NCBI GenBank assembly: GCA_937975135.1
Contig: CALJVA010000022.1
Location: 7,118-71,117, forward strand
Source of the DNA: an uncultured Thermoactinomycetaceae bacterium
GTDB taxonomy: Bacteria > Bacillota > Bacilli > Thermoactinomycetales > CALJVA01
DNA length: 64,000 nt
Reading direction: 5' to 3'
How positions within the stretch are numbered: position 1 is the stretch's first letter; the number at the start of each line of letters is the position of its first letter. The position numbers were made by a program, and so were the translations under genes. Below, piece after piece: positions 1 to 64,000 of the stretch. The notes beneath the pieces are model-generated. The model searched no databases. It was given only the letters and a program-made list of their open reading frames with translations, and was not told the DNA's origin.

Positions 1-1
1 A

Positions 2-502
2 CGGTTTGAACGTGTGGACCAAGGAGCTCCATGTACCGTTTTGGTTGATTATGCCCATACGCCCGATAGTTTGGAAAATGTGCTGTTAACGATTCGCCAA
101 TTTGCACAAGGTGAAGTATACTGTGTGGTGGGTTGTGGAGGAGACAGAGATCGGGCCAAACGGCCTATTATGGCGCGGATTGCAGCCCTTCATAGCGATA
201 CTGCCGTGTTTACCTCTGACAATCCACGTAGTGAAAATCCAGAAGCAATTGTAGATGATATGATGGCTGGCCTAGAGGGGGTATCATCAGGAAAAATTAA
301 GCGGATCGTTGATCGGCGTGAGGCGATTCACTATGCGATTCAGCAAGCAAAGCCTGGTGATGTGGTCCTCATTGCGGGAAAAGGTCATGAGACATATCAG
401 GAGATTTGTGGGGTTCGCTATGATTTTGACGATCGTGAGGTAGCCCGTGAAGCATTGAAAGAGAAGTATGGGGAGGAACGCATCAATGAAAATGAGATGT
501 GA
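2..502 (+). CDS. murE: UDP-N-acetylmuramoyl-tripeptide synthetase, C-terminal part (gene starts upstream of window)
   Basis: The frame is open from the window edge (RFERV...). Motifs [19 protein letters not shown] and AGKGHE are present; DNPR indicates meso-DAP specificity. Confidence 0.95.
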
Positions 503-1877
503 TGCGATTTGTGAGATAGTAAAGGGTACCTGGATAGGAAATGGCCACGAGGCTACACGGGTCGTCACAGGAGTCTCTACAGATACTCGCAAACCGATGC
601 CAAATATGCTCTTCGTTCCCTTAGTGGGAGATCGCTTTGACGGGCATGATTTTATCGCCGAAGCAGTTCAGCAAGGTGCAACTGCTTCCCTTTGGCAAAA
701 GGATCGACCACTTCCTGATTCTACACCACTTCCTCTTATTTTAGTGGAAGACACATTGACCGCCTTACAAAATTTAGCATCAGCAGTACGTAGAGATTTA
801 AAGATACCAGTGATAGCTGTAACAGGAAGTAATGGGAAAACAACATGTAAGGAGTTTATAGCCTCTGTTTTATCTTCCCGTTTTCGGGTTCATAAAACAG
901 AAGGGAATTTAAACAATCACATTGGTTTACCACTTACCCTTTTGGCAACCCCAGAGGAGGCGGAAGTGGTTGTAGTGGAATTGGGGATGAACCATGTTGG
1001 AGAGATTGCTCTGCTTTCTCGGATTTGCGCTCCTGATATGGGGATTATCACCAATGTTGGAGAATCCCACTTGGAATTTCTCGGAAGCCGTGACGCGATT
1101 GCCGATGCAAAGTTGGAGATTTGTGAGGGACTATCACAAGAGGGAGTCTTGTTCATACATGGAGACGAACCTCTACTAACATCAAAATTGGCCGATGAAA
1201 AAAGAGAGATTGTTCGAATTGGATTTCATGAAACAAACGATGACCGCCCTCTTGATATAAGAGTGGAGGGTACTTACGGGATCTCTTTTATCTCTGCAAA
1301 GACCGGTGTTAAGTTTCAGTTACCAGCCTTAGGGAAACATAATGCCCTGAATGCTCTGTTTGCGATACAAATCGGCCGTTCTTTTGGTCTTACAGAAGAG
1401 GAGATATTTGCTGGTTTACAAAAAGTAACTCCAGGAAAGATGAGACTCCAGCTTCTTAAGGCCAAAAATGGGATGGATGTGATTAATGATGCATATAATG
1501 CCAGCCCAACATCGATGCGAGCAAGCATCGATCTTTTGGTGACAATTGAACAGGAGAAAGAGAAATGGGTACTGCTTGGAGATATACTGGAGTTGGGGCC
1601 TAATGAAAAAGATTACCATCAGGAAATTGGCCGGTATGCAGTAAGAAAGGGCGTCTCCCGAATTTTCACCATTGGTAATCGAGGACGATGGATTGCTGAG
1701 GGCGCCAAAGAGTGTGATCCTTTGCGTCCAGTGACTCATTTTTCATCCCATGATGAAGCCGTTCAAAAACTTTCTGATACAGGGGGAGCTGGCGTATTGT
1801 TACTTGTCAAGGCTTCCCGCGGTCTTCACTTGGAAACAGTTGTGCAGGAACTCATAGAAGAGGAGAAGGACAAATAA
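486..1877 (+). CDS. murF: UDP-N-acetylmuramoyl-tripeptide--D-Ala-D-Ala ligase
   Basis: Motifs [37 protein letters not shown] and VKASRG. GGGGAGG lies 9 nt before ATG 486. Confidence 0.95.
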
Positions 1878-2873
1878 ATGGATATACGGATTTTTTTAAT
1901 CCCGATTGTTGTTGCCTTTGGACTCGGTGTAATTTTAGGTCCTGTGGTGATTCCAGTACTTAGGCGACTGAAGTTTGGTCAAAGTATCCGCGAAGAAGGT
2001 CCTAAGGGCCACTTGAAAAAAGCTGGTACTCCCACTATGGGTGGGACCATCTTCTTACTGGCAATTGTATTAACAGCAATTCCCCTCAGTAATTTTATGA
2101 CGAAGGGAATCATCAACGCTGATTTATTTTTTCTCACCTTTGCAACGATTGGATATGGAATTCTTGGTTTCTTAGATGATTACATTAAAGTGGTGCTTAA
2201 GCGAAATCTGGGATTAACTGCCCGACAAAAATTATTTGGGCAATTATTTATTGGCTTGGTATTATTCTGGGTGTTGTTAGAGGTTCGTGTAACGCCCACC
2301 AGCTATATTTATAGTGTTTCACTGCCTGGAACCGATGTGGTGTGGCACTTAAACTGGCTTTATCTTCCACTTCTTCTTATATTGATGATCGGTTTTTCCA
2401 ATGCGACCAACTTAACAGATGGACTGGATGGTTTGGCTGCAGGGACTGCAGCGATCGCTTATGGCGCCTATGCAGTGATTGGGCTTTACCAGAGTAACTA
2501 TACTGTTACAGTTTTTGCCTCTGCAGTAGCCGGTGCGCTTCTTGGTTTCTTAGTATTTAATGCCCATCCTGCAAAAGTATTTATGGGTGATACAGGTTCC
2601 CTAGCTTTGGGGGGCGGTCTGGCTGCATTGGCAGTAATTACGAAAACGGAATTGCTGCTCTTAATTATTGGCGGTGTCTTTGTGATCGAGACCTTATCTG
2701 TTATGTTGCAAGTTGCTTCGTTTAAGTTGCGTGGTAAACGTATTTTTCGCATGAGCCCCCTCCATCATCATTTTGAATTGATTGGTTGGTCAGAATGGCG
2801 AGTAGTTGCCACCTTTTGGGGAATCGGCTTCATTTGTGCCGCGATCGGTGTTTATCTGGAGGTGTTTGGTTGA
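1878..2873 (+). CDS. mraY: Phospho-N-acetylmuramoyl-pentapeptide transferase
   Basis: Motifs KAGTPTMGG, FLDDY, NLTDGLDGL, FMGDTGSL and PLHHHFE; multi-TM protein. Confidence 0.97.
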   Translation: MDIRIFLIPIVVAFGLGVILGPVVIPVLRRLKFGQSIREEGPKGHLKKAGTPTMGGTIFLLAIVLTAIPLSNFMTKGIINADLFFLTFATIGYGILGFLDDYIKVVLKRNLGLTARQKLFGQLFIGLVLFWVLLEVRVTPTSYIYSVSLPGTDVVWHLNWLYLPLLLILMIGFSNATNLTDGLDGLAAGTAAIAYGAYAVIGLYQSNYTVTVFASAVAGALLGFLVFNAHPAKVFMGDTGSLALGGGLAALAVITKTELLLLIIGGVFVIETLSVMLQVASFKLRGKRIFRMSPLHHHFELIGWSEWRVVATFWGIGFICAAIGVYLEVFG

Positions 2874-4240
2874 TGTTCCCCAAAGCAGGGGAGTGGTCAG
2901 GAAAACGCATTTTGGTGTTAGGGATGGCCAAAAGCGGCATTGCAGTGGCAAAACTATTGCATCGTTTAGGTGCTAAGGTTACCGTAAACGATAAAAAGCC
3001 ACGGGAAGAAACACCTGAAGCTGCTCAACTGGAAGAATTGGGAGTTCGCGTGATTCTAGGAGGCCATCCCGACTCCCTATTGTCGGAGGATATCGATCTA
3101 ATCGTCAAAAACCCAGGAATCCCTTACCATATTCCATTTATTCAAAAAGCGATTTATGCCCATATTCCAATTGTTACTGAGATAGAAGTCGCCGGACGTC
3201 TTACAGATTCCCCTTTGATTGGGATTAGTGGATCTAACGGCAAAACCACTACCACTTCTCTGGTTGGTGAGATGTTAGTAGCAGGAGGATTAAAAGCACG
3301 GGTTGCGGGAAATATAGGAACCGCATTAACGGAAGCCATTCAGGAGGCAGATTCAAAAGAATGGCTGGTAACAGAATTAAGCAGCTTTCAATTAAAAGGA
3401 ATTGATCAGTTTCATCCCCAAGTTGCCGCATTATTAAATATTGTTCCAACCCATTTGGACTATCACCAGACAATGGAGGACTATATCGCTTCTAAGCGGC
3501 AGTTGTTCCGTAACCAAACAGAAACGGATATTGCAATTCTTAATTATGACGACCCGGTCTGTCGGAGTTTAAGTCGGGATCTCCCCAGTACAGTTTGGTG
3601 GTTTAGCCGTTGCGGCCCGGTTGCTAGCGGGGTGTATGCAGATGGGGGAAAAATTTTTATTCATCTCCCTGATCAAATTCCCCGAGTTTTAATGTCGACG
3701 AAAGAGGTATCTTTACCAGGATCGCACAACTTAGAAAATGCCTTGGCCGCCATTGCGATTGCTTTGGCATGTGGGGTATCCGACCAAGCCATTGACCAAG
3801 TGCTACGCACATTTAGGGGTGTAGAACATCGTCTGGAATTTGTAAGGGAAGTGAATGGTGTACGCTATTACAATGATTCTAAGGCGACCAACCCTCAAGC
3901 CACCATTCAAGCCCTTCATTCCTTCCGCAGCCCGATTGTCCTAATTGCGGGTGGCATGGATCGTGGTGCGGATTTTTTCGAATTGGTTCCTGTATTCTCA
4001 CAGAGGGTAAAAGCCCTTGTTGCATATGGAGAAACTGGACCACTTTTACTGCAGCGAGCAGCTGAGGCTGGGATTCCAGCTCAATTGGTGGAAAATGTGA
4101 CACAAGGTGTACAAAATGCAAAAGAGTTAGCCCAGGAGGGAGACATTGTTCTCCTTTCTCCCTCCTGCGCTAGCTGGGACCTTTATTCATCTTTCGAAGA
4201 ACGGGGAAGCATTTTTAAACAAGCTGTGCATAGGCTGTAA
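2873..4240 (+). CDS. murD: UDP-N-acetylmuramoyl-L-alanine--D-glutamate ligase
   Basis: Motifs GSNGKTTT, ELSSFQL, HRLE, NDSKATN and SPSCASWD. The ATG overlaps the mraY TGA (TGATG). Confidence 0.95.
   Translation: MFPKAGEWSGKRILVLGMAKSGIAVAKLLHRLGAKVTVNDKKPREETPEAAQLEELGVRVILGGHPDSLLSEDIDLIVKNPGIPYHIPFIQKAIYAHIPIVTEIEVAGRLTDSPLIGISGSNGKTTTTSLVGEMLVAGGLKARVAGNIGTALTEAIQEADSKEWLVTELSSFQLKGIDQFHPQVAALLNIVPTHLDYHQTMEDYIASKRQLFRNQTETDIAILNYDDPVCRSLSRDLPSTVWWFSRCGPVASGVYADGGKIFIHLPDQIPRVLMSTKEVSLPGSHNLENALAAIAIALACGVSDQAIDQVLRTFRGVEHRLEFVREVNGVRYYNDSKATNPQATIQALHSFRSPIVLIAGGMDRGADFFELVPVFSQRVKALVAYGETGPLLLQRAAEAGIPAQLVENVTQGVQNAKELAQEGDIVLLSPSCASWDLYSSFEERGSIFKQAVHRL
4209..4236 (+). promoter_or_regulatory. 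Putative SigE promoter for spoVE inside the murD 3' end
   Basis: GCATTTT-13 nt-CATAGGCT resembles the SigE consensus. B. subtilis spoVE has a SigE promoter in a similar position. Confidence 0.5.
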
Positions 4241-4278
4241 AAGAGAGCTTGCCCGATTCGAAAGAGGTGGGTCCTCCG

Positions 4279-5382
4279 ATGAACAAAACGCGTTCTAATC
4301 CCGATTATTTGATTGTCACTGCGATTTTACTTTTATTAACGATCGGTGTGATTATGGTCTACAGTGCCAGTGCCGCCTACGCTTATCATCGATACGGTGA
4401 TCTCTTTTTCTATGCTAAGCGGCAACTTCTCTTTGCGGGCCTCGGTGTTTTCCTCATGTTTGTAGTGGCTCATCTGGATCGAGAAGTGTTTGTAAAATGG
4501 GCCAAGCCTAGTCTATGGGTCTGTTTTATACTATTAGTATTGGTGTTGATCCCCGGTGTTGGTTTGTTGCGGGGTGGTGCGCGTAGTTGGTTAGGCATCG
4601 GTGCTTTTAGTATCCAACCCTCCGAATTTATGAAACTGGCGTTGATCGCTTACCTTTCCTATTCACTGTCAACTTATAGTCAAGGTCTTTCCCGATTTTG
4701 GAAGGATCTGTTCCCACGACTTGCCGTGATAGGTGCAGCTTTTGGTTTAATCATGCTTCAGCCGGATTTGGGAACAGGGACCGTTTTAGTGGGAACCGGT
4801 GTTATTATTCTCTTTGTAGCAGGAGCCCGATTAAAGCATCTCTTCGGGCTCTCACTTCTGGGAGTCGCTGGCTTTACAGCTTTAGTACTCGAAGCACCTT
4901 ACCGAATTCGTCGGATTACAGCTTTTATTGATCCTTGGGAAGATCCTTTGGGAGCAGGTTATCATCTCATTCAATCCTTGTATGCAATTGGTCCCGGTGG
5001 GTTACTGGGATTAGGGCTGGGAATGAGCCGGCAAAAACATTTATATCTCCCTGAACCTCATACGGATTTTATTTTTTCTATTTTGGCAGAGGAGTTTGGT
5101 TTTATTGGAGCCGCGATTGTTATTTTCTTGTTTGCAGTTGTCGTATGGCGAGGATTAAGAACTGCGATTGTAGCACCTGATTTGTTTAGTAGCTTGTTAG
5201 CTACAGGGATCACCTCGATGATTGCCATCCAGGCAATAATCAATATTGGAGTTGTCTCCGGTGCTTTTCCTGTGACGGGGATTACACTGCCCTTTCTAAG
5301 CTATGGAGGCTCCTCGCTTACATTATCTTTGGTGGCAGTAGGGGTATTATTAAATATCTCACGGGATAGTCATAAAATATAG
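4279..5382 (+). CDS. spoVE: SEDS-family peptidoglycan glycosyltransferase, stage V sporulation protein E
   Basis: Motifs GARSW, IQPSEF, QPDLG, YLPEPHTDFIF and LPFLSYGGSS; lies between murD and murG. Confidence 0.9.
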   Translation: MNKTRSNPDYLIVTAILLLLTIGVIMVYSASAAYAYHRYGDLFFYAKRQLLFAGLGVFLMFVVAHLDREVFVKWAKPSLWVCFILLVLVLIPGVGLLRGGARSWLGIGAFSIQPSEFMKLALIAYLSYSLSTYSQGLSRFWKDLFPRLAVIGAAFGLIMLQPDLGTGTVLVGTGVIILFVAGARLKHLFGLSLLGVAGFTALVLEAPYRIRRITAFIDPWEDPLGAGYHLIQSLYAIGPGGLLGLGLGMSRQKHLYLPEPHTDFIFSILAEEFGFIGAAIVIFLFAVVVWRGLRTAIVAPDLFSSLLATGITSMIAIQAIINIGVVSGAFPVTGITLPFLSYGGSSLTLSLVAVGVLLNISRDSHKI

Positions 5383-5407
5383 AAAAAATAAAGCAGAGGG
5401 GATTTTG

Positions 5408-6523
5408 ATGAAGCGGATTTTGCTTTCTGGCGGGGGAACCGGTGGACATATTTATCCGGCCCTTTCAATTATGAAGGCCGTACGTAGACGTTACCCAGAA
5501 GTAGAGGTTGCCTATATCGGAACTAAGGAAGGATTGGAAGCACAAATTGTTCCTAAAGCAGGAGAACTTTCTTTTTATACTGTAGAGGTGCAAGGTTTTA
5601 AACGAAAGCTAAGTTTAGGCAATGTACGAACAGTATATAAATTTTTGTCAGCTACGCGAAAGGCGAAGCAGTACATAAGAGAGTTTCGACCTGATGTGGT
5701 GGTGGGAACAGGAGGATATGTAAGTGGTCCCAGTGTTTATGCAGCATATCAGCTGGGCATTCCTACATTGATTCACGAACAAAATGTTGTTCTAGGACTT
5801 ACAACGCGCTTTTTATCCCGCTATGTTGATCGGGTAGCAATCAGCTTTGAAGGCTCCCGTCAGTATTTGAATCAGGCTAAAAGCGTCATCCTTACAGGTA
5901 ATCCACGGGCTACGGAAGTCGCTCACGCAGATGCGGAAGCAGGGCGTGCTTCCCTGGGACTTTCTTCGGACAAGCCTTTGATTCTTTTCGTCGGTGGAAG
6001 TCGTGGAGCACAACCACTCAATAAGGCTGTTTTGGAGCTGATTCCGAAGGTAAAAGAGGCAGATCAGTTCCATTTTGTTTATGTAACAGGGGAAGTTCAT
6101 TATCAAAAAGTGATGAAGGAGCTAGATCTCGATACGCTCCCCAACTTAACAGTGAAGCCTTTTATATACAATATGCCCGATGTTTTAGCAGCTACCTCTC
6201 TTGTGATCGGTAGAGCAGGGGCTTCCACTTTGGCTGAACTCACTTCGCTCGGGATTCCTTCGATCTTGGTTCCTTCACCTTATGTCACTGCCAACCATCA
6301 GGAGCTGAATGCTCGTTGGATGGAAAAAGAGGGAGCGGTTGTTGTACTATTGGAGAAAGAGTGTAGCGGATCTAAGTTATGGGACATGATCATGGAAATT
6401 ATGACTGATAAAGAGCGACACCAACAGATGAGTATAGCTGCGAAAAAATTGGGGAAACCGGAGGCAGCGGAGGTGCTAGTAGATGAATTGGAGAAAATTG
6501 TACAAGAACGACAAGACCTTTAG
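5408..6523 (+). CDS. murG: Lipid II GlcNAc transferase
   Basis: Motifs GGGTGGHIYP, GTGGYVS, HEQN, GNPR, GGSRGA and RAGAST. Confidence 0.97.
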   Translation: MKRILLSGGGTGGHIYPALSIMKAVRRRYPEVEVAYIGTKEGLEAQIVPKAGELSFYTVEVQGFKRKLSLGNVRTVYKFLSATRKAKQYIREFRPDVVVGTGGYVSGPSVYAAYQLGIPTLIHEQNVVLGLTTRFLSRYVDRVAISFEGSRQYLNQAKSVILTGNPRATEVAHADAEAGRASLGLSSDKPLILFVGGSRGAQPLNKAVLELIPKVKEADQFHFVYVTGEVHYQKVMKELDLDTLPNLTVKPFIYNMPDVLAATSLVIGRAGASTLAELTSLGIPSILVPSPYVTANHQELNARWMEKEGAVVVLLEKECSGSKLWDMIMEIMTDKERHQQMSIAAKKLGKPEAAEVLVDELEKIVQERQDL

Positions 6524-6547
6524 CTTAATCCAATCAGATGGGCTGTG

Positions 6548-6576
6548 GTCACAAAAAAACGGCTTAGGCATAAAAT
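6548..6576 (+). promoter_or_regulatory. Putative SigE promoter upstream of murB
   Basis: GTCACAAA...CATAAAAT with a 13-nt spacer, in the murG-murB gap. Confidence 0.45.
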
Positions 6577-6637
6577 GTCGTATACCAGGTTCAATAGACT
6601 GGGGTCCTAAGCGGGTAGGTAAGGGAGGGGCCCAAGA

Positions 6638-7546
6638 ATGAACGAGGTGGCACACTTATTTAAAGAAGCCGGTATCAAAGATGTGCGCATTGCTGAACCC
6701 ATGTCTCGCCACACGACGTGGAAGGTAGGGGGACCAGTTGACTTTTTTGTCTCTCCACAAAGTAAAGCGGAACTGGAAAGTGCCATGCGCATTGTGCGCG
6801 AAGAAGGATTATCATGGTGGGCGATTGGTCGCGGTTCCAATTTACTGGTCAGAGATAAGGGCTTGCGCGGAGTGGTTATAAAAATGGGTCGGGGAATGGA
6901 TGAGATCGAAGTTACTGGGAACCAAATTATAGCAGGTGGAGGATGTTCCCTGATCCGTTTATCGAAAACGGCTGCTCGGCACGGTTTAACCGGCTTGGAG
7001 TTTGCTGAAGGTATCCCAGGCACTGTAGGTGGAGCAGTCTTTATGAATGCAGGTGCCCACGGCTCCGAATTTGCAGAAGTGTTGAAGTCAGCGGAGATTC
7101 TTCTGGAATCGGGGGAATGGGTCACACTGACAAACGAGGAGCTCGGTTTTCGTTACCGAACTTCGATTCTCCAAAAGGAACGAAAAGGAATTGTTACAAA
7201 AGCCGTTTTTGAGCTGACAGAAGGGAATAAAGAGGAGATCATCCAGCGGATGAATCGTTATAAAGACCACCGTCGCAAGACCCAACCTTTGCAACATCCT
7301 TGTGCTGGCAGCGTGTTTCGCAATCCACCAGGTGACCATGCCGGTCGACTGATTGAAGCATCTGGATTAAAAGGGTATCAAATTGGTGATGCCATGGTTT
7401 CCACTCAGCATGCCAATTTTATTATTAATCGAGGTCAGGCAAAGGCTGAAGATGTGTTGAACCTGATCCATCATATCATGGACACAGTTGAGGAGAAATT
7501 TGGGGTACGGCTCGTACCCGAAGTACGGGTGGTGGGCGAGGGGTAA
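6638..7546 (+). CDS. murB: UDP-N-acetylenolpyruvoylglucosamine reductase
   Basis: Motifs GRGSNLL, GIPGTVGGAVFMNAGA, FRYRTS, GSVFRNP and HANFIIN. Confidence 0.97.
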   Translation: MNEVAHLFKEAGIKDVRIAEPMSRHTTWKVGGPVDFFVSPQSKAELESAMRIVREEGLSWWAIGRGSNLLVRDKGLRGVVIKMGRGMDEIEVTGNQIIAGGGCSLIRLSKTAARHGLTGLEFAEGIPGTVGGAVFMNAGAHGSEFAEVLKSAEILLESGEWVTLTNEELGFRYRTSILQKERKGIVTKAVFELTEGNKEEIIQRMNRYKDHRRKTQPLQHPCAGSVFRNPPGDHAGRLIEASGLKGYQIGDAMVSTQHANFIINRGQAKAEDVLNLIHHIMDTVEEKFGVRLVPEVRVVGEG

Positions 7547-7559
7547 CGGAGGTGAAAGG

Positions 7560-8828
7560 TTGGCGCATTATTTTATTGAAGGTGGAAGACCCCTCTATGG
7601 AAAAGTTCGTGTTCAGGGTGCCAAAAATGCTGCCCTACCGATCCTAGCTGCCACTGTACTTGCAGAAGGCATCCATGAAATTCATGACGTACCTCAGTTA
7701 TCGGATATAGAGGCGATGGGTCGTATTTTGGAATCATTAGGTGTAAAGGTAAAACGGAATGGGAATACAGTGTATTTGGATACAAGGACAATTCATAGCT
7801 CCTATATTCCCGCTTCATTGATGAAGCGAATGCGCTCATCGATCTTTTTAATGGGGCCATTGTTAGCACGTCAACGAGAAGTGTGTGTGACACGACCTGG
7901 AGGATGTGCGATTGGAGAGCGTCCCATTGATTTACATCTTAAAGGACTTCGTCTCTTAGGGGCTGAAGTGATAGAAAAAGATGGACAGATCCGGTGTACA
8001 GCAAAAAAGTTGACCGGACGGAAAGTACGCTTTGAACTGCCCAGTGTAGGAGCAACGGAAAATATAATGATGGCCGCTGTGCGAGCAAATGGAGTTACCA
8101 TCATTCAAAATGCTGCCCGAGAACCGGAAATCATCGATTTACAAAACTTTTTAAATGGGATGGGTGCCCAGATTCGTGGGGCAGGCACTTCGCAAATCGT
8201 GATCCATGGTGTAGAACACCTCACACCGATTTCATACCGGATTATTCCGGATCGGATTGTGACCGGTACATTAGCTGCAGCAGTTGCAGCAACAGGTGGT
8301 GAGGTGATCATGACCCATACAGTTCCAGAACACTCAACTACGGTATTAAATTTGCTTCGTCAAGCAGGTGCAACAATAGCAGCTGATAAAGATACCCTTA
8401 AAGTCTCAGGAAAGAAGAGGTTACAAGGAGTCGGTCGCATAGTAACCGAACCTTATCCGGGATTCCCTACCGATATGCAACCACAAATGATGGCTGTACT
8501 TGCTACTGCAACAGGTAAAAGTATGATGGAAGAGCGGATCTTTGATGCGCGATTGAAACATGTTCGAGAGTTAAACCGGATGGGCGCCTCCATAACTATA
8601 GAAAAGCAGGGGGTTCAAATTTGTGGTGTTCCCACACTGAAAGGGGCAGATGTTCAGGCTACTGACCTTCGAGCAGGAGCTGCACTTGTAATTGCAGGAT
8701 TATGTGCGGAAGGAACGACGCGTGTAAGTGGGATCGAACATATTGAACGGGGATATGAACAATTGGACCTCGTTTTTCAGCAATTGGGAGGAAAAGTAGC
8801 GCGAATGCCAGCAAGTGCTGTCAATTAG
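7560..8828 (+). CDS. murA: UDP-N-acetylglucosamine 1-carboxyvinyltransferase (dcw-linked paralogue)
   Basis: Motifs GAKNAALP, PGGCAIGERPIDLH (catalytic Cys), SVGATEN, YPGFPTDMQ and DLRAGAAL. GGAGGTG lies before TTG 7560. Confidence 0.92.
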   Translation: MAHYFIEGGRPLYGKVRVQGAKNAALPILAATVLAEGIHEIHDVPQLSDIEAMGRILESLGVKVKRNGNTVYLDTRTIHSSYIPASLMKRMRSSIFLMGPLLARQREVCVTRPGGCAIGERPIDLHLKGLRLLGAEVIEKDGQIRCTAKKLTGRKVRFELPSVGATENIMMAAVRANGVTIIQNAAREPEIIDLQNFLNGMGAQIRGAGTSQIVIHGVEHLTPISYRIIPDRIVTGTLAAAVAATGGEVIMTHTVPEHSTTVLNLLRQAGATIAADKDTLKVSGKKRLQGVGRIVTEPYPGFPTDMQPQMMAVLATATGKSMMEERIFDARLKHVRELNRMGASITIEKQGVQICGVPTLKGADVQATDLRAGAALVIAGLCAEGTTRVSGIEHIERGYEQLDLVFQQLGGKVARMPASAVN

Positions 8829-9081
8829 TACTATTAGGATTGGGAAATTAAAGAAGGTAGGAGCAAGGATCCTCGCTTGAAAAAAGAAGCAACCTACAGC
8901 AGCTCATTTTAGCTTGTGGAGCAGGAACGGGATTATTGCTTCCCGTCACCGGTATTTTCACATTGCTTTTAGTGGCTGCTGTTTTTTTACTCATTTTTTA
9001 TATAAAAGGGCCTTTTTTCCTTAGCTTTTTGTGGTAACATAAAATGAGGACTTGGTTCAGTTTTGGAAAGGGGTCCTCACA

Positions 9082-9801
9082 ATGCAGGGACGTATTCCAC
9101 CTTTTCGTAGGTTATCTCAGTCAAAACGACCACCTGCACGACGTGCGATAGGGTTTGTGATGCTGTTTTTTATCGGTGTGCTTGTTGTTCTATTCTTTAA
9201 TTCTGACCTGAACAAAATTGACCAAGTAGAGATTAAAGGAAATTATTTTGTTACGGATAATGAAGTGCGCAAAGCAGCTGGCTTGGCTGAAGAGTATGAT
9301 TTTTTTCGCTGGGATGCTCAACAAGCACAGAAGGCGATAGAGCAATTATCCGTAGTGGAAAAAGTATCTATAGAACGGTCTTTTCCGGGATTGATCCGTA
9401 TTCATATTCAGGAGTCGGAGATGGTTGCGCTGTGGGTCACTCAAGAGGGAAGGTTTCCTTTATTAGCTAATGGAAGTATTCCACATCAACATTCTTGGGG
9501 AAATCAACCCTTTGCTGGACCCGTGATCAAAGGTTACTCCAACCCTAAGGATGTACAAGCCCTAGCGAAAGAGTTAGTCAAAGTTCCTGCCGAGATTCGG
9601 ACGAATTTACTGGAAATTACGCCGCAAGATAATGAAATTTATACCAATCTACTGCAAATTTCAAGTCGTCACGGACATCGAATCTATATCCAGAGAGAAG
9701 ATTTGGAGCAAAAAATGAAGCTATATCCTCGGTTTCAAAATGAGCCGGAGGGAGACCTTTACTTTTTAGATACCACACGATATGTTCCAAGTGAAACCTA
9801 A
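9082..9801 (+). CDS. divIB: Cell division protein DivIB/FtsQ
   Basis: Short basic N-terminus, one TM helix, POTRA-like segment (IKGN...SIERSFPGLIRIHIQE); lies before ftsA. Confidence 0.8.
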   Translation: MQGRIPPFRRLSQSKRPPARRAIGFVMLFFIGVLVVLFFNSDLNKIDQVEIKGNYFVTDNEVRKAAGLAEEYDFFRWDAQQAQKAIEQLSVVEKVSIERSFPGLIRIHIQESEMVALWVTQEGRFPLLANGSIPHQHSWGNQPFAGPVIKGYSNPKDVQALAKELVKVPAEIRTNLLEITPQDNEIYTNLLQISSRHGHRIYIQREDLEQKMKLYPRFQNEPEGDLYFLDTTRYVPSET

Positions 9802-10004
9802 GTATCAGCAAAGATTGAATGATAGGAAGAACCACTTTAGTCCCAATACTTAAGTTATTGCGGCGAAATAAGGGCATTTGTATAGCTTGGGTCACTTTGG
9901 GTTGAGAGGTTAAAATGGGAAGTCTCATATGGATCTTGATGGAGTCTTTGATAACCGATTTTTGAGGCTATTCCTTCAAACATCAGAAAAAATTTACCGG
10001 AGAA

Positions 10005-10032
10005 AAAGGTTAAATACCTTTTTATGTTGAAT
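10005..10032 (+). promoter_or_regulatory. Putative SigH promoter of ftsAZ
   Basis: AAAGGTTAA-12 nt-GTTGAAT against consensus RNAGGAWWW-11/12-RNNGAAT. B. subtilis ftsAZ has a SigH promoter. Confidence 0.5.
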
Positions 10033-10129
10033 TAATCACGTATGTCATCCTCTTCACTTTCTCCCTGTATTTTTAAAGAACCCTTTCCACCACTACGGGA
10101 TCATTCTCGGGCGAGGAGGTGCCCATGTT

Positions 10130-11356
10130 TTGAATAAATACTTAATCAGCCTAGATATCGGAACTTCAAAAGTCCGGGTGATCGTTGCCGAAGTGGCGGA
10201 TGAAAATGCGCACATTGTCGGCGTGGGCTCGGCTGTTTCCAGGGGGATGAAGAAGGGAGCCATTATTGATATCGACGAAGCCGTCCAATCAATCCGCGAA
10301 GCGGTGGAGGATGCTGAGCGGATGGTAGGTATAGAGATAACGGGAGTTTATGTTGGGATTTCAGGCAATCATATTTCATTACAACCAAGTCATGGTGTAG
10401 TTGCTGTTTCCAGTGAGGACCGGGAAATCGGTTCGCAAGATATTGAACGCGTTTTACAAGCGGCTCGTGTAGTTGCCTTGCCACCAGAAAGGATTGTCGT
10501 CGAAGTTGTTCCCAAACAGTTTGTCGTTGATGGTCTTACAGGCATTCAGGATCCCCATGGGATGATCGGTGTACGACTCGAAGTAGAAGGACTAATTGTT
10601 ACAGGATCTAGAACGATTGTTCATAATGTTTTGCGATGTGTAGAAAAAGCATCACTCAGTGTATTGGGAATTGTTCTTCTCCCATTGGCTACAAGTGAAA
10701 TTTCGCTATCCTTGGATGAAAAAAATCTTGGTGTTGTCCTTGCTGATATCGGCGGGGGTACGACCACCCTCACGATTTTTCAACAAGGGAATCTAGAGGC
10801 AACCGTTGATCTTCCCATTGGTGGGGAATATATTACCAATGATATTGCGATTGGATTGCGTACACAGACAGAAGTAGCCCAGAAATTAAAAGAAGAATAC
10901 GGGGTTGCAGTTGTGGAAGAAGCATCCCGTGAACTCACATTTCCCGTTCCGACCATCGGAACTTACAAGGAGCGTATGGTATCACAGTTGGAGCTTGCCC
11001 ATATTATTGAACCACGGATTTCAGAAATATTTCAATTGCTACGACAACAAGTGATAAAGTTGGGTTATTCCCCAGAACCGGCAGGTGGGTTTGTTCTGAC
11101 AGGTGGTGTCTTATCGATACCCCATATTTCAAGGGTAGCAATGAATGAACTGGGTCAAGCCGTCCGCGTCGCGATTCCTGAAGCCAATGGTGTTCAGGAT
11201 CCATCTTATACGGGCAGTGTGGGAATGATTTATTATCTTCACCGCCGACGCTTGGCTCACTTCTCAGAACATGGGACTGAGACAGTCCGTCATAAATCGA
11301 AGCAAAATCCAACCGCTTTTGAACGGATGAAGAATTGGTTGAGCGAATTTATTTAA
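10130..11356 (+). CDS. ftsA: Cell division protein FtsA
   Basis: Motifs LDIGTSK, GVRLE, DIGGGTT and LTGG. TTG start 9 nt after GGAGGT. Confidence 0.95.
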
Positions 11357-11412
11357 ATTCCGCCCAAGGATGCCAAAGGGCAATTATGATCAAAAAATGG
11401 AGGGGACAAGCC

Positions 11413-12510
11413 ATGTTGGAATTCGAAATGGAAGTGGATCAGGTTGCACAGATTAAAGTCATTGGCGTAGGTGGGGGAGGAAGTAATGCCGTAAACCGGA
11501 TGATTGAGAGCGGTGTACAGGGTGTTGAATTTATTGCTGTCAATACCGATGCTCAAGCATTGGTCCATTCCAAGGCGGCTACTAAACTCCAGATTGGAGA
11601 AAAACTAACAAGGGGGTTAGGTGCAGGAGCCAACCCAGAGATTGGGAAAAAGGCTGCAGAGGAAAGTAGAGAAATGATCGAAAATTCATTGCGAGGAGCA
11701 GATATGGTATTTGTCACCGCCGGCATGGGTGGAGGAACGGGAACTGGAGCTGCCCCAGAGATTGCAGCAATCGCTCGGGAAATTGGTGCATTAACCGTTG
11801 GAGTGGTTACACGTCCTTTTACTTTCGAAGGTCGGAAACGTTCACTACAAGCGGAAAAAGGAGTAGCTGAGTTAAAAGATAAGGTAGATACATTGATTGT
11901 CATTCCCAATGACCGCTTACTCGAAATTGTGGATAAGAATACTCCCATGATCGAAGCTTTTCGTGAAGCAGATAATGTTTTGCGGCAAGGTGTACAAGGA
12001 ATTTCTGACTTGATTGCTGTGCCTGGTCTGATCAATCTTGACTTCGCAGATGTGAAAACGATCATGACTGAGCGTGGTTCTGCCTTGATGGGGATTGGCT
12101 CGGCCTCAGGGGAGCAACGGGCTGCTGAAGCAGCAAAAAAATCGATCTGTAGTCCTTTGCTGGAGACATCCATTGACGGTGCACGTGGTGTAATTATGAA
12201 TATTACAGGGGGAACCAATCTAAGCTTGTATGAAGTAAATGAAGCGGCGGATATTGTTACCTCGGCAGCTCACCAGGAAGTAAATATGATTTTTGGTGCT
12301 GTGATTAATGAAGATCTCAAGGATGAGATCGTGGTTACGGTCATTGCTACAGGATTTGATCATCAGGAAGAACGTGGAAAACAGCGTAAGCCCCAGTTTA
12401 AACTAGAGGAAGAGGGATCGGATCGTAATGTGGTTATTCAACCATTTAATCCTGACCTTGACGATAACTTAGAAATCCCTACCTTTCTCCGGTTTCGTCA
12501 GAAAAAATAA
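11413..12510 (+). CDS. ftsZ: Cell division protein FtsZ
   Basis: Tubulin signature [16 protein letters not shown], and C-terminal EIPTFLR peptide. Confidence 0.98.
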
Positions 12511-12528
12511 TATAGAATTTCTTATTCC

Positions 12529-12570
12529 AAAAGAGCCATTTTTCCTAAATGGGGAAATGGCTCTTTTATT
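12529..12570 (+). terminator. Intrinsic terminator after ftsZ
   Basis: AAAAGAGCCATT...AATGGCTCTTTT inverted repeat followed by T-rich sequence. Confidence 0.8.
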
Positions 12571-12600
12571 TTGTTTTAGCCTTACATATTTTCCTTACAA

Positions 12601-12668
12601 TTCGACGAAAAAAGTGAGATCTAGATGGCAAGTTTAGACAGACTTTGAAATAGAGATAGTATTATACT
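12601..12668 (+). promoter_or_regulatory. spoIIG promoter region with Spo0A-box-like heptamers
   Basis: TTCGACG (12601) and TTAGACA (12634) are 6/7 matches to the reverse 0A box TTCGACA; -10 TATACT at 12663. The spoIIG promoter is known to be Spo0A-activated. Confidence 0.6.
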
Positions 12669-12702
12669 TAACTTATCATTTATGGAAGAGAGGAAGATGG
12701 AA

Positions 12703-13617
12703 ATGGTCGTTTACGCCGACATGGTCTTCCTCCTTAATCTTTGCATCGATTATTTGTTGTTATGGTTGACGGCGGTGATTCGCCGGCAAAAAGTATCTCC
12801 TTGGAGGATTTTGCTGGCTGCATTGCTTGGTGCAGGATATGCAGTATTTTATCTATGGCCGCATTTCTCTATTTTTTACTCGTTAACAGCGAAAATATTT
12901 TTTGCGTGTATGATGATTTGGATTGCCTTTGGTTTTGTTTCCCCAATTGCTTATCTGCGTAATATAGGAGTTTTTACGCTTAGCTCTTTTGTTATCGGAG
13001 GGGGGATGTTTGCACTCCATTACATCGTTACAGGAAAGGGCGAAGCTGCAGGAGGAATTTTTCTTACTCAATCAACTGGCTGGGGGTCACCTGTTTCATG
13101 GCTTTTTGTTTTATTGGCATTTCCAATAATCTGGATTTATGCACGCTACACTTTCCGATCAATTGAGAAACAAGAATCAGTAAGTCAGTATTTGGCTCGG
13201 GTAGCTATCTATTTTAATGAACAAAAAATTGAGTGTACCGGCTTGATCGATACAGGAAATCAGCTACGGGATCCGGTTACAAGAGCACCTGTAATGATGG
13301 TGGAATTGGAGCAATTAACTCCCTATCTTCCAACTGCAATCGAAAAGGTAGTAAAAGAAGAGAAGTGGGAAAGCTTAACTTTACTACTAACTCCTGAATG
13401 GATTCGCAGGATTTCGTTAATTCCATTTCGTGCTGCCGGTAATCGAGGTGGACTTCTTTTGGCGCTCAAAAGTGACAAAGTAGAGATCATGCAAGGGAGT
13501 GTATGCCATCAAAATAGCAATGTATTAGTGGGGTTGGATACAAGTCGTCTTTCTTCCGATGGGACCTATCAGGCGATTATCCATCCAGCTTGTATAAATG
13601 AGGCGAAGGCTGGATAA
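12703..13617 (+). CDS. spoIIGA: Pro-sigma-E processing aspartyl protease
   Basis: N-terminal MVVYADMVFLLN, several TM helices, catalytic GLIDTGNQL; lies directly before sigE. The start could be 12697. Confidence 0.93.
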   Translation: MVVYADMVFLLNLCIDYLLLWLTAVIRRQKVSPWRILLAALLGAGYAVFYLWPHFSIFYSLTAKIFFACMMIWIAFGFVSPIAYLRNIGVFTLSSFVIGGGMFALHYIVTGKGEAAGGIFLTQSTGWGSPVSWLFVLLAFPIIWIYARYTFRSIEKQESVSQYLARVAIYFNEQKIECTGLIDTGNQLRDPVTRAPVMMVELEQLTPYLPTAIEKVVKEEKWESLTLLLTPEWIRRISLIPFRAAGNRGGLLLALKSDKVEIMQGSVCHQNSNVLVGLDTSRLSSDGTYQAIIHPACINEAKAG

Positions 13618-13655
13618 TTCCCCTTTGAGTGTATATTTCGAAGGAGGTTATTTAC

Positions 13656-14378
13656 ATGCTTGTCAAATGGAAGATCATGCTGCAACTTCTTTGGTATCGC
13701 ATTCTTATGCATATTGGGCTAAAAGGAGAAGAGATTTATTATATTGGAGGGAGTGAAGCACTTCCTCCACCTTTAAGCCGTGAGGAAGAGCTTCATTTGT
13801 TGGAGCGTCTTCCAGAAGGTGATGCAGCAGTTCGGGCGATTTTAATTGAGCGGAATTTACGTTTGGTTGTTTATATTGCCCGTAAATTTGAGAATACAGG
13901 CATTAATATTGAGGATTTGGTCTCCATCGGGACGATCGGCTTAATTAAAGCAGTGAAGACTTTTGATCCCTCCAAAAAAATCAAGCTGGCTACCTATGCA
14001 TCCCGGTGTATCGAAAATGAGATTTTAATGTTCCTCCGCCGAAATAATAAAGTGCGTTCGGAAGTCTCATTTGATGAACCCTTAAATACAGATTGGGATG
14101 GGAATGAGCTACTGCTATCCGATATTCTTGGGACTGAGAATGATATTATTTACCGCAATATAGAAGATGAGGTGGATCGAAAAATTTTGCGTATCGCCCT
14201 CTCGAAATTATCGGAACGGGAACAACGGATCATGGAATTGCGCTTTGGACTTAATGGTGGAGAAGAGAAGACACAAAAAGATGTGGCAGATTTATTAGGT
14301 ATTTCTCAATCCTACATTTCCCGTTTGGAAAAGAGAATTATAAAGCGGCTACGGAAGGAGTTTAGCAAAATGGTATGA
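13656..14378 (+). CDS. sigE: RNA polymerase sporulation sigma factor E (pro-form)
   Basis: Pro-sequence, then [27 protein letters not shown] and [12 protein letters not shown]; AAGGAGG RBS. Confidence 0.97.
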
Positions 14379-14420
14379 TGCGTTGGATCAAAAAAAGAAG
14401 ATAATTTTCTCCACACTTAG

Positions 14421-14450
14421 AAGAGCCCTACATGATACAGGGCTTTTTTG
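14421..14450 (+). terminator. Intrinsic terminator after sigE
   Basis: GAGCCCT...AGGGCTT followed by a T run. Confidence 0.65.
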
Positions 14451-14453
14451 TTT

Positions 14454-14483
14454 ATTATAAAAACCCATTGAAGGGAGATACTA
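14454..14483 (+). promoter_or_regulatory. Putative SigF/SigG promoter of sigG
   Basis: TTATAA...GGAGATACTA. The -10 fits GGnnAnAnTR and resembles the B. subtilis sigG -10. Confidence 0.6.
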
Positions 14484-14523
14484 GCAGTAGTGCATTAGTA
14501 ATGCTTCCGTAGGAGGGGAACTC

Positions 14524-15300
14524 ATGGCGCGAAATAAAGTGGAAATCTGTGGAGTGGATACATCAAAGCTCCCAGTCCTGACCAACAAAGAGATGCGCGC
14601 TTTATTTCGATCCCTGCAGGAGGGAGACCGATCTGCTCGGGAAAAACTGGTCAATGGTAATCTCCGATTGGTACTAAGTGTGATTCAACGCTTTAATAAT
14701 CGTGGAGAAAATGTAGACGATTTGTTCCAAGTGGGTTGTATTGGGCTGATGAAGGCGATTGACAACTTTGATCTAGGGCAAAATGTTAAATTTTCCACCT
14801 ATGCGGTTCCCATGATTATTGGAGAAATTCGCCGTTATTTACGAGATAATAACCCGATACGTGTCTCCCGTTCTTTGCGAGATATTGCTTATAAGGCTTT
14901 ACAAGTAAGAGATACACTTACCAATCGCTATTCCCGGGAGCCTACGATCAATGAAATATCGGAATCACTGAATGTCCCCAAGGAAGATGTTGTTTTTGCC
15001 TTGGATGCGATCCAAGATCCAGTGTCATTGTTTGAACCGATCTACCAAGAGGGTGGCGATCCCATTTATGTAATGGACCAGTTAAGTGATGATCAGGAGA
15101 AAGACTTGCATTGGGTAGAAGAAATTGCTTTGCGAGAAGCGATGAACCGGTTAAATAACCGAGAAAAAATGATTTTATCTATGCGTTTTTTTGAAGGAAA
15201 GACTCAGATGGAGGTAGCGAGTGAAATAGGTATTTCGCAGGCGCAAGTATCACGATTGGAAAAGGCCGCCATCAATCAAATGCAAAAATATATCAACTAA
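14524..15300 (+). CDS. sigG: RNA polymerase sporulation sigma factor G
   Basis: Motifs MARNKVEICGVDTSKLPVL, GNLRLVLSVIQRF and GISQAQVSRLEK. Confidence 0.98.
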   Translation: MARNKVEICGVDTSKLPVLTNKEMRALFRSLQEGDRSAREKLVNGNLRLVLSVIQRFNNRGENVDDLFQVGCIGLMKAIDNFDLGQNVKFSTYAVPMIIGEIRRYLRDNNPIRVSRSLRDIAYKALQVRDTLTNRYSREPTINEISESLNVPKEDVVFALDAIQDPVSLFEPIYQEGGDPIYVMDQLSDDQEKDLHWVEEIALREAMNRLNNREKMILSMRFFEGKTQMEVASEIGISQAQVSRLEKAAINQMQKYIN

Positions 15301-15389
15301 CAGTTAACTCCAGAATAAAATTTCGCTCATTGCTGAGGTAAGACACACCAGTCACAAAGTATTAAGTTAACATGTGCTTTTGTGTCGGT

Positions 15390-15448
15390 CATGAGGTATC
15401 CTTTCTGTTTCATTTGCTTAGAAGCAAAGTTACTAAAGGTACCTCATG
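15390..15448. repeat. Long imperfect palindrome (two-tier hairpin) in the sigG-ylmC gap
   Basis: CATGAGGTA(T)CCTTT pairs with AAAGGTACCTCATG (14 bp, one bulge); inner TTTGCTT/AAGCAAA. Confidence 0.65.
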
Positions 15449-15511
15449 TCTTTCTTTTTAAACAAGTATTCATTATTGTTGTATAACCTAGATTTGCGCC
15501 AATTTTACTTT

Positions 15512-15540
15512 GTACATTTTTTCTTCCCGAATCATATACT
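15512..15540 (+). promoter_or_regulatory. Putative SigE promoter of ylmC
   Basis: GTACATT-14 nt-CATATACT. Confidence 0.4.
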
Positions 15541-15569
15541 TGGAGTAAACAAGGGGGTGGGCGATAAAA

Positions 15570-15857
15570 ATGATAAAAATCTCTGAACTGCAATCTAAAG
15601 AGGTAATTAATATTTCCGATGGACGGAGGTTAGGTCAGATTCATGATTTAGAACTTGATTTAAGGGAAGGGATTATTAAAGCGATTGTTGTACCTGGAGA
15701 ATCAAAACTTTTTGGTTTAATTTCAGGAGGGCGCGAATGGGTGATTCCTTGGAGGCAAGTTGTGAAAATTGGTACAGATGTTATTTTTGTGCGGATCAGT
15801 CATCCCAATCCGAACAGTAATGAGCTAGAAACACGCCCACTGCTTATGGGAGATTAG
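15570..15857 (+). CDS. ylmC: YlmC/YmxH family sporulation PRC-barrel protein
   Basis: Motifs KISELQSKEVINISDGRRLG and IPWRQVVKIGTDVI; downstream of sigG. Confidence 0.9.
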   Translation: MIKISELQSKEVINISDGRRLGQIHDLELDLREGIIKAIVVPGESKLFGLISGGREWVIPWRQVVKIGTDVIFVRISHPNPNSNELETRPLLMGD

Positions 15858-15944
15858 AGATCTGGTCTATATATATACATTATTATTCCTTAAATACTTT
15901 GTCTCTCCATTGGTATGTGGTAAGATAAAAGAGGAGGGGAAGAT

Positions 15945-16787
15945 ATGGAACCTTTTCAATACCAGGATGGAGCGGTCCCATACTTGACGCTACCAATCTG
16001 GGAAAAGAAATTCCCTCATTTAATTGTAGGAATGAGTGCTCGTAGACCTACTGATGAGGATAATGGTTACGCATGGAATTATGCGCTTCATGTGGAGGAT
16101 AATCCAACCCATGTGATTGAAAATCGTGTAAAATTAATGGACATGCTTAACCTTCCGATTTCCTCATGGACATGTGGAGAGCAGGTTCATGGAACCCACA
16201 TTCATGAGGTGACCAAGGAGGAAGGTGGAAGAGGAAGTACATCCCAGAAAACCGCTTTCGCGAATACAGATGGATTACTTACTTGTCAAGAAAATCTTTT
16301 GTTAACCTCCTTTTATGCCGATTGTGTTCCGCTGATTTTTTATAGTCCTGCTACAGGATGGTTAGGAATTGCTCATGCCGGGTGGCGCGGTACGACTTCT
16401 GGGATTGCATCACAGATGGTGCGCCAGCTGGTTCAGCGAGGAGCGGTCCCTGAGGAGATTTATGTAGCGATTGCCCCATCGATTGGCGGTTGTTGTTATG
16501 AAGTGGATGAGCCTGTAATAAAGGCTCTTACTCAAATCTTAGTCCGTCCATCTGAAAAGGTGGTCAAACCAGCGGGTAGAGGGAAGTGGAAATTGGATCT
16601 ACGCCAGGCCAATCGTGAAATCCTTCTTAATGAGGGAATTCGACCAGAACACCTATTGGTTACCCAACTGTGCACGAGCTGTCGAGCAGATTTATTTTAT
16701 TCTTACCGGCGGGATCGAGGAAAGGTAGGTCGAATGGTGGCTTGGATTGGTAGACGAAAGGATCGAAATAAAATATGGAGCGTATAA
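15945..16787 (+). CDS. pgeF: Peptidoglycan editing factor / purine nucleoside phosphorylase (YfiH family)
   Basis: Motifs EQVHG, DGLLT, ADCVPL, HAGWRG, PSIGGCCYEV and FYSYRR. Confidence 0.92.
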   Translation: MEPFQYQDGAVPYLTLPIWEKKFPHLIVGMSARRPTDEDNGYAWNYALHVEDNPTHVIENRVKLMDMLNLPISSWTCGEQVHGTHIHEVTKEEGGRGSTSQKTAFANTDGLLTCQENLLLTSFYADCVPLIFYSPATGWLGIAHAGWRGTTSGIASQMVRQLVQRGAVPEEIYVAIAPSIGGCCYEVDEPVIKALTQILVRPSEKVVKPAGRGKWKLDLRQANREILLNEGIRPEHLLVTQLCTSCRADLFYSYRRDRGKVGRMVAWIGRRKDRNKIWSV

Positions 16788-17458
16788 AACAGAACTGGGA
16801 AGAAATCCAAAAAAACATTGCAGCTGCTTGTGCCCGAGCAGGGCGAAATCCGCAAGAAGTAAAAGTAGTGGCAGTAACTAAATACTTAGATTTAGAGACA
16901 ACACGGCAAGTACTTGATCTAGGCTTGACTGAGATTGGGGAAAGCCGGGTCCAGGAAGCGGTTCCTAAGTACGAAGTATTGGGGGACCGAGGCACCTGGC
17001 ATTTTATTGGTCACTTACAACGAAATAAAGTGAAAAATGTTGTGGGCCGTTTTACATATATCCACTCGCTCGATCGGTTTTCCCTTGCACAAGAGATTAG
17101 TCGACGGGCCGAAAACGTAGGATGTACCATGCGGTGTTTTATCCAGGTGAATGTGTCAGGAGAGGAGAGCAAATTTGGTCTTGCACCGGATGAAGTGATG
17201 GACTTCGTTGAAGAGGTAGTCCAACTACCCCATATTCATCTGGAAGGACTGATGACCATGGCCCCCCGTGTAGAAGTACCGGAGGAAACCCGACCAGTCT
17301 TTCGACAACTGGCTGAAATGAGGCGAAAATTGCAAGAAGATAAAGGATTGTCTCTTCCACATCTGTCGATGGGTATGTCACAAGACTACGAAATTGCAGT
17401 TGAAGAAGGGGCAACATGGCTTCGTCTCGGCTCTGTACTAGTAGGAGGGACACGGTAG
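16775..17458 (+). CDS. yggS: PLP homeostasis protein (YggS/YlmE)
   Basis: Motifs [24 protein letters not shown] and LSMGMSQDY. Confidence 0.93.
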
Positions 17459-17483
17459 AGCTGGTGGAAGAGGAGGCGATTTA

Positions 17484-17891
17484 ATGAGTGTGATGGAGCG
17501 GATTATGGGTTTTTTTGGGATTAGCGAAGAAGAGATTAATGAACAGAAGGAGGCACTACAGTCCTCATCTTCTCAAGGGCGTGGCAAGGTCGTTTCCCTG
17601 CATTCGCAAAAGAATATCCGCGTCGTACTAATTGAACCACACACCTATGACGAGGCACAAGAAATCGCCGACAATTTAAAAAGCCACCGGCCTGTTGTGG
17701 TTAATTTACAGCGGGTACATCGAGATCAAGCCCTACGAATTGTCGATTTTTTAAGTGGAACGGTTTATGCATTGGGGGGGACGATTCATAAGTTAGGTCC
17801 ACATATATTTATTTGCACACCTGCCAACGTGGATATCCAGGGGAATATCAGTGATATCATGGCAGATGAAGCGAAGGATTTATTGAGGTGA
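17484..17891 (+). CDS. sepF: Cell division protein SepF
   Basis: Motifs [20 protein letters not shown] and [15 protein letters not shown]. Confidence 0.95.
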
Positions 17892-17897
17892 CGGGCT

Positions 17898-18167
17898 GTG
17901 GAGGTAATTGCAGTTGTTCGACTGCTATTTAGAATTTATTGGTTTATGATTATTGGCTATATTTTACTTTCCTGGTTTCCCCAGGCGCGAGAGTCGCCAA
18001 TTGCCCAACTTTTATCCCGGATGGTAGAACCGTATCTTTCTATTTTTCGCTTTATACCACCTATCGGAATTTTTGACATTTCTCCGATCATCGCATTAAT
18101 TGCATTACAATTTGTCCAAGCAGGTGTAGAATATATTATACTACTGATACTAGGAATGTTAGGATAA
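17898..18167 (+). CDS. ylmG: YggT family membrane protein
   Basis: Motifs ILLSWFP, EPYL and IFDISPIIAL. Confidence 0.9.
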   Translation: MEVIAVVRLLFRIYWFMIIGYILLSWFPQARESPIAQLLSRMVEPYLSIFRFIPPIGIFDISPIIALIALQFVQAGVEYIILLILGMLG

Positions 18168-18958
18168 TGAGAAATAAGGAAGTATTGTTTCCACATTTTT
18201 CACAGGAAGAACATCCTTTTGTTGAACGTGCTCTGGATTGGATTGACCAGGTGATCCATCGACAACGTCCATATCTAACTTCCTTTCTTGATCCCCGTCA
18301 ACAACAGATCGTAAAGATGTTGGCACAGCGCGAATCGGATTTAAGATTGGAAGCAGAGGGCGGTTATCCTGAAGCAGAGCGACGGCGACTCCTTCTCCTC
18401 CCCCTTTTCCAGACTGCTGAAGAGGGGGATTTTCAGTTAGCTTTTTTACGACTCGATTATCCAACACAATCCCGAGTGGAGCATCGAGATATCTTGGGTT
18501 CCCTCTTGGGACTAGGGATTAAAAGAACACTTTTTGGGGATATATTGATTCATAAGAATAGCAATCAGACAGACTTGATTGTGGCAGCTGAAATTGCTGA
18601 TTATGTTCTCCTACATTTAACTCATGTCGGTCGTACTAAGATCCGGATTAAGAAAATAGAGCAGGAAGAGCTGATAATTCCTCCACGCTCTTTTGAAACC
18701 TGGAAAGTTTCAGTAGCTTCTTTACGAGTAGATACGATCGTGGCTGAAGGTTTTCGTCTGTCTCGTTCGAAAGCAGTTCAGTTGATTCGCAATGGAAAGT
18801 GTCAGGTAAATTGGAGACCGATTGATAATCCTGCAACTCCTATTCAAGTGGAGGATATGATTTCGATTCGCGGAGCGGGCAGGATTTATGTTTTAGGAAT
18901 CGAAGGAGTCTCAAGGAAGAAACGTATTCAAGTACAGTTAGGGAAAATAAAGGATTAA
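18167..18958 (+). CDS. ylmH: S4-domain RNA-binding protein
   Basis: Motifs FLDP, GGYPEAERRR, HRDILGSLLGLG and C-terminal S4 (SLRVDTIV...SRSKA). Confidence 0.9.
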   Translation: MRNKEVLFPHFSQEEHPFVERALDWIDQVIHRQRPYLTSFLDPRQQQIVKMLAQRESDLRLEAEGGYPEAERRRLLLLPLFQTAEEGDFQLAFLRLDYPTQSRVEHRDILGSLLGLGIKRTLFGDILIHKNSNQTDLIVAAEIADYVLLHLTHVGRTKIRIKKIEQEELIIPPRSFETWKVSVASLRVDTIVAEGFRLSRSKAVQLIRNGKCQVNWRPIDNPATPIQVEDMISIRGAGRIYVLGIEGVSRKKRIQVQLGKIKD

Positions 18959-18978
18959 GATAAACTAGTATAAATCCC

Positions 18979-19007
18979 TTTAAAGGAGGCGGTTTTTATG
19001 GTATAAT
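18979..19007 (+). promoter_or_regulatory. Putative SigA promoter (extended -10) upstream of divIVA
   Basis: TTTAAA-17 nt-TATAAT with TG immediately upstream of the -10 (TGGTATAAT). Confidence 0.55.
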
Positions 19008-19077
19008 CCTTCCCGTTATAGCTGTTCGACCAAACAGATGAATTTCCCAATTCTGGTCTTAGTGTCGTTGTTTACCG

Positions 19078-19105
19078 GGAGGATTTTATTTTAGTTTTGT
19101 CGAAT
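19078..19105 (+). promoter_or_regulatory. Putative SigH promoter of divIVA overlapped by a perfect Spo0A box
   Basis: GGAGGATTT-12 nt-GTCGAAT fits the SigH consensus; TGTCGAA at 19098-19104. Confidence 0.65.
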
Positions 19106-19140
19106 GTAGGGGGAAGCCAATTTTTAGAGGAGGTGCTTGC

Positions 19141-19947
19141 ATGCCACTTACGCCTTTAGATATACACAATAAAGAATTTAAACGTTCATTCCGCGGTTAT
19201 GACGTTGATGAAGTAAATGATTTTTTGGATCAGATTATTAAGGACTTTGAATTTCTTATTCGAGAAAAACAGCAGTTAGAACAACAGGTGGAGGAGTTGC
19301 AGCAAGAATTAGACCGGGTGATGGAAGAGCAATCGATGTCTTCCATGCCATCCCATGCCCCAATGCCGCAACAACAGTCCATCTATCAGCCACCGGAGCC
19401 GGCTCAGGCACAGGTGCCCGCTTCAACAATTAATACGCTTACTTCTATGGAACAAAGTATTCATAAATCAATCCGTGTCGCTCAGGAAGTCGCGGATGAA
19501 GTGCGGTTAAATGCGAAAAAGGAAGCGGAGTTAATTGTTCAGGAAGCTGAGAAAAATGCTGACCGAATTATTAATGAGGCACTTCAGAAAGCGCGAGCGA
19601 TCCATAGTGAACTTTTGGATCTAAAGCAAAAATCTACAATATACCGAGCACGTTTCCGTACGTTAATTCAATCTCATATGGATATTCTGGAAAACTCCGA
19701 TTGGGAATCCCTTGAAGAGTTGGAAGAAGGGCTAGAAGAAAAGGAAAAGGAATTTGATGCCTATCAAATGAGTGGCCCCGAACCGTTAGATAATACAAAT
19801 CCAAACCATCACTTTACTAATTTTCATGATCACGACTATCAATCTCATTTGGAGGATGCGGACCACTCCTATTTAGAAGAGGAAGAGGAACCGCGGCGTG
19901 AGCTGCGACGTACAGCCCGTAAGTTAAAAAAGAAAGCAATGTTTTAA
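19141..19947 (+). CDS. divIVA: Polar scaffold DivIVA, with internal insertion and C-terminal extension
   Basis: Motifs MPLTPLDIHNKEF, RGYDVDEVNDFLD and AEKNADRII; lies between ylmH and ileS. Confidence 0.95.
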   Translation: MPLTPLDIHNKEFKRSFRGYDVDEVNDFLDQIIKDFEFLIREKQQLEQQVEELQQELDRVMEEQSMSSMPSHAPMPQQQSIYQPPEPAQAQVPASTINTLTSMEQSIHKSIRVAQEVADEVRLNAKKEAELIVQEAEKNADRIINEALQKARAIHSELLDLKQKSTIYRARFRTLIQSHMDILENSDWESLEELEEGLEEKEKEFDAYQMSGPEPLDNTNPNHHFTNFHDHDYQSHLEDADHSYLEEEEEPRRELRRTARKLKKKAMF

Positions 19948-19954
19948 TATATAC

Positions 19955-19984
19955 TTGACGGAATGGTTTTCCACCATTTATAAT
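19955..19984 (+). promoter_or_regulatory. SigA promoter of the ileS leader
   Basis: TTGACG-18 nt-TATAAT. Confidence 0.7.
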
Positions 19985-20004
19985 AATTGATCATTAATAC
20001 GTTA

Positions 20005-20250
20005 ACGGCAAGGAACGGGACGAGTAGATGGAACGCCCGCGTTTAATAGCGAGTTAGGGATAGTGAAAGCCTAACCCGGTCGTCTATTGAAGATCCCCCG
20101 GGAGCTGTCGCCTGAAACTGTTGGAGTAGGGTGAACCGGTTCATTCACGTTACGAATGATAGAGCGGGTTTGTTCTGTTTTGGAACAACTAAAGTAGGGT
20201 GGTACCGCGGGAACCTTCTCGTCCCTCATGGGATGATGAGGGTTTTTTTT
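20005..20250 (+). promoter_or_regulatory. T-box riboswitch (Ile) with terminator
   Basis: AGTA and AG-box (AGCGAG) elements, specifier ATC at 20093-20095, T-box AGGGTGGTACCGCG at 20196-20209, terminator CCCTCAT...ATGAGGG plus T8. Confidence 0.95.
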
Positions 20251-20277
20251 TAGGTTTTAAAGGAGTGATTGTAGGAG

Positions 20278-23052
20278 ATGGATTATAGTAAAACAGTAAA
20301 TTTGCCGAAAACAAAGTTCCCGATGCGTGGAAATTTACCCACTCGTGAACCGGAGATTCAAAAATGGTGGGACGAAATTGACATTTATCAAAAAGTACAG
20401 CAGCGCAATAGTGGCAAACCGCTTTTTGTTCTTCATGATGGGCCACCTTATGCAAATGGTGATCTTCATATTGGACATGCGTTAAATAAGATATTGAAAG
20501 ACATTATTAATCGCTTTCAGTCGATGAATGGTAAGAATGCTCCTTATGTACCGGGATGGGATACCCATGGTTTGCCGATCGAACATGCAATTGTTAGCAA
20601 AAAGAAAGTAAACCGAAAACAGGTGGATATTGTTACCTTTCGAGAAATGTGTAAGGAGTATGCCCTTAGTTTTGTAGAAAGGCAAAAAGAACAGTTTAAA
20701 CGCCTGGGGGTTCGTGGAGATTGGGAGAACCCTTATTTAACTCTCCATCCTTCTTATGAGGCAGCGCAAATTCGTGTTTTTGGTGCAATGGCTCAGAAAG
20801 GCTATATTTATCGTGGAAAAAAGCCTGTCTATTGGTCACCTTCTTCAGAGACTGCATTAGCCGAGGCGGAAGTGGAATATCATGATAAACGTTCCCCTTC
20901 CATTTATGTAGGCTTTCCTGTAGAAGATGGGAAAGGAATCTTACCTGACGGAACGGAAGTTGTCATCTGGACGACAACACCTTGGACCATTCCAGCTAAC
21001 CTAGGGATTGCAATTCATCCAGATTACTCCTACAGCTTGGTAAAAGCAGGAGATAAAAAGTATGTGATCGCAACGGAATTAGTGAACCAAGTAATGGAGA
21101 AGGCGGAGATCGATTCCTTTGAAACCGTTGTTACTTTTACAGGTGCTGAGTTGGAGGGAGTGATCTGTCGTCATCCCTTTTATGATCGAAAGAGTCCTCT
21201 CCTTTTAGGGGAGCATGTAACTCTTGACTCTGGGACTGGTTGTGTCCATACAGCTCCAGGACATGGGGAAGATGACTTTTATCTAGGTCAGAAATATAAG
21301 CTGGATGTATTATGTCCCATCGATGAGAGAGGTTACTTTACTGATGAAGCACCTGGTTTTGCTGGATTGTTTTATGAAGATGGAAATAAAGAAGTAACCA
21401 AAAAATTAGAAGAGACAGGAGCACTACTTAAGCTAGAGTTTATTACTCACCAATATCCCCACGATTGGCGGACTAAAAAACCAGTGATTTTCCGAGCTAC
21501 GGAACAATGGTTTGCTTCCATTGATGGTTTTCGAGATGAAATGCTCAAAGCGATTAAAGAGGTAACCTGGACACCTAAATGGGGCGAAGTACGCCTGCAC
21601 AACATGATTGCAGATCGGGGAGATTGGTGTATTTCACGACAGCGAGTCTGGGGTGTTCCTTTGCCAATTTTTTATTGTGAGAACTGTGATCATGCCCTCA
21701 TTACAGAGGAAACAATTGATAAGATCGCGGAGATCTTTGCTCAAGAAGGTTCTTCCGCCTGGTATGCCAAGGAGACAGCTGAGTTGTTACCAGAGGGGGT
21801 AACCTGTCCAAACTGCGGAAAGGATCAGTTCCGGAAAGAGACGGATACGATGGATGTTTGGTTTGATTCCGGAAGCAGTCATGCAGCTGTATTAAAGCAG
21901 CGTAACGAACTGCGGTGGCCAGCTGATCTTTATTTAGAAGGATCAGACCAGTATCGAGGATGGTTTAACTCCTCTCTTTCTACTGCTGTAGCCACAACAG
22001 GGCGTGCTCCTTATAAGCAAGTACTTAGTCACGGATTCACTCTGGATGGAAAAGGAAGGAAAATGTCTAAATCCCTGGGGAATACTATAGACCCCCAAAA
22101 AGTTACCAAGATGTATGGTGCGGATATTTTGCGTCTGTGGGTGGCATCAGTTGATTATCAGTCTGATGTTCGTGTCTCCGATGATATTCTAAAGCAGATT
22201 GCAGAAGCATACCGAAAAATCCGCAATACCTTCCGCTTCTTATTGGGCAACCTTGCAGATTACGATCCTAAAAGGGATCGTGTATCGGAAGAAAATCTCG
22301 AGGAGATTGACCGCTATGCGTTGATAAAGCTATACCGGCTCATTGATCGGGTAAAAGAGGCTTATGAGCAATATGAATTCCACGTGGTATATCATGGAAT
22401 CCATCAATTCTGTGCTGTTTTCTTAAGCCAGTTTTACTTTGATGTATTAAAAGACTGTCTCTATACTGATAAGGTGAATTCTCCCTCCCGCCGTTCGTCA
22501 CAGACGGTAATGTATGAGCTGCTTTGTGCTCTGGTCCGACTCGTTACACCATTGATCCCACATACGGCGGAAGAGGTGTGGAAATATATTCCGAACACCG
22601 ATGAAATAAGTGTGCAATTGACAGATTTCCCTCAAAGCAAATCGGATCTTGTTGATTTGGAGTTGGAGAAAAAATGGGATCAGTTTCTTGTCTTGCGGGA
22701 TGAAGGGCTAAAAGCATTGGAAATTGCACGTGGAGAGAAATTGATCGGAAATTCCCTAGAAGCTTCTCTCCGACTCTACCCAACGGAAGAGACTTACCCA
22801 TTGCTTCAGTCGCTGGATCATCTTGCTGAGCTCTTCATTGTTTCCCATCTAGAACTTGCATCACCAGATGAGCAGGTGCCGGAAGAGGCTTATAAAGGGA
22901 GAGGCGTCTCCGTTTTGGTTCGACCTGCAGAAGGGAAGAAGTGTGAACGTTGCTGGATGATCACCCCAACAGTAGGGATGTCGGAAGCTCATCCTGCTCT
23001 TTGTACTCGCTGTAGTGAAGTGGTAGAGGAAATGGAACTAAAAAGGGATTAG
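20278..23052 (+). CDS. ileS: Isoleucine--tRNA ligase (type 1)
   Basis: Motifs [29 protein letters not shown] and C-terminal CERCW...CTRC zinc knuckle. Confidence 0.98.
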
Positions 23053-23123
23053 GTGTGGAGCCATAAAACTTTCAGTCTCCTTACATCTAACTAGGTCTGG
23101 GAAGAAGTATTGTGGTTTGAAAG

Positions 23124-23157
23124 AAAAAAAGCCCTGATTTTACACAGGGCTTTTTTT
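23124..23157. terminator. Bidirectional intrinsic terminator after ileS
   Basis: A7-GCCCTG...CAGGGC-T7. Confidence 0.85.
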
Positions 23158-23249
23158 GATGGTTTTTTGGAAATGAGCTGAAAACGAAAAAATCATAGGG
23201 ACCTGGGGCAACTTATAGACAAGGTGATCAGACTACGGGAGGCTGAGAA

Positions 23250-23567
23250 ATGAAAAAAAAAGTGATTGAGCCGGACCCGTGGAAACAAAAAATTGAAGAG
23301 CGGTTGACTGAGATTGGAAAGAAAATGGAGATGGGTGAAATTGCCCAGTATGTGCAACTACTTAATAGTCCACGACGGCTAATATTGATTAATATTTTTT
23401 CGGGAATTGCACGTGGAGTGGGGATTGCTATAGGCGTTACGATTTTTTCAACGACCATCGTTTATTTTCTGCAAAAACTCGGAGCCCTCAATTTGCCGAT
23501 TATAGGAAATTTTATTGCAGAATTAGTAAAAATTGTGCAAACTCGCCTCGATGGAACACAATATTAA
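23250..23567 (+). CDS. DUF5665-like membrane protein
   Basis: IAQYVQLLNSPRRL..NIFSGIARGVGIAIG and LPIIGNFIAELV pattern, recalled as DUF5665. Confidence 0.7.
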   Translation: MKKKVIEPDPWKQKIEERLTEIGKKMEMGEIAQYVQLLNSPRRLILINIFSGIARGVGIAIGVTIFSTTIVYFLQKLGALNLPIIGNFIAELVKIVQTRLDGTQY

Positions 23568-23583
23568 TTGGTGGTGATGGAAT

Positions 23584-24267
23584 GTGACGGAAGAACAAAG
23601 AAGACGAATTCGTGAAGAATTGGAACGGGAGCGAGCGGATCTGGAAAATCGACTGCAGCGAAACGGCCACTATGGTTTGAATCGGGGAATGAACGATTCT
23701 GTTGGTGAGTTATCCGGTTATGATAATCATCCTGCAGATCTAGGGACAGAGATGTTTGAGCGTGGGAAAGATATTGCTCTTAACGAACAGGATCAATACC
23801 GTTTAGAAGAAATAAAAGAAGCAATACAACGGATGAAGAAAGGAACTTACGGTCAATGCATTGTGTGTGGGACCCAGATTCCTTTTGAACGACTGGAAGC
23901 AGTACCTGCCACGCTCTATTGCAGGGAACACGCACCTGATTCAGAGGTTTCAGAACGGCGTCCCATCGAAGAGCAAATTATTTATCCCCCTTTTGGCGAA
24001 CATTTTAATGACGGGAATGATGAGCGGAATGCTTATGATGCAGAAGATGCATGGCAGGAAGTGGAGCAGTATGGTACCTCCAATCCTGCAGATGTATATG
24101 GTGGAACACCAAATTATAATGAAGTGACGATTGATCATCATGAGCGCAAAGGCTATTCCATGGACATCGAAGGTTTCACCATTACCGATGCAGAGGGTCG
24201 GACAGAAGAGATTACGGATATTACACATAATGATGCTTATCGGCGGTTTGCGGAAAAGGAAGAGTAA
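23584..24267 (+). CDS. yteA: YteA-family TraR/DksA C4-type zinc-finger sporulation protein
   Basis: Motifs ELSGYDNHPADLGTEMFERGKD, GTYGQCIVCG and ERLEAVP..LYCREH. Confidence 0.8.
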   Translation: MTEEQRRRIREELERERADLENRLQRNGHYGLNRGMNDSVGELSGYDNHPADLGTEMFERGKDIALNEQDQYRLEEIKEAIQRMKKGTYGQCIVCGTQIPFERLEAVPATLYCREHAPDSEVSERRPIEEQIIYPPFGEHFNDGNDERNAYDAEDAWQEVEQYGTSNPADVYGGTPNYNEVTIDHHERKGYSMDIEGFTITDAEGRTEEITDITHNDAYRRFAEKEE

Positions 24268-24362
24268 GCAGCTTTTGGAAAGGCTTCATTCTATCGATCC
24301 CTTTATAACATGCTGCCTTAGACTTTTTCGCAGTCAGCTCACAGACTGATCCGGTAAAAGCA

Positions 24363-24391
24363 TTGTTCCAATACATGGCCTGTGCTAAAAT
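24363..24391 (+). promoter_or_regulatory. Putative SigA promoter of lspA-rluD
   Basis: TTGTTC-17 nt-TAAAAT with an extended -10 TG. Confidence 0.5.
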
Positions 24392-24437
24392 CATGAAAGA
24401 TGAGCTGATGTTTTGTGGCTGGGATAGGGGGAGTTTA

Positions 24438-24920
24438 GTGCGATACTATATTATTGCCTTATCTGTTTTACTGCTGGACCAGGTGACGAAATGGCTGGTC
24501 ATAAGAAAGATGGATTTGTATGAATCTATTCCCTTACTGGATGGGGTTTTTTATATCACTTCACATCGCAATAGCGGTGCTGCTTTTGGAATACTCCAAG
24601 GTCAACAATGGCTGTTTATTCCGATTACCGTTCTGGTAGTTGCTTTTCTTATCTATTATTTGGCTCGGCTTCGTAATTCACACCCCTTAGCTTCTTGGTC
24701 ATTTGCTCTTCTGTTAGGTGGGGCAGTGGGAAATTTAATTGATCGGATTCGCTTTGGAGAAGTGGTAGATTTTTTGGACTTTCGTTTGATTAATTTTCCC
24801 ATTTTTAATGTTGCCGATTCTGCGATTGTAATCGGTGTTACCTTTTTAATTTGGGAAACTCTTAAAAACCCCGAACAGAAAAAGGAGAAGGATTTATCCG
24901 AAACGGGGGATACGCAATGA
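24438..24920 (+). CDS. lspA: Lipoprotein signal peptidase II
   Basis: Motifs LDQVTK, NSGAAFG, GAVGNLIDR, VVDF and FNVADS. GTG start after GGGGGAG. Confidence 0.95.
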   Translation: MRYYIIALSVLLLDQVTKWLVIRKMDLYESIPLLDGVFYITSHRNSGAAFGILQGQQWLFIPITVLVVAFLIYYLARLRNSHPLASWSFALLLGGAVGNLIDRIRFGEVVDFLDFRLINFPIFNVADSAIVIGVTFLIWETLKNPEQKKEKDLSETGDTQ

Positions 24921-25849
24921 GTGAGGACCAAGAGATTCTTTTGTTCTCTGTCAACCCAGAGCAGGAAGGGCAACGGATTGATAAAGTGATTACATCCCTG
25001 GATCCCGCCTGGACACGGATGATGGTACAGGCCTGGATTCGTGGGGGCCGAGTGTTGGTTAATGGGCAGAAGGTAAAAACAAACTACCGACTAAATAGTG
25101 GGGAAGAAGTGGAGATACAAGTGCCACCACGGGAATCTCTAAGGATCGAAGCAGAAGAGATTCCGCTGGATATTCGGTATGAAGATGAGGATCTACTTGT
25201 CGTTAATAAACCAAGGGGCATGGTGGTTCATCCTGCAGCAGGGAATTACACTGGGACCCTGGTCAATGCATTACTCTATTATTGCGACAATTTATCCAGT
25301 ATTGGTGGAGAAGATCGCCCAGGAATTGTCCATCGGATTGATAAAGACACTTCCGGCTTAATTATGATAGCTAAAAATAATGAAACCCATTTGGCCTTGG
25401 CCTCACAACTAAAGGAACATCAGGTGGAAAGACATTATATGGGGTTTGTTCATGGACATGTGGTCCATCCCCAGGGGACAATCGACGCCCCGATCGGACG
25501 CCATCCCCGTAATCGTCAACAGATGACCGTACTCCCCAAAGGTGGAAAGCGTGCCGTGACTCACTTTGATGTGATGGAACGATTAAATGAATCAACACGT
25601 GTCCTTTTTCGTTTAGAAACGGGGCGGACACACCAAATTCGTGTTCATATGAAGTATATCGGTCATCCCTTAATCGGAGATCCTCTTTACGGGCGAAAAA
25701 AAGAGAAAAATCTTCCGATCCAAGGCCAAGCCCTACATGCACAGCGTCTTGCCTTTACTCATCCTCGGACGGGTGGGAAAATTGAGGTGGAAGCAGAACT
25801 ACCGGAAGATCTACGCCAACTGTTACAGAGATTACGGTCACAGGATTGA
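24917..25849 (+). CDS. rluD: RluA-family pseudouridine synthase
   Basis: S4 domain, VNKPRGMVVHP, catalytic HRIDKDTSG and ETGRTHQIRVH. Confidence 0.9.
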   Translation: MSEDQEILLFSVNPEQEGQRIDKVITSLDPAWTRMMVQAWIRGGRVLVNGQKVKTNYRLNSGEEVEIQVPPRESLRIEAEEIPLDIRYEDEDLLVVNKPRGMVVHPAAGNYTGTLVNALLYYCDNLSSIGGEDRPGIVHRIDKDTSGLIMIAKNNETHLALASQLKEHQVERHYMGFVHGHVVHPQGTIDAPIGRHPRNRQQMTVLPKGGKRAVTHFDVMERLNESTRVLFRLETGRTHQIRVHMKYIGHPLIGDPLYGRKKEKNLPIQGQALHAQRLAFTHPRTGGKIEVEAELPEDLRQLLQRLRSQD

Positions 25850-25885
25850 ATGGAAAAAGACGTAAGCTGAGGAGATAAGGCAATA

Positions 25886-26066
25886 AGGGCATAAAAGCTC
25901 TGCCCAAGTGCTTTTTCTTTTTAGCAACGAAGTAGAGGTGGTAGACCTTATTACCTTTTTCAGAGACAGATGAATGTATAGATTTAGTAGATCTTGATTT
26001 GGGTATAAGGTCTGCCCCGAGCGCCTTTGCTTCTAAGTAACGAAGCGGAGGGGTAGACCTTAACCC
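25886..26066. repeat. Two diverged copies of a ~66-nt palindromic (REP/MITE-like) element
   Basis: Copy 1 at ~25887-25955 and copy 2 at 26001-26066. Both contain TCTGCCC...CTTT...AACGAAG..GAGG.GTAGACCTTA. Copy 2 folds into a 13-bp outer and 9-bp inner stem. Confidence 0.7.
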
Positions 26067-26146
26067 GTTTTAATAACAGTAAAGACATAAGGCTTAAGTA
26101 ATAGGCATACTGTGAAATAGCATTTTACGGAAATATTACTTTCTGC

Positions 26147-26175
26147 TTGCCATTTTTCCAAGAGAGTGTTATACT
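26147..26175 (+). promoter_or_regulatory. SigA promoter of the pyr operon
   Basis: TTGCCA-17 nt-TATACT with an extended -10 TG. Confidence 0.75.
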
Positions 26176-26195
26176 GCTCAAGACAACTAAAATGG

Positions 26196-26842
<647 letters not shown>

Positions 26843-26855
26843 TCCTTGTTCGTCA

Positions 26856-26946
26856 CCCTTTAAGATAGTCCTGTGAGGCTGGCAAGGGGGACACACTACC
26901 TGTGTGCTTATTTCCTCTTGCCCTTTGGGTAAAGAGGTTTTTTATT
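26856..26946 (+). promoter_or_regulatory. PyrR-binding loop and attenuator 2
   Basis: CCTTTAAGATAGTCCTGTGAGGCTGGCAAGG, then terminator CCTCTT...AAGAGG plus T run. Confidence 0.9.
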
Positions 26947-26967
26947 TGTAAGGAGTGAGGGAGAAAA

Positions 26968-28350
26968 ATGAATCAGAAAATACTTATGGATGTTCACGAA
27001 AAACCGAAAATCCTTTCCTGGCTGGCCCTTAGTATGCAACATCTATTTGCTATGTTTGGGGCTACCATCTTAGTTCCTTTGTTAACAGGGTTAGATCCGG
27101 CGGTCACGCTATTGACAAGTGGATTGGGAACCATTGCCTATTTACTCGTAACACGAGGAAAAATTCCAGCCTATCTGGGATCCTCCTTTGCATTTATCGT
27201 TCCAATTATCACTGTATCCCAGACAGAAGGAATTGGTGCAGCATTATTTGGTTGTATTCTTTCGGGATTGGTGTATGGAGTTGTTGCTCTAATAATCTTC
27301 CGGTTTGGTGTTCATTGGCTCAATCATCTCCTCCCCCCTGTTGTCATTGGTCCTGTAGTTATTGTCAAGGGTTTAGCCCTGGCGGGTGTGGCGATTGAGA
27401 TGGCTAGTATGACAGAAGTAACCCGAGCTTTACCGGCTACCCTTTCGGAGTTTCAGTCCTTACCTGGAACGGTGCAAAATATTGATGAAGAAGCAAATAC
27501 GGTAACTCTCCAGGTATACTCCTTGAAACATTTTTTAGTAGCTCTTGCGACTCTCGCCTTTGCGATTATTGCTAGCCTGTTTTTAAGAGGTTTCTTTAAC
27601 CTGATTCCCATCTTGATCGGGATTGTTGGCGGATATATTGTTGCATTTTTTGCAGGAATGGTTGATCTTGCTCCTGTAAAGGAAGCAAGCTGGTTTGCAC
27701 TGCCTACCTTTACGTTTCCTGAGGTCTCTTGGAAAGCAGCACTTGTCATCGTTCCCGTTGCTTTGGTCACTCTTGCCGAACATATTGGGCACTTGATGGT
27801 TACTAGTGGGATTATGGGCCGTGATTTGGCGAAAAATCCGGGGCTTCATCGTTCGTTATTAGGAGATGGAATTGCTACTTCGATTGCTTCCCTAATCGGT
27901 GGTCCTCCCAATACAACTTATGGAGAAAATATTGGTGTATTGGCTATCACACGAATTTTTAGTGTTTATGTAATTGGCGGAGCAGCTGTCCTTGCGATGT
28001 GTTTCTCTTTTATCGGTAAACTCTCTGCGCTGATTACTACCATCCCTTCCGCTGTAATGGGTGGAGTCTGCATTCTCCTCTTTGGGATTATTGCTTCAGC
28101 TGGGTTGCGGATGTTGGTGGAACATGAGGTTGATTTTGGCAATCGGCGCAACCTGATCATAGCCTCTGTTGTCCTTGTGATTGGTGTAGGAGGTGCCGCC
28201 CTCCGATTCGTAGGGATTGACTTCCAAGTAGAAGGGATGGCCTTGGCAACATTTGTAGGAGTGGGTCTTAACCTGATTCTTCCCCGTGAGGAGAATAAGA
28301 AGGATAATGTCTCTTTGCATCGATTAAAGACAGTGGATGAGACGGTATAA
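26968..28350 (+). CDS. pyrP: Uracil permease (NCS2)
   Basis: Motifs QHLFAMFGATILVP, YLGSSFAF, EHIGH and PNTTYGEN. Confidence 0.93.
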   Translation: MNQKILMDVHEKPKILSWLALSMQHLFAMFGATILVPLLTGLDPAVTLLTSGLGTIAYLLVTRGKIPAYLGSSFAFIVPIITVSQTEGIGAALFGCILSGLVYGVVALIIFRFGVHWLNHLLPPVVIGPVVIVKGLALAGVAIEMASMTEVTRALPATLSEFQSLPGTVQNIDEEANTVTLQVYSLKHFLVALATLAFAIIASLFLRGFFNLIPILIGIVGGYIVAFFAGMVDLAPVKEASWFALPTFTFPEVSWKAALVIVPVALVTLAEHIGHLMVTSGIMGRDLAKNPGLHRSLLGDGIATSIASLIGGPPNTTYGENIGVLAITRIFSVYVIGGAAVLAMCFSFIGKLSALITTIPSAVMGGVCILLFGIIASAGLRMLVEHEVDFGNRRNLIIASVVLVIGVGGAALRFVGIDFQVEGMALATFVGVGLNLILPREENKKDNVSLHRLKTVDETV

Positions 28351-28396
28351 ACATAGTGTTTTAAGATGAATGGCAAGGAATATAAATAGAATCTTA

Positions 28397-28500
28397 TTCC
28401 TTTAATCCAGTCCCGTGAGGCTGAAAAGGAGCTCTTCCTCCTTGGGGATCAAGGGGGTTTGTTACTGTGCACTCCTTCCTGGACTGGGAGGAGTTTTTTT
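28397..28500 (+). promoter_or_regulatory. PyrR-binding loop and attenuator 3
   Basis: CCTTTAATCCAGTCCCGTGAGGCTGAAAAGG, then terminator ACTCCTTCC...GGGAGGAGT plus T run. Confidence 0.9.
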
Positions 28501-28542
28501 GTTGGATTGGATAAAAAAGTTTAAAGGACATGGGGGATTAAG

Positions 28543-29457
28543 ATGAATACAAAAAGGCATCTTTTAGACATTCAATCCTTGTCCACAGGAGAAGTCGAAG
28601 AGATTTTGGAACGAGCAGAGTACTGGAAAACTTCTGGGGAGAATCACCAACCCTTTTCGGACTGTTTTGTGGCCAATCTCTTTTATGAGCCTAGTACACG
28701 GACACGTTTTTCCTTTGAAATTGCCGAAAAGAAGTTGGGAGTTCAGATCCTTTCCTTCGATAAGAATACTTCTAGCGTGACCAAGGGAGAAACCCTTTGG
28801 GATACCTTACAAACCTTGGCTGCTTTAGGAGTAGAGGTTGCGGTGATTCGCCACCCAGAGTCTGGAATCATCCATTCCTTAGCCAAGCATTCCCCTGCAG
28901 TAAGTTTAATTAATGCCGGTGATGGGATTCATGCTCATCCTACGCAGGCGTTGCTCGATTTATTTACATTGAAAGAGCACTTTCGTGCTTTAACAGGATT
29001 GACTGTGGCGGTGATCGGTGATTTACGTCATAGCCGTGTAGCGCGTTCTAGTGTAGCCGCATTAAAAAAATGTGGCGTAACGGTGCTATTAAGTAGCCCT
29101 GAGGAGATGCGCGCTTCGGATCTTGAAGAGGGTGCGTCCTTTGTCCCTATCGACGAAGCTGTGAGTCAGGCAGATGCGGTTATGATGTTGCGGGTACAGC
29201 TAGAACGTCATACAAATTCACTAGTTACTGGAAAAGAAGAGTATCATCAGCGTTACGGGCTTACAATGGAGCGACTTTCCCAGATGAAACCTCAAGCCGT
29301 GATACTCCATCCTGGACCTGTAAATCGGAATGTGGAGATTGCGTCAAACTTAGTGGAACATCCTCGTTCCCTGATTGGAAAGCAGGTAGAAAATGGGGTT
29401 TATATCCGGATGGCTGTTTTGGAACGGGTGATGAGGCAAAGGAGGAAAAGAGGATGA
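28543..29457 (+). CDS. pyrB: Aspartate carbamoyltransferase
   Basis: Motifs FYEPSTRT, HPTQALLD, GDLRHSRVARS and HPGPVNR. Confidence 0.97.
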   Translation: MNTKRHLLDIQSLSTGEVEEILERAEYWKTSGENHQPFSDCFVANLFYEPSTRTRFSFEIAEKKLGVQILSFDKNTSSVTKGETLWDTLQTLAALGVEVAVIRHPESGIIHSLAKHSPAVSLINAGDGIHAHPTQALLDLFTLKEHFRALTGLTVAVIGDLRHSRVARSSVAALKKCGVTVLLSSPEEMRASDLEEGASFVPIDEAVSQADAVMMLRVQLERHTNSLVTGKEEYHQRYGLTMERLSQMKPQAVILHPGPVNRNVEIASNLVEHPRSLIGKQVENGVYIRMAVLERVMRQRRKRG

Positions 29458-30758
29458 ACTGGTTATTAAAACGGGGACAGTTAATCGATTGGAAGCGAAG
29501 AGAATTGGTTCAAGGCGATGTACGTATCGAGGGAGGACGTGTTGTTGCCATCGGCCCTGACTTACCTGAAGATCATTGCCAGGTTGTTGATGTTGGAGGA
29601 CGATTGATTTCTGCAGGACTAATCGATATGCATGTGCATTTACGGGAGCCTGGATTTGAGGAGAAGGAGACCATTGCCACGGGAACTCGAGCAGCAGCGC
29701 GTGGGGGTTTTACAACAGTAGCCTGTATGCCCAATACAAACCCGATCACCGATTCTCCCCAGGTGGTGCAAAGGATTCGCGAGATCGCAGAGCACGAAGG
29801 AAGCGTGCGGGTATTACCAATTGGCGCCATTACCGTCGGAGAAAAGGGGGAAGAGTTAACGGATCTTGTTGCCTTAAAAGAAGCGGGAATTGTCGCCATT
29901 TCCGATGATGGTGTCGGGGTACAAAGCAGTCGGGTGATGAAAGAGGCGATGCAAGCAGCTGCTCGTTTAAACTTGCCAGTGGTGGCCCATTGCGAAGATG
30001 ATACCCTTGCAGCCGAGGGTTGCGTCCATGAAGGAGCATTTGCTGCGAAATACGGATTAAAGGGCATTCCGAGTGAAGCAGAGGCGGTTCATGTAGGGCG
30101 AGATATTTTGTTAGCTGAGGCGACGGGGGTCCATTACCATGTATGTCATATTAGCGCAGAAAGCTCCGTCCGTTTGGTCCGAGATGCCAAGGCGCGTGGA
30201 CTTCGAGTTACAGCGGAAGTGACGCCTCACCATTTATTGCTCTGTGAGGAAGATCTCCCTGGACCTGATCCGAATTTTAAGATGAACCCTCCCCTTCGCT
30301 CCAAAGCGGATCAAGCAGCGCTTTTGGAGGGGTTATTGGACGGGACAATTGATATGATTGCAACGGACCACGCTCCCCATACCGAAGCGGAAAAAGCTCA
30401 GGATATTACCCAAGCACCCTTTGGGATTGTGGGGCTGGAGACTGCTTTTCCACTCTTGTATACGCACTTGGTGTTAACAGGAAAACTGGATCTTCTAGAA
30501 CTGATTGATAAAATGACTCGTCGGCCTGCCGCGTTGTTCTCCCTACCTACTGGGGAGTTGAAGTTAGGCGGGATTGCTGATTTAACCGTGATTGACTTAC
30601 AAGAGGAGCGGAGAATTGATCCGGCCACCTTTTATTCCAAAGGACGTAATACCCCCTTCGCCGGTTGGAAAGTAAAAGGTTGGCCAGTGCTAACGATGGT
30701 TGAAGGTAAGGTTGTATGGGCTGAAGATCATCTTTGGTCGAATAAGGAGGAACGCTAA
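29454..30758 (+). CDS. pyrC: Dihydroorotase
   Basis: Motifs [21 protein letters not shown] and ATDHAPH. Confidence 0.96.
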
Positions 30759-30760
30759 CA

Positions 30761-33700
30761 ATGCCGAAGGATGTGTCGCTTAAAAAGGTATTGGTGATCG
30801 GGTCAGGTCCGATCGTTATTGGTCAGGCGGCGGAGTTTGATTATGCTGGAACCCAAGCTTGCCACGCGCTACGTGAAGAGGGCGTGGAAGTGGTGTTGAT
30901 CAATAGCAACCCAGCGACCATCATGACAGATCCCCATGTTGCGGATCAAGTATATATTGAGCCTCTTACTGTTGAGTTTGTTACCCAAGTAATTCGAAAA
31001 GAGCGTCCAGATGGTTTATTGCCTACCTTGGGAGGACAAACAGGGTTAAACCTCGCTGTAGAGCTGGCACAACAAGGGATATTGGCTCGAGAAAAAGTCC
31101 GGCTATTAGGTACTGATTTAAAGGCGATTCAGCAAGCAGAGGACCGGGAGCAGTTTCGTAGACTGATGCGCGAGATTAATGAACCAACACCGGAAAGTGT
31201 GATCGCTCATACGCTGGAGGAAGCACTCCGCTTTGCAGAAAAGATCGGCTATCCATTAATTGTTCGCCCAGCTTATACCCTTGGGGGAACCGGTGGGGGA
31301 ATCGCCAATAATGAAGGGGAACTGCGTGAAATCGTGGAGAATGGCTTACGCTACAGTCCCATTGGCCAATGTTTGATTGAACAGAGCATCGCAGGCTGGA
31401 AGGAGATCGAATTGGAAGTGGTTCGGGATGGAGCCGGTCAGGCAATTGTTGTCTGTGCCATGGAAAATCTAGATCCTGTGGGTGTTCATACAGGAGATAG
31501 CATTGTATTTGCACCCTGTCAAACATTGAAAGAGCATCAGAGTCAAATGCTTCGCGACTCTGCCTTGCGAATTGTACAAGCCCTCAATCTACGGGGTGGA
31601 TGCAATGTGCAGTATGCTTTAGATCCAACATCCAACAAATATTATGTGATTGAAGTAAATCCAAGAGTAAGCCGTTCCAGTGCTTTGGCCTCTAAGGCCA
31701 CAGGATATCCCATTGCCAAAGTAGCAGCAAAAGTGGCACTGGGATTTCGGCTTGATGAACTGATCCATCCTGAATCAGGAGAAGCTTATGCTTCGGTTGA
31801 ACCACAGATGAACCATATTGTCTGTAAGATTCCCCGTTGGCCCTTTGATAAATTTACCTTGGCCAATCGTCGCTTAGGTACACAAATGAAGGCGACAGGT
31901 GAAGTGATGGCGATTGGTTCTACCGTGGAAGAATCACTGTTAAAGGCAGTTCGTTCTCTGGAGTTGGATGTAAATGGCTTCCTGCATCCTACAGCCTCTT
32001 CCCTATCGGAGCAAGAGCTTAAAAAGCGGCTCCAGCACCCCGATGATGAGCGACTCTTTTTATTGGCAGAAGGATTTCGTCGGGGGATGACAATCGAAGA
32101 ATTACACGACCTTACTCGGATCGATTCCTATTTTCTTGCTAAAATTGCCGGGATTGTTGCCATGGAACAAAGTTTAGCATCATCGAAGGGTTGGAATCGA
32201 GAACAATTGTTAACGGCCAAAAAGATGGGCTTTACGGACCGGACCATTGCCGATTTAGTGGGAGAAAAAGAAGTGACCATTCGAAAGGAACGGTTGAAGG
32301 CAGGTATTTTTCCTGTGTTTAAAAAGGTGGACACCCGTGTATTGAATAGAAATGTGGAAACACCTTGCTTTTATTCTACCTATGAAGGGCAAGGGGAACA
32401 GGTACTAGCTAGGGAAAAGCCTTGTGTCGTAGTACTCGGTTCTGGTCCGATTCAAATCGGGCAAGGGGTGGAATTTGACTACGCTACCGTACATGCGATT
32501 AAAGCCATCCAGGAGATGGGTCTGGAGGCAGTGATTATTAATAACAATCCAGAAACGGTTTCAACGGATTATCAATTTTCAGATCGACTCTATTTTGAAC
32601 CCCTACATATAGAAGATGTGCTCCACATTATTGAACGGGAGAATCCGCTTGGTGTCATTGTACAATTTGGCGGGCAAACCTCTCTTAATTTGGCTCGTAG
32701 CTTGGCAGAGCATGGAGTGACTATTTTAGGAACCTCCTTAGAGGAGATTGACCGTGCGGAAAACCGTGAGAAATTTGAGCAGTTGCTGGAAGAGCTGAAA
32801 ATTGAGCGACCTCCTGGGGTAACAGCAACCTCTGTTTCAGAGGCGATGAATAAAGCAGCGGCCCTCGGTTTCCCTGTCTTGGTCCGTCCTTCCTATGTAT
32901 TGGGAGGTAGGGCGATGGAAATCGTTCACAACCAACAAGAGCTGCTTTCCTATATCGAGGCAGCGGTAGAGATTAATCCTGAGCAGCCAGTTTTAATTGA
33001 CCGTTATCTAACGGGGAAGGAATTGGAGGTAGATGCCATATCCGATGGTAAGCAGGTGCTAATCGCTGGAATTATGGAGCATATTGAACGTTCTGGAGTT
33101 CATTCAGGGGATTCCATCGCAATCTATCCGGCACAATCGATTAGTGCAGCTCAGAAGGAGCGCATTGTGGAGATAACGACAAAGATCGCCTTGGCTCTTA
33201 AAACGAAGGGACTTATCAATATCCAGTTTGTTCTTACAGAGGATGAGCCGGTGGTCATCGAAGTAAACCCCCGGGCCTCACGCACATTACCTTTTTTAAG
33301 CAAAGTGACTCGATTGCCAATGGCTCAAGTGGGAACACGGATTATGATGGGACAAACATTAGAGGAATTAGGTTATTCAGGAGGACTCTGGGAAGAAAGT
33401 GATCAGGTTGCCGTCAAAGTTCCCGTTTTCTCCTTTGCTAAGTTGCGCCGTGTCGACATTATGTTGGGGCCAGAGATGAAATCAACCGGGGAGGTTATGG
33501 GGCGGGATCAAGAGGTTCGCCGAGCAATTTATAAGGGATTACTTGCGGCTGGAGTTTGTCTTCCTCGCTTTGGAACCGTGATTGTAACCCTAGGAGACAA
33601 GGAGAAACCCGAAGCAGTTGCTCTTTGTCAACGCTTTTATCAGTTGGGTTATCGCATTGTAGCAACCCGAGGAACAGCAGCAGTTCTTCGCGACGCCGGT

Positions 33701-33976
33701 TTGCCAGTGACGGAGGTGAATAAGCTGAGCGAAGGATCACCTCATATCCTTGATATGATTCGCAAAGGAGAAGCAGATCTGGTAGTGAACACATGGACAC
33801 AGGGCAGAACACCGGCGCGGGATGGATTCCGCATCCGCAGAGAAGCTGTCGAGCATGGTGTGGCCTGCTTCACTACATTGGATACAGTGGAAGCCCTTCT
33901 ATCTACGTTGGAGTCTACGTATTTAATCGCGGAACCCATCGATGTCCCTGTATATGGAAAAAAGAATGTGATTTAG
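30761..33976 (+). CDS. carB: Carbamoyl-phosphate synthase large subunit
   Basis: Two ATP-grasp halves ([31 protein letters not shown]; [23 protein letters not shown]) and a C-terminal MGS domain. Confidence 0.96.
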
Positions 33977-34094
33977 TATTATAACATTCTACGAAAAAAC
34001 TTTTTTACATGAGAGTTCCCTGAACCTATATGGGCTTTGCCTCTGTGTATCAATTTGAGTATGAGCTTTCTTAATGAAGGAGGACAAACAACTT

Positions 34095-34814
34095 ATGGAA
34101 AAAGCATCCCCAAAGCAGCAACGTGTGATTGTTGCGCTTGATTTTCCGACGATCCAGACGGCAGAATCATTTTTATCACTTTGGGATATAGAGGAGAAGC
34201 TTTTTGTCAAAGTGGGGATGCAGCTTTTTTATACAGCGGGCCCCACTTGGGTGGCAAAATTGGTGGAGCAAGGCTATGCTGTTTTTCTCGATTTGAAGCT
34301 GCACGATATCCCAAATACCGTTGCCGGCGCAATTCGTTCCCTTGCTCATTTGGGAGTTAAGATGATTACCCTACATGCTGCTGGAGGACGAGCTATGATG
34401 GAAGCGGCAAAGGAAGCGGCAAGTCAGTCTGCGGGGCTTCGCCTGTTGGCAGTAACACAATTAACCAGTACGGACAAGTATATCTTAAACGAGGAGATTG
34501 GGATTCCGGGCACAGTGGAGGAGTCTGTGGGTCATTATGTAAAGCTTGCTCATACTGCGGGGATGGATGGGGTGATTTGCTCGGGGTGGGAAGCTCCCAT
34601 AGTAAAAACCAAGGCCGGAAAAGATTTTCTTGTGGTTACCCCAGGGATTCGGCTTCCCCAATCCGCAATCCAGGACCAAAAGCGCGTGATGACACCAGAT
34701 ATGGCCATTCAAATGGGTGCCGATTATATTGTGGTTGGCCGCTCGATTACCCAAGCGGCGGATCCCTTAGAAGCTTATCAAAAAATTCAAGAGATGGTAA
34801 GGTGTGCAATCTGA
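34095..34814 (+). CDS. pyrF: Orotidine-5'-phosphate decarboxylase
   Basis: Motifs IVALDF, VKVG, FLDLKLHDIPNTV and VTPGIR. AAGGAGG lies before ATG 34095. Confidence 0.96.
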   Translation: MEKASPKQQRVIVALDFPTIQTAESFLSLWDIEEKLFVKVGMQLFYTAGPTWVAKLVEQGYAVFLDLKLHDIPNTVAGAIRSLAHLGVKMITLHAAGGRAMMEAAKEAASQSAGLRLLAVTQLTSTDKYILNEEIGIPGTVEESVGHYVKLAHTAGMDGVICSGWEAPIVKTKAGKDFLVVTPGIRLPQSAIQDQKRVMTPDMAIQMGADYIVVGRSITQAADPLEAYQKIQEMVRCAI

Positions 34815-34962
34815 TCTCTATATTCTTCAAGGATTGTCATGTATATATTCTTTACAAATCAGTTGTAGCCCCTTTGTGCGGGATAAACATGAATGGGGGT
34901 ACTTTGCTCCCAATGTAAGAAAAGGAGGGTTGGCGCTCACTTGGAGTAGAGCGCCTTGCAAC

Positions 34963-35538
34963 ATGAATCATGGTGAATGGACAATTGAGGAAGCACTAAA
35001 ACGGAGAAATGTGATTACCCGTGGCCACTTTTTACTTTCATCGGGTCGCCACAGTGAAGAGTATATGCAGTGTGCCCGATTACTCCAATATCCAACAGAA
35101 GCCGAAAAGGTGGGACAGGCATTAGCAGCATTTTTTCAGGATCGAGAAATAGATGTGGTAGTGGGTCCTGCCTTGGGAGGAGTTATTATCGCTTATGAAG
35201 TGGCCCGGGCTTTAGGTGTTCCTTCTCTTTTTGCGGAACGAGAAGAAGGCCATATGCGCCTGCGGCGGGGATTCACCATTCAACCCAATGAGCGTGTTTT
35301 GGTAATTGAAGATGTAGTGACTACAGGAGGGTCAGTTCGGGAAGTGCTGGAGCTTTTAAAATCCTATGGTGGAGAGATTGTAGGGATTGGAGCCATTATT
35401 GATCGCAGTGGGGGGAAGGTTTCCTTTGATTATCCCTTTCATGCGCTTCTTTCCCATTCAATCACCAGCTATGAGCCGGAACATTGTCCCCTGTGTCAAG
35501 CGAATATTCCCGTAGTAAAGCCGGGGAGCCGGAGTTAA
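34963..35538 (+). CDS. pyrE: Orotate phosphoribosyltransferase (short type)
   Basis: Motifs GHFLLSSGRHS, GPALGG and PRPP-binding VIEDVVTTGGS. The start is uncertain (in-frame TTG 34930 or ATG 34963). Confidence 0.92.
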   Translation: MNHGEWTIEEALKRRNVITRGHFLLSSGRHSEEYMQCARLLQYPTEAEKVGQALAAFFQDREIDVVVGPALGGVIIAYEVARALGVPSLFAEREEGHMRLRRGFTIQPNERVLVIEDVVTTGGSVREVLELLKSYGGEIVGIGAIIDRSGGKVSFDYPFHALLSHSITSYEPEHCPLCQANIPVVKPGSRS

Positions 35539-35734
35539 GGTTAAAACCAGGTATGTGAATAAAATAGGGTATGCTCAATGGATCAGCAAGCATACCCTGC
35601 CCTATACATAACCTGTTTGTCCCCAAAAAATCCTCCTTTGAGCAATATGAGGTATGGTTGCCTGTCCGTTGCAAATCAAACTCCATATTCATTGAATATC
35701 CGTATACGCCAATATCAAAGGAGGAATTATGTAT

Positions 35735-37294
35735 ATGGTAAAGCGCCTTACTCCTTTTGTAGATCATCTACCCATTCCCCCGGTCCTTAAACCGGTCACC
35801 TGACGTCGGAAATTTACTTTCTATATTGTTCGGATGTTGGAAACAATGAAAAAACTACATCGTGATCTTCCACCTACTCGGATGTGGGGGTATGAAGGAA
35901 GCGTCCCAGGTCCTACCTTTGAAGTTAAAAGAAATGAGCAGGTTCGGGTTTTATGGTTAAATCAATTACCGAAGAAGCATCTACTCCCTGTAGACAAAAC
36001 GATCCATGGTGCGATGGGGACGCCAGAGGTAAGAACTGTGGTCCATCTCCATCATGGTGTTTCGACGCCTTCCAATGATGGGCACCCAGAAGCTTGGTTT
36101 ACCCGAGGATTTAAGCAGACAGGCCCCTTCTTTAGCAAAAGAGTTTATCGTTATGATAATCAGCAACGGGCCTCGAATCTGTGGTATCACGACCATGCTC
36201 TAGGGATTACACGCCTTAACGTATATGCCGGACTGGCTGGAATGTATTTTTTGCGGGACCAAGAGGAGATATCGCTAAACTTGCCTCGAGGGAAATATGA
36301 GATCCCACTCGTTATTCAAGATAAGTCAGTTAATTCCGATGGATCTTTATTTTATCCCAAAGGACCACAACCTCCTTCACCCAATCTCCCCAAGCCTTCC
36401 ATTGTACCTGAATTTTTTGGAGACAAAATTTTGGTTAATGGAAAAATTTGGCCACATTTTGAAGTAGAACCTCGAAAATACCGCTTTCGTATCTTAAATG
36501 CCTCCAATTCTCGCTTTTACACCTTAAGTCTTGACTCTGGGCAGCCTTTTATTCAAATCGGTACCGATGGTGGACTGCTTCGTTCCCCAGTGCTTATCAA
36601 AAAATTAACCCTAGGGCCGGCTGAACGGGCCGATGTCGTTCTTAACTTTTCTAAGTACCGTGGAGAAAAGATCACACTGATCAACAGTGCACCTGCTCCG
36701 TATCCCAATGGGGATCCAGTAGATCCACGAACAACAGGACTCGTTATGCAATTTCGGGTAACCCGTCCCCTCCAAGGTAGAGATACAAGTACAGTTCCCC
36801 CAAGATTGAGTAACCCTCCTCTCTTTCCCTTAAATAAAGTACGCAAGGTTCGTAATCTCGCTTTGGTCGAACGTACTGATCGTTTCGGCAGACTACTGTT
36901 ATTATTGGATGATAAAAGATGGTCTGCTCCTGTTAGTGAGAAACCACTTCTTGGAAGTTATGAACTTTGGCAACTGATTAATACCACACCAGATAACCAT
37001 CCTATCCATCTGCACCTTGTCGACTTCCGCATTTTAAATCGGCAACGCTTTGATGTAAACCACTATAACCGAACCGGTAAGCTTCGCTTTACCTCTCCAC
37101 CCCTTCCTCCTGCGCCTGATGAGCAGGGGCTAAAGGATACTGTTCGGGCCAATCCAGGAGCAGTGACACGGATTATCCCCCGTTTTGTCCCCTATACTGG
37201 AGAGTATGTGTGGCATTGTCACATCCTTGAGCATGAGGATCATGAAATGATGCGCCCCTTTATTGTTGTAGGGAAGAAGCGTGACTCCAAGTAG
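35735..37294 (+). pseudogene. cotA: CotA-like multicopper oxidase with one in-frame TGA at 35801-35803
   Basis: AAAGGAGG RBS, then MVKRLTPFVDHLPIPPVLKPVT*RRKFTFYIVRMLE...LHRDLPPT, collinear with the CotA N-terminus. All four Cu motifs are present (HLHH, WYHDH, HPIHLH, HCHILEHEDHEMM). Confidence 0.8.
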
Positions 37295-37321
37295 TTATGA
37301 CCAATAATTATTTATTCGGGT

Positions 37322-37365
37322 GAGTGGGCAGTGTTTTACAACCTTGCCCACTTCTCGGTCTTTTT
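37322..37365 (+). terminator. Putative terminator after the cotA-like gene
   Basis: GAGTGGGCA...TGCCCACTT stem, then T-rich sequence. Confidence 0.55.
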
Positions 37366-37468
37366 CTCCATCTACCTGTAAATGATTTGAAAGTAGAATA
37401 GTTATTTGAATTCAAGTATACTTAATAAGACTTTGTAAACCGATACAAATGAATTGGAGGAAAAAAGC

Positions 37469-37810
37469 GTGACTTTACCTAACTGCCCAAAATGTAACTC
37501 AGCGTATACATATGAGGATCGGGATTTTCTTGTCTGTCCGGAATGTGCTTATGAGTGGAGAGCTGATGAAGAGGCGGAGTAGGAAAGTGAAAATGTAAAG
37601 ATCGTGAGGGATGCGAACGGAAATATCTTACAAGATGGAGATACCGTAACCGTAATCAAAGATTTAAAGGTAAAGGGAAGCTCTTCGGTGATTAAGATGG
37701 GGACCAAGGTGAAGGGAATTCGCCTGATCGAGGGTGATCATAATATTGATTGCAGAATTCCTGGCTTTGGCAATATGCAATTGAAATCAGAATTTGTAAA
37801 AAAAGGATAG
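37469..37810 (+). pseudogene. yjdM: YjdM/PhnA zinc-ribbon protein with one in-frame TAG at 37580-37582
   Basis: GGAGG RBS, GTG, then [16 protein letters not shown]...CPECAYEW...[22 protein letters not shown]...KSEFVKKG, which is the full PhnA architecture in one frame. Confidence 0.85.
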
Positions 37811-38042
37811 AATCACTCTACTCATTTACCTTTCTGAGGGTTGTAAAAGCCAAACTAAGGGTAAAGTTATACTACTTTGTCGCATAAATGATTGCACCGA
37901 GGGGATAAAACTCCTCCTTCTACAAGGACGCCTAAGTATAAATCGGAAAATCGGGCCAGCAATTGATGCTAAAAAGTGTGATAAAGTGTGTTCAGGTTAA
38001 GCATGAGGTTAAAAAAGCCGTCAACAGTATGGAGGAGAGGTC

Positions 38043-39116
38043 ATGGTGCGAAAAAGATTACGTCAATATGGAATTACTGTAGGAAATTTACCAACAGGAA
38101 GGGAAAATGGGATTACCGATGTGACAGGTGTTCGCGTAGGCCATGTTACTTTGCGGGATGAACAAGGGGTTTGTACGGGGGTAACAGCATTGATTCCCCA
38201 TTCCGGCAATCTTTTTTATGAAAAGGTGCCTGCAGCGGTTCATATCATTAATGGTTTTGGTAAAACAACGGGATTGGTGCAGGTAGAAGAATTGGGTACG
38301 ATTGAATCACCGATTTTATTGACCAACACCTTTTCTGTACCTGCAGTAACGGAAGGAGCATTGCGTTATCTGTTAAAACAAGATCCACGCATCGGAGAAG
38401 AAGCGGGATCGATCAATGTAGTGGTGGGGGAATGCAATGACAGTTACCTGAATGATATGAGGGGGCTTCATATTCGGCCGCACCATGCAGAAGAGGCCAT
38501 ACAGCAAGCGGATTCTGGTAAGGTTGCTGAAGGAAATGTGGGTGCGGGAACAGGAATGGTTTGCTTTGGTTGGAAAGGGGGAATTGGCACTTCTTCCCGA
38601 TTGATCAAAGTGGGAAAGGAATCATTTCATATTGGTGTTTTAGTACTGGCCAACTTTGGGAAACGGGAGGATTTTCACTTTCTTGGGGTCCCTATGGGAA
38701 GAAAATTGGAAAGCTCCTCAATCAGGGAGCCTGATGGCTCCATAATGATTATTGTGGGGACCGATCTGCCCTTGGATGCTCAGCAATTACGACGTCTAGC
38801 ACGTCGCGCTGTTTTTGGACTGGCCCGGACTGGTTCTTTTGCCCATCATGGGAGTGGAGATGTGGTCATCGCCTTTTCCAATGGCAATCGGATTCTTGTA
38901 AATTCCGCTGAAGCTACTTTTCATTCCATTCGCCGTTTACCTGATGATGGGGATCTCCTCTCAAAATGCTTCCAAGCAGTAGCCGATGCCACAGAGGAAT
39001 CGATCTACAACGCTTTATTTACTGCGGAAAGCGTAATCGGCAAAGAAGGACGAAAAATCGAGGCCTTGCCAGTAGAGCGGGTAATAAAAGAATGGGAGAG
39101 GAATCGGCTTTTATAG
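38043..39116 (+). CDS. dmpA: DmpA/P1 (S58) aminopeptidase
   Basis: Motifs NGITDV, NGFGKTTG, VVGECND, GAGTGM, autoprocessing DGSIMII and HHGSGD. Confidence 0.85.
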   Translation: MVRKRLRQYGITVGNLPTGRENGITDVTGVRVGHVTLRDEQGVCTGVTALIPHSGNLFYEKVPAAVHIINGFGKTTGLVQVEELGTIESPILLTNTFSVPAVTEGALRYLLKQDPRIGEEAGSINVVVGECNDSYLNDMRGLHIRPHHAEEAIQQADSGKVAEGNVGAGTGMVCFGWKGGIGTSSRLIKVGKESFHIGVLVLANFGKREDFHFLGVPMGRKLESSSIREPDGSIMIIVGTDLPLDAQQLRRLARRAVFGLARTGSFAHHGSGDVVIAFSNGNRILVNSAEATFHSIRRLPDDGDLLSKCFQAVADATEESIYNALFTAESVIGKEGRKIEALPVERVIKEWERNRLL

Positions 39117-39155
39117 GGCGGGTATAATATGATAAAAGAACCATGTTTTTTGAAA

Positions 39156-39197
39156 AAGAACCTCCCACTTCTAAACGAAGAGAAGTGGGAGAATTTA
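39156..39197. mobile_element. Orphan IS200/IS605-like subterminal hairpin; may act as a terminator
   Basis: Perfect 11-bp stem CTCCCACTTCT-AAACGAAG-AGAAGTGGGAG preceded by AGAAC. It resembles, from memory, IS1341/tnpB end palindromes of Bacillales. No transposase is nearby. Confidence 0.45.
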
Positions 39198-39198
39198 A

Positions 39199-39348
39199 TT
39201 AAAGGTCCTTCTTTTTAAAGCTTCTTTTCTCACCTGTTTGATCATCTTCAATATAGGTGAGCTCACCGCTTTGTTCATAGGAAAATTGGATGCTTTGAAA
39301 AATGTCCTTTTCATTCTCTGTTTCTTTTTTCTTTTCTTCTCTGCTCAT
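39199..39348 (-). CDS. Small charged protein of unknown function (49 aa)
   Basis: AAAGGAG 7 nt before ATG; MSREEKKKETENEKDIFQSIQFSYEQSGELTYIEDDQTGEKRSFKKKDL*; immediately followed by a hairpin and T-rich run. Confidence 0.6.
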   Translation of the reverse strand: MSREEKKKETENEKDIFQSIQFSYEQSGELTYIEDDQTGEKRSFKKKDL

Positions 39349-39424
39349 CGTCCGACTCCTTTATGGGGAAGTTAATGTTACCTGTATATAGATGTTTGTG
39401 ATTTGGCTTCGTTTTATACAGGGA

Positions 39425-40681
39425 TTAATCTACTTCCCGTAACACTTTCACTTTCCAGAGTACCAACAGCGTAAACAGAAGGAGAATGCTGCCGCAGACA
39501 GTCAGAATCCCAACCAAGGGTACCCCTACAGATAGAAGGGTGGCAATAATGCCGAAGGAGAGAGGGGTAAGACCCATTGAGGCGATAGACAGCATGGCCA
39601 TTACCCGTCCGATCTTACTGGGATCTGTCTGTTCCTGCATAAGGCTAATAACAGGAATATTGATGAGTGACAGAAAGGTCCCCATGATCCCTAACAGAAG
39701 TACACCTTGCCATAAGAGAGTAATTTGGGCAAGGAGAATCATAAGTAGACCGGGAACGAGCAGAAAAAGCAGGGCCAATAATCCCCGTTTTTTGCGTATG
39801 TTAAGTGCTCCAACCACAATACCACCGATTAAACTCCCGCCCGCAAAAGCACTCTCCATAAAGCTGAGATCCATAGCATCCCCTCGTAAAAGTTCATCCA
39901 CGATAAGAGGGATACCGATCATTAATGCGCCGGAAAAGAAAAAGTTGACAGCAGCCGATACTGCCATCAAGGCGATCAAAAAGGTAGAGGTTTTTACATA
40001 GCGAAACCCTTCGATAAATTCATCCCAGGCAGAGTATTCTTTTTCCTGATTGAAAGAGGGAGAATCTTTAATTTGAAAGACGAGTAGACCGGCGATAAGT
40101 AAAAGCACACTAACAATGCTAAAAGCTCCTGCAAATGACCACCAGGTGATGGCTACGCCTGCGATTACTGGCCCGATCACCATGGAGATATAGGCGGTGG
40201 TAGACAGTAACGAGTTGGCCCGCGTAAGCTGCTCCTTCTCTACAATTGAAGGGAGTAACGCATCCCGTGCGGGCCAGAAAAAGGCGTCCAAGGTACCAAA
40301 TAAAAAGGCGAATATTGTGAGCACCCAGAAGGAGAGCCCTTCAAAGAGGAGTAAGAGCACCATCCCGGCAACCAATATGGCTCGGGAAAAGTCTGAAAGG
40401 AAAAGAATCGTAGATCGACTAAACCGGTCGGCGATCACTCCGCTGATGGACATGAAAAGAATCCGTGGGATTGTTGTAGCAACCATTACCCAGCCTAAGG
40501 ATTCACTCATACCAAGTGCCTTTACGACATACCATTCTTCGGCAACTAAATAAAGGGATAATGTGATACTGGAAAAGATACTGGCAATCCATAGATAAAG
40601 AAATTTTTTGTTTTTGAGTAAGGATGCGGACTCTTTTTTATCTAGAGATGTGATTTCTTCTTGAGCCAATTCAGTTCCCAT
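39425..40681 (-). CDS. MFS transporter (DHA3/macrolide-efflux-like)
   Basis: About 12 hydrophobic helices, motif A-like GVIADRFSR, FFWPARDALLP and GRVMA. Confidence 0.85.
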   Translation of the reverse strand: MGTELAQEEITSLDKKESASLLKNKKFLYLWIASIFSSITLSLYLVAEEWYVVKALGMSESLGWVMVATTIPRILFMSISGVIADRFSRSTILFLSDFSRAILVAGMVLLLLFEGLSFWVLTIFAFLFGTLDAFFWPARDALLPSIVEKEQLTRANSLLSTTAYISMVIGPVIAGVAITWWSFAGAFSIVSVLLLIAGLLVFQIKDSPSFNQEKEYSAWDEFIEGFRYVKTSTFLIALMAVSAAVNFFFSGALMIGIPLIVDELLRGDAMDLSFMESAFAGGSLIGGIVVGALNIRKKRGLLALLFLLVPGLLMILLAQITLLWQGVLLLGIMGTFLSLINIPVISLMQEQTDPSKIGRVMAMLSIASMGLTPLSFGIIATLLSVGVPLVGILTVCGSILLLFTLLVLWKVKVLREVD

Positions 40682-40804
40682 GCTATTCGCTCCTCTGATG
40701 CAAAATTAAGGGTTGTTGTCAGTAAGGATAACCCTTCCCATTGAAAAGGAGGAGAGGCTAGGGATGGAATTTCGATCCGTCTAAGGATGGAGTTTTTGAT
40801 GCTC

Positions 40805-42514
40805 CTACCCTTTACGATTTCTCATAATTTGATGAACCTGTTCCTCATCAGGGGTAACATAGATGGTTTGCTGGTATTTATAAATCACAAAGCCTGGGCG
40901 GGATCCTGAGGGTTTATGTACATGTTTTACTAGCGTATAATCCACAGGAACTTTACTTGAGTGGCGCGCCTTGCTGTGATATGCGGCAAGCATGGCTGCT
41001 TCGTGAAGTGTGGCCGTACCAAATGATTTTGCCCGAATTACAACATGGGAACCAGGGATATCTTTGGTATGCAGCCAGGTATCTGAGGGCGAAGCAATTT
41101 GATGGGTAAGGCGATCATTTTGCTTGTTATTTTTTCCGACAAGAATCTGGATTCCCTCAGATGAGAAAAAGGTTGCTGGTTCTGGGAGTTCTTTTTTACG
41201 CCGCTTTTTTCTGTTGGAAGAAGGACGGAGCCAGCCTTCTTCTTCCAATTCTTCTCGGATCTGATCCACATCACGATAGGTAGCTGTTTCCAGTTGAACC
41301 AGTACCGACTCCAAATATTGATTGTCTGATTCTGCCTGGGAAATCTGCTCGTTATTCCATTTGCTCACAGATTTTGCTTTATTGTAGCGTTTAAAATAAC
41401 GTTGTGCATTTTCCGATGGGCTCAGTGCGGGATCAAGGGGGATGGTGATTTCTGGTGCATCTGGTTCATAATAGTTTTGCGCAACTAAAGTTTGATCCCC
41501 ACGCTGAATGTGGTCCATGTATGCCGTTATCAGCTCGCCATAGATCCGGTAAATATGGGCGTTTTCAGCTTCTTTAATTTCAGATTGCAATTTTTTTATT
41601 TTCTTCTTATTCTTTTCAATTTCGTTTTTGAGACGTCGGATCAAGCTATCTGTCTGTTGACGCGTACGATCACGCTCTGCTTTATCGCGGTAGAAGGCGT
41701 CTAAACAGGTACTCATAGTTGCATAAGAGGTTCTGTTCTTTAGATGAGTAAGGGAAATCGCTGCGAAGACTGTCTTTTTCCCTTGAGCGATCGTAGGCTC
41801 ATACTGATGGTTGGAAACTTTCGACATAATAGCTGAAAATACTTCCCAGAGCTGTTGTCGGTCGCCGAGTCCTGCGCGGAAGATGATCTCCTGAGCGGTT
41901 GGGGGACCGATGCCGGAAAATCTTTGAATCAATTGTTGATCCAGTTTTCCTTGATTAAAGTCCAAAGAACTGATAAAGCCATGATAATCGGCTGTTAATG
42001 GATTTTTTTTCTTCTGCTCAGGAGGTGGCTGATAGATTGCCCCAGGAGCGACGACTCGATGTCGACTAATAGCTGGAGTCACTCGGCGAATCCCATCCAT
42101 GATTTTTCCTGTAGTAGGATCCATCAAAATGATGTTGCTGTGTCGTCCCATGATCTCCACGATGATGCGACAAGTTGTTTCATCTCCTAGTTCATTACGG
42201 CCGCGAAGATCAAGATGAACAATTCGTTCCAATCCAACTTGAGAAATTTTTTCTACAATCGCTCCTTCTACATGCTTGCGCAGCAACATACAAAACATCG
42301 GAGGTTCTGGTGGGTTTTCTATAGGTACTTCGCTTAAGTGCATCCGAGAATAAGTTGGATGGGCGGAGAGTAAAAGACGTGAATTTTGTCCTTTGCTTCG
42401 AACATGAAGTAAGAGATCCGTAGCACTTGGTTGGTAAATCTTTGTAATGCGGCCGCCAACAAGGGATTGAAGTTCATGGGTGACGGCCCGTGTGACCAGT
42501 CCATCAAATGACAC
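40805..42514 (-). CDS. rqcH: Ribosome quality-control NEMF homologue (NFACT/FbpA)
   Basis: Motifs MSFDG, IYQP, FCMLLRKH, EIMGRHSNII, NAQRYFKRYNKAK, VGKNNKQND and WLHTKDIPGSHV. Confidence 0.95.
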   Translation of the reverse strand: MSFDGLVTRAVTHELQSLVGGRITKIYQPSATDLLLHVRSKGQNSRLLLSAHPTYSRMHLSEVPIENPPEPPMFCMLLRKHVEGAIVEKISQVGLERIVHLDLRGRNELGDETTCRIIVEIMGRHSNIILMDPTTGKIMDGIRRVTPAISRHRVVAPGAIYQPPPEQKKKNPLTADYHGFISSLDFNQGKLDQQLIQRFSGIGPPTAQEIIFRAGLGDRQQLWEVFSAIMSKVSNHQYEPTIAQGKKTVFAAISLTHLKNRTSYATMSTCLDAFYRDKAERDRTRQQTDSLIRRLKNEIEKNKKKIKKLQSEIKEAENAHIYRIYGELITAYMDHIQRGDQTLVAQNYYEPDAPEITIPLDPALSPSENAQRYFKRYNKAKSVSKWNNEQISQAESDNQYLESVLVQLETATYRDVDQIREELEEEGWLRPSSNRKKRRKKELPEPATFFSSEGIQILVGKNNKQNDRLTHQIASPSDTWLHTKDIPGSHVVIRAKSFGTATLHEAAMLAAYHSKARHSSKVPVDYTLVKHVHKPSGSRPGFVIYKYQQTIYVTPDEEQVHQIMRNRKG

Positions 42515-42834
42515 GCCGGTTCCTCCTTCTAAAATACTGTTCCTAAGTATAGCATGTGCATGAAAAAGTGTATAGAATCCAGGGGAGAATAGATCCTATA
42601 TCATTAGACCTGTATTTGCTTTATCGATCATTCAATCCGAAAATAATCATGTTTTACGCTAAACTATTCCATCATTGATCATATAATATTTTGTGGGTTG
42701 TAACTGTAAGATGATGAGTAAAGTACTACTGCAAGGAGCTTTTTAAGAGAAGAGGAAGGACCAATATCCATGATTTGATAGTTTCCGTCAATGTTGAGAT
42801 ATGGTAGCATCTTTAAAAGCGAGGTGAACAAATT

Positions 42835-44181
42835 GTGAACAAACAAACTTATTCTTCACTGGATTATATAAAGTTTATTCTCCCTTCATTGGTGGGGATT
42901 GTTCTCTTTATGATCCCGGTTCCCTTGGAGGAAGGATATACTATTCCAGTGGCTTGGTTAGCAAGTTGGTTACAGGAACTGTTGGCTGATGTGATCCCCT
43001 ATTTAACCTTACTCCTTATTGCTGTGGCGGCAGTAGGATCCTTGGTAGTTAAGATCACTAAGCCGAATGCCATCATGAATAATACTTTCTGGAAAGCGTT
43101 ATTTGATGTAAATCTCTTTTGGCTAATTGTTCGATTAATTGCTTTGGTGTACGTTGTTTTAGTCATTTTCAAGATTGGACCTGAAGCGATCTGGTCGGAA
43201 AATACAGGGGGACTATTGGTCTATGATCTTCTAGCGGTTCTATTTACGGTCTTTTTATTTGCTGGTTTCTTCCTTCCTTTGCTGATGGATTTTGGTTTAT
43301 TGGAGTTTTTTGGGACATTACTGACTCGTTTCATGCGACCTGTCTTTAAGTTGCCAGGCCGATCATCCATCGACTGTCTTGCATCTTGGGTTGGCGATGG
43401 TACGATCGGGGTATTGCTTACAAACAAGCAGTATGAAGATGGCTTTTATACCCAGCGGGAAGCCGCAATTATTGGTACGACTTTCTCTGTGGTTTCCATT
43501 ACCTTCTCCATCGTAGTTTTAAAACAAGTAGGGTTGGAGCATATGTTCTTTTCCTACTATGCGACGATTGTGCTTGCCGGTTTGGTCGCCGCCATCGTAA
43601 TGCCTCGAATTCCTCCTCTATCCCGTAAGGCTAATGTGTATGTGGATGGTTCTTCTACCCAAATTGATGAGTCGATTCCAGCAGAATACTCCGCCGTAGA
43701 ATGGGGCGCTCGGCTGGCTGCCGCACGTGCTAAGGGTCAAAAGGTTGGTAAAATTTTAAAGGGTGGCTATCAAAACGTCCTTGATATGTGGGTTGGTGTT
43801 GTTCCAGTAATAATGTCTTTTGGAACCACAGCCCTGATCCTTGCAGAATATACCCCCCTATTTAAATGGATCGGTTCTCCCTTTGTTCCCTTGCTTACTT
43901 TGCTTCAAGTTCCAGAAGCAGGGGAAGCTGCGCAAACGATGGTGATTGGGTTTGCCGATATGTTTTTACCTGCTGTAATCGGAAGTGGAATTGAGAGCGA
44001 AATGACCCGGTTTATTATTGCTTGTGTATCTGTGACACAGCTCATCTATATGTCAGAAGTGGGTGGGCTCTTGCTCGGTTCCAAGATCCCAGTGGATTTC
44101 AAAGACTTGGTTGTTATCTTCCTGCTTAGAACCTTGATTACACTGCCGATCATTGTTCTTGTTGCACATTTTCTTTTTTAA
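42835..44181 (+). CDS. YjiH-family gate-domain membrane transporter
   Basis: Motifs GLLEFFG, MRPVFKLPGRS, FSVVSITF and GFADMFLP; multi-TM protein. Confidence 0.85.
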   Translation: MNKQTYSSLDYIKFILPSLVGIVLFMIPVPLEEGYTIPVAWLASWLQELLADVIPYLTLLLIAVAAVGSLVVKITKPNAIMNNTFWKALFDVNLFWLIVRLIALVYVVLVIFKIGPEAIWSENTGGLLVYDLLAVLFTVFLFAGFFLPLLMDFGLLEFFGTLLTRFMRPVFKLPGRSSIDCLASWVGDGTIGVLLTNKQYEDGFYTQREAAIIGTTFSVVSITFSIVVLKQVGLEHMFFSYYATIVLAGLVAAIVMPRIPPLSRKANVYVDGSSTQIDESIPAEYSAVEWGARLAAARAKGQKVGKILKGGYQNVLDMWVGVVPVIMSFGTTALILAEYTPLFKWIGSPFVPLLTLLQVPEAGEAAQTMVIGFADMFLPAVIGSGIESEMTRFIIACVSVTQLIYMSEVGGLLLGSKIPVDFKDLVVIFLLRTLITLPIIVLVAHFLF

Positions 44182-44190
44182 GGGATGAGT

Positions 44191-44213
44191 GTAGCCGGGG
44201 TAATACCCGGCTG
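44191..44213. terminator. GC-rich hairpin after the yjiH-like gene
   Basis: GTAGCCGGG/CCCGGCTGC stem with no clear U-tract. Confidence 0.4.
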
Positions 44214-44337
44214 CATTTAAATGACCGAATATTCCGGAATTATAGTGGAAGTTTCGGTTTTCTCCTCCGAATAAGCATCTTTTAAGGCCTGTCTGAATAA
44301 TCTTCTAAAGATGCTATGGGACAAAGGAGGAGGGAAT

Positions 44338-47079
44338 GTGGCAGAAGAAAATCGCTGGGTAGATTGGGAGGGAGATGAAGTTGCCAAGTACTTTGACGTG
44401 GATCCAGCCCGTGGACTTTCTTCTGAGGAAGCAAAACAGCGGCTAGAACAGGTCGGTGCGAATCAGCTAAGTGAAGGCAAACAAGTCTCTTCAATCTCCC
44501 TGTTTATTCAGCAATTTCGTGACTTTATGGTCTTGGTCCTGTTGGCAGCGACCCTTATTTCGGGGCTTCTCGGTGAGTATACGGATGCGATTGCGATTAT
44601 AATCATTGTAATTTTGAATGCAATTCTTGGCTTTGTGCAAGAATTTCGCGCAGAAAAATCGCTCAGTGCCCTAAAAAAATTGTCCGCCCCTGTAGCCCGT
44701 GTACTTCGGGATAATGTTTGGTCTCGTATACCGGCAGCTAATTTGGTACCAGGAGATATTGTTTCCTTAAACAGTGGTGATCGAGTCCCGGCAGATCTTC
44801 GCTTGCTGCAGACTGAGAATTTATATATTGAGGAATCGGCACTTACCGGGGAATCAGTGCCTACCAATAAAAAATCCCATCGTCTTGCTAAGGGAGATCT
44901 CCCTCTTGGAGATCGTAAAAACATGAGCTATATGGGAACGATGGTTGTTCGAGGGTCGGGGATTGGGATTGTGGTAAACACTGGAATGGATACAGAGATG
45001 GGACGGATTGCACATCTGATCCAATCGACGGAAAAGATCGAAACCCCGTTGCAACGCCGTTTGGATCAATTAGGAAAAATCTTGATTATAGTAGCCCTGA
45101 TTTTGACTGGAGTAGTGGTTGCTACAGGCATTATTCATGGTCATGACGCATATAAAATGTTTTTGGCTGGGGTTAGTCTGGCTGTCGCAGCGATTCCAGA
45201 AGGTTTGCCAGCGATCGTAACCATTGCCTTGGCCCTGGGAGTACAGCGGATGATTCGACGGCGAGCGATTGTAAGAAAGCTGCCGTCGGTGGAGTCTTTG
45301 GGTTGTGCCTCCGTTATCTGTTCTGATAAGACAGGAACCTTAACTCAAAATAAGATGACTGTGACACGAGTTTGGGTGGAGGGAAGGTTAATAGAAGTAT
45401 CGGGGAGCGGCTATCATCCAGAGGGAGAATTTCGTTGGAATGGACGTTCCCTTTCACCTAGCAACGATCTACCTTTGCAACGGTTACTGGAAGTGGCTGT
45501 TCTTTGTAACAATGCGTTATTGATTCAAGATGTGGAGAAAACAAGTCTGCTTCGCCGCAAGCGAGAGGTATGGCGAATCGATGGAGATCCAACGGAAGGT
45601 GCACTTGTCGTAGCGGGTGCCAAAGCGGGTATGACAAAGAAACGGATGGAAAAAGAGTGGAGACGAATCCGAGAAAACCCCTTCGACTCTGAACGGAAAA
45701 TGATGTCCGTTTTGGTCCAAAATCGACAAGGGAAGCGATTTCTTTTTGCCAAAGGAGCTCCCGACGTTTTGTTGAAAAAGTGTACGCATATTTTATATAA
45801 AGGGCGAATAATGGCATTAAATGAGACGTTGCGAGCAGAAGTGCTTCGGAATAACGAACAATTGGCTGCGCTTGCACTCCGTAATCTGGGCTTTGCTTAC
45901 CGTGAGGTGAGACAAGTAGAGCGCTCCCAAGAGGGAGAAGCAATCGAGCATAGCCTAGTTTTTGTTGGACTAGCTGGGATGATCGATCCACCGCGGGAAG
46001 AGGTACGGGATGCGATTCATACTTGTCGCCGGGCAGGTATTAAGACAGTAATGATCACCGGAGATCATCAAACAACAGCGGTGGCGATTGCTAAGCAATT
46101 GGGTATTCTTCGCTCAGAAGGATTAACGGTAAATGGGAGCGAACTTACCCGTATGAGCGATGCTCAATTTCAACAGAAAGTGAATGAGATTGACGTATAT
46201 GCACGGGTGTCTCCGGAACATAAATTGCGGATTGTAAAGACATTGCAACAGCAGGGACATATCGTGGCCATGACAGGGGATGGAGTAAATGATGCTCCTG
46301 CAATAAAAGCAGCTGACATTGGAATTGCTATGGGACAGACTGGGACTGATGTTTCCAAGGAAGCATCCTCTCTTGTTCTTGCAGATGATAACTTTGCAAC
46401 GATCGTTTCCGCCATCGAAGAAGGACGCAATATTTATGAAAACATACGTAAGTTTATCAGTTATTTACTGGCTAGTAACGTCGGAGAAATTTTAGTGATG
46501 TTTTTGGCGATGTTAGCAGGTCTTCCTCTTCCCCTTGTTCCAATTCAAATTTTGTGGGTCAACTTAGTGACCGATGGCCTACCTGCGATGGCATTGGGGG
46601 TTGATCCTGTGCAAGGGGATACTATGAGCCGGCCACCACGCAATAGCCGCGAAAGCATCTTTGCTCGAGGGGTGGGGTGGAAGATTATCTCCAGAGGAAT
46701 TTTGATTGGCCTCTTTACATTGGGCGCTTTTTGGATTACTTATATGGAAACACCTGGCGATTTAGTGCGTGCGCAAACCGTAGCTTTCGCTACGCTGGTG
46801 ATTGCCCAGTTAATTTATGTCTTTGATTGTCGCAGTACACAGTCCATTTTCCACCGCAACCCATTTGATAATAAGCTTCTCATCTTGGCGGTTCTTTCCT
46901 CTCTATTACTGTTAATTGGGGTCATCTATTACGAGCCCTTACAGCCGATATTTAATACGGTATTTTTAGGTATGCGAGAGTGGATCTTAATATTTGTTGC
47001 TGCAGCATTTCCAACGCTGCTTGCAGGTCTGATGGATCGGATCTCTCCCTTTCGGCAAATACGTCACTCATCCACTTAG
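44338..47079 (+). CDS. yloB: Calcium-translocating P-type ATPase (SERCA-type)
   Basis: Motifs TGES, IPEGL, CSDKTGTLT, FAKGAPD, MITGD, TGDGVNDAPA and NLVTDG. GTG start after GGAGG. Confidence 0.92.
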   Translation: MAEENRWVDWEGDEVAKYFDVDPARGLSSEEAKQRLEQVGANQLSEGKQVSSISLFIQQFRDFMVLVLLAATLISGLLGEYTDAIAIIIIVILNAILGFVQEFRAEKSLSALKKLSAPVARVLRDNVWSRIPAANLVPGDIVSLNSGDRVPADLRLLQTENLYIEESALTGESVPTNKKSHRLAKGDLPLGDRKNMSYMGTMVVRGSGIGIVVNTGMDTEMGRIAHLIQSTEKIETPLQRRLDQLGKILIIVALILTGVVVATGIIHGHDAYKMFLAGVSLAVAAIPEGLPAIVTIALALGVQRMIRRRAIVRKLPSVESLGCASVICSDKTGTLTQNKMTVTRVWVEGRLIEVSGSGYHPEGEFRWNGRSLSPSNDLPLQRLLEVAVLCNNALLIQDVEKTSLLRRKREVWRIDGDPTEGALVVAGAKAGMTKKRMEKEWRRIRENPFDSERKMMSVLVQNRQGKRFLFAKGAPDVLLKKCTHILYKGRIMALNETLRAEVLRNNEQLAALALRNLGFAYREVRQVERSQEGEAIEHSLVFVGLAGMIDPPREEVRDAIHTCRRAGIKTVMITGDHQTTAVAIAKQLGILRSEGLTVNGSELTRMSDAQFQQKVNEIDVYARVSPEHKLRIVKTLQQQGHIVAMTGDGVNDAPAIKAADIGIAMGQTGTDVSKEASSLVLADDNFATIVSAIEEGRNIYENIRKFISYLLASNVGEILVMFLAMLAGLPLPLVPIQILWVNLVTDGLPAMALGVDPVQGDTMSRPPRNSRESIFARGVGWKIISRGILIGLFTLGAFWITYMETPGDLVRAQTVAFATLVIAQLIYVFDCRSTQSIFHRNPFDNKLLILAVLSSLLLLIGVIYYEPLQPIFNTVFLGMREWILIFVAAAFPTLLAGLMDRISPFRQIRHSST

Positions 47080-47097
47080 GGAAGAGGAGAAATAAAG

Positions 47098-47916
47098 GTG
47101 CGGTTTACGAAAATGCATGGATTGGGCAATGACTTTATCGTCATTGCTCGCGATCAACCTTTATCAAAGGAAGATTTTCTTTTAGCACCAACTTTATGTA
47201 ACCGCCGTCTGGGGATTGGAGCAGACGGCGTGGTTTTTATTTTACCTTCTTCACAAGCAGATTTTTTAATGCGAATTATCAATGCTGATGGTAGCTATGC
47301 AGAACAGTGTGGCAATGCGCTACGTTGTGCAGCGAAATATTATTATGAAACTATTTCGGATGAAAAAGAGATACTGAAAATAGAGACAGAAGTAGGCTTA
47401 CAACTTGCTTGGCTTACCGTCCAATCAGGGAAGGTTACCAATGTGCGTGTGGATATGGGTGCCCCGGTGATTCAAGAAAATTCTAAGATGAAGATTGAAG
47501 AGTTGGTGCAAATTGAAGGAGAATCCTTCTGGCTTACAAAAGTATCGATGGGAAATCCCCACGGCGTGGTTTTTGTAGAAGATGTGACCCATTTTCCTGT
47601 AGACAAGTGGGGTCCTAAATTAGAGACCCATACTCTTTTTCCCCAGAGGGCGAATATTGAATTTGTGAAGGTTCGATCCCCTCAAGAGCTTGAGGTACGG
47701 GTCTGGGAACGAGGAGTGGGTCGGACTTTAGCCTGTGGATCGGGAGCTTGTGCCTCTGTGGTAGCCGGAGTACTTACCGGTCGTACAGACCGGTCCGTAA
47801 CGGTTCACTTGGAAGGGGGACAGTTAGAGGTCCAATGGCTGGAAAATGGACATGTGTATATGTCGGGACCAGCACAAAAGGTGTTTGATGGCTGGTGGGC
47901 AAAGAAAAGTGTTTAA
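47098..47916 (+). CDS. dapF: Diaminopimelate epimerase
   Basis: Motifs KMHGLGNDF, CGNALRC, MGNPH and ERGVGRTLACGSGA. Confidence 0.96.
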   Translation: MRFTKMHGLGNDFIVIARDQPLSKEDFLLAPTLCNRRLGIGADGVVFILPSSQADFLMRIINADGSYAEQCGNALRCAAKYYYETISDEKEILKIETEVGLQLAWLTVQSGKVTNVRVDMGAPVIQENSKMKIEELVQIEGESFWLTKVSMGNPHGVVFVEDVTHFPVDKWGPKLETHTLFPQRANIEFVKVRSPQELEVRVWERGVGRTLACGSGACASVVAGVLTGRTDRSVTVHLEGGQLEVQWLENGHVYMSGPAQKVFDGWWAKKSV

Positions 47917-47926
47917 AGGCTTCGAG

Positions 47927-47962
47927 AAAAGACTGCCAGATAAAGAGTGGCAGTCTTTTTTA
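47927..47962. terminator. Intrinsic terminator after dapF
   Basis: AAAAGACTGCCA...TGGCAGTCTTTT plus T run. Confidence 0.85.
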
Positions 47963-47988
47963 TTTACAATAAGAACTCGGAAAATCAA

Positions 47989-48045
47989 TTGCGAAAAGTG
48001 TCACAATGTAACGATTTTGTCATCGAAATGTGATAATGTTCACAA
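47989..48045. promoter_or_regulatory. Fnr/Crp- or Rex-type palindromic sites upstream of the cba operon
   Basis: TGTGA-N6-TCACA (48029-48044, perfect) and TGCGA-N6-TCACA (47990-48005). Confidence 0.7.
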
Positions 48046-48195
48046 AGAAAATGAACGATCAATGAACGGTGATTTATAGGCCTTTTAAGCCTGTTTCTAA
48101 TGCCATATGATTAAATTAGAGAAAGAAATTACCCTGTTTTAAACATAAGATAGTGAAATTGTGAACAATAAGACCATTGAAGGAGGAAGCTCCAT

Positions 48196-48351
48196 ATGGC
48201 ACAAGCAGAGGTTAACCGAAGGAGGACTCCGGAAAAAAAGAAGTCATCGGAAGGAAAATCGCTGAAAGGTACGCTCGCTTCCGTCATGATCATGGGAGTT
48301 CTTATCATTGTTTCTTGGCTTGGAGTCTGGGCGTTATACCTGTCGCGCTAG
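48196..48351 (+). CDS. cbaD: ba3-type cytochrome c oxidase subunit IIa (51 aa; missing from the ORF track)
   Basis: AGGAGG RBS; MAQAEVNRRRTPEKKKSSEGKSLKGTLASVMIMGVLIIVSWLGVWALYLSR*. The LKGTLASV...W....LY..R single-TM pattern lies directly before subunit II. Confidence 0.85.
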   Translation: MAQAEVNRRRTPEKKKSSEGKSLKGTLASVMIMGVLIIVSWLGVWALYLSR

Positions 48352-48369
48352 GGGAGGAGAGTGGAAGGA

Positions 48370-48852
48370 ATGAAGATGCATCGATATGAAAAGATCTGGT
48401 TATTGTTTGGTACTGGGACACTACTTGTTTTCTTAATTATTGTAGGAATTAGTGCTTTCTACATGGGAAATCAGCCTCCCAGTTGTGCCGTTACCCTTGA
48501 TCCGCAAAAGGTAGATGAAACACCACCCTTTGATCAACCGGGGCTTAAACAGATTGGCGAAGATGAGTATCAACTTACAATTGTCGCTTCTGCCTTCAAT
48601 TATGACGTGGGTACTGAAGATAAAGTAGTTAAAATTCCCAAAGGTTCAACGGTTCATTTTAATGTGACAACGAAAGATGTTGTTCATGGATTTCAGTTGG
48701 TGGGTACCAATGTAAATATGATGTTGGAGCCTGGGTATATCAGCACTTACACCAATACCTTCAAAAAGCCAGGGAAATATACCCTGCTCTGCAATGAATA
48801 TTGCGGCGTTGGTCACCATCTAATGGCCGCAACAATTGAGGTGACAGAGTGA
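48370..48852 (+). CDS. cbaB: ba3-type cytochrome c oxidase subunit II (CuA)
   Basis: Motifs MHRYEKIW, one TM helix, DVVHGF and CNEYCGVGHHLM. Confidence 0.92.
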   Translation: MKMHRYEKIWLLFGTGTLLVFLIIVGISAFYMGNQPPSCAVTLDPQKVDETPPFDQPGLKQIGEDEYQLTIVASAFNYDVGTEDKVVKIPKGSTVHFNVTTKDVVHGFQLVGTNVNMMLEPGYISTYTNTFKKPGKYTLLCNEYCGVGHHLMAATIEVTE

Positions 48853-50501
48853 TGCAGAAATCTTTTGGAAGTATTCAACCTGCTGATGGAAAATTAACTA
48901 TGGCGCATCTATTTGTCGCATTTGGAGCATTGTTTATCGGTGCCGCTGCTGGTCTGCTCCAAACCTTGGCTCGTACAGGAAAATTTACGTTACCAGCGGG
49001 GCTTGATTACTACCAGATTCTAACAGTTCATGGTGTGATCCTTGGTTTAGTTTTGACGACGTTTTTCATCATCGGTTTCCTCTTGGCATCACAAAGTAAA
49101 ACGACGGGGGGCTATAGTCCTGGGGAACGAAAATGGGCTTGGCTTGGTTTTGGGCTGATGCTTACAGGTGTATTAATTACAACTACCTACATTCTTCTTC
49201 AGGAGGCTTCTGTATTATACACCTTCTATGCACCCTTAATGGCCCACCCTGGATTCTATCTCGGATTAACCCTAGTGATTATCGGAAGCTGGCTTGAAGC
49301 CTTTGTCATTTTTCATCGGCATAGAAAATGGAAAAAAGAGAATCCCGGTAAGCGAACCCCCCTATTAAGCTATATGAGTGTAATTACCATGATTCTATGG
49401 GTTGTGGCTACCATTGGAGTATCTGCAGCAGTGTTAATTCAGTTTCTTCCTTGGTCCCTCGGGTATAAAGAGACCATTGATGTCTTGGTCACCCGTGTTC
49501 TATTCTGGTACTTCGGTCACCCCTTAGTCTACTTCTGGTTACTACCTGCTTATATGATGTGGTATGCCATTATACCGAAGATCATCGGCGGGAAGATCTT
49601 CTCTGATTCTTTGGCACGGATGTCCTTTATCCTCTTGCTCTTATTCTCCTTTCCCGTTGGGTTTCACCACCAGTTGACAGAGCCGGGTATTGATCCTTTC
49701 TGGAAGTACCTACAAGTGGTACTCACCTTTATGGTCGTTGTTCCTTCGTTGATGACCGCTTTCTCCCTATTCGCCACTTTTGAGACACGGGGTAGGGAAT
49801 TGGGTGCTACAGGACTTTTTGGCTGGGTCAAAAAGATGCCTTGGAAAGATGTTCGTTTCTTCGCTCCCTTTGTTGGGATGCTCATGCTGATTCCTGGAGG
49901 CATCGGCGGGATTATTAATGCCTCTAACCAAATGAACCAAGTAGTTCATAATACCATCTGGGTCACAGGACACTTCCACTTAGCTGTGGCTACCACCGTA
50001 ATGCTTACATTTTTCGGAATTACGTACTGGTTAGTACCCTCAATTAGAGGGCGAAAACTGACGAAGACCATGAATAAACTAGGAATCTTGCAAACAATTT
50101 TCTGGTCTGTAGGGATGCTGATTATGACCGGTGCCATGCATTGGCAAGGTTTGCTCGGCGGACCACGTCGTTCTACGTTCTCTGAATATGCCGGTAATGC
50201 CGATACGGCCTCCTGGGGTGCCTATCATATTGCACAGGCGATTGGCGGCTCCATTCTGTTTGTTGCGATGGTGCTCATGCTCCTGATTTTCGTCAACCTG
50301 GCCTTTTTTGCACCGAAAGGGAAGGAAGAATTTCCAGTTGCAACCGCTGATGATAGGGGAATGGGCACACCCAAAGTATTTGAGAACTGGAAGCTATGGA
50401 TTGGGCTCACTGCTGCCTTGATCTTGTTTGCCTATACAATTCCCTTTATCGATATTATTCAAAATGCGCCTCCAGGCTCTCCTGGATATCGACTTTGGTA
50501 A
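48849..50501 (+). CDS. cbaA: ba3-type (B-family) heme-copper oxidase subunit I
   Basis: Motifs YYQILTVHG, FWYFGHPLVY, VGFHHQ, VHNTIWVTGHFH and GGPRRS. Confidence 0.92.
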   Translation: MMQKSFGSIQPADGKLTMAHLFVAFGALFIGAAAGLLQTLARTGKFTLPAGLDYYQILTVHGVILGLVLTTFFIIGFLLASQSKTTGGYSPGERKWAWLGFGLMLTGVLITTTYILLQEASVLYTFYAPLMAHPGFYLGLTLVIIGSWLEAFVIFHRHRKWKKENPGKRTPLLSYMSVITMILWVVATIGVSAAVLIQFLPWSLGYKETIDVLVTRVLFWYFGHPLVYFWLLPAYMMWYAIIPKIIGGKIFSDSLARMSFILLLLFSFPVGFHHQLTEPGIDPFWKYLQVVLTFMVVVPSLMTAFSLFATFETRGRELGATGLFGWVKKMPWKDVRFFAPFVGMLMLIPGGIGGIINASNQMNQVVHNTIWVTGHFHLAVATTVMLTFFGITYWLVPSIRGRKLTKTMNKLGILQTIFWSVGMLIMTGAMHWQGLLGGPRRSTFSEYAGNADTASWGAYHIAQAIGGSILFVAMVLMLLIFVNLAFFAPKGKEEFPVATADDRGMGTPKVFENWKLWIGLTAALILFAYTIPFIDIIQNAPPGSPGYRLW

Positions 50502-50555
50502 ACAAAGGGGGATTTGTTTCCCCCTTTGAAAAGCTTGGATTGGAGGGAAGACGCG

Positions 50556-51143
50556 ATGAAAAAATTATATATTACCTTTTCGGTATTGCTTGTATTGGGA
50601 ATCGCTGCTGGTATCTTCTATTTAAAAGTGGTGCGACCAGGAAATGCTGAATTGCCACAAGATGTGGTGATGAAAACTGCCTTTGGTCAAGAGTATTCCT
50701 TTGCTGAATTGCCCAAAAAAGCACGTTTGATCGAGTTTATGTATACCGATTGTCCGGATGTATGTCCATTGACAACAGTGGAAATGTCAAAATTACGTCA
50801 TTCTTTGGAGAAAGAAGGGGTGTTTGGCGACAAAGTTGAATTTATCACAGTAACAATTAATCCGAAACAGGATACAGAAGAGGTTTTACGGGATTATGCC
50901 AGTCGCTTTGAGGTAACCTCCGATGAGGAGGGATGGATCTTTTTAAGAGGATCGGAAGAGGATACGAAAAAATTGGCAGACTCCTTAGGATTCCTGTATC
51001 GTGACCCTGGAACCGGGGATATTATCCATTCAACCTATACCTATTTCTTAGATGAAAACAACAACCTCCTGGAACAATTTACAATGGGAAAAGGATTTGA
51101 TCGGGATAAAGTATTTCGGCGCATTATGAGTACAATTGATTAA
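50556..51143 (+). CDS. SCO-family copper chaperone
   Basis: N-terminal anchor, YTDCPDVCPL (CxxxC) and the conserved His (IIHST). Confidence 0.9.
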   Translation: MKKLYITFSVLLVLGIAAGIFYLKVVRPGNAELPQDVVMKTAFGQEYSFAELPKKARLIEFMYTDCPDVCPLTTVEMSKLRHSLEKEGVFGDKVEFITVTINPKQDTEEVLRDYASRFEVTSDEEGWIFLRGSEEDTKKLADSLGFLYRDPGTGDIIHSTYTYFLDENNNLLEQFTMGKGFDRDKVFRRIMSTID

Positions 51144-51376
51144 GGAGGATACTTCAACAATCGAGTGGATTTGGGAGGGCTAATTTGCGTTACATCCACA
51201 AAAGATATTTGGTTGTCTAGCTCTCCCTCTTAGGTTTTCCTATTTTTCCGGTGCACTGGCAAGTCTTATCACCGCTTTCTTTCTGACTCTTAGGAAAAAT
51301 CCGTATAGTCGAAAACTAGATGGAGACCGATGGGGCTAAAATGCATCTCAAAGGAGTAAATGTGGTGCAAATCACT

Positions 51377-51410
51377 AAAAAAAGGACTGGATCACTGCCA
51401 GTCCTTTTTT
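51377..51410. terminator. Bidirectional terminator between the convergent cba/sco and odhAB units
   Basis: A7-GGACTGG...CCAGTCC-T6. Confidence 0.85.
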
Positions 51411-51425
51411 GAATAAGACCTACTA

Positions 51426-52670
51426 TTATCCTTCCAGTAACAGGTCTTCCGGATTTTCCACCAATCTTTTTACTGTGGCCAAAAAGCTAACTGCTTCTTT
51501 TCCGTCCACAATTCGGTGGTCATAGGAGAGAGCGATATACATCATGGGCCGTACCTCAATTTTATCATTTTCATCCACGACTACCGGGCGTCGCTGAATC
51601 GTATGCATTCCTAAGATCCCTACTTGTGGTGCATTTAAAATCGGAGTGGAAAAGAGGGAGCCAAAGACGCCACCATTGGTGATGGTAAAGGTTCCACCCT
51701 GCAGATCTTCCAGTGTTAACTTATTCTCTTTCGCTTTTTGGGCAAGTCTTGCGATCTCCCGTTCGATTTCTGCAAAGCTGAGTCGGTCTGCATTACGGAC
51801 GACAGGAACCACCAGTCCTTCTTTTGCTGCCACCGCAATACCGATATCGTAGTATTTTTTGACCACCATTTCATTGCCTTGTATTTCGGCATTTAGTAAA
51901 GGAAACTGCTTTAAGGCACCCACCACCGCTTTGGTAAAGAAGGACATAAAGCCGAGGCGAACATCATGCTTCTCTTTAAAGTCTTCTTTACGGCGCTGAC
52001 GGATATCGATCACAGCAGAGAGGTCCACTTCATTGAAGGTGGTTAACATCGCCGCATTGTGCTGGGCTTCTACGAGACGGGTGGCAATGGTTTGACGCCG
52101 TCTTGACATGGGGATCCGTTCCACGGGTCTGTCCTCCGCCGGTGTTGCAGCTACCGGTGATGGAGATGGAGTACTTGCCGGCTGCTGTGCGCCCTTACTT
52201 GCTGGCGAAGGCTTGACAACATCTTCTGGGCGGATTCTTCCCAAGGGATCCCGAGAAGATAAGGTGGATAAGTCGATTCCCATCTCTCTAGCTTTTTTTC
52301 GTGCTGCAGGAGAGGCCAAAGGAGTAGATGCCTTTCCTGCAGCTTGTTCTTTTACTTCTGGTTCAGCCTGTTCTTTCGCTGCTGGCTGAGGCGCTGATGC
52401 TTCTTGCTTTTCTGGGGTACTGGGAGTGGTTTCTGCTTCTGTTGAAAGTTGAGCGATGGCTTCACCCACCAGTACGGTATCCCCCACTTGCTTGAGGAGC
52501 TTCGTTAATACCCCTTCATGCTCCGCATGTATATCCATATTTACCTTATCCGTCTCAATTTCTGCGATTGCTTCGCCTTGCTCTACTTTGTCACCTTCAT
52601 TTTTGTACCATTGGGAGATAGTACCTTCTGTAATTGACTCGGCAAGTTCTGGTACTTTAATCTCAATCAT
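51426..52670 (-). CDS. odhB: 2-oxoglutarate dehydrogenase E2
   Basis: Lipoyl motif ETDKV, ASPAARK, FTITNGGVFGSL and SYDHRIVDG. Confidence 0.96.
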   Translation of the reverse strand: MIEIKVPELAESITEGTISQWYKNEGDKVEQGEAIAEIETDKVNMDIHAEHEGVLTKLLKQVGDTVLVGEAIAQLSTEAETTPSTPEKQEASAPQPAAKEQAEPEVKEQAAGKASTPLASPAARKKAREMGIDLSTLSSRDPLGRIRPEDVVKPSPASKGAQQPASTPSPSPVAATPAEDRPVERIPMSRRRQTIATRLVEAQHNAAMLTTFNEVDLSAVIDIRQRRKEDFKEKHDVRLGFMSFFTKAVVGALKQFPLLNAEIQGNEMVVKKYYDIGIAVAAKEGLVVPVVRNADRLSFAEIEREIARLAQKAKENKLTLEDLQGGTFTITNGGVFGSLFSTPILNAPQVGILGMHTIQRRPVVVDENDKIEVRPMMYIALSYDHRIVDGKEAVSFLATVKRLVENPEDLLLEG

Positions 52671-52671
52671 T

Positions 52672-55509
52672 CTACTTCTCCTCCACGTTGGTCATTAATG
52701 CCTCATTAATAATACGCTCTTGCTCTTTTTTGTGAACTTTAGGATCACCTGTTGCAGTACTGGACCGATTGGGTCGGCCAATGTAGTGAATGGGGAGATC
52801 CGCCACAACCTCACGGATATAAGGCTTAATAAAGAACCATGCCCCCATATTTTTAGGTTCTTCCTGTACCCAAAACACTTTTTTCAGATTGGGGTATCGA
52901 TTCAGCTTTTCTTTTAGTTGTTCTTTTGGGAAGGGATATAGTTGTTCAATCCGCAAGATTTGCAGGTGACTCCAGTCTCTTTCTGTTTCTTCTTCCAAGC
53001 GAGTTGCTAGGTCCACCGCTATTTTTCCGGAACACAGGATGAGTTTTTCTACCTGTTCCGGTTTTTGGCCCAAACCTGGCTGTTCAAGGACAGGATGGAA
53101 GGTATCTGAACTAAGTGCCTCTGCAGGTGAGGCAACCCGTGGATTTCGCAGCAAACTTTTTGGGGTCATGATGATCAGAGGACGACCCTCGTCTAAATCT
53201 GTAATTAATGCCTGCCTTCTCAGAATATGGAAGTACTGAGCGGCACTTGTAAGATTGGCCACGGTCCAGTTGTTCTCTGCAGACATCTGTAGAAAACGTT
53301 CCAGTCGTGCACTGGAGTGTTCTGGTCCTTGCCCTTCATAACCATGTGGTAATAACATAATCAGGTCTGATTTTTGTCCCCATTTTGCCCTTCCAGCAGA
53401 GATAAATTGATCGATGATGGGCTGGGCAACGTTAACAAAATCTCCATACTGGGCTTCCCAAATGACAAGAGTATCGACGGGAACACTGTATCCATATTCA
53501 AAGCCGAGAACAGAGGCCTCGGACAAGGGACTGTTATAGATGGCAAAGGATGCTTTTGCTTGTGGGATATGGTGTAACGGAACAAAGGTTTCCCCTGTTT
53601 CATAATCATGTAGTACCAAGTGTCTTTGAGCAAAAGTGCCCCGCTCAGAATCTTGTCCAGTCATGCGAATTGCTTTGCCATCAGCTAAAATCGTGGCAAA
53701 TGCAAGGGTTTCTGCTAAAGCCCATTCCACCTTACCACCGTCTTCAAATGCTGCTTCGCGACGTTTTAATATGCGAGATAACTTGGGATAAACATTAAAT
53801 CCTTCCGGCCATGAGAGGAGGCTTTGGTTGATTTCTCGAAGAGTTTCTCGAGGTACTGCTGTTTTCATCGGTGGAAAGTCTTGGGCGATTGGAGCCGGCA
53901 CTTCTTCCTCTTTTACCTCGATTTCTTTGCGTACTCCTTCATAAATGGTGCGTAGCTTTTCTCTAAACTCTTTTTCTCTTGTCTTGATCTCTTCCTCACT
54001 GACAAGTCTTTCTTTTTTCAGCTGATTTGCGTATTGGACTGCAACACTTGGATGTTGATTGATGAGTTTGTAGAGTTGCGGTTGTGTTGCTGCGGGATCA
54101 TCCATTTCATTATGACCGTAGCGACGATAGCCTATGAGATCAATGAGAATATCTTTATTGAAGCGCATCCGGTACTCATATGCTAATCGAACGGCAAATA
54201 AGCATGCTTCAGGATCATCAGCATTTACATGGATAATGGGTATCTCATACCCTTTTGCTGGATCACTTGCATACTCTGTCGAGCGGGCATCAGTATGATC
54301 TGTTGTAAAGCCAAGGAGGTTATTGGCAATAATATGGATAGTTCCCCCGGTTTGGTAACCGCGTAATCGACTTAAGTTGAACGTCTCTGCCACAATTCCT
54401 TCTCCCGGGAAAGCAGCATCTCCGTGAATAATGATGCTAAAAGCAGATTGGACATCCTGTTGTGGATAGCCAGGCTGACTACGGTCTTCCTGGGCAGCAC
54501 GAGTATAACCTTGTACGACAGGACCTACATATTCGAGATGGCTCGGGTTATTTGCCAAGGTAACAGTTGTCCGCAATTTTCCTTGGTCTACGACATCTCG
54601 GTCAGCTCCCAAGTGATATTTAACATCTCCTGACCAGCCATAGTTAATTCCTCTTGATCCTTCTGATGGAACCAAGTCTTTATTGGGAGCATGATGGAAT
54701 TCCGAAAAAATAAGTTCATAAGGCTTTCCTAGAACATGAGCCAAAACGTTGAGACGGCCTCGGTGAGCCATACCGATTTCAATATGGCGAACCTCATCAT
54801 TAGCACCTAAAAGTACCAGTTCATCCAGCATTGGGACCATGATATCGATCCCTTCAATGCCAAATCGCTTCTGTCCTGCAAAGGTTTGTTGGAGAAATGC
54901 TTCAAAGCCCTCAACTTGGATGAGGCGGAACAGAAGTGCTGTTTTTTCTTTTGCTGATAGTGTAAAGTCCCTGTGGCGATTTTCTACTTTTTCTTGAAGC
55001 CATAAACGCTCTTGTTCATTGTGTACGTGTCCAAATTCAAAAGCCAGAGATGAAGTATAGGCTTGTTTGAGATGTTGGATTGCATCCCAGGCATTGCTCA
55101 CATCTTGAGGTGCATTTTCCCAGACGAGGGTAGCAGGTATTTGTTGTAGATCTTCTGGCGTTAACCCATAGGTATTGGAATCTAAGAAAGAAGTATCCTG
55201 TTGTAGATTTCGTCCTAAAGGATAGATGTCCGCTGCTAGATGGCCATATAAGCGGATGTTTTCTACATATTTTAAAGCGGCAGCCACTTTCTTACCTTCT
55301 AGAGAGACACCTTCGATTATCTCTTTTTGGGGTGCAGCCATTGGTTGATTCATTGGCGGTGCTCCCATAGTTTCAAACCACTGTCTGACCGTTGGGTCAA
55401 CAGAGTTGGGATCATTTTTGTATTGTTCATATAGCTCTTGAACGTACCCTAGATTAGGACCGTAAAAATTTTTCCATGTATTTGAGTCTGTGAACAGTTT
55501 TCTTTTCAT
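52672..55509 (-). CDS. odhA: 2-oxoglutarate dehydrogenase E1
   Basis: Motifs GMAHRGRLNVL, GDVKYH, HGDAAF, GHNEMDDP, WEAQYGDF and HGYEGQGPEHSS. Confidence 0.97.
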   Translation of the reverse strand: MKRKLFTDSNTWKNFYGPNLGYVQELYEQYKNDPNSVDPTVRQWFETMGAPPMNQPMAAPQKEIIEGVSLEGKKVAAALKYVENIRLYGHLAADIYPLGRNLQQDTSFLDSNTYGLTPEDLQQIPATLVWENAPQDVSNAWDAIQHLKQAYTSSLAFEFGHVHNEQERLWLQEKVENRHRDFTLSAKEKTALLFRLIQVEGFEAFLQQTFAGQKRFGIEGIDIMVPMLDELVLLGANDEVRHIEIGMAHRGRLNVLAHVLGKPYELIFSEFHHAPNKDLVPSEGSRGINYGWSGDVKYHLGADRDVVDQGKLRTTVTLANNPSHLEYVGPVVQGYTRAAQEDRSQPGYPQQDVQSAFSIIIHGDAAFPGEGIVAETFNLSRLRGYQTGGTIHIIANNLLGFTTDHTDARSTEYASDPAKGYEIPIIHVNADDPEACLFAVRLAYEYRMRFNKDILIDLIGYRRYGHNEMDDPAATQPQLYKLINQHPSVAVQYANQLKKERLVSEEEIKTREKEFREKLRTIYEGVRKEIEVKEEEVPAPIAQDFPPMKTAVPRETLREINQSLLSWPEGFNVYPKLSRILKRREAAFEDGGKVEWALAETLAFATILADGKAIRMTGQDSERGTFAQRHLVLHDYETGETFVPLHHIPQAKASFAIYNSPLSEASVLGFEYGYSVPVDTLVIWEAQYGDFVNVAQPIIDQFISAGRAKWGQKSDLIMLLPHGYEGQGPEHSSARLERFLQMSAENNWTVANLTSAAQYFHILRRQALITDLDEGRPLIIMTPKSLLRNPRVASPAEALSSDTFHPVLEQPGLGQKPEQVEKLILCSGKIAVDLATRLEEETERDWSHLQILRIEQLYPFPKEQLKEKLNRYPNLKKVFWVQEEPKNMGAWFFIKPYIREVVADLPIHYIGRPNRSSTATGDPKVHKKEQERIINEALMTNVEEK

Positions 55510-55990
55510 GTTGTTAAAACCCCCACAGAGTGATCATCTCAATCTTAGATGGAAATGAGGACAAAGGCAAGGTGTTTACCTGTTATATTTCCCATATTGC
55601 CGTAACATAAGCTGTTATTACTAAAAAATTGTATTCACTGGAAATGTAATTAGGAAGAAGAGTTGCTATTGTAAATAGAAAATTTTTTTGATGGTATGAA
55701 AAGTTTCCGTCCAATAGAAATTTTTATCATTTTTCAATCGAAACAATCAATTATCTAAAGTGCTATCAACCAAAACGAAATTGTAGCTTGAGTTTGATAA
55801 GGGTCTCTATTCATAAAATCCTAGACCATCAGACTAAATGGAATTGGACCTAAACATTGAGGATAAAGAAAATGGGAATTTCCATAGGCTCTAGGGTTGA
55901 ATTTGCTACAATGAAAAATAGTAACAAACAGAGAATAGGAGGTGCACAGCATCACCATCAGATCCTGGGAGTGGGAGATGAAGATTAAGA

Positions 55991-57286
55991 ATGAAGAGAG
56001 GAAAGTTCCTTTGGCAAGATGGTTTAGGGGCACTGCAGTGGTTTGTTTTTTTATTAGCAAACGCCATGGCATTGCCTATTGTGATTGGGGAAATATTCCA
56101 ATTACAGACGACGGATGTAGCAGGGTTGATGCAGCGCACCTTTTTTGTAGTAGGAATTACTTCGTTTCTACAGGGTTGGATTGGTCACCGGTTGCCAATT
56201 GCTGACGGCCCAGCGGGAATTTGGCTGGGTGTTTTTGTAATCATGGGCGAAATGGCCGTACGGCAAGGAAGTGACTTAACGCTTACTTTACAATCGTTGC
56301 AAGGTGGAATGCTCGTAACAGCTGGTATTCTAATTTTTTTAGGGGTGTTGGGCTGGATTCAGAAGTTTCTTCGCTTTTTCACCCCCTTGGTAACAGGAAC
56401 CTATCTTTTGTTACTAGCGATTCAGTTGAGTGGTGTTTTTTTAAAGGGAATGCTCGGAATAGAAGGAGAATCCCTTTCAATTCATCCAGGTGCAGCACTG
56501 GTAGGGCTGGGTGTCTTTTTACTTGTACTCGGTGTTTCTGCTTGGGGTCGGGGCTGGATAAAAAGCTATGCCGTTTTAATCGGTCTGGTGTTGGGTTGGA
56601 TCTTGTATGAAGGATTTGGATTGAGAGAGACAGCAGCCATATCGCAAAGTGGATCGTTCCTACCTGAAGTATTTGCTTGGGGGATGCCCCAATGGGACTT
56701 GGGTATGGCTCTCTCCGGAGTTCTAGTTGCTATGATTTTAATCTCTAATACGGTAGGAAGCCTGACTGCTGTGGGAGAGGTACTCCGCCCAGGTAGCTCT
56801 TTGGATAAACAAGCTCTAAATCGAGGGGGCTGGATGGGGGGGATTGCCAACGCTTTGTCAGCGATATTTTCTACCGTAGGTATGGTTCCTCTCTCTGTTT
56901 CGGCTGGTTTAATACGGTTGACAGGTCAGAAGCGGATGCGTCCCTTTTTGATCGCCTGTTTATTATTTACAGGAATGGCTCTTATTCCTCCAATCATTCG
57001 TTTTTTAGCTACGGTACCAGGGCCTGTCGCCTATGCTGTTCTGTTCGCTTCTTTTGCTCAGTTAATCGGGATTGGGCTTCAGACCATTTTACGTGATAAG
57101 TTGGATGAACGTCGCCTTACGATTTTGGGGGTTACTTTAATGGTGGGAGTGGGTACCATGTTTTTACCTGTGGAGTTGTTCTCCACCTTACCTTCTGTCG
57201 TGCAATCGATTGCTAGCAATGGTCTTTTACTTGGTACCCTCGTCGCTGTTACTTTGGAGCAGATTTGGGTAACAAAAAGGGCTTAG
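55991..57286 (+). CDS. NCS2-family purine/pyrimidine permease (YwdJ-like)
   Basis: Motifs GALQW, GHRLPI.DGPAGIW and PLVTG; multi-TM protein. The start is uncertain. Confidence 0.8.
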   Translation: MKRGKFLWQDGLGALQWFVFLLANAMALPIVIGEIFQLQTTDVAGLMQRTFFVVGITSFLQGWIGHRLPIADGPAGIWLGVFVIMGEMAVRQGSDLTLTLQSLQGGMLVTAGILIFLGVLGWIQKFLRFFTPLVTGTYLLLLAIQLSGVFLKGMLGIEGESLSIHPGAALVGLGVFLLVLGVSAWGRGWIKSYAVLIGLVLGWILYEGFGLRETAAISQSGSFLPEVFAWGMPQWDLGMALSGVLVAMILISNTVGSLTAVGEVLRPGSSLDKQALNRGGWMGGIANALSAIFSTVGMVPLSVSAGLIRLTGQKRMRPFLIACLLFTGMALIPPIIRFLATVPGPVAYAVLFASFAQLIGIGLQTILRDKLDERRLTILGVTLMVGVGTMFLPVELFSTLPSVVQSIASNGLLLGTLVAVTLEQIWVTKRA

Positions 57287-57473
57287 TGGCTCCATGTTTA
57301 ATACGAAAATCCTGTGGCATATCCAGGGACAAAAGTTATTATTCTTTTAACCTGCTTGACACCAAATGTTGAATTTTACCCGGCTGAAAAGGGAACAATC
57401 CGTGGTAAAATATTGTTACTGACTATTGTAAGTTACAAGGGATTGTTGAGAATATAGGAGGGAACCGGTCACG

Positions 57474-58019
57474 ATGTCATCAAATTCAGAATTACAGACA
57501 AAACAGAGGAATTACACACCATGGATTGTAACCTTATCGATACTGATTAACCTTGTGGTTGCGGTTTTGTTTTTTATGCCTAAAGTAGATCCTGCGGCAG
57601 AGTGGGATTTAACCATCTTGCCTCTCATTAATGCTGTACTCAATAGCTTTACGTTTATATTTTTGTTGGTATCCTTGATTATGATTAAGCAGAAAAACAT
57701 TGTGTTACATCGCCGTTTTATCTATGCCGCTTTTACAACGACAGCACTTTTCTTGATCACCTACCTTACCTATCATTCGATGGCGGAATCAACCTCGTAT
57801 GGTGGGGAAGGACCACTCAAGTATATCTATTACTTTATTTTGATTACCCATATTATCCTGGCTGCAGCCATCGTTCCCCTTGCATTAACTACACTTGCTC
57901 GGGGATGGAATATGCAGGTGGAAAAACATCGTAAAATCGCTCGTTGGACAATGCCATTGTGGCTGTACGTTAGCTTAAGTGGTGTGCTGGTTTACCTACT
58001 GATCTCACCCTATTATTAA
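57474..58019 (+). CDS. ctaM: DUF420 cytochrome oxidase biogenesis protein (YozB/CtaM-like)
   Basis: Motifs LPLINAVLNS, HRRF, YLTYH, LITHIILA, HRKIARWT and WLYVSLSGVLVY. Confidence 0.8.
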   Translation: MSSNSELQTKQRNYTPWIVTLSILINLVVAVLFFMPKVDPAAEWDLTILPLINAVLNSFTFIFLLVSLIMIKQKNIVLHRRFIYAAFTTTALFLITYLTYHSMAESTSYGGEGPLKYIYYFILITHIILAAAIVPLALTTLARGWNMQVEKHRKIARWTMPLWLYVSLSGVLVYLLISPYY

Positions 58020-58038
58020 AAAACTAATCGAAAAAAGT

Positions 58039-58079
58039 GAGCCCTCAACTTACAAAAGGAAGAGAGGGCTCTTTTTTTT
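58039..58079. terminator. Terminator between ctaM and the convergent PH-domain gene
   Basis: GAGCCCTC...GAGGGCTC plus T8. Confidence 0.75.
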
Positions 58080-58111
58080 AAAAAACCAAGTGCTTGTCCA
58101 ACTGTTTTGAT

Positions 58112-58525
58112 TTACATGCTTTGCATTCGAACTACTTTTTTATCTTGTCGCTTTTCGACGGCGTCCAGGATCATCTGCTTTACATTGGAGGGCTCACGAA
58201 TCCCTGTCATCCGTAGTTCAGGATGGGTAACATCGGTCGCATACAAAGTGATGGTGCCAAAATTAAATATTTTCCCTAAAAAGCTTTGCTCGACGGAGAT
58301 ATCATTGACTCGCATGAGGTCTACTTGGTTTTCGGTAGTAGAGAATAGCCCTTTTCGGATATTGATTCGCTTGTTGGTGAGCTCATATCGGATATTGGCC
58401 AGTTTCTTTTTGATAAAAAGGATCAACCACCAAATTCCGAGGGTTAGAATTGCCAGTAAAACACTGAGAAATGTGCTTTCTGCAAAGGAATGCGGCTCTC
58501 CTTTCCAAATTACTTCTTCACTCAT
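58112..58525 (-). CDS. Bacterial PH-domain protein (bPH_2-like), one TM segment
   Basis: AGGAG RBS; WKGEP, YELTNKRI.IRKGLFS, V.QSFLGKIFNFGTI and a C-terminal charged helix. Confidence 0.75.
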   Translation of the reverse strand: MSEEVIWKGEPHSFAESTFLSVLLAILTLGIWWLILFIKKKLANIRYELTNKRINIRKGLFSTTENQVDLMRVNDISVEQSFLGKIFNFGTITLYATDVTHPELRMTGIREPSNVKQMILDAVEKRQDKKVVRMQSM

Positions 58526-58759
58526 TGGTTTCACTCCTTATGTTTATGTATAAAAATGTAAAAAGAGCCAGGCGCGATGACAAGCTTTCTTCTACGATAG
58601 TCCATCTTACTCATTTCGACAATATGTCGCAGCTTTTTTCATGACTAAGCTTTTGCTTTTCTTAAGCTTGTTTAGAAAGGCTTGTAATTAAGGAAATATA
58701 TTAAATCCGTAAGCAGAACATGTCGTTCTTACTTACGGATCTTGTCGTAAAACGGATAT

Positions 58760-60385
58760 TTAATCAGGAAGTAATCGTAGGCGAGTTAGCAAATCACAAA
58801 TTTTGTCTCCCATGGGTAACAACCTCAGTTCTGATTTGCCAATGGTACGTGTCAGGAGTAAGGCAACTCCATAAACAATCGAACCAAGGAGGATAAGTCC
58901 AATTGTAGCAAATAATGAAGGAATTCTTCCCGACAAAGGAGCTTGTAGATACCATTCAATTCCCCGTAAGGCGAGGAACATAGTTATTGCCATCAAGGCT
59001 GTGCAGATTAAGGGTTTGATAAAAACACTGTGATATGAGATTTCAGCACCTGTTTTACGGGTGACCATGAAGACGTTTAGAGAGCAAATGACCAGATAAG
59101 CGATGACCATTGCTAGCGCAGACCCGGTAATTCCCAGTAAGGGGATCAACAGTAAGTTTCCACACACTTTTATCACTGCACCGATAAATAAGTGACGAAC
59201 TGGTAATTTATTATATCCCAAACCTTGTAAAATTCCTGAGCTAGTAACAGCGAGTGTACTAAAGATGGCAGATAAGACCAATACGCCAACGACAACGGTT
59301 CCTTCATCACTTTTATACATCATAATATTGACCGGACGGGAAATGACGGCAAGACCTACACTGGAAGGAAGGCCAATGACTACTGTCATCAACCATGCTT
59401 GCGAGATCCGACGCTGTACGGCTTCATGCTCCTTTTTGGCGACCAAGCTAGCAATAGACGGAATCAGCACCAGTGTAAGTGCGGAAGAGAAAGTAGCGAT
59501 GACATTAATAAAGACATCTCCCCGACCGTAGACACCAAACCAGAAATAGGCAGCCTCTTGAGTAAAATTATGAGTGGCTACCAACATCCGCGGTACAGTA
59601 ACAGAATCAAGTAAAGCGATCAAAGGTAAGACCAGCGAACCAATCGAAATAGGAATGGCAAAGCGCAGAATTCGTTGTGCGAGCTTGCCAGCCGGTTCTG
59701 GTGGTGAAGGTGCCCTCTCTGTTTCTTGAAGGGGACTTGTTTTCAGATCTCGCAGATTGTAACCAATCATTACGAGCATTCCCCCTGCCGCTCCAATTAC
59801 TGCACCAAAAGTGGCTCCCGCAGCAACGGAACCAGGGGTAAATCCAGCCTGAATCATCCAATATGTAAGTACAATAACAGTACCTACTCGGACAAACTGT
59901 TCTACCACTTGAGATAAACCGGTTGGCATCATATTTTGATGTCCCTGAAAATAACCACGTTGTACCGCCATTAAAGGTACAATTAAGAGGGCAAAAGATA
60001 AAACTTTAAGCGATTTTTCTGTCTCAGGCTCTCCGAGAACAACTTCTGCAATCCAATTAGAGCCTAGAAAAAGTAATAAAAAGCTAATAAGTCCACTAAT
60101 GGATAAGATGGTAGCAGCAACCTTGAGTACTCGGCGCGCTCCTAACTTATCCCCCTCAGAAAGACGTTCTGCAACAAACTTGGATACAGTGATCGGAATG
60201 CCTGCTGTAGCAACCATCAATAAAATCGTGTAAAGAGGGAAGGCTGCTTTATACAGGCCTACAGTATAGTCACCAGCGATATTTTGAAAGGGAATCCAGA
60301 AAAGACTGCCTAAAATCTTTGATATTAAGGTAGCAGCACTCAAAATTAAGGTTCCTTTAACTAACAGACCGCCTTTTCTTGACAT
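58760..60385 (-). CDS. MurJ/SpoVB/YtgP-family (MOP) flippase / polysaccharide biosynthesis protein
   Basis: Motifs GTLILSAATLISKILG, AGIP..VSK, RGYFQG and QVVEQFVRV; about 14 TM helices. Confidence 0.85.
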   Translation of the reverse strand: MSRKGGLLVKGTLILSAATLISKILGSLFWIPFQNIAGDYTVGLYKAAFPLYTILLMVATAGIPITVSKFVAERLSEGDKLGARRVLKVAATILSISGLISFLLLFLGSNWIAEVVLGEPETEKSLKVLSFALLIVPLMAVQRGYFQGHQNMMPTGLSQVVEQFVRVGTVIVLTYWMIQAGFTPGSVAAGATFGAVIGAAGGMLVMIGYNLRDLKTSPLQETERAPSPPEPAGKLAQRILRFAIPISIGSLVLPLIALLDSVTVPRMLVATHNFTQEAAYFWFGVYGRGDVFINVIATFSSALTLVLIPSIASLVAKKEHEAVQRRISQAWLMTVVIGLPSSVGLAVISRPVNIMMYKSDEGTVVVGVLVLSAIFSTLAVTSSGILQGLGYNKLPVRHLFIGAVIKVCGNLLLIPLLGITGSALAMVIAYLVICSLNVFMVTRKTGAEISYHSVFIKPLICTALMAITMFLALRGIEWYLQAPLSGRIPSLFATIGLILLGSIVYGVALLLTRTIGKSELRLLPMGDKICDLLTRLRLLPD

Positions 60386-60535
60386 GAGCAACATCCTTTT
60401 AAAATATTTATCATCCTACTTATTCTAGCAGGTTGTACGCGTTTGGGATACTTTTTAAGAATATTTAGAACTTAAATTTATTTATGCAGGAATGCAAACT
60501 TCTTGTTATTGGAATATAGTCTTGGGGATCAACGG

Positions 60536-60564
60536 TTGAGACAATGAAATAAATCCTCTAAAAT
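60536..60564 (+). promoter_or_regulatory. SigA promoter immediately upstream of the yloC start codon
   Basis: TTGAGA-17 nt-TAAAAT; ATG begins 7 nt after the -10. Confidence 0.7.
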
Positions 60565-60570
60565 AGCAGT

Positions 60571-61461
60571 ATGGTTGAAATAAATTCGATTTGTAGCATG
60601 ACTGGATATGGACGGGGTGAGTCAATCGCTGGAAATCTCCGCTACTATGTAGAAATGCGCTCGGTCAATCACCGTTTTGCTGAAATTGTGATTCGTCTTC
60701 CCAGCGGATGGAGTATCCTAGAGGAAAAAATTAAGAATGAGGTGCAAAAAGTAGTACGACGTGGCCGAGTAGATGTATGGATCACTGTAGATGGAGAAGG
60801 TTCTTTCCAGCGTGAAGTGAAAGTAGACTGGCACTTGGCCACTTCCATAGTGAAGGCAGCGGAGGAGATAAAAGAACGATTCCAGCTTCCAGGAACTTTG
60901 GGAGTGGAGGAGCTGCTTCGCTTTCCTGACGTCCTTTTGGTGCAAGAATCTCCGATTAATCCGGAGGATCATATCACACCGCTGTTTTCTGCAGTCAAGG
61001 ATGCTTCTTTGGAATTGCTCCAAATGCGACTTCGTGAGGGGCAAGCATTAAAAGAGGATTTGCTTAAGCGTGTTGGAAAGTTAGAAGATACGATACAGTC
61101 GATGAAGAAACAGGCACCTGTTGTAGTTGAGGAATATAAAGCTCGGCTGATGACCCGGTTGAAACAGTTGGAAAGAGAGGAGTTTAATGAAGACCGACTG
61201 CTTACTGAGGTTGTTTTGTTCGCGGAAAAAGTAGATATCCAGGAAGAGTTGACACGGCTACAAAGCCATCTTGAACAGTTTGCTGCTGCTTTGGAAAGCA
61301 GTGATCCTGTAGGAAGGCGTCTTGATTTTTTGTTACAGGAAATGAATCGGGAAGTGAACACTATCGGGTCCAAGGCACAAGACCGCTGGATTAGCTCCCA
61401 GGTTGTGGAATGTAAAAGTGAATTGGAAAAAATGCGCGAACAAGTGCAAAACATTGAGTAA
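60571..61461 (+). CDS. yloC: YicC/YloC-family endoribonuclease
   Basis: Motifs SMTGYG, RSVNHRF, VRRGRVD, DIQEELTRL and GRRLDFLLQEMNREVNTIGSK. Confidence 0.93.
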   Translation: MVEINSICSMTGYGRGESIAGNLRYYVEMRSVNHRFAEIVIRLPSGWSILEEKIKNEVQKVVRRGRVDVWITVDGEGSFQREVKVDWHLATSIVKAAEEIKERFQLPGTLGVEELLRFPDVLLVQESPINPEDHITPLFSAVKDASLELLQMRLREGQALKEDLLKRVGKLEDTIQSMKKQAPVVVEEYKARLMTRLKQLEREEFNEDRLLTEVVLFAEKVDIQEELTRLQSHLEQFAAALESSDPVGRRLDFLLQEMNREVNTIGSKAQDRWISSQVVECKSELEKMREQVQNIE

Positions 61462-61634
61462 GCAGGTTATAATGGAAGCACAAGGAGTTTATGACTCCTC
61501 TATGGACTCCAAAACGTTTCGATAAGGATTTGAAACTTAGCTGGTGAGTACAAAAGTCTCTACCTAAGGTGGAAATCACTTAAAGAGAGGCTGTAGCACG
61601 TGATCATTAAGCGAGGAGTGAGGAGGCACCCGTT

Positions 61635-61898
61635 TTGGGAATTAAATTGATTAATATCGGTTTTGGGAACATTGTTTCGGCCAATCGAATTATTGCGATT
61701 GTCAGTCCAGATTCGGCTCCGATTAAGCGAATCATTCAGGAAGCCCGAGACCGTGCGGTACTGATTGATGCTACCTATGGTCGTCGAACACGTGCAGTCA
61801 TTATTACTGATAGTGATCATGTGATTTTGTCTGCCGTGCAACCAGAGACCGTCGCACATCGATTAGAAAGCAAAGATTCAGCGGAAACAGTAGAGTAG
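61635..61898 (+). CDS. remA: Extracellular matrix/biofilm regulator (DUF370)
   Basis: Motifs [28 protein letters not shown] and LSAVQPETV. Confidence 0.95.
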
Positions 61899-61912
61899 AA
61901 AGGGCTTGTAGA

Positions 61913-62533
61913 ATGGAAATGAGTAAACATCAGGAAGGTTTGTTAATCGTATTATCAGGTCCATCGGGAGCAGGAAAAGGAACTGTATGTGCGGCTCTTC
62001 GGCGTCTAATGCCTCAGTTGACCTACTCTATATCAGTCACAACACGTGCACCGAGAAAAGGTGAGGAGGAAGGGGTCAATTATTTTTTTCGAACACGCTC
62101 TGAATTTAAGAAGATGATTGAGGAAGATGCCCTATTAGAATGGGCTGAATATGTGGGTAACTGCTACGGCACTCCCCGTAAGTTTGTTGAAGACCAACTG
62201 AAAGCAGGTAAGGATGTCCTTTTGGAGATCGAAGTTCAGGGTGCGATGCAGGTAAAGCGTCGTTTTCCTGACGGGGTCTTTATTTTCTTGATTCCTCCTT
62301 CAATGACAGAGTTAAGGTCACGCATTCGCCAGCGGGGAACTGAGTCAGAATCTGTGTTGAATAAACGATTGCGTGTTGCTTCAGACGAACTAGCACTTGT
62401 TCATGATTATAATTATGTTGTGATCAATGATGAAGTGGAGCGGGCTGCAGAAAAAGTACGTTCCATTATTTATGCTGAGCACTGCCGTAAAGAACGATGG
62501 CTTCACAGAATAAAAGAATTGGAGGGAACTTAA
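61913..62533 (+). CDS. gmk: Guanylate kinase
   Basis: Motifs [22 protein letters not shown] and LEIEVQG. Confidence 0.97.
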
Positions 62534-62740
62534 GTGCTATACCCATCGATTGATGATTTAATGAAAAAAACAGACAGTAAGTATACCTTGGTAGCAATCG
62601 CTTCTAAGCGAGCACGACAACTGTTAGATGGGGCGAAGCCAAATATTGAACCTGTCTCTCACAAATATGTTGGCATAGCTTTAGAAGAAATTGCTTCAGG
62701 TGCTTTAGTCGCAAAGGTATCCAAAGAGAAGAAAAAATAA
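62534..62740 (+). CDS. rpoZ: RNA polymerase omega subunit
   Basis: Motifs LYPSID, SKYTLV...SKRARQL and ALEEI. Confidence 0.95.
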
Positions 62741-62780
62741 CAACCATGGCCGGTTGTTATTTTTTCTAGGAGGAGAGTAT

Positions 62781-63989
62781 ATGCAAGGAAAGCGGATTGT
62801 TGTAGGGGTATGTGGTGGAATTGCGGCTTTTAAGGCAGCAGCACTTGTCAGTCAGCTCACACAAAGAGGGGCAGATGTACGGGTGATTATGACCCCATCA
62901 GCAACAAAGTTTGTTACTCCCCTTACTTTTCAAGCATTGTCCCGCAATCATGTTGCAGTAGATGTTTTTGAAGAGCAGGATCCTGAGGTAATCACCCATA
63001 TTGACCTTGCGGATCATGCGGATCTTTTTGTTATTGCGCCTGCTACTGCTAATTTCTTAGGAAAGTGGGCCCATGGTTTAGGGGATGATATGTTGAGTAC
63101 TGCCCTTCTGGCCACCCGTGCTCCTATTTTTGTTGCTCCAGCGATGAATGTACATATGTATCAAAATCCTATTGTTCAGGAAAATATGGCGAAGCTTCTG
63201 AAGCAGGGAGTTCATTTTATTGATCCAGGACAAGGTCAGCTCGCCTGTGGATATGTTGGAAAAGGGCGGATGGCAGAGCCGGAAGTGATTATTGCTGAGA
63301 TTAGTCGTTACTTTTCAGAGAAAGCTTTGCCGAACTGGTCAGGAAAACGTGTGGTCGTTACAGCAGGGCCGACACAAGAAGCACTAGATCCTGTTCGTTA
63401 CTTTAGCAATCGTTCCTCTGGTAAAATGGGCTTCGCCTTAGCCGAAGTAGCGGCAAAAGCAGGGGCAGAAGTGGTTCTTATCAGCGGACCTACTCATTTG
63501 CCAACCCCATCGGGTGTACAAAGAATTGATGTAGTGCGTGCAGAAGAAATGTTGGAAGAAGTAATGGCTGCCCTACCAACCGCAGATATTGTTATTAAAG
63601 CGGCGGCAGTTGCCGATTACCGCCCTGAAGAGGTGTCTGATGAGAAAATAAAAAAACAGGGAGAGACCCTCGTAGTCCGGATGAAACGGACCGCTGATAT
63701 TGCATCCGAAGTTGGTCGTCGGAAAACCAAAAAGCAATTTTTTGTTGGCTTTGCTGCAGAAACGAATAAAGTGGAGCAGTATGCCCGGGAAAAGTTGACT
63801 CGTAAAGGAATGGACTTAATCGTAGCCAATGACGTCACCTTACCGGGAGCAGGTTTTGAAGTGGATACCAATGTTGTCACTGTATTTGACGCACAGGGTA
63901 AGGTAGCCAGCTGGCCACAGTTAACAAAGCGTGAGGTGGCAGCGCGTCTGGTTTCTTTGATAGGGGAGCGACTTGATGATCGGATATAA
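62781..63989 (+). CDS. coaBC: Phosphopantothenoylcysteine decarboxylase/ligase
   Basis: Motifs GGIAAFK, PAMNVHM, LACG.VGKGRM, SNRSSGKMG, AAVADY and GFAAET. Confidence 0.96.
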   Translation: MQGKRIVVGVCGGIAAFKAAALVSQLTQRGADVRVIMTPSATKFVTPLTFQALSRNHVAVDVFEEQDPEVITHIDLADHADLFVIAPATANFLGKWAHGLGDDMLSTALLATRAPIFVAPAMNVHMYQNPIVQENMAKLLKQGVHFIDPGQGQLACGYVGKGRMAEPEVIIAEISRYFSEKALPNWSGKRVVVTAGPTQEALDPVRYFSNRSSGKMGFALAEVAAKAGAEVVLISGPTHLPTPSGVQRIDVVRAEEMLEEVMAALPTADIVIKAAAVADYRPEEVSDEKIKKQGETLVVRMKRTADIASEVGRRKTKKQFFVGFAAETNKVEQYAREKLTRKGMDLIVANDVTLPGAGFEVDTNVVTVFDAQGKVASWPQLTKREVAARLVSLIGERLDDRI

Positions 63990-64000
63990 GAAAGTAGCTG

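Follow-up and report, generated by a model that had tools for sequence, protein, structure and literature searches.

The DivIVA protein of a Planifilum-related thermoactinomycete carries two extensions, a linker between its N-terminal domain and its second coiled coil plus a tail at the C-terminus, and the tail ends in a short peptide that is private to the clade and under strong purifying selection. We put a probability of roughly 0.55 on the reading that this clade-specific variant adapts DivIVA to hyphal extension and branching that do without the Rod complex, the terminal peptide serving as a docking motif of electrostatic nature. DivIVA is a textbook scaffold with two uses, controlling the division site in Bacillota and serving polar growth in Actinomycetota, and thermoactinomycetes are Bacillota that resemble actinomycetes. 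Their DivIVA has converged on the actinomycete domain layout, and about 40% of the order, the host included, lack MreB, MreC and, by a reduced SEDS count, RodA. DivIVA itself is well known; new here is a private C-terminal short linear motif on a clade-specific DivIVA in a lineage with repeated loss of the Rod complex. The long-standing question of how little must change for a division scaffold to become an organiser of growth thereby becomes directly testable, in a system that offers culturable Thermoactinomyces, Laceyella and Planifilum and, as a natural control, the rod-shaped sister clade of Novibacillus and Numidum.

The open reading frame at 19141..19947 on the + strand of the window (the whole stretch of 64,000 nucleotides that was analysed) encodes a protein of 268 aa, the same one that had drawn attention in the initial annotation. 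The following features surround or delimit the gene:

17484..17891, + strand: sepF, part of the ylm/divIVA synteny block (Pfam SepF, E 7e-30)
18167..18958, + strand: ylmH, encoding an S4-domain RNA-binding protein, the conserved upstream neighbour of divIVA (Pfam YlmH_RBD, YlmH_1st and S4)
19129..19133, + strand: Shine-Dalgarno sequence GGAGG, 7 nt upstream of the divIVA ATG (read from the sequence)
19945..19947, + strand: divIVA stop codon TAA (read from the sequence)
20002..20229, + strand: T-box leader of ileS, a context marker outside the protein (105.9 bits with Rfam RF00230, whose gathering score is 93)

Upstream, the gene order is sigE, sigG, a PRC-barrel gene (ylmC), ylmD, ylmE, sepF, ylmG, ylmH and divIVA. 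The T-box leader, which starts 55 nt past the divIVA stop, is followed by ileS, a DUF5665 gene, a gene for a DksA/TraR zinc-finger protein and lspA. The same ylm-divIVA-ileS arrangement is present in Novibacillus and Numidum. Because the classical Bacillales block surrounds the gene, the 268-aa protein is an orthologue and not a paralogue, and we conclude that it is the single-copy divIVA orthologue of a Planifilum-related thermoactinomycete. Two further DivIVA-domain proteins are encoded elsewhere in the host genome.

Family assignments agree with this identification. The protein scores 123.4 bits with Pfam PF05103 (cut-off 28), the match being broken in two by the insert, and 59.8 bits with the DivIVA domain model TIGR03544 (cut-off 22). 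Residues 1-56 align with the N-domain of B. subtilis DivIVA (2wuj, E 2.5e-17), and the exposed Phe-Arg pair F17/R18 is present (KRSFRGYD) and at least 90% conserved in alignment A1. Two other identities were rejected. For GpsB, the score with NCBIfam NF010725 was 63.1 bits against a cut-off of 91, and the protein has 268 aa against about 100 aa for GpsB, a GpsB-like paralogue being encoded separately on contig C16; for a Wag31-type protein, the NCBIfam equivalog NF050102 gave 81 bits against a cut-off of 260. Judged by its sequence, the coiled-coil core is Bacillota-type and not Wag31-type.

When the protein was aligned with the DivIVAs of 156-172 aa from rod-shaped Bacillales, residues ~60-99 and ~208-268 had no counterpart, whereas the core was 56-62% identical. 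The former residues form an insert of about 40 aa where the N-domain meets the second coiled coil and the latter a tail of about 61 aa. The protein can be divided into five parts:

19141..19317, + strand: N-terminal lipid-binding domain and first coiled coil, aa 1-59, including F17/R18 (2wuj, TIGR03544, alignment A1; AlphaFold2 helix 22-67)
19318..19437, + strand: PQ-rich disordered inter-domain linker, aa 60-99, a clade-specific insert (gapped in short Bacillales DivIVAs; AlphaFold2 coil, pLDDT 43-46)
19438..19761, + strand: second coiled coil or oligomerisation region, aa 100-207, the conserved core (second Pfam DivIVA stretch; per-column conservation 8-9/10; AlphaFold2 helices)
19762..19866, + strand: variable acidic, aromatic, His-rich disordered tail, aa 208-242 (not conserved; AlphaFold2 pLDDT 43-51)
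19867..19944, + strand: aa 243-268, the conserved C-terminal motif SYLEEEEEPRRELRRTARKLKKKAMF, in which an acidic block (net -5) precedes a basic 17-mer (net +8) whose end is hydrophobic (alignment A2, tail profile)

Open reading frame, split PF05103 match and alignment thus bear out the earlier description of a DivIVA of 268 aa with a linker insert interrupting the coiled coil and with a tail at the C-terminus. Structure and disorder prediction, which had been proposed at the same time, was carried out with AlphaFold2 on an alignment of 60 sequences. Confident helices were obtained for residues 22-67, 95-184 and 187-210, the last two with pLDDT above 90, and residues 68-94 and 211-268 were modelled as coil with no structure (pLDDT 43-61). 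The model therefore predicts a long C-terminal coiled coil for dimer or tetramer formation, and a disordered linker and tail.

Within the clade the linker is poorly conserved. Its length ranges from 36 to about 90 aa across genera, and its composition is dominated by Gln (24%) and Pro (18%). The proximal tail varies from 26 to 173 aa, is rich in Q, D, E and N and often consists of degenerate acidic-aromatic repeats of the form [QH][DE][FY], for example TQEYQDFN. The six histidines within 20 residues, the run of five glutamates and the terminal RRELRRTARKLKKKAMF that had been pointed out in the host protein are all present. The His content rises above 14% in three lineages only, those of the query, Marinithermofilum and Paludifilum, and is 0-3% in most genera; the His-richness looks like a Q-to-H variant of the degenerate repeats. 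Since these residues are not conserved beyond three lineages, a His-rich metal-binding tail is ruled out as a general feature, and the suggested binding of metal through the tail is unlikely. The tail is special in its last ~26 aa, which are conserved, and not in residues 208-242, which are variable and whose His-richness is lineage-specific.

In all 34 named thermoactinomycete loci the protein ends in a nearly invariant stretch of about 26 residues, SY[LM]EEEEEPRRELRRTSRKLKKKAMF. R24, R25, R28, K33, A34, M35 and F36 are invariant in alignment A2, the basic stretch ends in AMF, and most positions of the motif (E-P-R-R-E-L-R-R-T...K-A-M-F) tolerate no exchange of K and R across the whole order. 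The terminal 17-mer has a net charge of +8 and the remainder of DivIVA one of -26. We compared the last 19 codons among 25 genera and found nucleotide identities of 0.84, 0.97 and 0.47 at codon positions 1, 2 and 3; differing codon pairs were synonymous in 2743 cases and non-synonymous in 534 (about 5:1). This pattern indicates that selection acts on the peptide and not on an overlapping DNA signal. The conservation of the terminal motif is far beyond chance and reflects strong purifying selection at the protein level.

Three other accounts of the peptide did not hold. An overlapping DNA or RNA element, such as an ileS promoter or the T-box, does not explain the conserved 3' end, as third codon positions are 47% identical against 97% for second positions and the T-box lies 55 nt away. 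A C-terminal tag common to several proteins was likewise rejected. A six-frame regular-expression search of the host genome found the ending in DivIVA and in no other open reading frame, and a profile search of 1.84 billion representative proteins gave seven matches, all of them DivIVA or DivIVA fragments of the clade, and did not find the peptide in any protein from outside it. Finally, an amphipathic membrane helix like the C-terminal ones of MinD and FtsA is not supported: the mean hydrophobicity of the peptide is -0.84, compared with about -0.2 to 0.0 for the membrane-targeting helices of those two proteins, and AlphaFold2 modelled it as coil. Being too polar for such a helix and, with its near-invariant sequence, too constrained for a mere charge patch, the peptide is more readily seen as a ligand for a specific protein partner or for ordered self-association than for lipid or DNA.

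Within the thermoactinomycete order, to which it belongs, the host stands nearest to Planifilum, with a DivIVA identity of 72-76%; the initial annotation had made its reading conditional on a mycelial thermoactinomycete host, and the host is a thermoactinomycete. A divIVA gene was present in 41 of 41 relatives. Full-coverage homologues (256-330 aa) came exclusively from genera of the Thermoactinomycetaceae, including Planifilum, Salinithrix, Marininema, Kroppenstedtia, Laceyella, Shimazuella and Thermoactinomyces. Of the order's 53 species genomes, 49 gave a single match each to the tail profile; those without a match were Novibacillus thermophilus, Numidum massiliense and two small incomplete metagenome-assembled genomes. 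One of the latter, the reduced genome G045, encodes a divergent tail variant ending in KRSSRRSRRKAIF. Another reduced genome, G046, encodes a DivIVA of 432 aa with a tail of about 230 aa rich in S, G, P and Q that ends in EPRREVRRGTRKKLKKNAIF, and a recognisable tail is kept even in a reduced genome of 1.0 Mb.

The alignment across Bacillales that had been called for separates these proteins. Every DivIVA recovered outside the family of Novibacillus and Numidum, the only rod-shaped members, has the two extensions. The DivIVAs of these two genera have 167 and 166 aa, respectively, and lack insert and tail, as do the DivIVAs of 156-172 aa of other rod-shaped Bacillales. The extensions are therefore not common in rod-shaped relatives, and on this count the reading of the initial annotation is not refuted. 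Numidum forms rods of 0.5 x 2.7 µm (PMC4910145), Novibacillus is described as rods (PMC13249872, citing Yang et al.), and Thermoactinomyces forms a branched septate mycelium (PMC7840651). We infer the morphology of the host from its relatives.

In trees of the neighbouring ileS product, the pair of Novibacillus and Numidum was sister to the clade with every extended DivIVA (SH-aLRT 98-99), and the host was placed next to Planifilum. Three rows (Seinonella, Polycladospora and G046) had been left out because they were not orthologous or held another gene, two rows had aberrantly long branches, and the trees contain polytomies. The distribution of the tail on the tree corresponds to one change. 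As the rod pair is sister to all extended DivIVAs, a single gain suffices, and linker, variable tail and terminal peptide arose a single time, on the stem leading to the clade with the mycelial genera. One gain also means that the correlation with mycelial growth carries no statistical weight: extensions and morphology are linked by a single phylogenetic contrast, which the history of the clade could have produced by coincidence.

A second peculiarity of the host is the absence of the Rod complex. In the host and in Planifilum radC is directly followed by minC-minD, whereas Novibacillus and a Rod-positive relative (G013, family f5) have the order radC-mreB-mreC-mreD-minC-minD. With queries from two relatives, tblastn found no MreB, MreC or MreD in the host genome beyond weak MreB matches of 27-28% identity, which we take to be other actin-fold ATPases; one of them falls within the window's dcw region. 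MreB and MreC shared one distribution: both were present in 32 of the 53 genomes and both were missing from the other 21, which all lie outside the rod family and include 19 of high quality. Every MreB-positive genome has at least three SEDS genes. By comparison, exactly two are encoded in 20 of the 21 genomes without MreB, and in the remaining one, the 68%-complete G044, no SEDS gene was detected. The two of the host are FtsW and SpoVE by NCBIfam, and the third gene of Rod-positive relatives is RodA. The host hence lacks the whole elongasome core of mreB, mreC, mreD and rodA, and from the reduced SEDS count we infer that RodA is missing from the other MreB-negative genomes as well.

The losses number at least two independent events on the IleS tree, all within the clade with extended DivIVA and none in the rod family. 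They do not provide statistical power, the minimum being only two and the polytomies barring a firmer number. Moreover, 30 of the 49 profile-positive genomes, including that of Thermoactinomyces vulgaris, keep the full mreBCD-rodA set, much like Streptomyces, which retains its mre genes for sporulation, and thus loss of the Rod complex is neither required for the extensions nor tightly coupled to them. The Min system was retained throughout: MinD scored above the cut-off in 41 of 41 genomes, usually with two copies, and in the host one copy adjoins a MinE-like gene. Classical roles in division and sporulation therefore probably persist, and these roles could alone explain a new docking motif.

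How might such a protein work? Through its N-domain, DivIVA would still detect negatively curved membrane, both at septa and at new poles or branch sites. The long flexible tail would hold the terminal peptide away from the scaffold, as befits a short linear docking motif, and the peptide would bind an anionic surface. The likeliest target would be a partner protein of the wall-building or branching machinery or, on adjacent DivIVA oligomers, their acidic coiled coil or tail, in which case binding would make the polar lattice thicker. A phospho-switch could be provided by the conserved Thr in RRT(S/A)RK. DivIVA would then be the organiser of Rod-independent, probably apical, extension and branching of hyphae and a convergent counterpart of the actinomycete protein. 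Without MreBCD and RodA, hyphal elongation of the host needs another route, and DivIVA-organised apical synthesis is the known precedent; this precedent, together with a selected, clade-specific peptide on a long tether, favours the reading of Rod-independent hyphal growth. The initial annotation had spoken of a convergent polarisome scaffold for hyphae. The actinomycete-like layout and the absence of the Rod complex in the host speak for that idea, and against it stands the fact that the correlation with the mycelium goes back to one event.

A more far-reaching version can be put forward only tentatively. According to it, DivIVA-organised apical growth evolved independently, and independent of the Rod complex, in the mycelial Thermoactinomycetales, with the peptide EPRRELRRTSRKLKKKAMF recruiting tip wall synthesis (FtsW with a class B PBP, or class A PBPs) or cross-linking the polar DivIVA lattice, and this innovation later allowed the repeated loss of mreBCD-rodA. 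Our literature search gave no instance of tip growth in a thermoactinomycete. The search found no paper that treats DivIVA or MreB together with Thermoactinomyces and none that addresses the site of new wall insertion in any thermoactinomycete. For DivIVA and Thermoactinomycetaceae it returned one survey of sporulation genes, which is silent on the question of hyphal growth.

It is also conceivable, though rather unlikely, that the protein performs classical Bacillota jobs only, namely Min targeting at septa and poles or the handling of the chromosome or of SpoIIE at the sporulation septum, that the peptide docks one such partner as an adaptation to sessile endospores on hyphae, and that something else organises elongation. 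The universal MinD, the minC-minD pair of the host, a core 56-62% identical to rod-type DivIVA, a sigE/sigG-ylm-divIVA neighbourhood as in Bacillus and the 30 genomes that combine tail and complete Rod set would all fit, and reviews treat Bacillota DivIVA as a division protein. Yet the same Min genes occur in Novibacillus and Numidum, of which the latter sporulates, and a DivIVA of 166-167 aa suffices for both. The 21 genomes without the Rod complex need something in its place, and it would be left unexplained why linker and tail have grown precisely at the two sites by which actinomycetes tune branching.

We regard it as improbable that the basic peptide is a second electrostatic anchor, either to anionic lipids (phosphatidylglycerol or cardiolipin) or to DNA, for example as a nucleoid tether at tips or in forespores that works without a RacA-type adaptor. 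Its net charge of +8, the hydrophobic AMF end and its place at the very C-terminus, borne on a long flexible tether, are what such an anchor would look like, and DivIVA is reported to be attracted to cardiolipin-containing membranes (PMC8348161). The low hydrophobicity and the lack of a helix in the AlphaFold2 model argue against this role, as does the near-invariance of the sequence, since simple charge binding does not need it and most positions refuse exchange of K and R. That the extensions are neutral low-complexity expansions with no function of their own is extremely unlikely. Linker and proximal tail vary freely in length and sequence, and their degenerate repeats are typical of slippage; nevertheless both segments are kept in every DivIVA recovered outside the rod family, the tail is still recognisable in the 1.0-Mb genome, and for the terminal 26 aa the codon analysis with its 5:1 synonymous excess effectively refutes neutrality.

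The proposed adaptation of DivIVA to Rod-independent hyphal growth can be set against several known systems. The basic C-terminal variable region of B. subtilis FtsZ may serve as a functional analogy only: it, too, is a short basic C-terminus on the flexible linker of an acidic cytoskeletal protein, and it promotes lateral self-association electrostatically, but protein and sequence are unrelated to the DivIVA tail. In Streptococcus pneumoniae, an ovococcus that keeps MreC, MreD and RodA, DivIVA is linked to peripheral wall growth. It is a further Bacillota DivIVA longer than that of B. subtilis and is reported to be a substrate of StkP, regulated by Ser/Thr phosphorylation (PMC13712964). However, no streptococcal protein was matched by the thermoactinomycete tail profile. 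Wag31 of mycobacteria and corynebacteria (PDB 6lfa) has a similar DivIVA N-domain (E 9.4e-8). It is the growth scaffold in organisms without MreB, and our control search gave no MreB match in C. glutamicum. It differs in that it belongs to another phylum and that the host protein falls below the family cut-off; its intercoil phosphosite, T73, has no alignable counterpart in host DivIVA.

With B. subtilis DivIVA (N-domain structures 2wuj and 2wuk, ~164 aa) the host protein shares the ylmH-divIVA-ileS synteny, the lipid-binding N-domain with F17/R18, the second coiled coil and the presence of MinCD. Of the two, only the host protein has the PQ-rich linker of ~40 aa and the tail of ~61 aa with its invariant terminal peptide. 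B. subtilis has three MreB paralogues, whereas the host has no Rod complex.

To our knowledge actinomycetes lack Min, whereas the thermoactinomycete clade keeps MinCD, and we know of no described actinomycete counterpart of the sharply conserved C-terminal linear motif. In filamentous actinomycetes, DivIVA consists of a lipid-binding N-domain, an unstructured intercoil, an oligomerising second coiled coil and an unstructured C-terminal region (PMC12585849). Removal of either unstructured part alters branching in Kitasatospora, removal of both leads to bursting of the tips, and coils of the B. subtilis type are unable to support polar growth there (PMC12585849). Streptomyces and Kitasatospora, which grow as branching hyphae, thus share the same four-part layout with the host (PMC12585849). 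The added parts, however, have no sequence relationship, and the thermoactinomycete core is of the Bacillota type. The likeness to actinomycete DivIVA is hence a convergence of architecture and not a common ancestry of the added parts.

The entire Rod complex (mreB, mreC, mreD and rodA) is absent from the genome of the Planifilum-related host, and FtsW and SpoVE are its sole SEDS proteins. The radC-min locus and the SEDS genes lie on two further contigs of the host genome and in the window:

Host contig C58, 5102-7470: radC-minC-minD
Host contig C190, 7853-8980: ftsW
Window 4249-5379: spoVE

Within the order Thermoactinomycetales, MreB and MreC are missing from 21 of the 53 genomes, which also carry fewer than three SEDS genes; this set includes Planifilum, Shimazuella, Thermoflavimicrobium, the Baia/Croceifilum group, Seinonella and Polycladospora. 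A single mreB is retained in the remaining genomes. The 2.5-Mb genome G046, likewise without MreB and MreC and with two SEDS genes, encodes a long DivIVA:

L160 (G046 contig C1), 820-2118, minus strand: DivIVA, 432 aa

Its tail of about 230 aa is rich in S, G, P, Q and Y and is still terminated by the conserved basic motif (EPRREVRRGTRKKLKKNAIF).

Besides DivIVA, the host genome encodes two DivIVA-domain proteins, and paralogues of this kind are present across the order. Two host MinD genes score above the TIGR01968 cut-off:

Host contig C16, 41839-41997: GpsB-like protein, about 110 aa
Host contig C2, about 3590-3930: protein of about 105 aa consisting of two tandem DivIVA N-domains
Host contigs C163, 14759-15940, and C58, 5967-7470: the two MinD genes

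The MinD copy on C58 is part of minC-minD. The copy on C163 is preceded by a gene whose 293-aa product has two CxxC-pair sites and is followed by a 92-aa MinE-like ORF. Nearly all genomes of the order have two MinD copies, including those of the rod genera Novibacillus and Numidum.

Downstream of divIVA, no terminator was evident in the window before the T-box leader of ileS (20002-20229), upstream of which a promoter-like sequence begins 8 nt past the divIVA stop:

Window 19955-19984: sigma-A-like promoter, TTGACG, 18-nt spacer, TATAAT

In Seinonella (L113), Melghirimyces profundicolus (L134) and Staphylospora (L143), the large ORF 3' of divIVA is not an orthodox IleS orthologue, which suggests that ileS was replaced or transferred in these organisms. 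The Seinonella ORF differs at its N-terminus and is possibly a type-2 IleS; the other two have very long branches on the IleS tree and an odd composition.

The PQ-rich linker of DivIVA (window 19318-19437 and homologues) carries in most genera a semi-conserved central P-R-[YF], often as QPRYQxPEP, and is otherwise free-running; the host has SIYQPPEP in its place.

The variable tail of DivIVA (window 19762-19866; equivalents in the relatives' loci L027-L045) consists of degenerate acidic-aromatic repeats, which could serve as multivalent short motifs. They read TQEYQDFN (three to four copies) in Thermoactinomyces, GQDFHT (four) in Laceyella and NQEYH (three) in Paenactinomyces, and the His-rich stretch of the host tail looks like a decayed, Q-to-H form of them.

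Follow-up and report, generated by a model that had tools for sequence, protein, structure and literature searches.

Organization of the pyr operon

The window, which is the 64,000-nucleotide stretch of DNA analysed here, comes from a metagenome-assembled genome (MAG; G000) of 200 contigs and 3.06 Mb, with a completeness of 98.8% and at least one local misassembly (in pyrG). The host belongs to the order Thermoactinomycetales and occurs in compost, faeces and soil metagenomes. [quoted passage not shown] Its features are as follows.

26194..26288, + strand: PyrR-binding attenuator RNA 1, in the pyrR leader (RF00515, 61.4 bits; gathering score 54; contig C22 33311-33405)
26261..26842, + strand: pyrR (NF003549, 267 bits; cut-off 138; alignment starts at residue 17)
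26853..26946, + strand: PyrR-binding attenuator RNA 2, in the pyrR-pyrP spacer (RF00515, 54.1 bits)
26968..28350, + strand: pyrP, uracil permease of the salvage route (NF007995, 484 bits; cut-off 477)
28395..28503, + strand: PyrR-binding attenuator RNA 3, in the pyrP-pyrB spacer (RF00515, 55.9 bits)
28543..29457, + strand: pyrB, aspartate carbamoyltransferase (NF002032, 372 bits; cut-off 263)
29454..30758, + strand: pyrC, dihydroorotase, 434 aa (NF006837, 639 bits; cut-off 575)
30744..30763, + strand: deletion junction (Shine-Dalgarno sequence AAGGAGG, 30744-30750; pyrC TAA, 30756-30758; CA; carB ATG, 30761-30763)
30761..33976, + strand: carB, lone CPS large subunit, 1071 aa (NF003671, 1510 bits, cut-off 599; TIGR01369, 1487.5 bits, cut-off 1027)
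31454..31924, + strand: CarB residues 232-388, with the ammonia gate kept and eight otherwise invariant residues replaced
32330..32350, + strand: CarB residues 524-530, end of the oligomerisation domain, with DTRVLNR in place of DTCAAEF (E. coli 530-536)
34074..34814, + strand: pyrF, OMP decarboxylase (NF001273, 291 bits)
34804..35538, + strand: pyrE, orotate phosphoribosyltransferase (TIGR01367, 225 bits)

The true start of pyrR probably lies about 45 nt 3' of the listed one, which is the first possible start of that open reading frame. The gene order differs from that of B. subtilis (pyrB-pyrC-pyrAA-pyrAB-pyrK-pyrD-pyrF-pyrE). Whereas pyrK and pyrD are missing from the operon across the order (G021 and G009 likewise read carB-pyrF-pyrE, and pyrD of G000 is located on contig C118), the absence of pyrAA, the equivalent of carA, is specific to the G000 lineage. 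All of pyrB, pyrC, pyrD, pyrE and pyrF are intact in this genome.

The initial annotation had placed two nucleotides between the pyrC stop codon and the carB start codon, and the carB Shine-Dalgarno sequence within the pyrC tail; both are reproduced from the sequence at the positions listed above. The tail that harbours AAGGAGG encodes ...SNKEER* and is homologous to the end of T. daqus PyrC (...EQKEDQR*), where the carA Shine-Dalgarno sequence sits. The carA open reading frame has been removed almost exactly, and carB now uses the former carA Shine-Dalgarno sequence. An assembly deletion at 30740-30790, against which the initial annotation had cautioned, is rejected because independent metagenome contigs span the junction. 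Twenty public metagenome runs, drawn from 10 or more studies, contain positions 30300-31300 of the window in full, and contigs from four studies, one of them 50.8 kb long at a depth of 44, cross 30740-30790 without an indel; the SNPs among these metagenomes number three, each at a third codon position. The arrangement is also unusual, since relatives in the same order read pyrC-carA-carB, and carA lies directly upstream in 75 of the 76 best CarB loci that have an upstream flank.

Genome-wide search for carbamoyl-phosphate sources

The CarA profile TIGR01368 (cut-off 307) finds no carA in the window or in the remainder of G000, its best matches being the glutamine amidotransferase (GATase) domains of GuaA and PyrG (26 and 25 bits), and tblastn of G000 with the CarA sequences of six relatives (E<=10) gives no further match. 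The initial statement that the window holds no carA-like ORF is therefore borne out and extends to the whole assembly, in which we count no carA and one carB. Moreover, argC, argJ, argB, argF and arg-type carAB are not found in G000, and neither are ornithine carbamoyltransferase (OTC), for which the sole tblastn match of a relative's sequence is pyrB, nor carbamate kinase (arcC). Because carA, an arginine-pathway CPS, OTC, argCJB and carbamate kinase are all missing, carbamoyl phosphate can come from CarB alone, and pyrB is the only consumer found. It follows that an arginine-pathway small subunit borrowed in trans, one of the two explanations first put forward, is refuted for G000, which has neither an arg-type cluster nor a carA of any type. 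A carbamate kinase/ADI pathway as the source of carbamoyl phosphate is likewise rejected, given that arcC and OTC are both absent. Matches to RF00515 above the gathering score number three genome-wide and all lie inside the pyr operon, so that a separately located, PyrR-regulated carA, the other caveat of the initial annotation, is also rejected.

The only class-I GATase domains detected in G000 are those of GuaA and PyrG. PyrG appeared in the MAG to be truncated ahead of its His/Glu; however, the 104 nt present at this point in three independent assemblies, which continue canonically (...RHRHRY EFNIQYREQL...), are replaced in the MAG by 54 nt that stem from a high-depth repeat. A genome-wide move off glutamine amidotransferases is consequently rejected, the pyrG truncation being a local misassembly and the glutaminase domains of both PyrG and GuaA being kept.

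Age and recurrence of carA loss

One relative, L113, whose CarB is 90% identical to that of G000, has an identical pyrC-carB junction at a dS of 0.58, and a metagenomic relative with a CarB 79% identical to that of G000 (L114) also lacks carA. In the CarB tree these two sequences and G000 form one clade (f1, support 1.0), and G000 CarB nests among the pyr-type CarBs of Thermoactinomycetales. Comparison of G000 with its sister lineage L113 gives a carB dN/dS since the loss of 0.09 over 957 codons, falling to 0.03 in the N-terminal part, and values of 0.096, 0.127 and 0.11 for the neighbouring pyrC, pyrB and rluD. Purifying selection has therefore acted on carB since carA was lost, at the level seen in its neighbours. 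The shared junction and the 79%-identical relative without carA indicate that the loss in the G000 lineage is old, and together with these ratios they support the initial description of the junction as an old, selected arrangement. On the L113 contig, pyrP and carB are each interrupted by 1-nt frameshifts, and pyrF and pyrE contain several frameshifts; if real, these would make the pathway dispensable in that lineage. They may, however, be errors, given that the contig also carries a split MFS gene and has a name that suggests a long-read assembly.

The loss of carA is recurrent. The pyr-operon copy has been lost independently in three other Thermoactinomycetales genomes, with a 323-nt scar in G028, an 84-aa in-frame carA remnant in G015 and a 0-nt spacer in G007; an arginine CarA is present in G028 and G007. 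In addition, carA is missing altogether from two Bacilli families (f10 and f31), in which pyrC lies directly 5' of carB. The event has thus taken place at least four times in Thermoactinomycetales, besides the two other Bacilli families. Of 401 Bacilli genomes sampled, 7 carry carB but not carA.

We considered whether the de novo pathway in G000 might already be dead, with uracil being salvaged via PyrP and PyrR/UPRTase and the pyr genes showing no visible decay yet. The presence of pyrP and pyrR is consistent with this idea, as are the loss from G000 of the arginine genes and of TrpG/PabA-type GATases, the frameshifts on the L113 contig, and the loss of both carA and carB in three genomes of the order. 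Nevertheless, selection on carB since the loss has equalled that on its essential neighbours over a dS of 0.58, carB remains intact (1062-1071 aa) in both G000 and L114, and the six other pathway genes of G000 are all undamaged. Moreover, an intact lone carB is kept in at least six other lineages, and the third-codon positions of all three metagenome SNPs also argue against decay. A defunct pathway is, in our estimate, rather unlikely.

Residue replacements in CarB

G000 CarB matches NF003671 and TIGR01369 over residues 1-1053, which cover both ATP-grasp halves and the oligomerisation and allosteric domains, and scores 1037 bits against E. coli CarB (PDB 1BXR chain A). It retains the ammonia gate, formed by C232, A251 and A313 (E. 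coli A314); in published work, the enzyme needs the C232/A251/A314 gate whether it uses glutamine or NH3 (PMC4655335). The eight residues replaced in the same region are N233, D258, N336, T339, F346, D351, Y352 and R387 (233, 258, 337, 340, 348, 353, 354 and 389 in E. coli numbering). The DTCAAEF motif is 91-100% conserved in 76 carA-linked CarBs and E. coli, and each of the long-standing orphan lineages carries a changed version of it.

Conservation among 115 background CarBs reaches 95% or more at 574 alignment columns; at these columns, deviations number 45 in G000, 39 in L114, 23 in G028 and 67 in G007, as against 0-16 in controls. Deviating columns are held in common with clade f1 far more often than expected, both in G028 (13 versus 2.4; p = 2e-8) and in G007 (27 versus 6.9; p = 1e-12). 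We then defined 22 signature positions (E. coli CarB 233, 254, 258, 265, 292, 333, 337, 340, 348, 353, 354, 389, 530-536, 540, 542 and 552). Orphan CarBs differ at 9-19 of these, compared with 0-2 in 75 of 77 carA-linked CarBs, where the positions were picked partly from the same orphans that they describe but f10, f31 and a lone CarB from Bacteroidia, which fall in the 9-19 range, were not used in choosing them. Fourteen of the 22 are replaced in G000. Every old loss replaces one shared set of otherwise invariant CarB residues (E. coli R265, N337, F348, D353/Y354 and DTCAAEF 530-536), and G015, in which the loss is recent, still has every signature residue. βR265 lines the tunnel where the subunits meet; from this and from the comparative pattern we infer that the replaced residues once formed the CarA contact surface.

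In a Desulfotomaculum MAG (L099), the 6 kb upstream of carB contain no carA, yet its CarB keeps every signature residue; its carA probably sits elsewhere in the genome, and it was left out of the orphan count.

The replaced surface might alternatively be a rebuilt docking site for a partner that is encoded elsewhere, is not homologous to CarA or has diverged very far, and donates glutamine-derived or other nitrogen. In favour of such a partner, the replacements are non-random and partly conserved within clade f1 (for example A233, E258, H336 and E338 in G000, L113 and L114). The operon holds no extra gene, however, and neither the three PyrR sites, all at the pyr operon, nor the class-I GATase domains, limited to GuaA and PyrG, reveal a candidate elsewhere. 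Furthermore, the replacing residues vary between independent lineages, a pattern that fits relaxation better than a common new partner, and we regard this explanation as quite improbable. It is very doubtful that carA exists but has been lost from the assemblies through binning or assembly, or resides on a mobile element: although G000 is a 200-contig MAG with one local misassembly, it is nearly complete and lacks the whole arg-type cluster, the ancestral carA slot is empty in four independent assemblies and two diverged relatives, and its CarB has lost invariant residues in the way seen in other genomes that lack carA, unlike carA-linked CarBs.

Proposed function of the lone CarB

Textbooks present bacterial CPS as a heterodimer of CarA and CarB that depends strictly on glutamine. 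On the evidence of the sequences, G000 carB probably encodes a stand-alone, ammonia-dependent CPS for pyrimidine synthesis. Such an enzyme was the other explanation offered in the initial annotation and is the one left; the convergent replacement of otherwise invariant residues in each long-standing carA-less lineage lends it support, and isolated E. coli CarB and the lone CarB2 of Bacteroides thetaiotaomicron, both discussed below, provide precedents. In the model that we propose, an ancestor of the lineage would have excised the carA ORF almost exactly, leaving the old carA ribosome-binding site in the pyrC tail ahead of carB. CarB, which keeps its two catalytic ATP-grasp halves along with the allosteric domain and the internal ammonia gate, would admit NH3 through the part of the tunnel once capped by CarA. 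Reaction of NH3 with carboxyphosphate would give carbamate, which would then be phosphorylated to carbamoyl phosphate. This product would pass to PyrB only, because G000 has no ornithine carbamoyltransferase, and expression would still be controlled by the three PyrR attenuators. Both the use of ammonia and its route of entry are thus predictions from sequence.

In favour of this reading, compost, faeces and soil, in which the organism occurs, are rich in ammonia. The isolated large subunit of the E. coli enzyme has poor affinity for ammonia, however, its Km for ammonium being very high (tens to ~100 mM), so that the efficiency of the lone CarB in vivo is uncertain. More tentatively, the replacements might represent, rather than decay, an adaptive rebuild of the CarA-docking face into a solvent-facing ammonia port, which may have brought a much lower Km for NH3 or created a new oligomeric contact. 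If this port does exist, ammonia-dependent CPSs would form a recurrent class, recognisable from sequence, that emerges each time a lineage settles where ammonia is plentiful, and the pyr CarB of G028 and G007 would ignore the arginine CarA of its own cell.

G000 offers a natural carA deletion in a free-living bacterium of the Bacillota, in which CarB alone must supply pyrimidine synthesis. The residue signature amounts to a direct test of which CarB residues serve CarA only, as well as a means of annotating ammonia-dependent CPS in genomes, and the orphan CarBs are naturally occurring variants with which the entry of ammonia into the tunnel can be studied. Pathway tools that score CPS as absent without carA may, moreover, miscall such organisms as pyrimidine auxotrophs.

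Comparison with known CPS systems

G000 has the same operon frame, with three PyrR attenuators, as the canonical Bacillus-type system (PyrAA/PyrAB; compare E. coli CarAB, PDB 1JDB/1BXR), and its CarB shares the domain architecture and the catalytic and gate residues of the canonical large subunit. It differs in having no small subunit and in the replacement of 14 of 22 near-invariant positions, including DTCAAEF. The E. coli large subunit, once isolated, forms carbamoyl phosphate in vitro with ammonia as the nitrogen source and keeps its allosteric sites (Trotta et al. 1971, cited in PMC8121099 and PMC6245113). That large subunit is a laboratory dissociation product, however, whereas the lone CarB of G000 is the natural state. 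Vertebrate CPS I (PDB 5DOT/5DOU) also uses free ammonia and keeps the C/A/A gate where the old tunnel ends, but an inactivated glutaminase-like moiety is still fused to it and N-acetylglutamate is required (PMC4655335); in G000 the small subunit is wholly gone.

The closest functional parallel may be the lone CarB2 of B. thetaiotaomicron (BT3866), a proposed ammonium-dependent CPS that is required specifically in high-ammonium media (Liu et al. 2021, Cell Rep, PMC8121099). In 2021, the eubacterial CPSs studied were stated to be all glutamine dependent, with CarB2 proposed as the exception (PMC8121099). Like CarB2, G000 CarB is full-length and has no adjoining or co-regulated glutaminase partner gene. 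CarB2, however, is an old paralogue used conditionally beside a canonical CarAB, whereas G000 CarB is the sole CPS of its genome and an ordinary pyr-operon CarB orphaned by deletion. G000 CarB is 70% identical to carA-linked Thermoactinomycetales CarBs and about 40% identical to a lone CarB from Bacteroidia, which departs from the 22-position signature at 13 places (R265, N337, F348, Q254 and F536 among them), although the genome concerned may not be B. thetaiotaomicron. These relationships argue against common descent with CarB2; G000 CarB would work in a CarB2-like manner but arose separately.

Precise loss of carA from the pyr operon

The pyr operon, which lies downstream of lspA and rluD, was delineated by ORF listing and NCBIfam scans, with all of its genes scoring above the curated cut-offs:

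26261-26842, pyrR
26968-28350, pyrP
28543-29457, pyrB
29454-30758, pyrC
30761-33976, carB (1071 aa; 1510 bits on NF003671)
34074-34814, pyrF
34804-35538, pyrE

A multicopper oxidase gene follows pyrE (35834-37294); the metagenomic relative L113 retains only its last 52 codons (L113:12515-12670).

At the junction (...TCGAATAAGGAGGAACGCTAACAATGCCGAAG...), the motif AAGGAGG (30744-30750) precedes the pyrC TAA codon (30756-30758), two bases follow, and carB begins with ATG from 30761; no carA is present between pyrC and carB or elsewhere in the window, just as the initial annotation had described. Same-order genomes have the arrangement pyrR-pyrP-pyrB-pyrC-carA-carB-pyrF-pyrE, and carA lies immediately upstream in 75 of the 76 loci with upstream flank among the best 80 CarB loci. 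The closest named CarB proteins, from Thermoactinomyces daqus and Marininema mesophilum (70-71%), place the organism in Thermoactinomycetales, and its genome (G000) is the sole member of its family among the genomes compared. Because pyrK and pyrD are missing from the operon across the order, their absence is separate from the loss of carA. The T. daqus PyrC tail (...EQKEDQR-stop) contains the carA Shine-Dalgarno (SD) sequence and overlaps the carA ATG, whereas the homologous tail in the window (...SNKEER-stop, AAGGAGG) now stands before carB. This comparison indicates that the carA ORF was excised almost exactly, and carB inherited the ribosome-binding site of the deleted gene. An assembly deletion, which the initial annotation had named as a possible objection, is excluded by independent assemblies: Logan contigs from four different studies, one of them 50.8 kb long at a depth of 44, cross the junction without an indel and show three SNPs, all at third codon positions. 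All sampled words of positions 30300-31300 are present in 20 public metagenome runs from at least 10 studies, with compost, faeces and soil as sources.

carA, carB and pathway content of the genome

The G000 assembly (3.06 Mb, 200 contigs, 98.8% complete, with the window at 7118-71117 of its longest contig, C22) contains one carB and no carA. The CarA profile TIGR01368 gives only two weak GATase-domain matches in G000 (26 and 25 bits; cut-off 307), which are GuaA and PyrG, tblastn of the genome with CarA from six relatives (E<=10) finds nothing further, and the single TIGR01369 match is the CarB of the window. No counterparts of argC, argJ, argB, arg-type carA and argF from a relative's arginine cluster are found in G000; the relative's arg-type CarB matches only the window CarB (50%), its OTC matches only PyrB (30%), and no carbamate kinase was detected in the genome. 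CarB alone is therefore the only possible source of carbamoyl phosphate, and PyrB is the only consumer. The earlier suggestion that an arginine CarA is borrowed in trans is thus refuted for G000, which has neither an arg cluster nor any carA. The UMP pathway is complete and PyrR-regulated, with pyrD on contig C118, as in relatives. A search for a separate PyrR-regulated carA was negative, the only PyrR-binding RNAs (RF00515) in G000 being the three leaders of the pyr operon.

The range of biosynthetic routes is narrow for a free-living bacterium with a 3-Mb genome, and a TrpG/PabA-type small GATase, found in nearly all same-order relatives, is absent from G000. On contig C158 (1787-4746), another dihydroorotase-like gene, with 44% identity to PyrC, adjoins a second DHO_dh-domain gene (315 aa); the pair may encode dihydropyrimidinase and dihydropyrimidine dehydrogenase for pyrimidine breakdown, in which case it would release ammonia. 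PyrG was rejected as a second ammonia-dependent enzyme. Its seeming truncation ahead of the glutaminase-triad His/Glu is a local misassembly in the MAG, which has 54 nt from a high-depth repeat (locus L002:1906-1959, contig C33) where three independent assemblies have 104 nt and a canonical protein.

Age of the loss and selection on carB

The CarB proteins of G000, L113 and a second metagenomic relative, L114, form one clade (support 1.0). L113 CarB is 90% identical to that of G000 and has the same junction (...KKEER-stop, 2 nt, ATG); L114 CarB is 79% identical, and its gene lies beyond pyrC across a 65-nt spacer that contains a separate SD, without carA. For G000 and L113, whose divergence postdates the loss of carA, Nei-Gojobori omega is 0.09 for carB (957 codons, dS 0.58) and 0.03 for its N-terminal 107 codons, with 0.096, 0.127, 0.07 and 0.11 for the neighbors pyrC, pyrB, pyrR and rluD; against L114, carB omega is 0.05 with dS saturated. 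Such low values since the loss imply that purifying selection has maintained carB in the absence of carA and, together with the two related loci, bear out the proposal of an old, selected arrangement. That the de novo pathway is silently dead and replaced by uracil salvage is unlikely, as these selection data and the intact pathway in several lineages speak against it. In the L113 locus (ENA contig_18892; 3730-12425), pyrP and carB do contain 1-nt frameshifts, and pyrF and pyrE have several; these are either errors of sequencing or the onset of decay in this sister lineage. An unrelated MFS gene on the contig is likewise split, and the contig name suggests long-read assembly.

Independent losses

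Both carA and carB are missing from three of the 53 genomes of the order (G044, G045, G046), and another three (G015, G028, G007) keep arg-type carAB together with a pyr-operon carB that lacks its own carA. The latter occupy separate positions in the CarB tree, so these losses are independent. In the Planifilum-like G015, whose congeners are intact, an 84-aa in-frame carA remnant (L109:7078-7344) lies between pyrC and carB, joining about 38 N-terminal to 30 C-terminal residues with the glutaminase domain gone; its CarB still has all the signature residues described below, implying a very recent loss. The Desmospora-like G028 has a 323-nt scar, the last 44 nt of which correspond to the 3' end of carA in the sister genome G030, and in G007 the carB GTG directly follows the pyrC TGA. 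The arg-type carA of G007 (locus L112, G007:C9:3374000-3386000) is very divergent (215 bits versus a cut-off of 307) and its partner CarB differs at 8 of 22 signature positions, perhaps implying that subunit interaction in this pair is altered or weakened too.

Of 401 Bacilli genomes sampled, each with a completeness of 90% or more, 11 have no carA; carB persists in seven of these, namely G000, three genera of family f31 and genus g86 of family f10 (genomes ~1 Mb); carB again directly follows pyrC in those f10 and f31 loci that were inspected. Both genes are missing from G061, G068, G317 and G332 of the same class which, like G044-G046, presumably rely on taking up pyrimidines and arginine.

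Residue signature of orphan CarB proteins

Alignment of 115 background CarBs defined 574 columns with at least 95% conservation, of which 45 deviate in G000, 43 in L113, 39 in L114, 23 in G028 and 67 in G007, compared with 7 in G015 (recent loss) and 0-16 in controls. Deviating columns coincide between G028 and the G000 clade (13 common versus 2.4 expected, p 2e-8), G007 and the G000 clade (27 versus 6.9, p 1e-12), and G028 and G007 (12 versus 2.7, p 1e-6). A comparison set of 76 phylogenetically broad carA-linked CarBs (Bacilli, Negativicutes, Bacteroidota, Bdellovibrionota-labelled MAGs and arg-type paralogues) plus E. coli CarB, numbered from the G000-E. coli alignment, has R265, N337, T340, D353, Y354, D530, C532, A533 and Y542 conserved at 100%, T531, E535, F536 and T540 at 99%, F348 at 97% and A534 at 91%. 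Each orphan has a different subset of these replaced; G000 CarB carries N336H (E. coli N337), T339S, F346V, D351N, Y352H and R387S, and has DTRVLNR where carA-linked CarBs have DTCAAEF.

The 22 signature positions were picked from Thermoactinomycetales orphans, and deviations recur in lineages outside this selection (9-12 in f10, 17-19 in f31, and 13 in a Bacteroidia lone CarB whose genome encodes CarAB as well). By comparison, 75 of the 77 carA-linked CarBs deviate at 0-2 positions, the exceptions being the G007 arg-type CarB (8; its CarA is aberrant) and Bacteroidia CarB1 (5). As a separate observation, most CarBs in the Bacteroidia sample (G418-G477) match model positions 1 to ~935 only, with ORFs of ~940-960 aa, so that the C-terminal allosteric (MGS-like) domain is apparently absent.

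On the basis of the residue pattern and the betaR265 site, which Kim and Raushel (in 2004) are said to have assigned to the wall of the tunnel where the two subunits meet, we interpret the signature positions as a putative CarA-docking surface and ammonia-tunnel entrance, whose residues would have come under relaxed constraint, or been remodelled, after CarA was lost. If so, the pyr CarBs of G028 and G007 would pair with no CarA despite the arginine CarA in the cell. Gate residues C232, A251 and A314, variants of which affect both glutamine use and free-ammonia use (PMC4655335), are intact in G000 CarB. A non-homologous nitrogen-donating partner is quite improbable given that the replacing residues differ between lineages, no candidate gene was found, and no PyrR site exists beyond the operon's three. 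A carA hidden in the organism is very improbable, since independent assemblies and the relatives alike show an empty slot, and the CarB signature also speaks against it.

Comparison with known and proposed ammonia-dependent enzymes

Being the only CPS in a genome without CarA, maintained by selection and with signature residues replaced, G000 CarB is probably a stand-alone, ammonia-dependent CPS, which favors the first of the two alternatives in the initial annotation. Compost, faeces and soil are plausibly ammonia-rich, and such habitats would parallel the Bacteroides model. The isolated E. coli large subunit uses ammonia to make carbamoyl phosphate (Trotta et al. 1971, as cited in PMC8121099 and PMC6245113). 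Liu et al. proposed that the lone CarB2 of B. thetaiotaomicron acts as an ammonium-dependent CPS, given that ammonium-replete media demand it and that no glutaminase shows co-fitness with it (PMC8121099). A lone ammonia-dependent CarB is therefore already known in vitro and proposed for Bacteroides; our literature search found no description of carA-less Bacillota, and the deletion origin, sole-CPS status, recurrence and diagnostic signature are new here. G000 CarB would work like CarB2 in the proposed use of ammonia. CarB2, however, sits on another branch, whereas G000 CarB is an ordinary pyr-operon CarB orphaned by precise deletion and, unlike CarB2, has no other CPS beside it in the cell, serving pyrimidines only.
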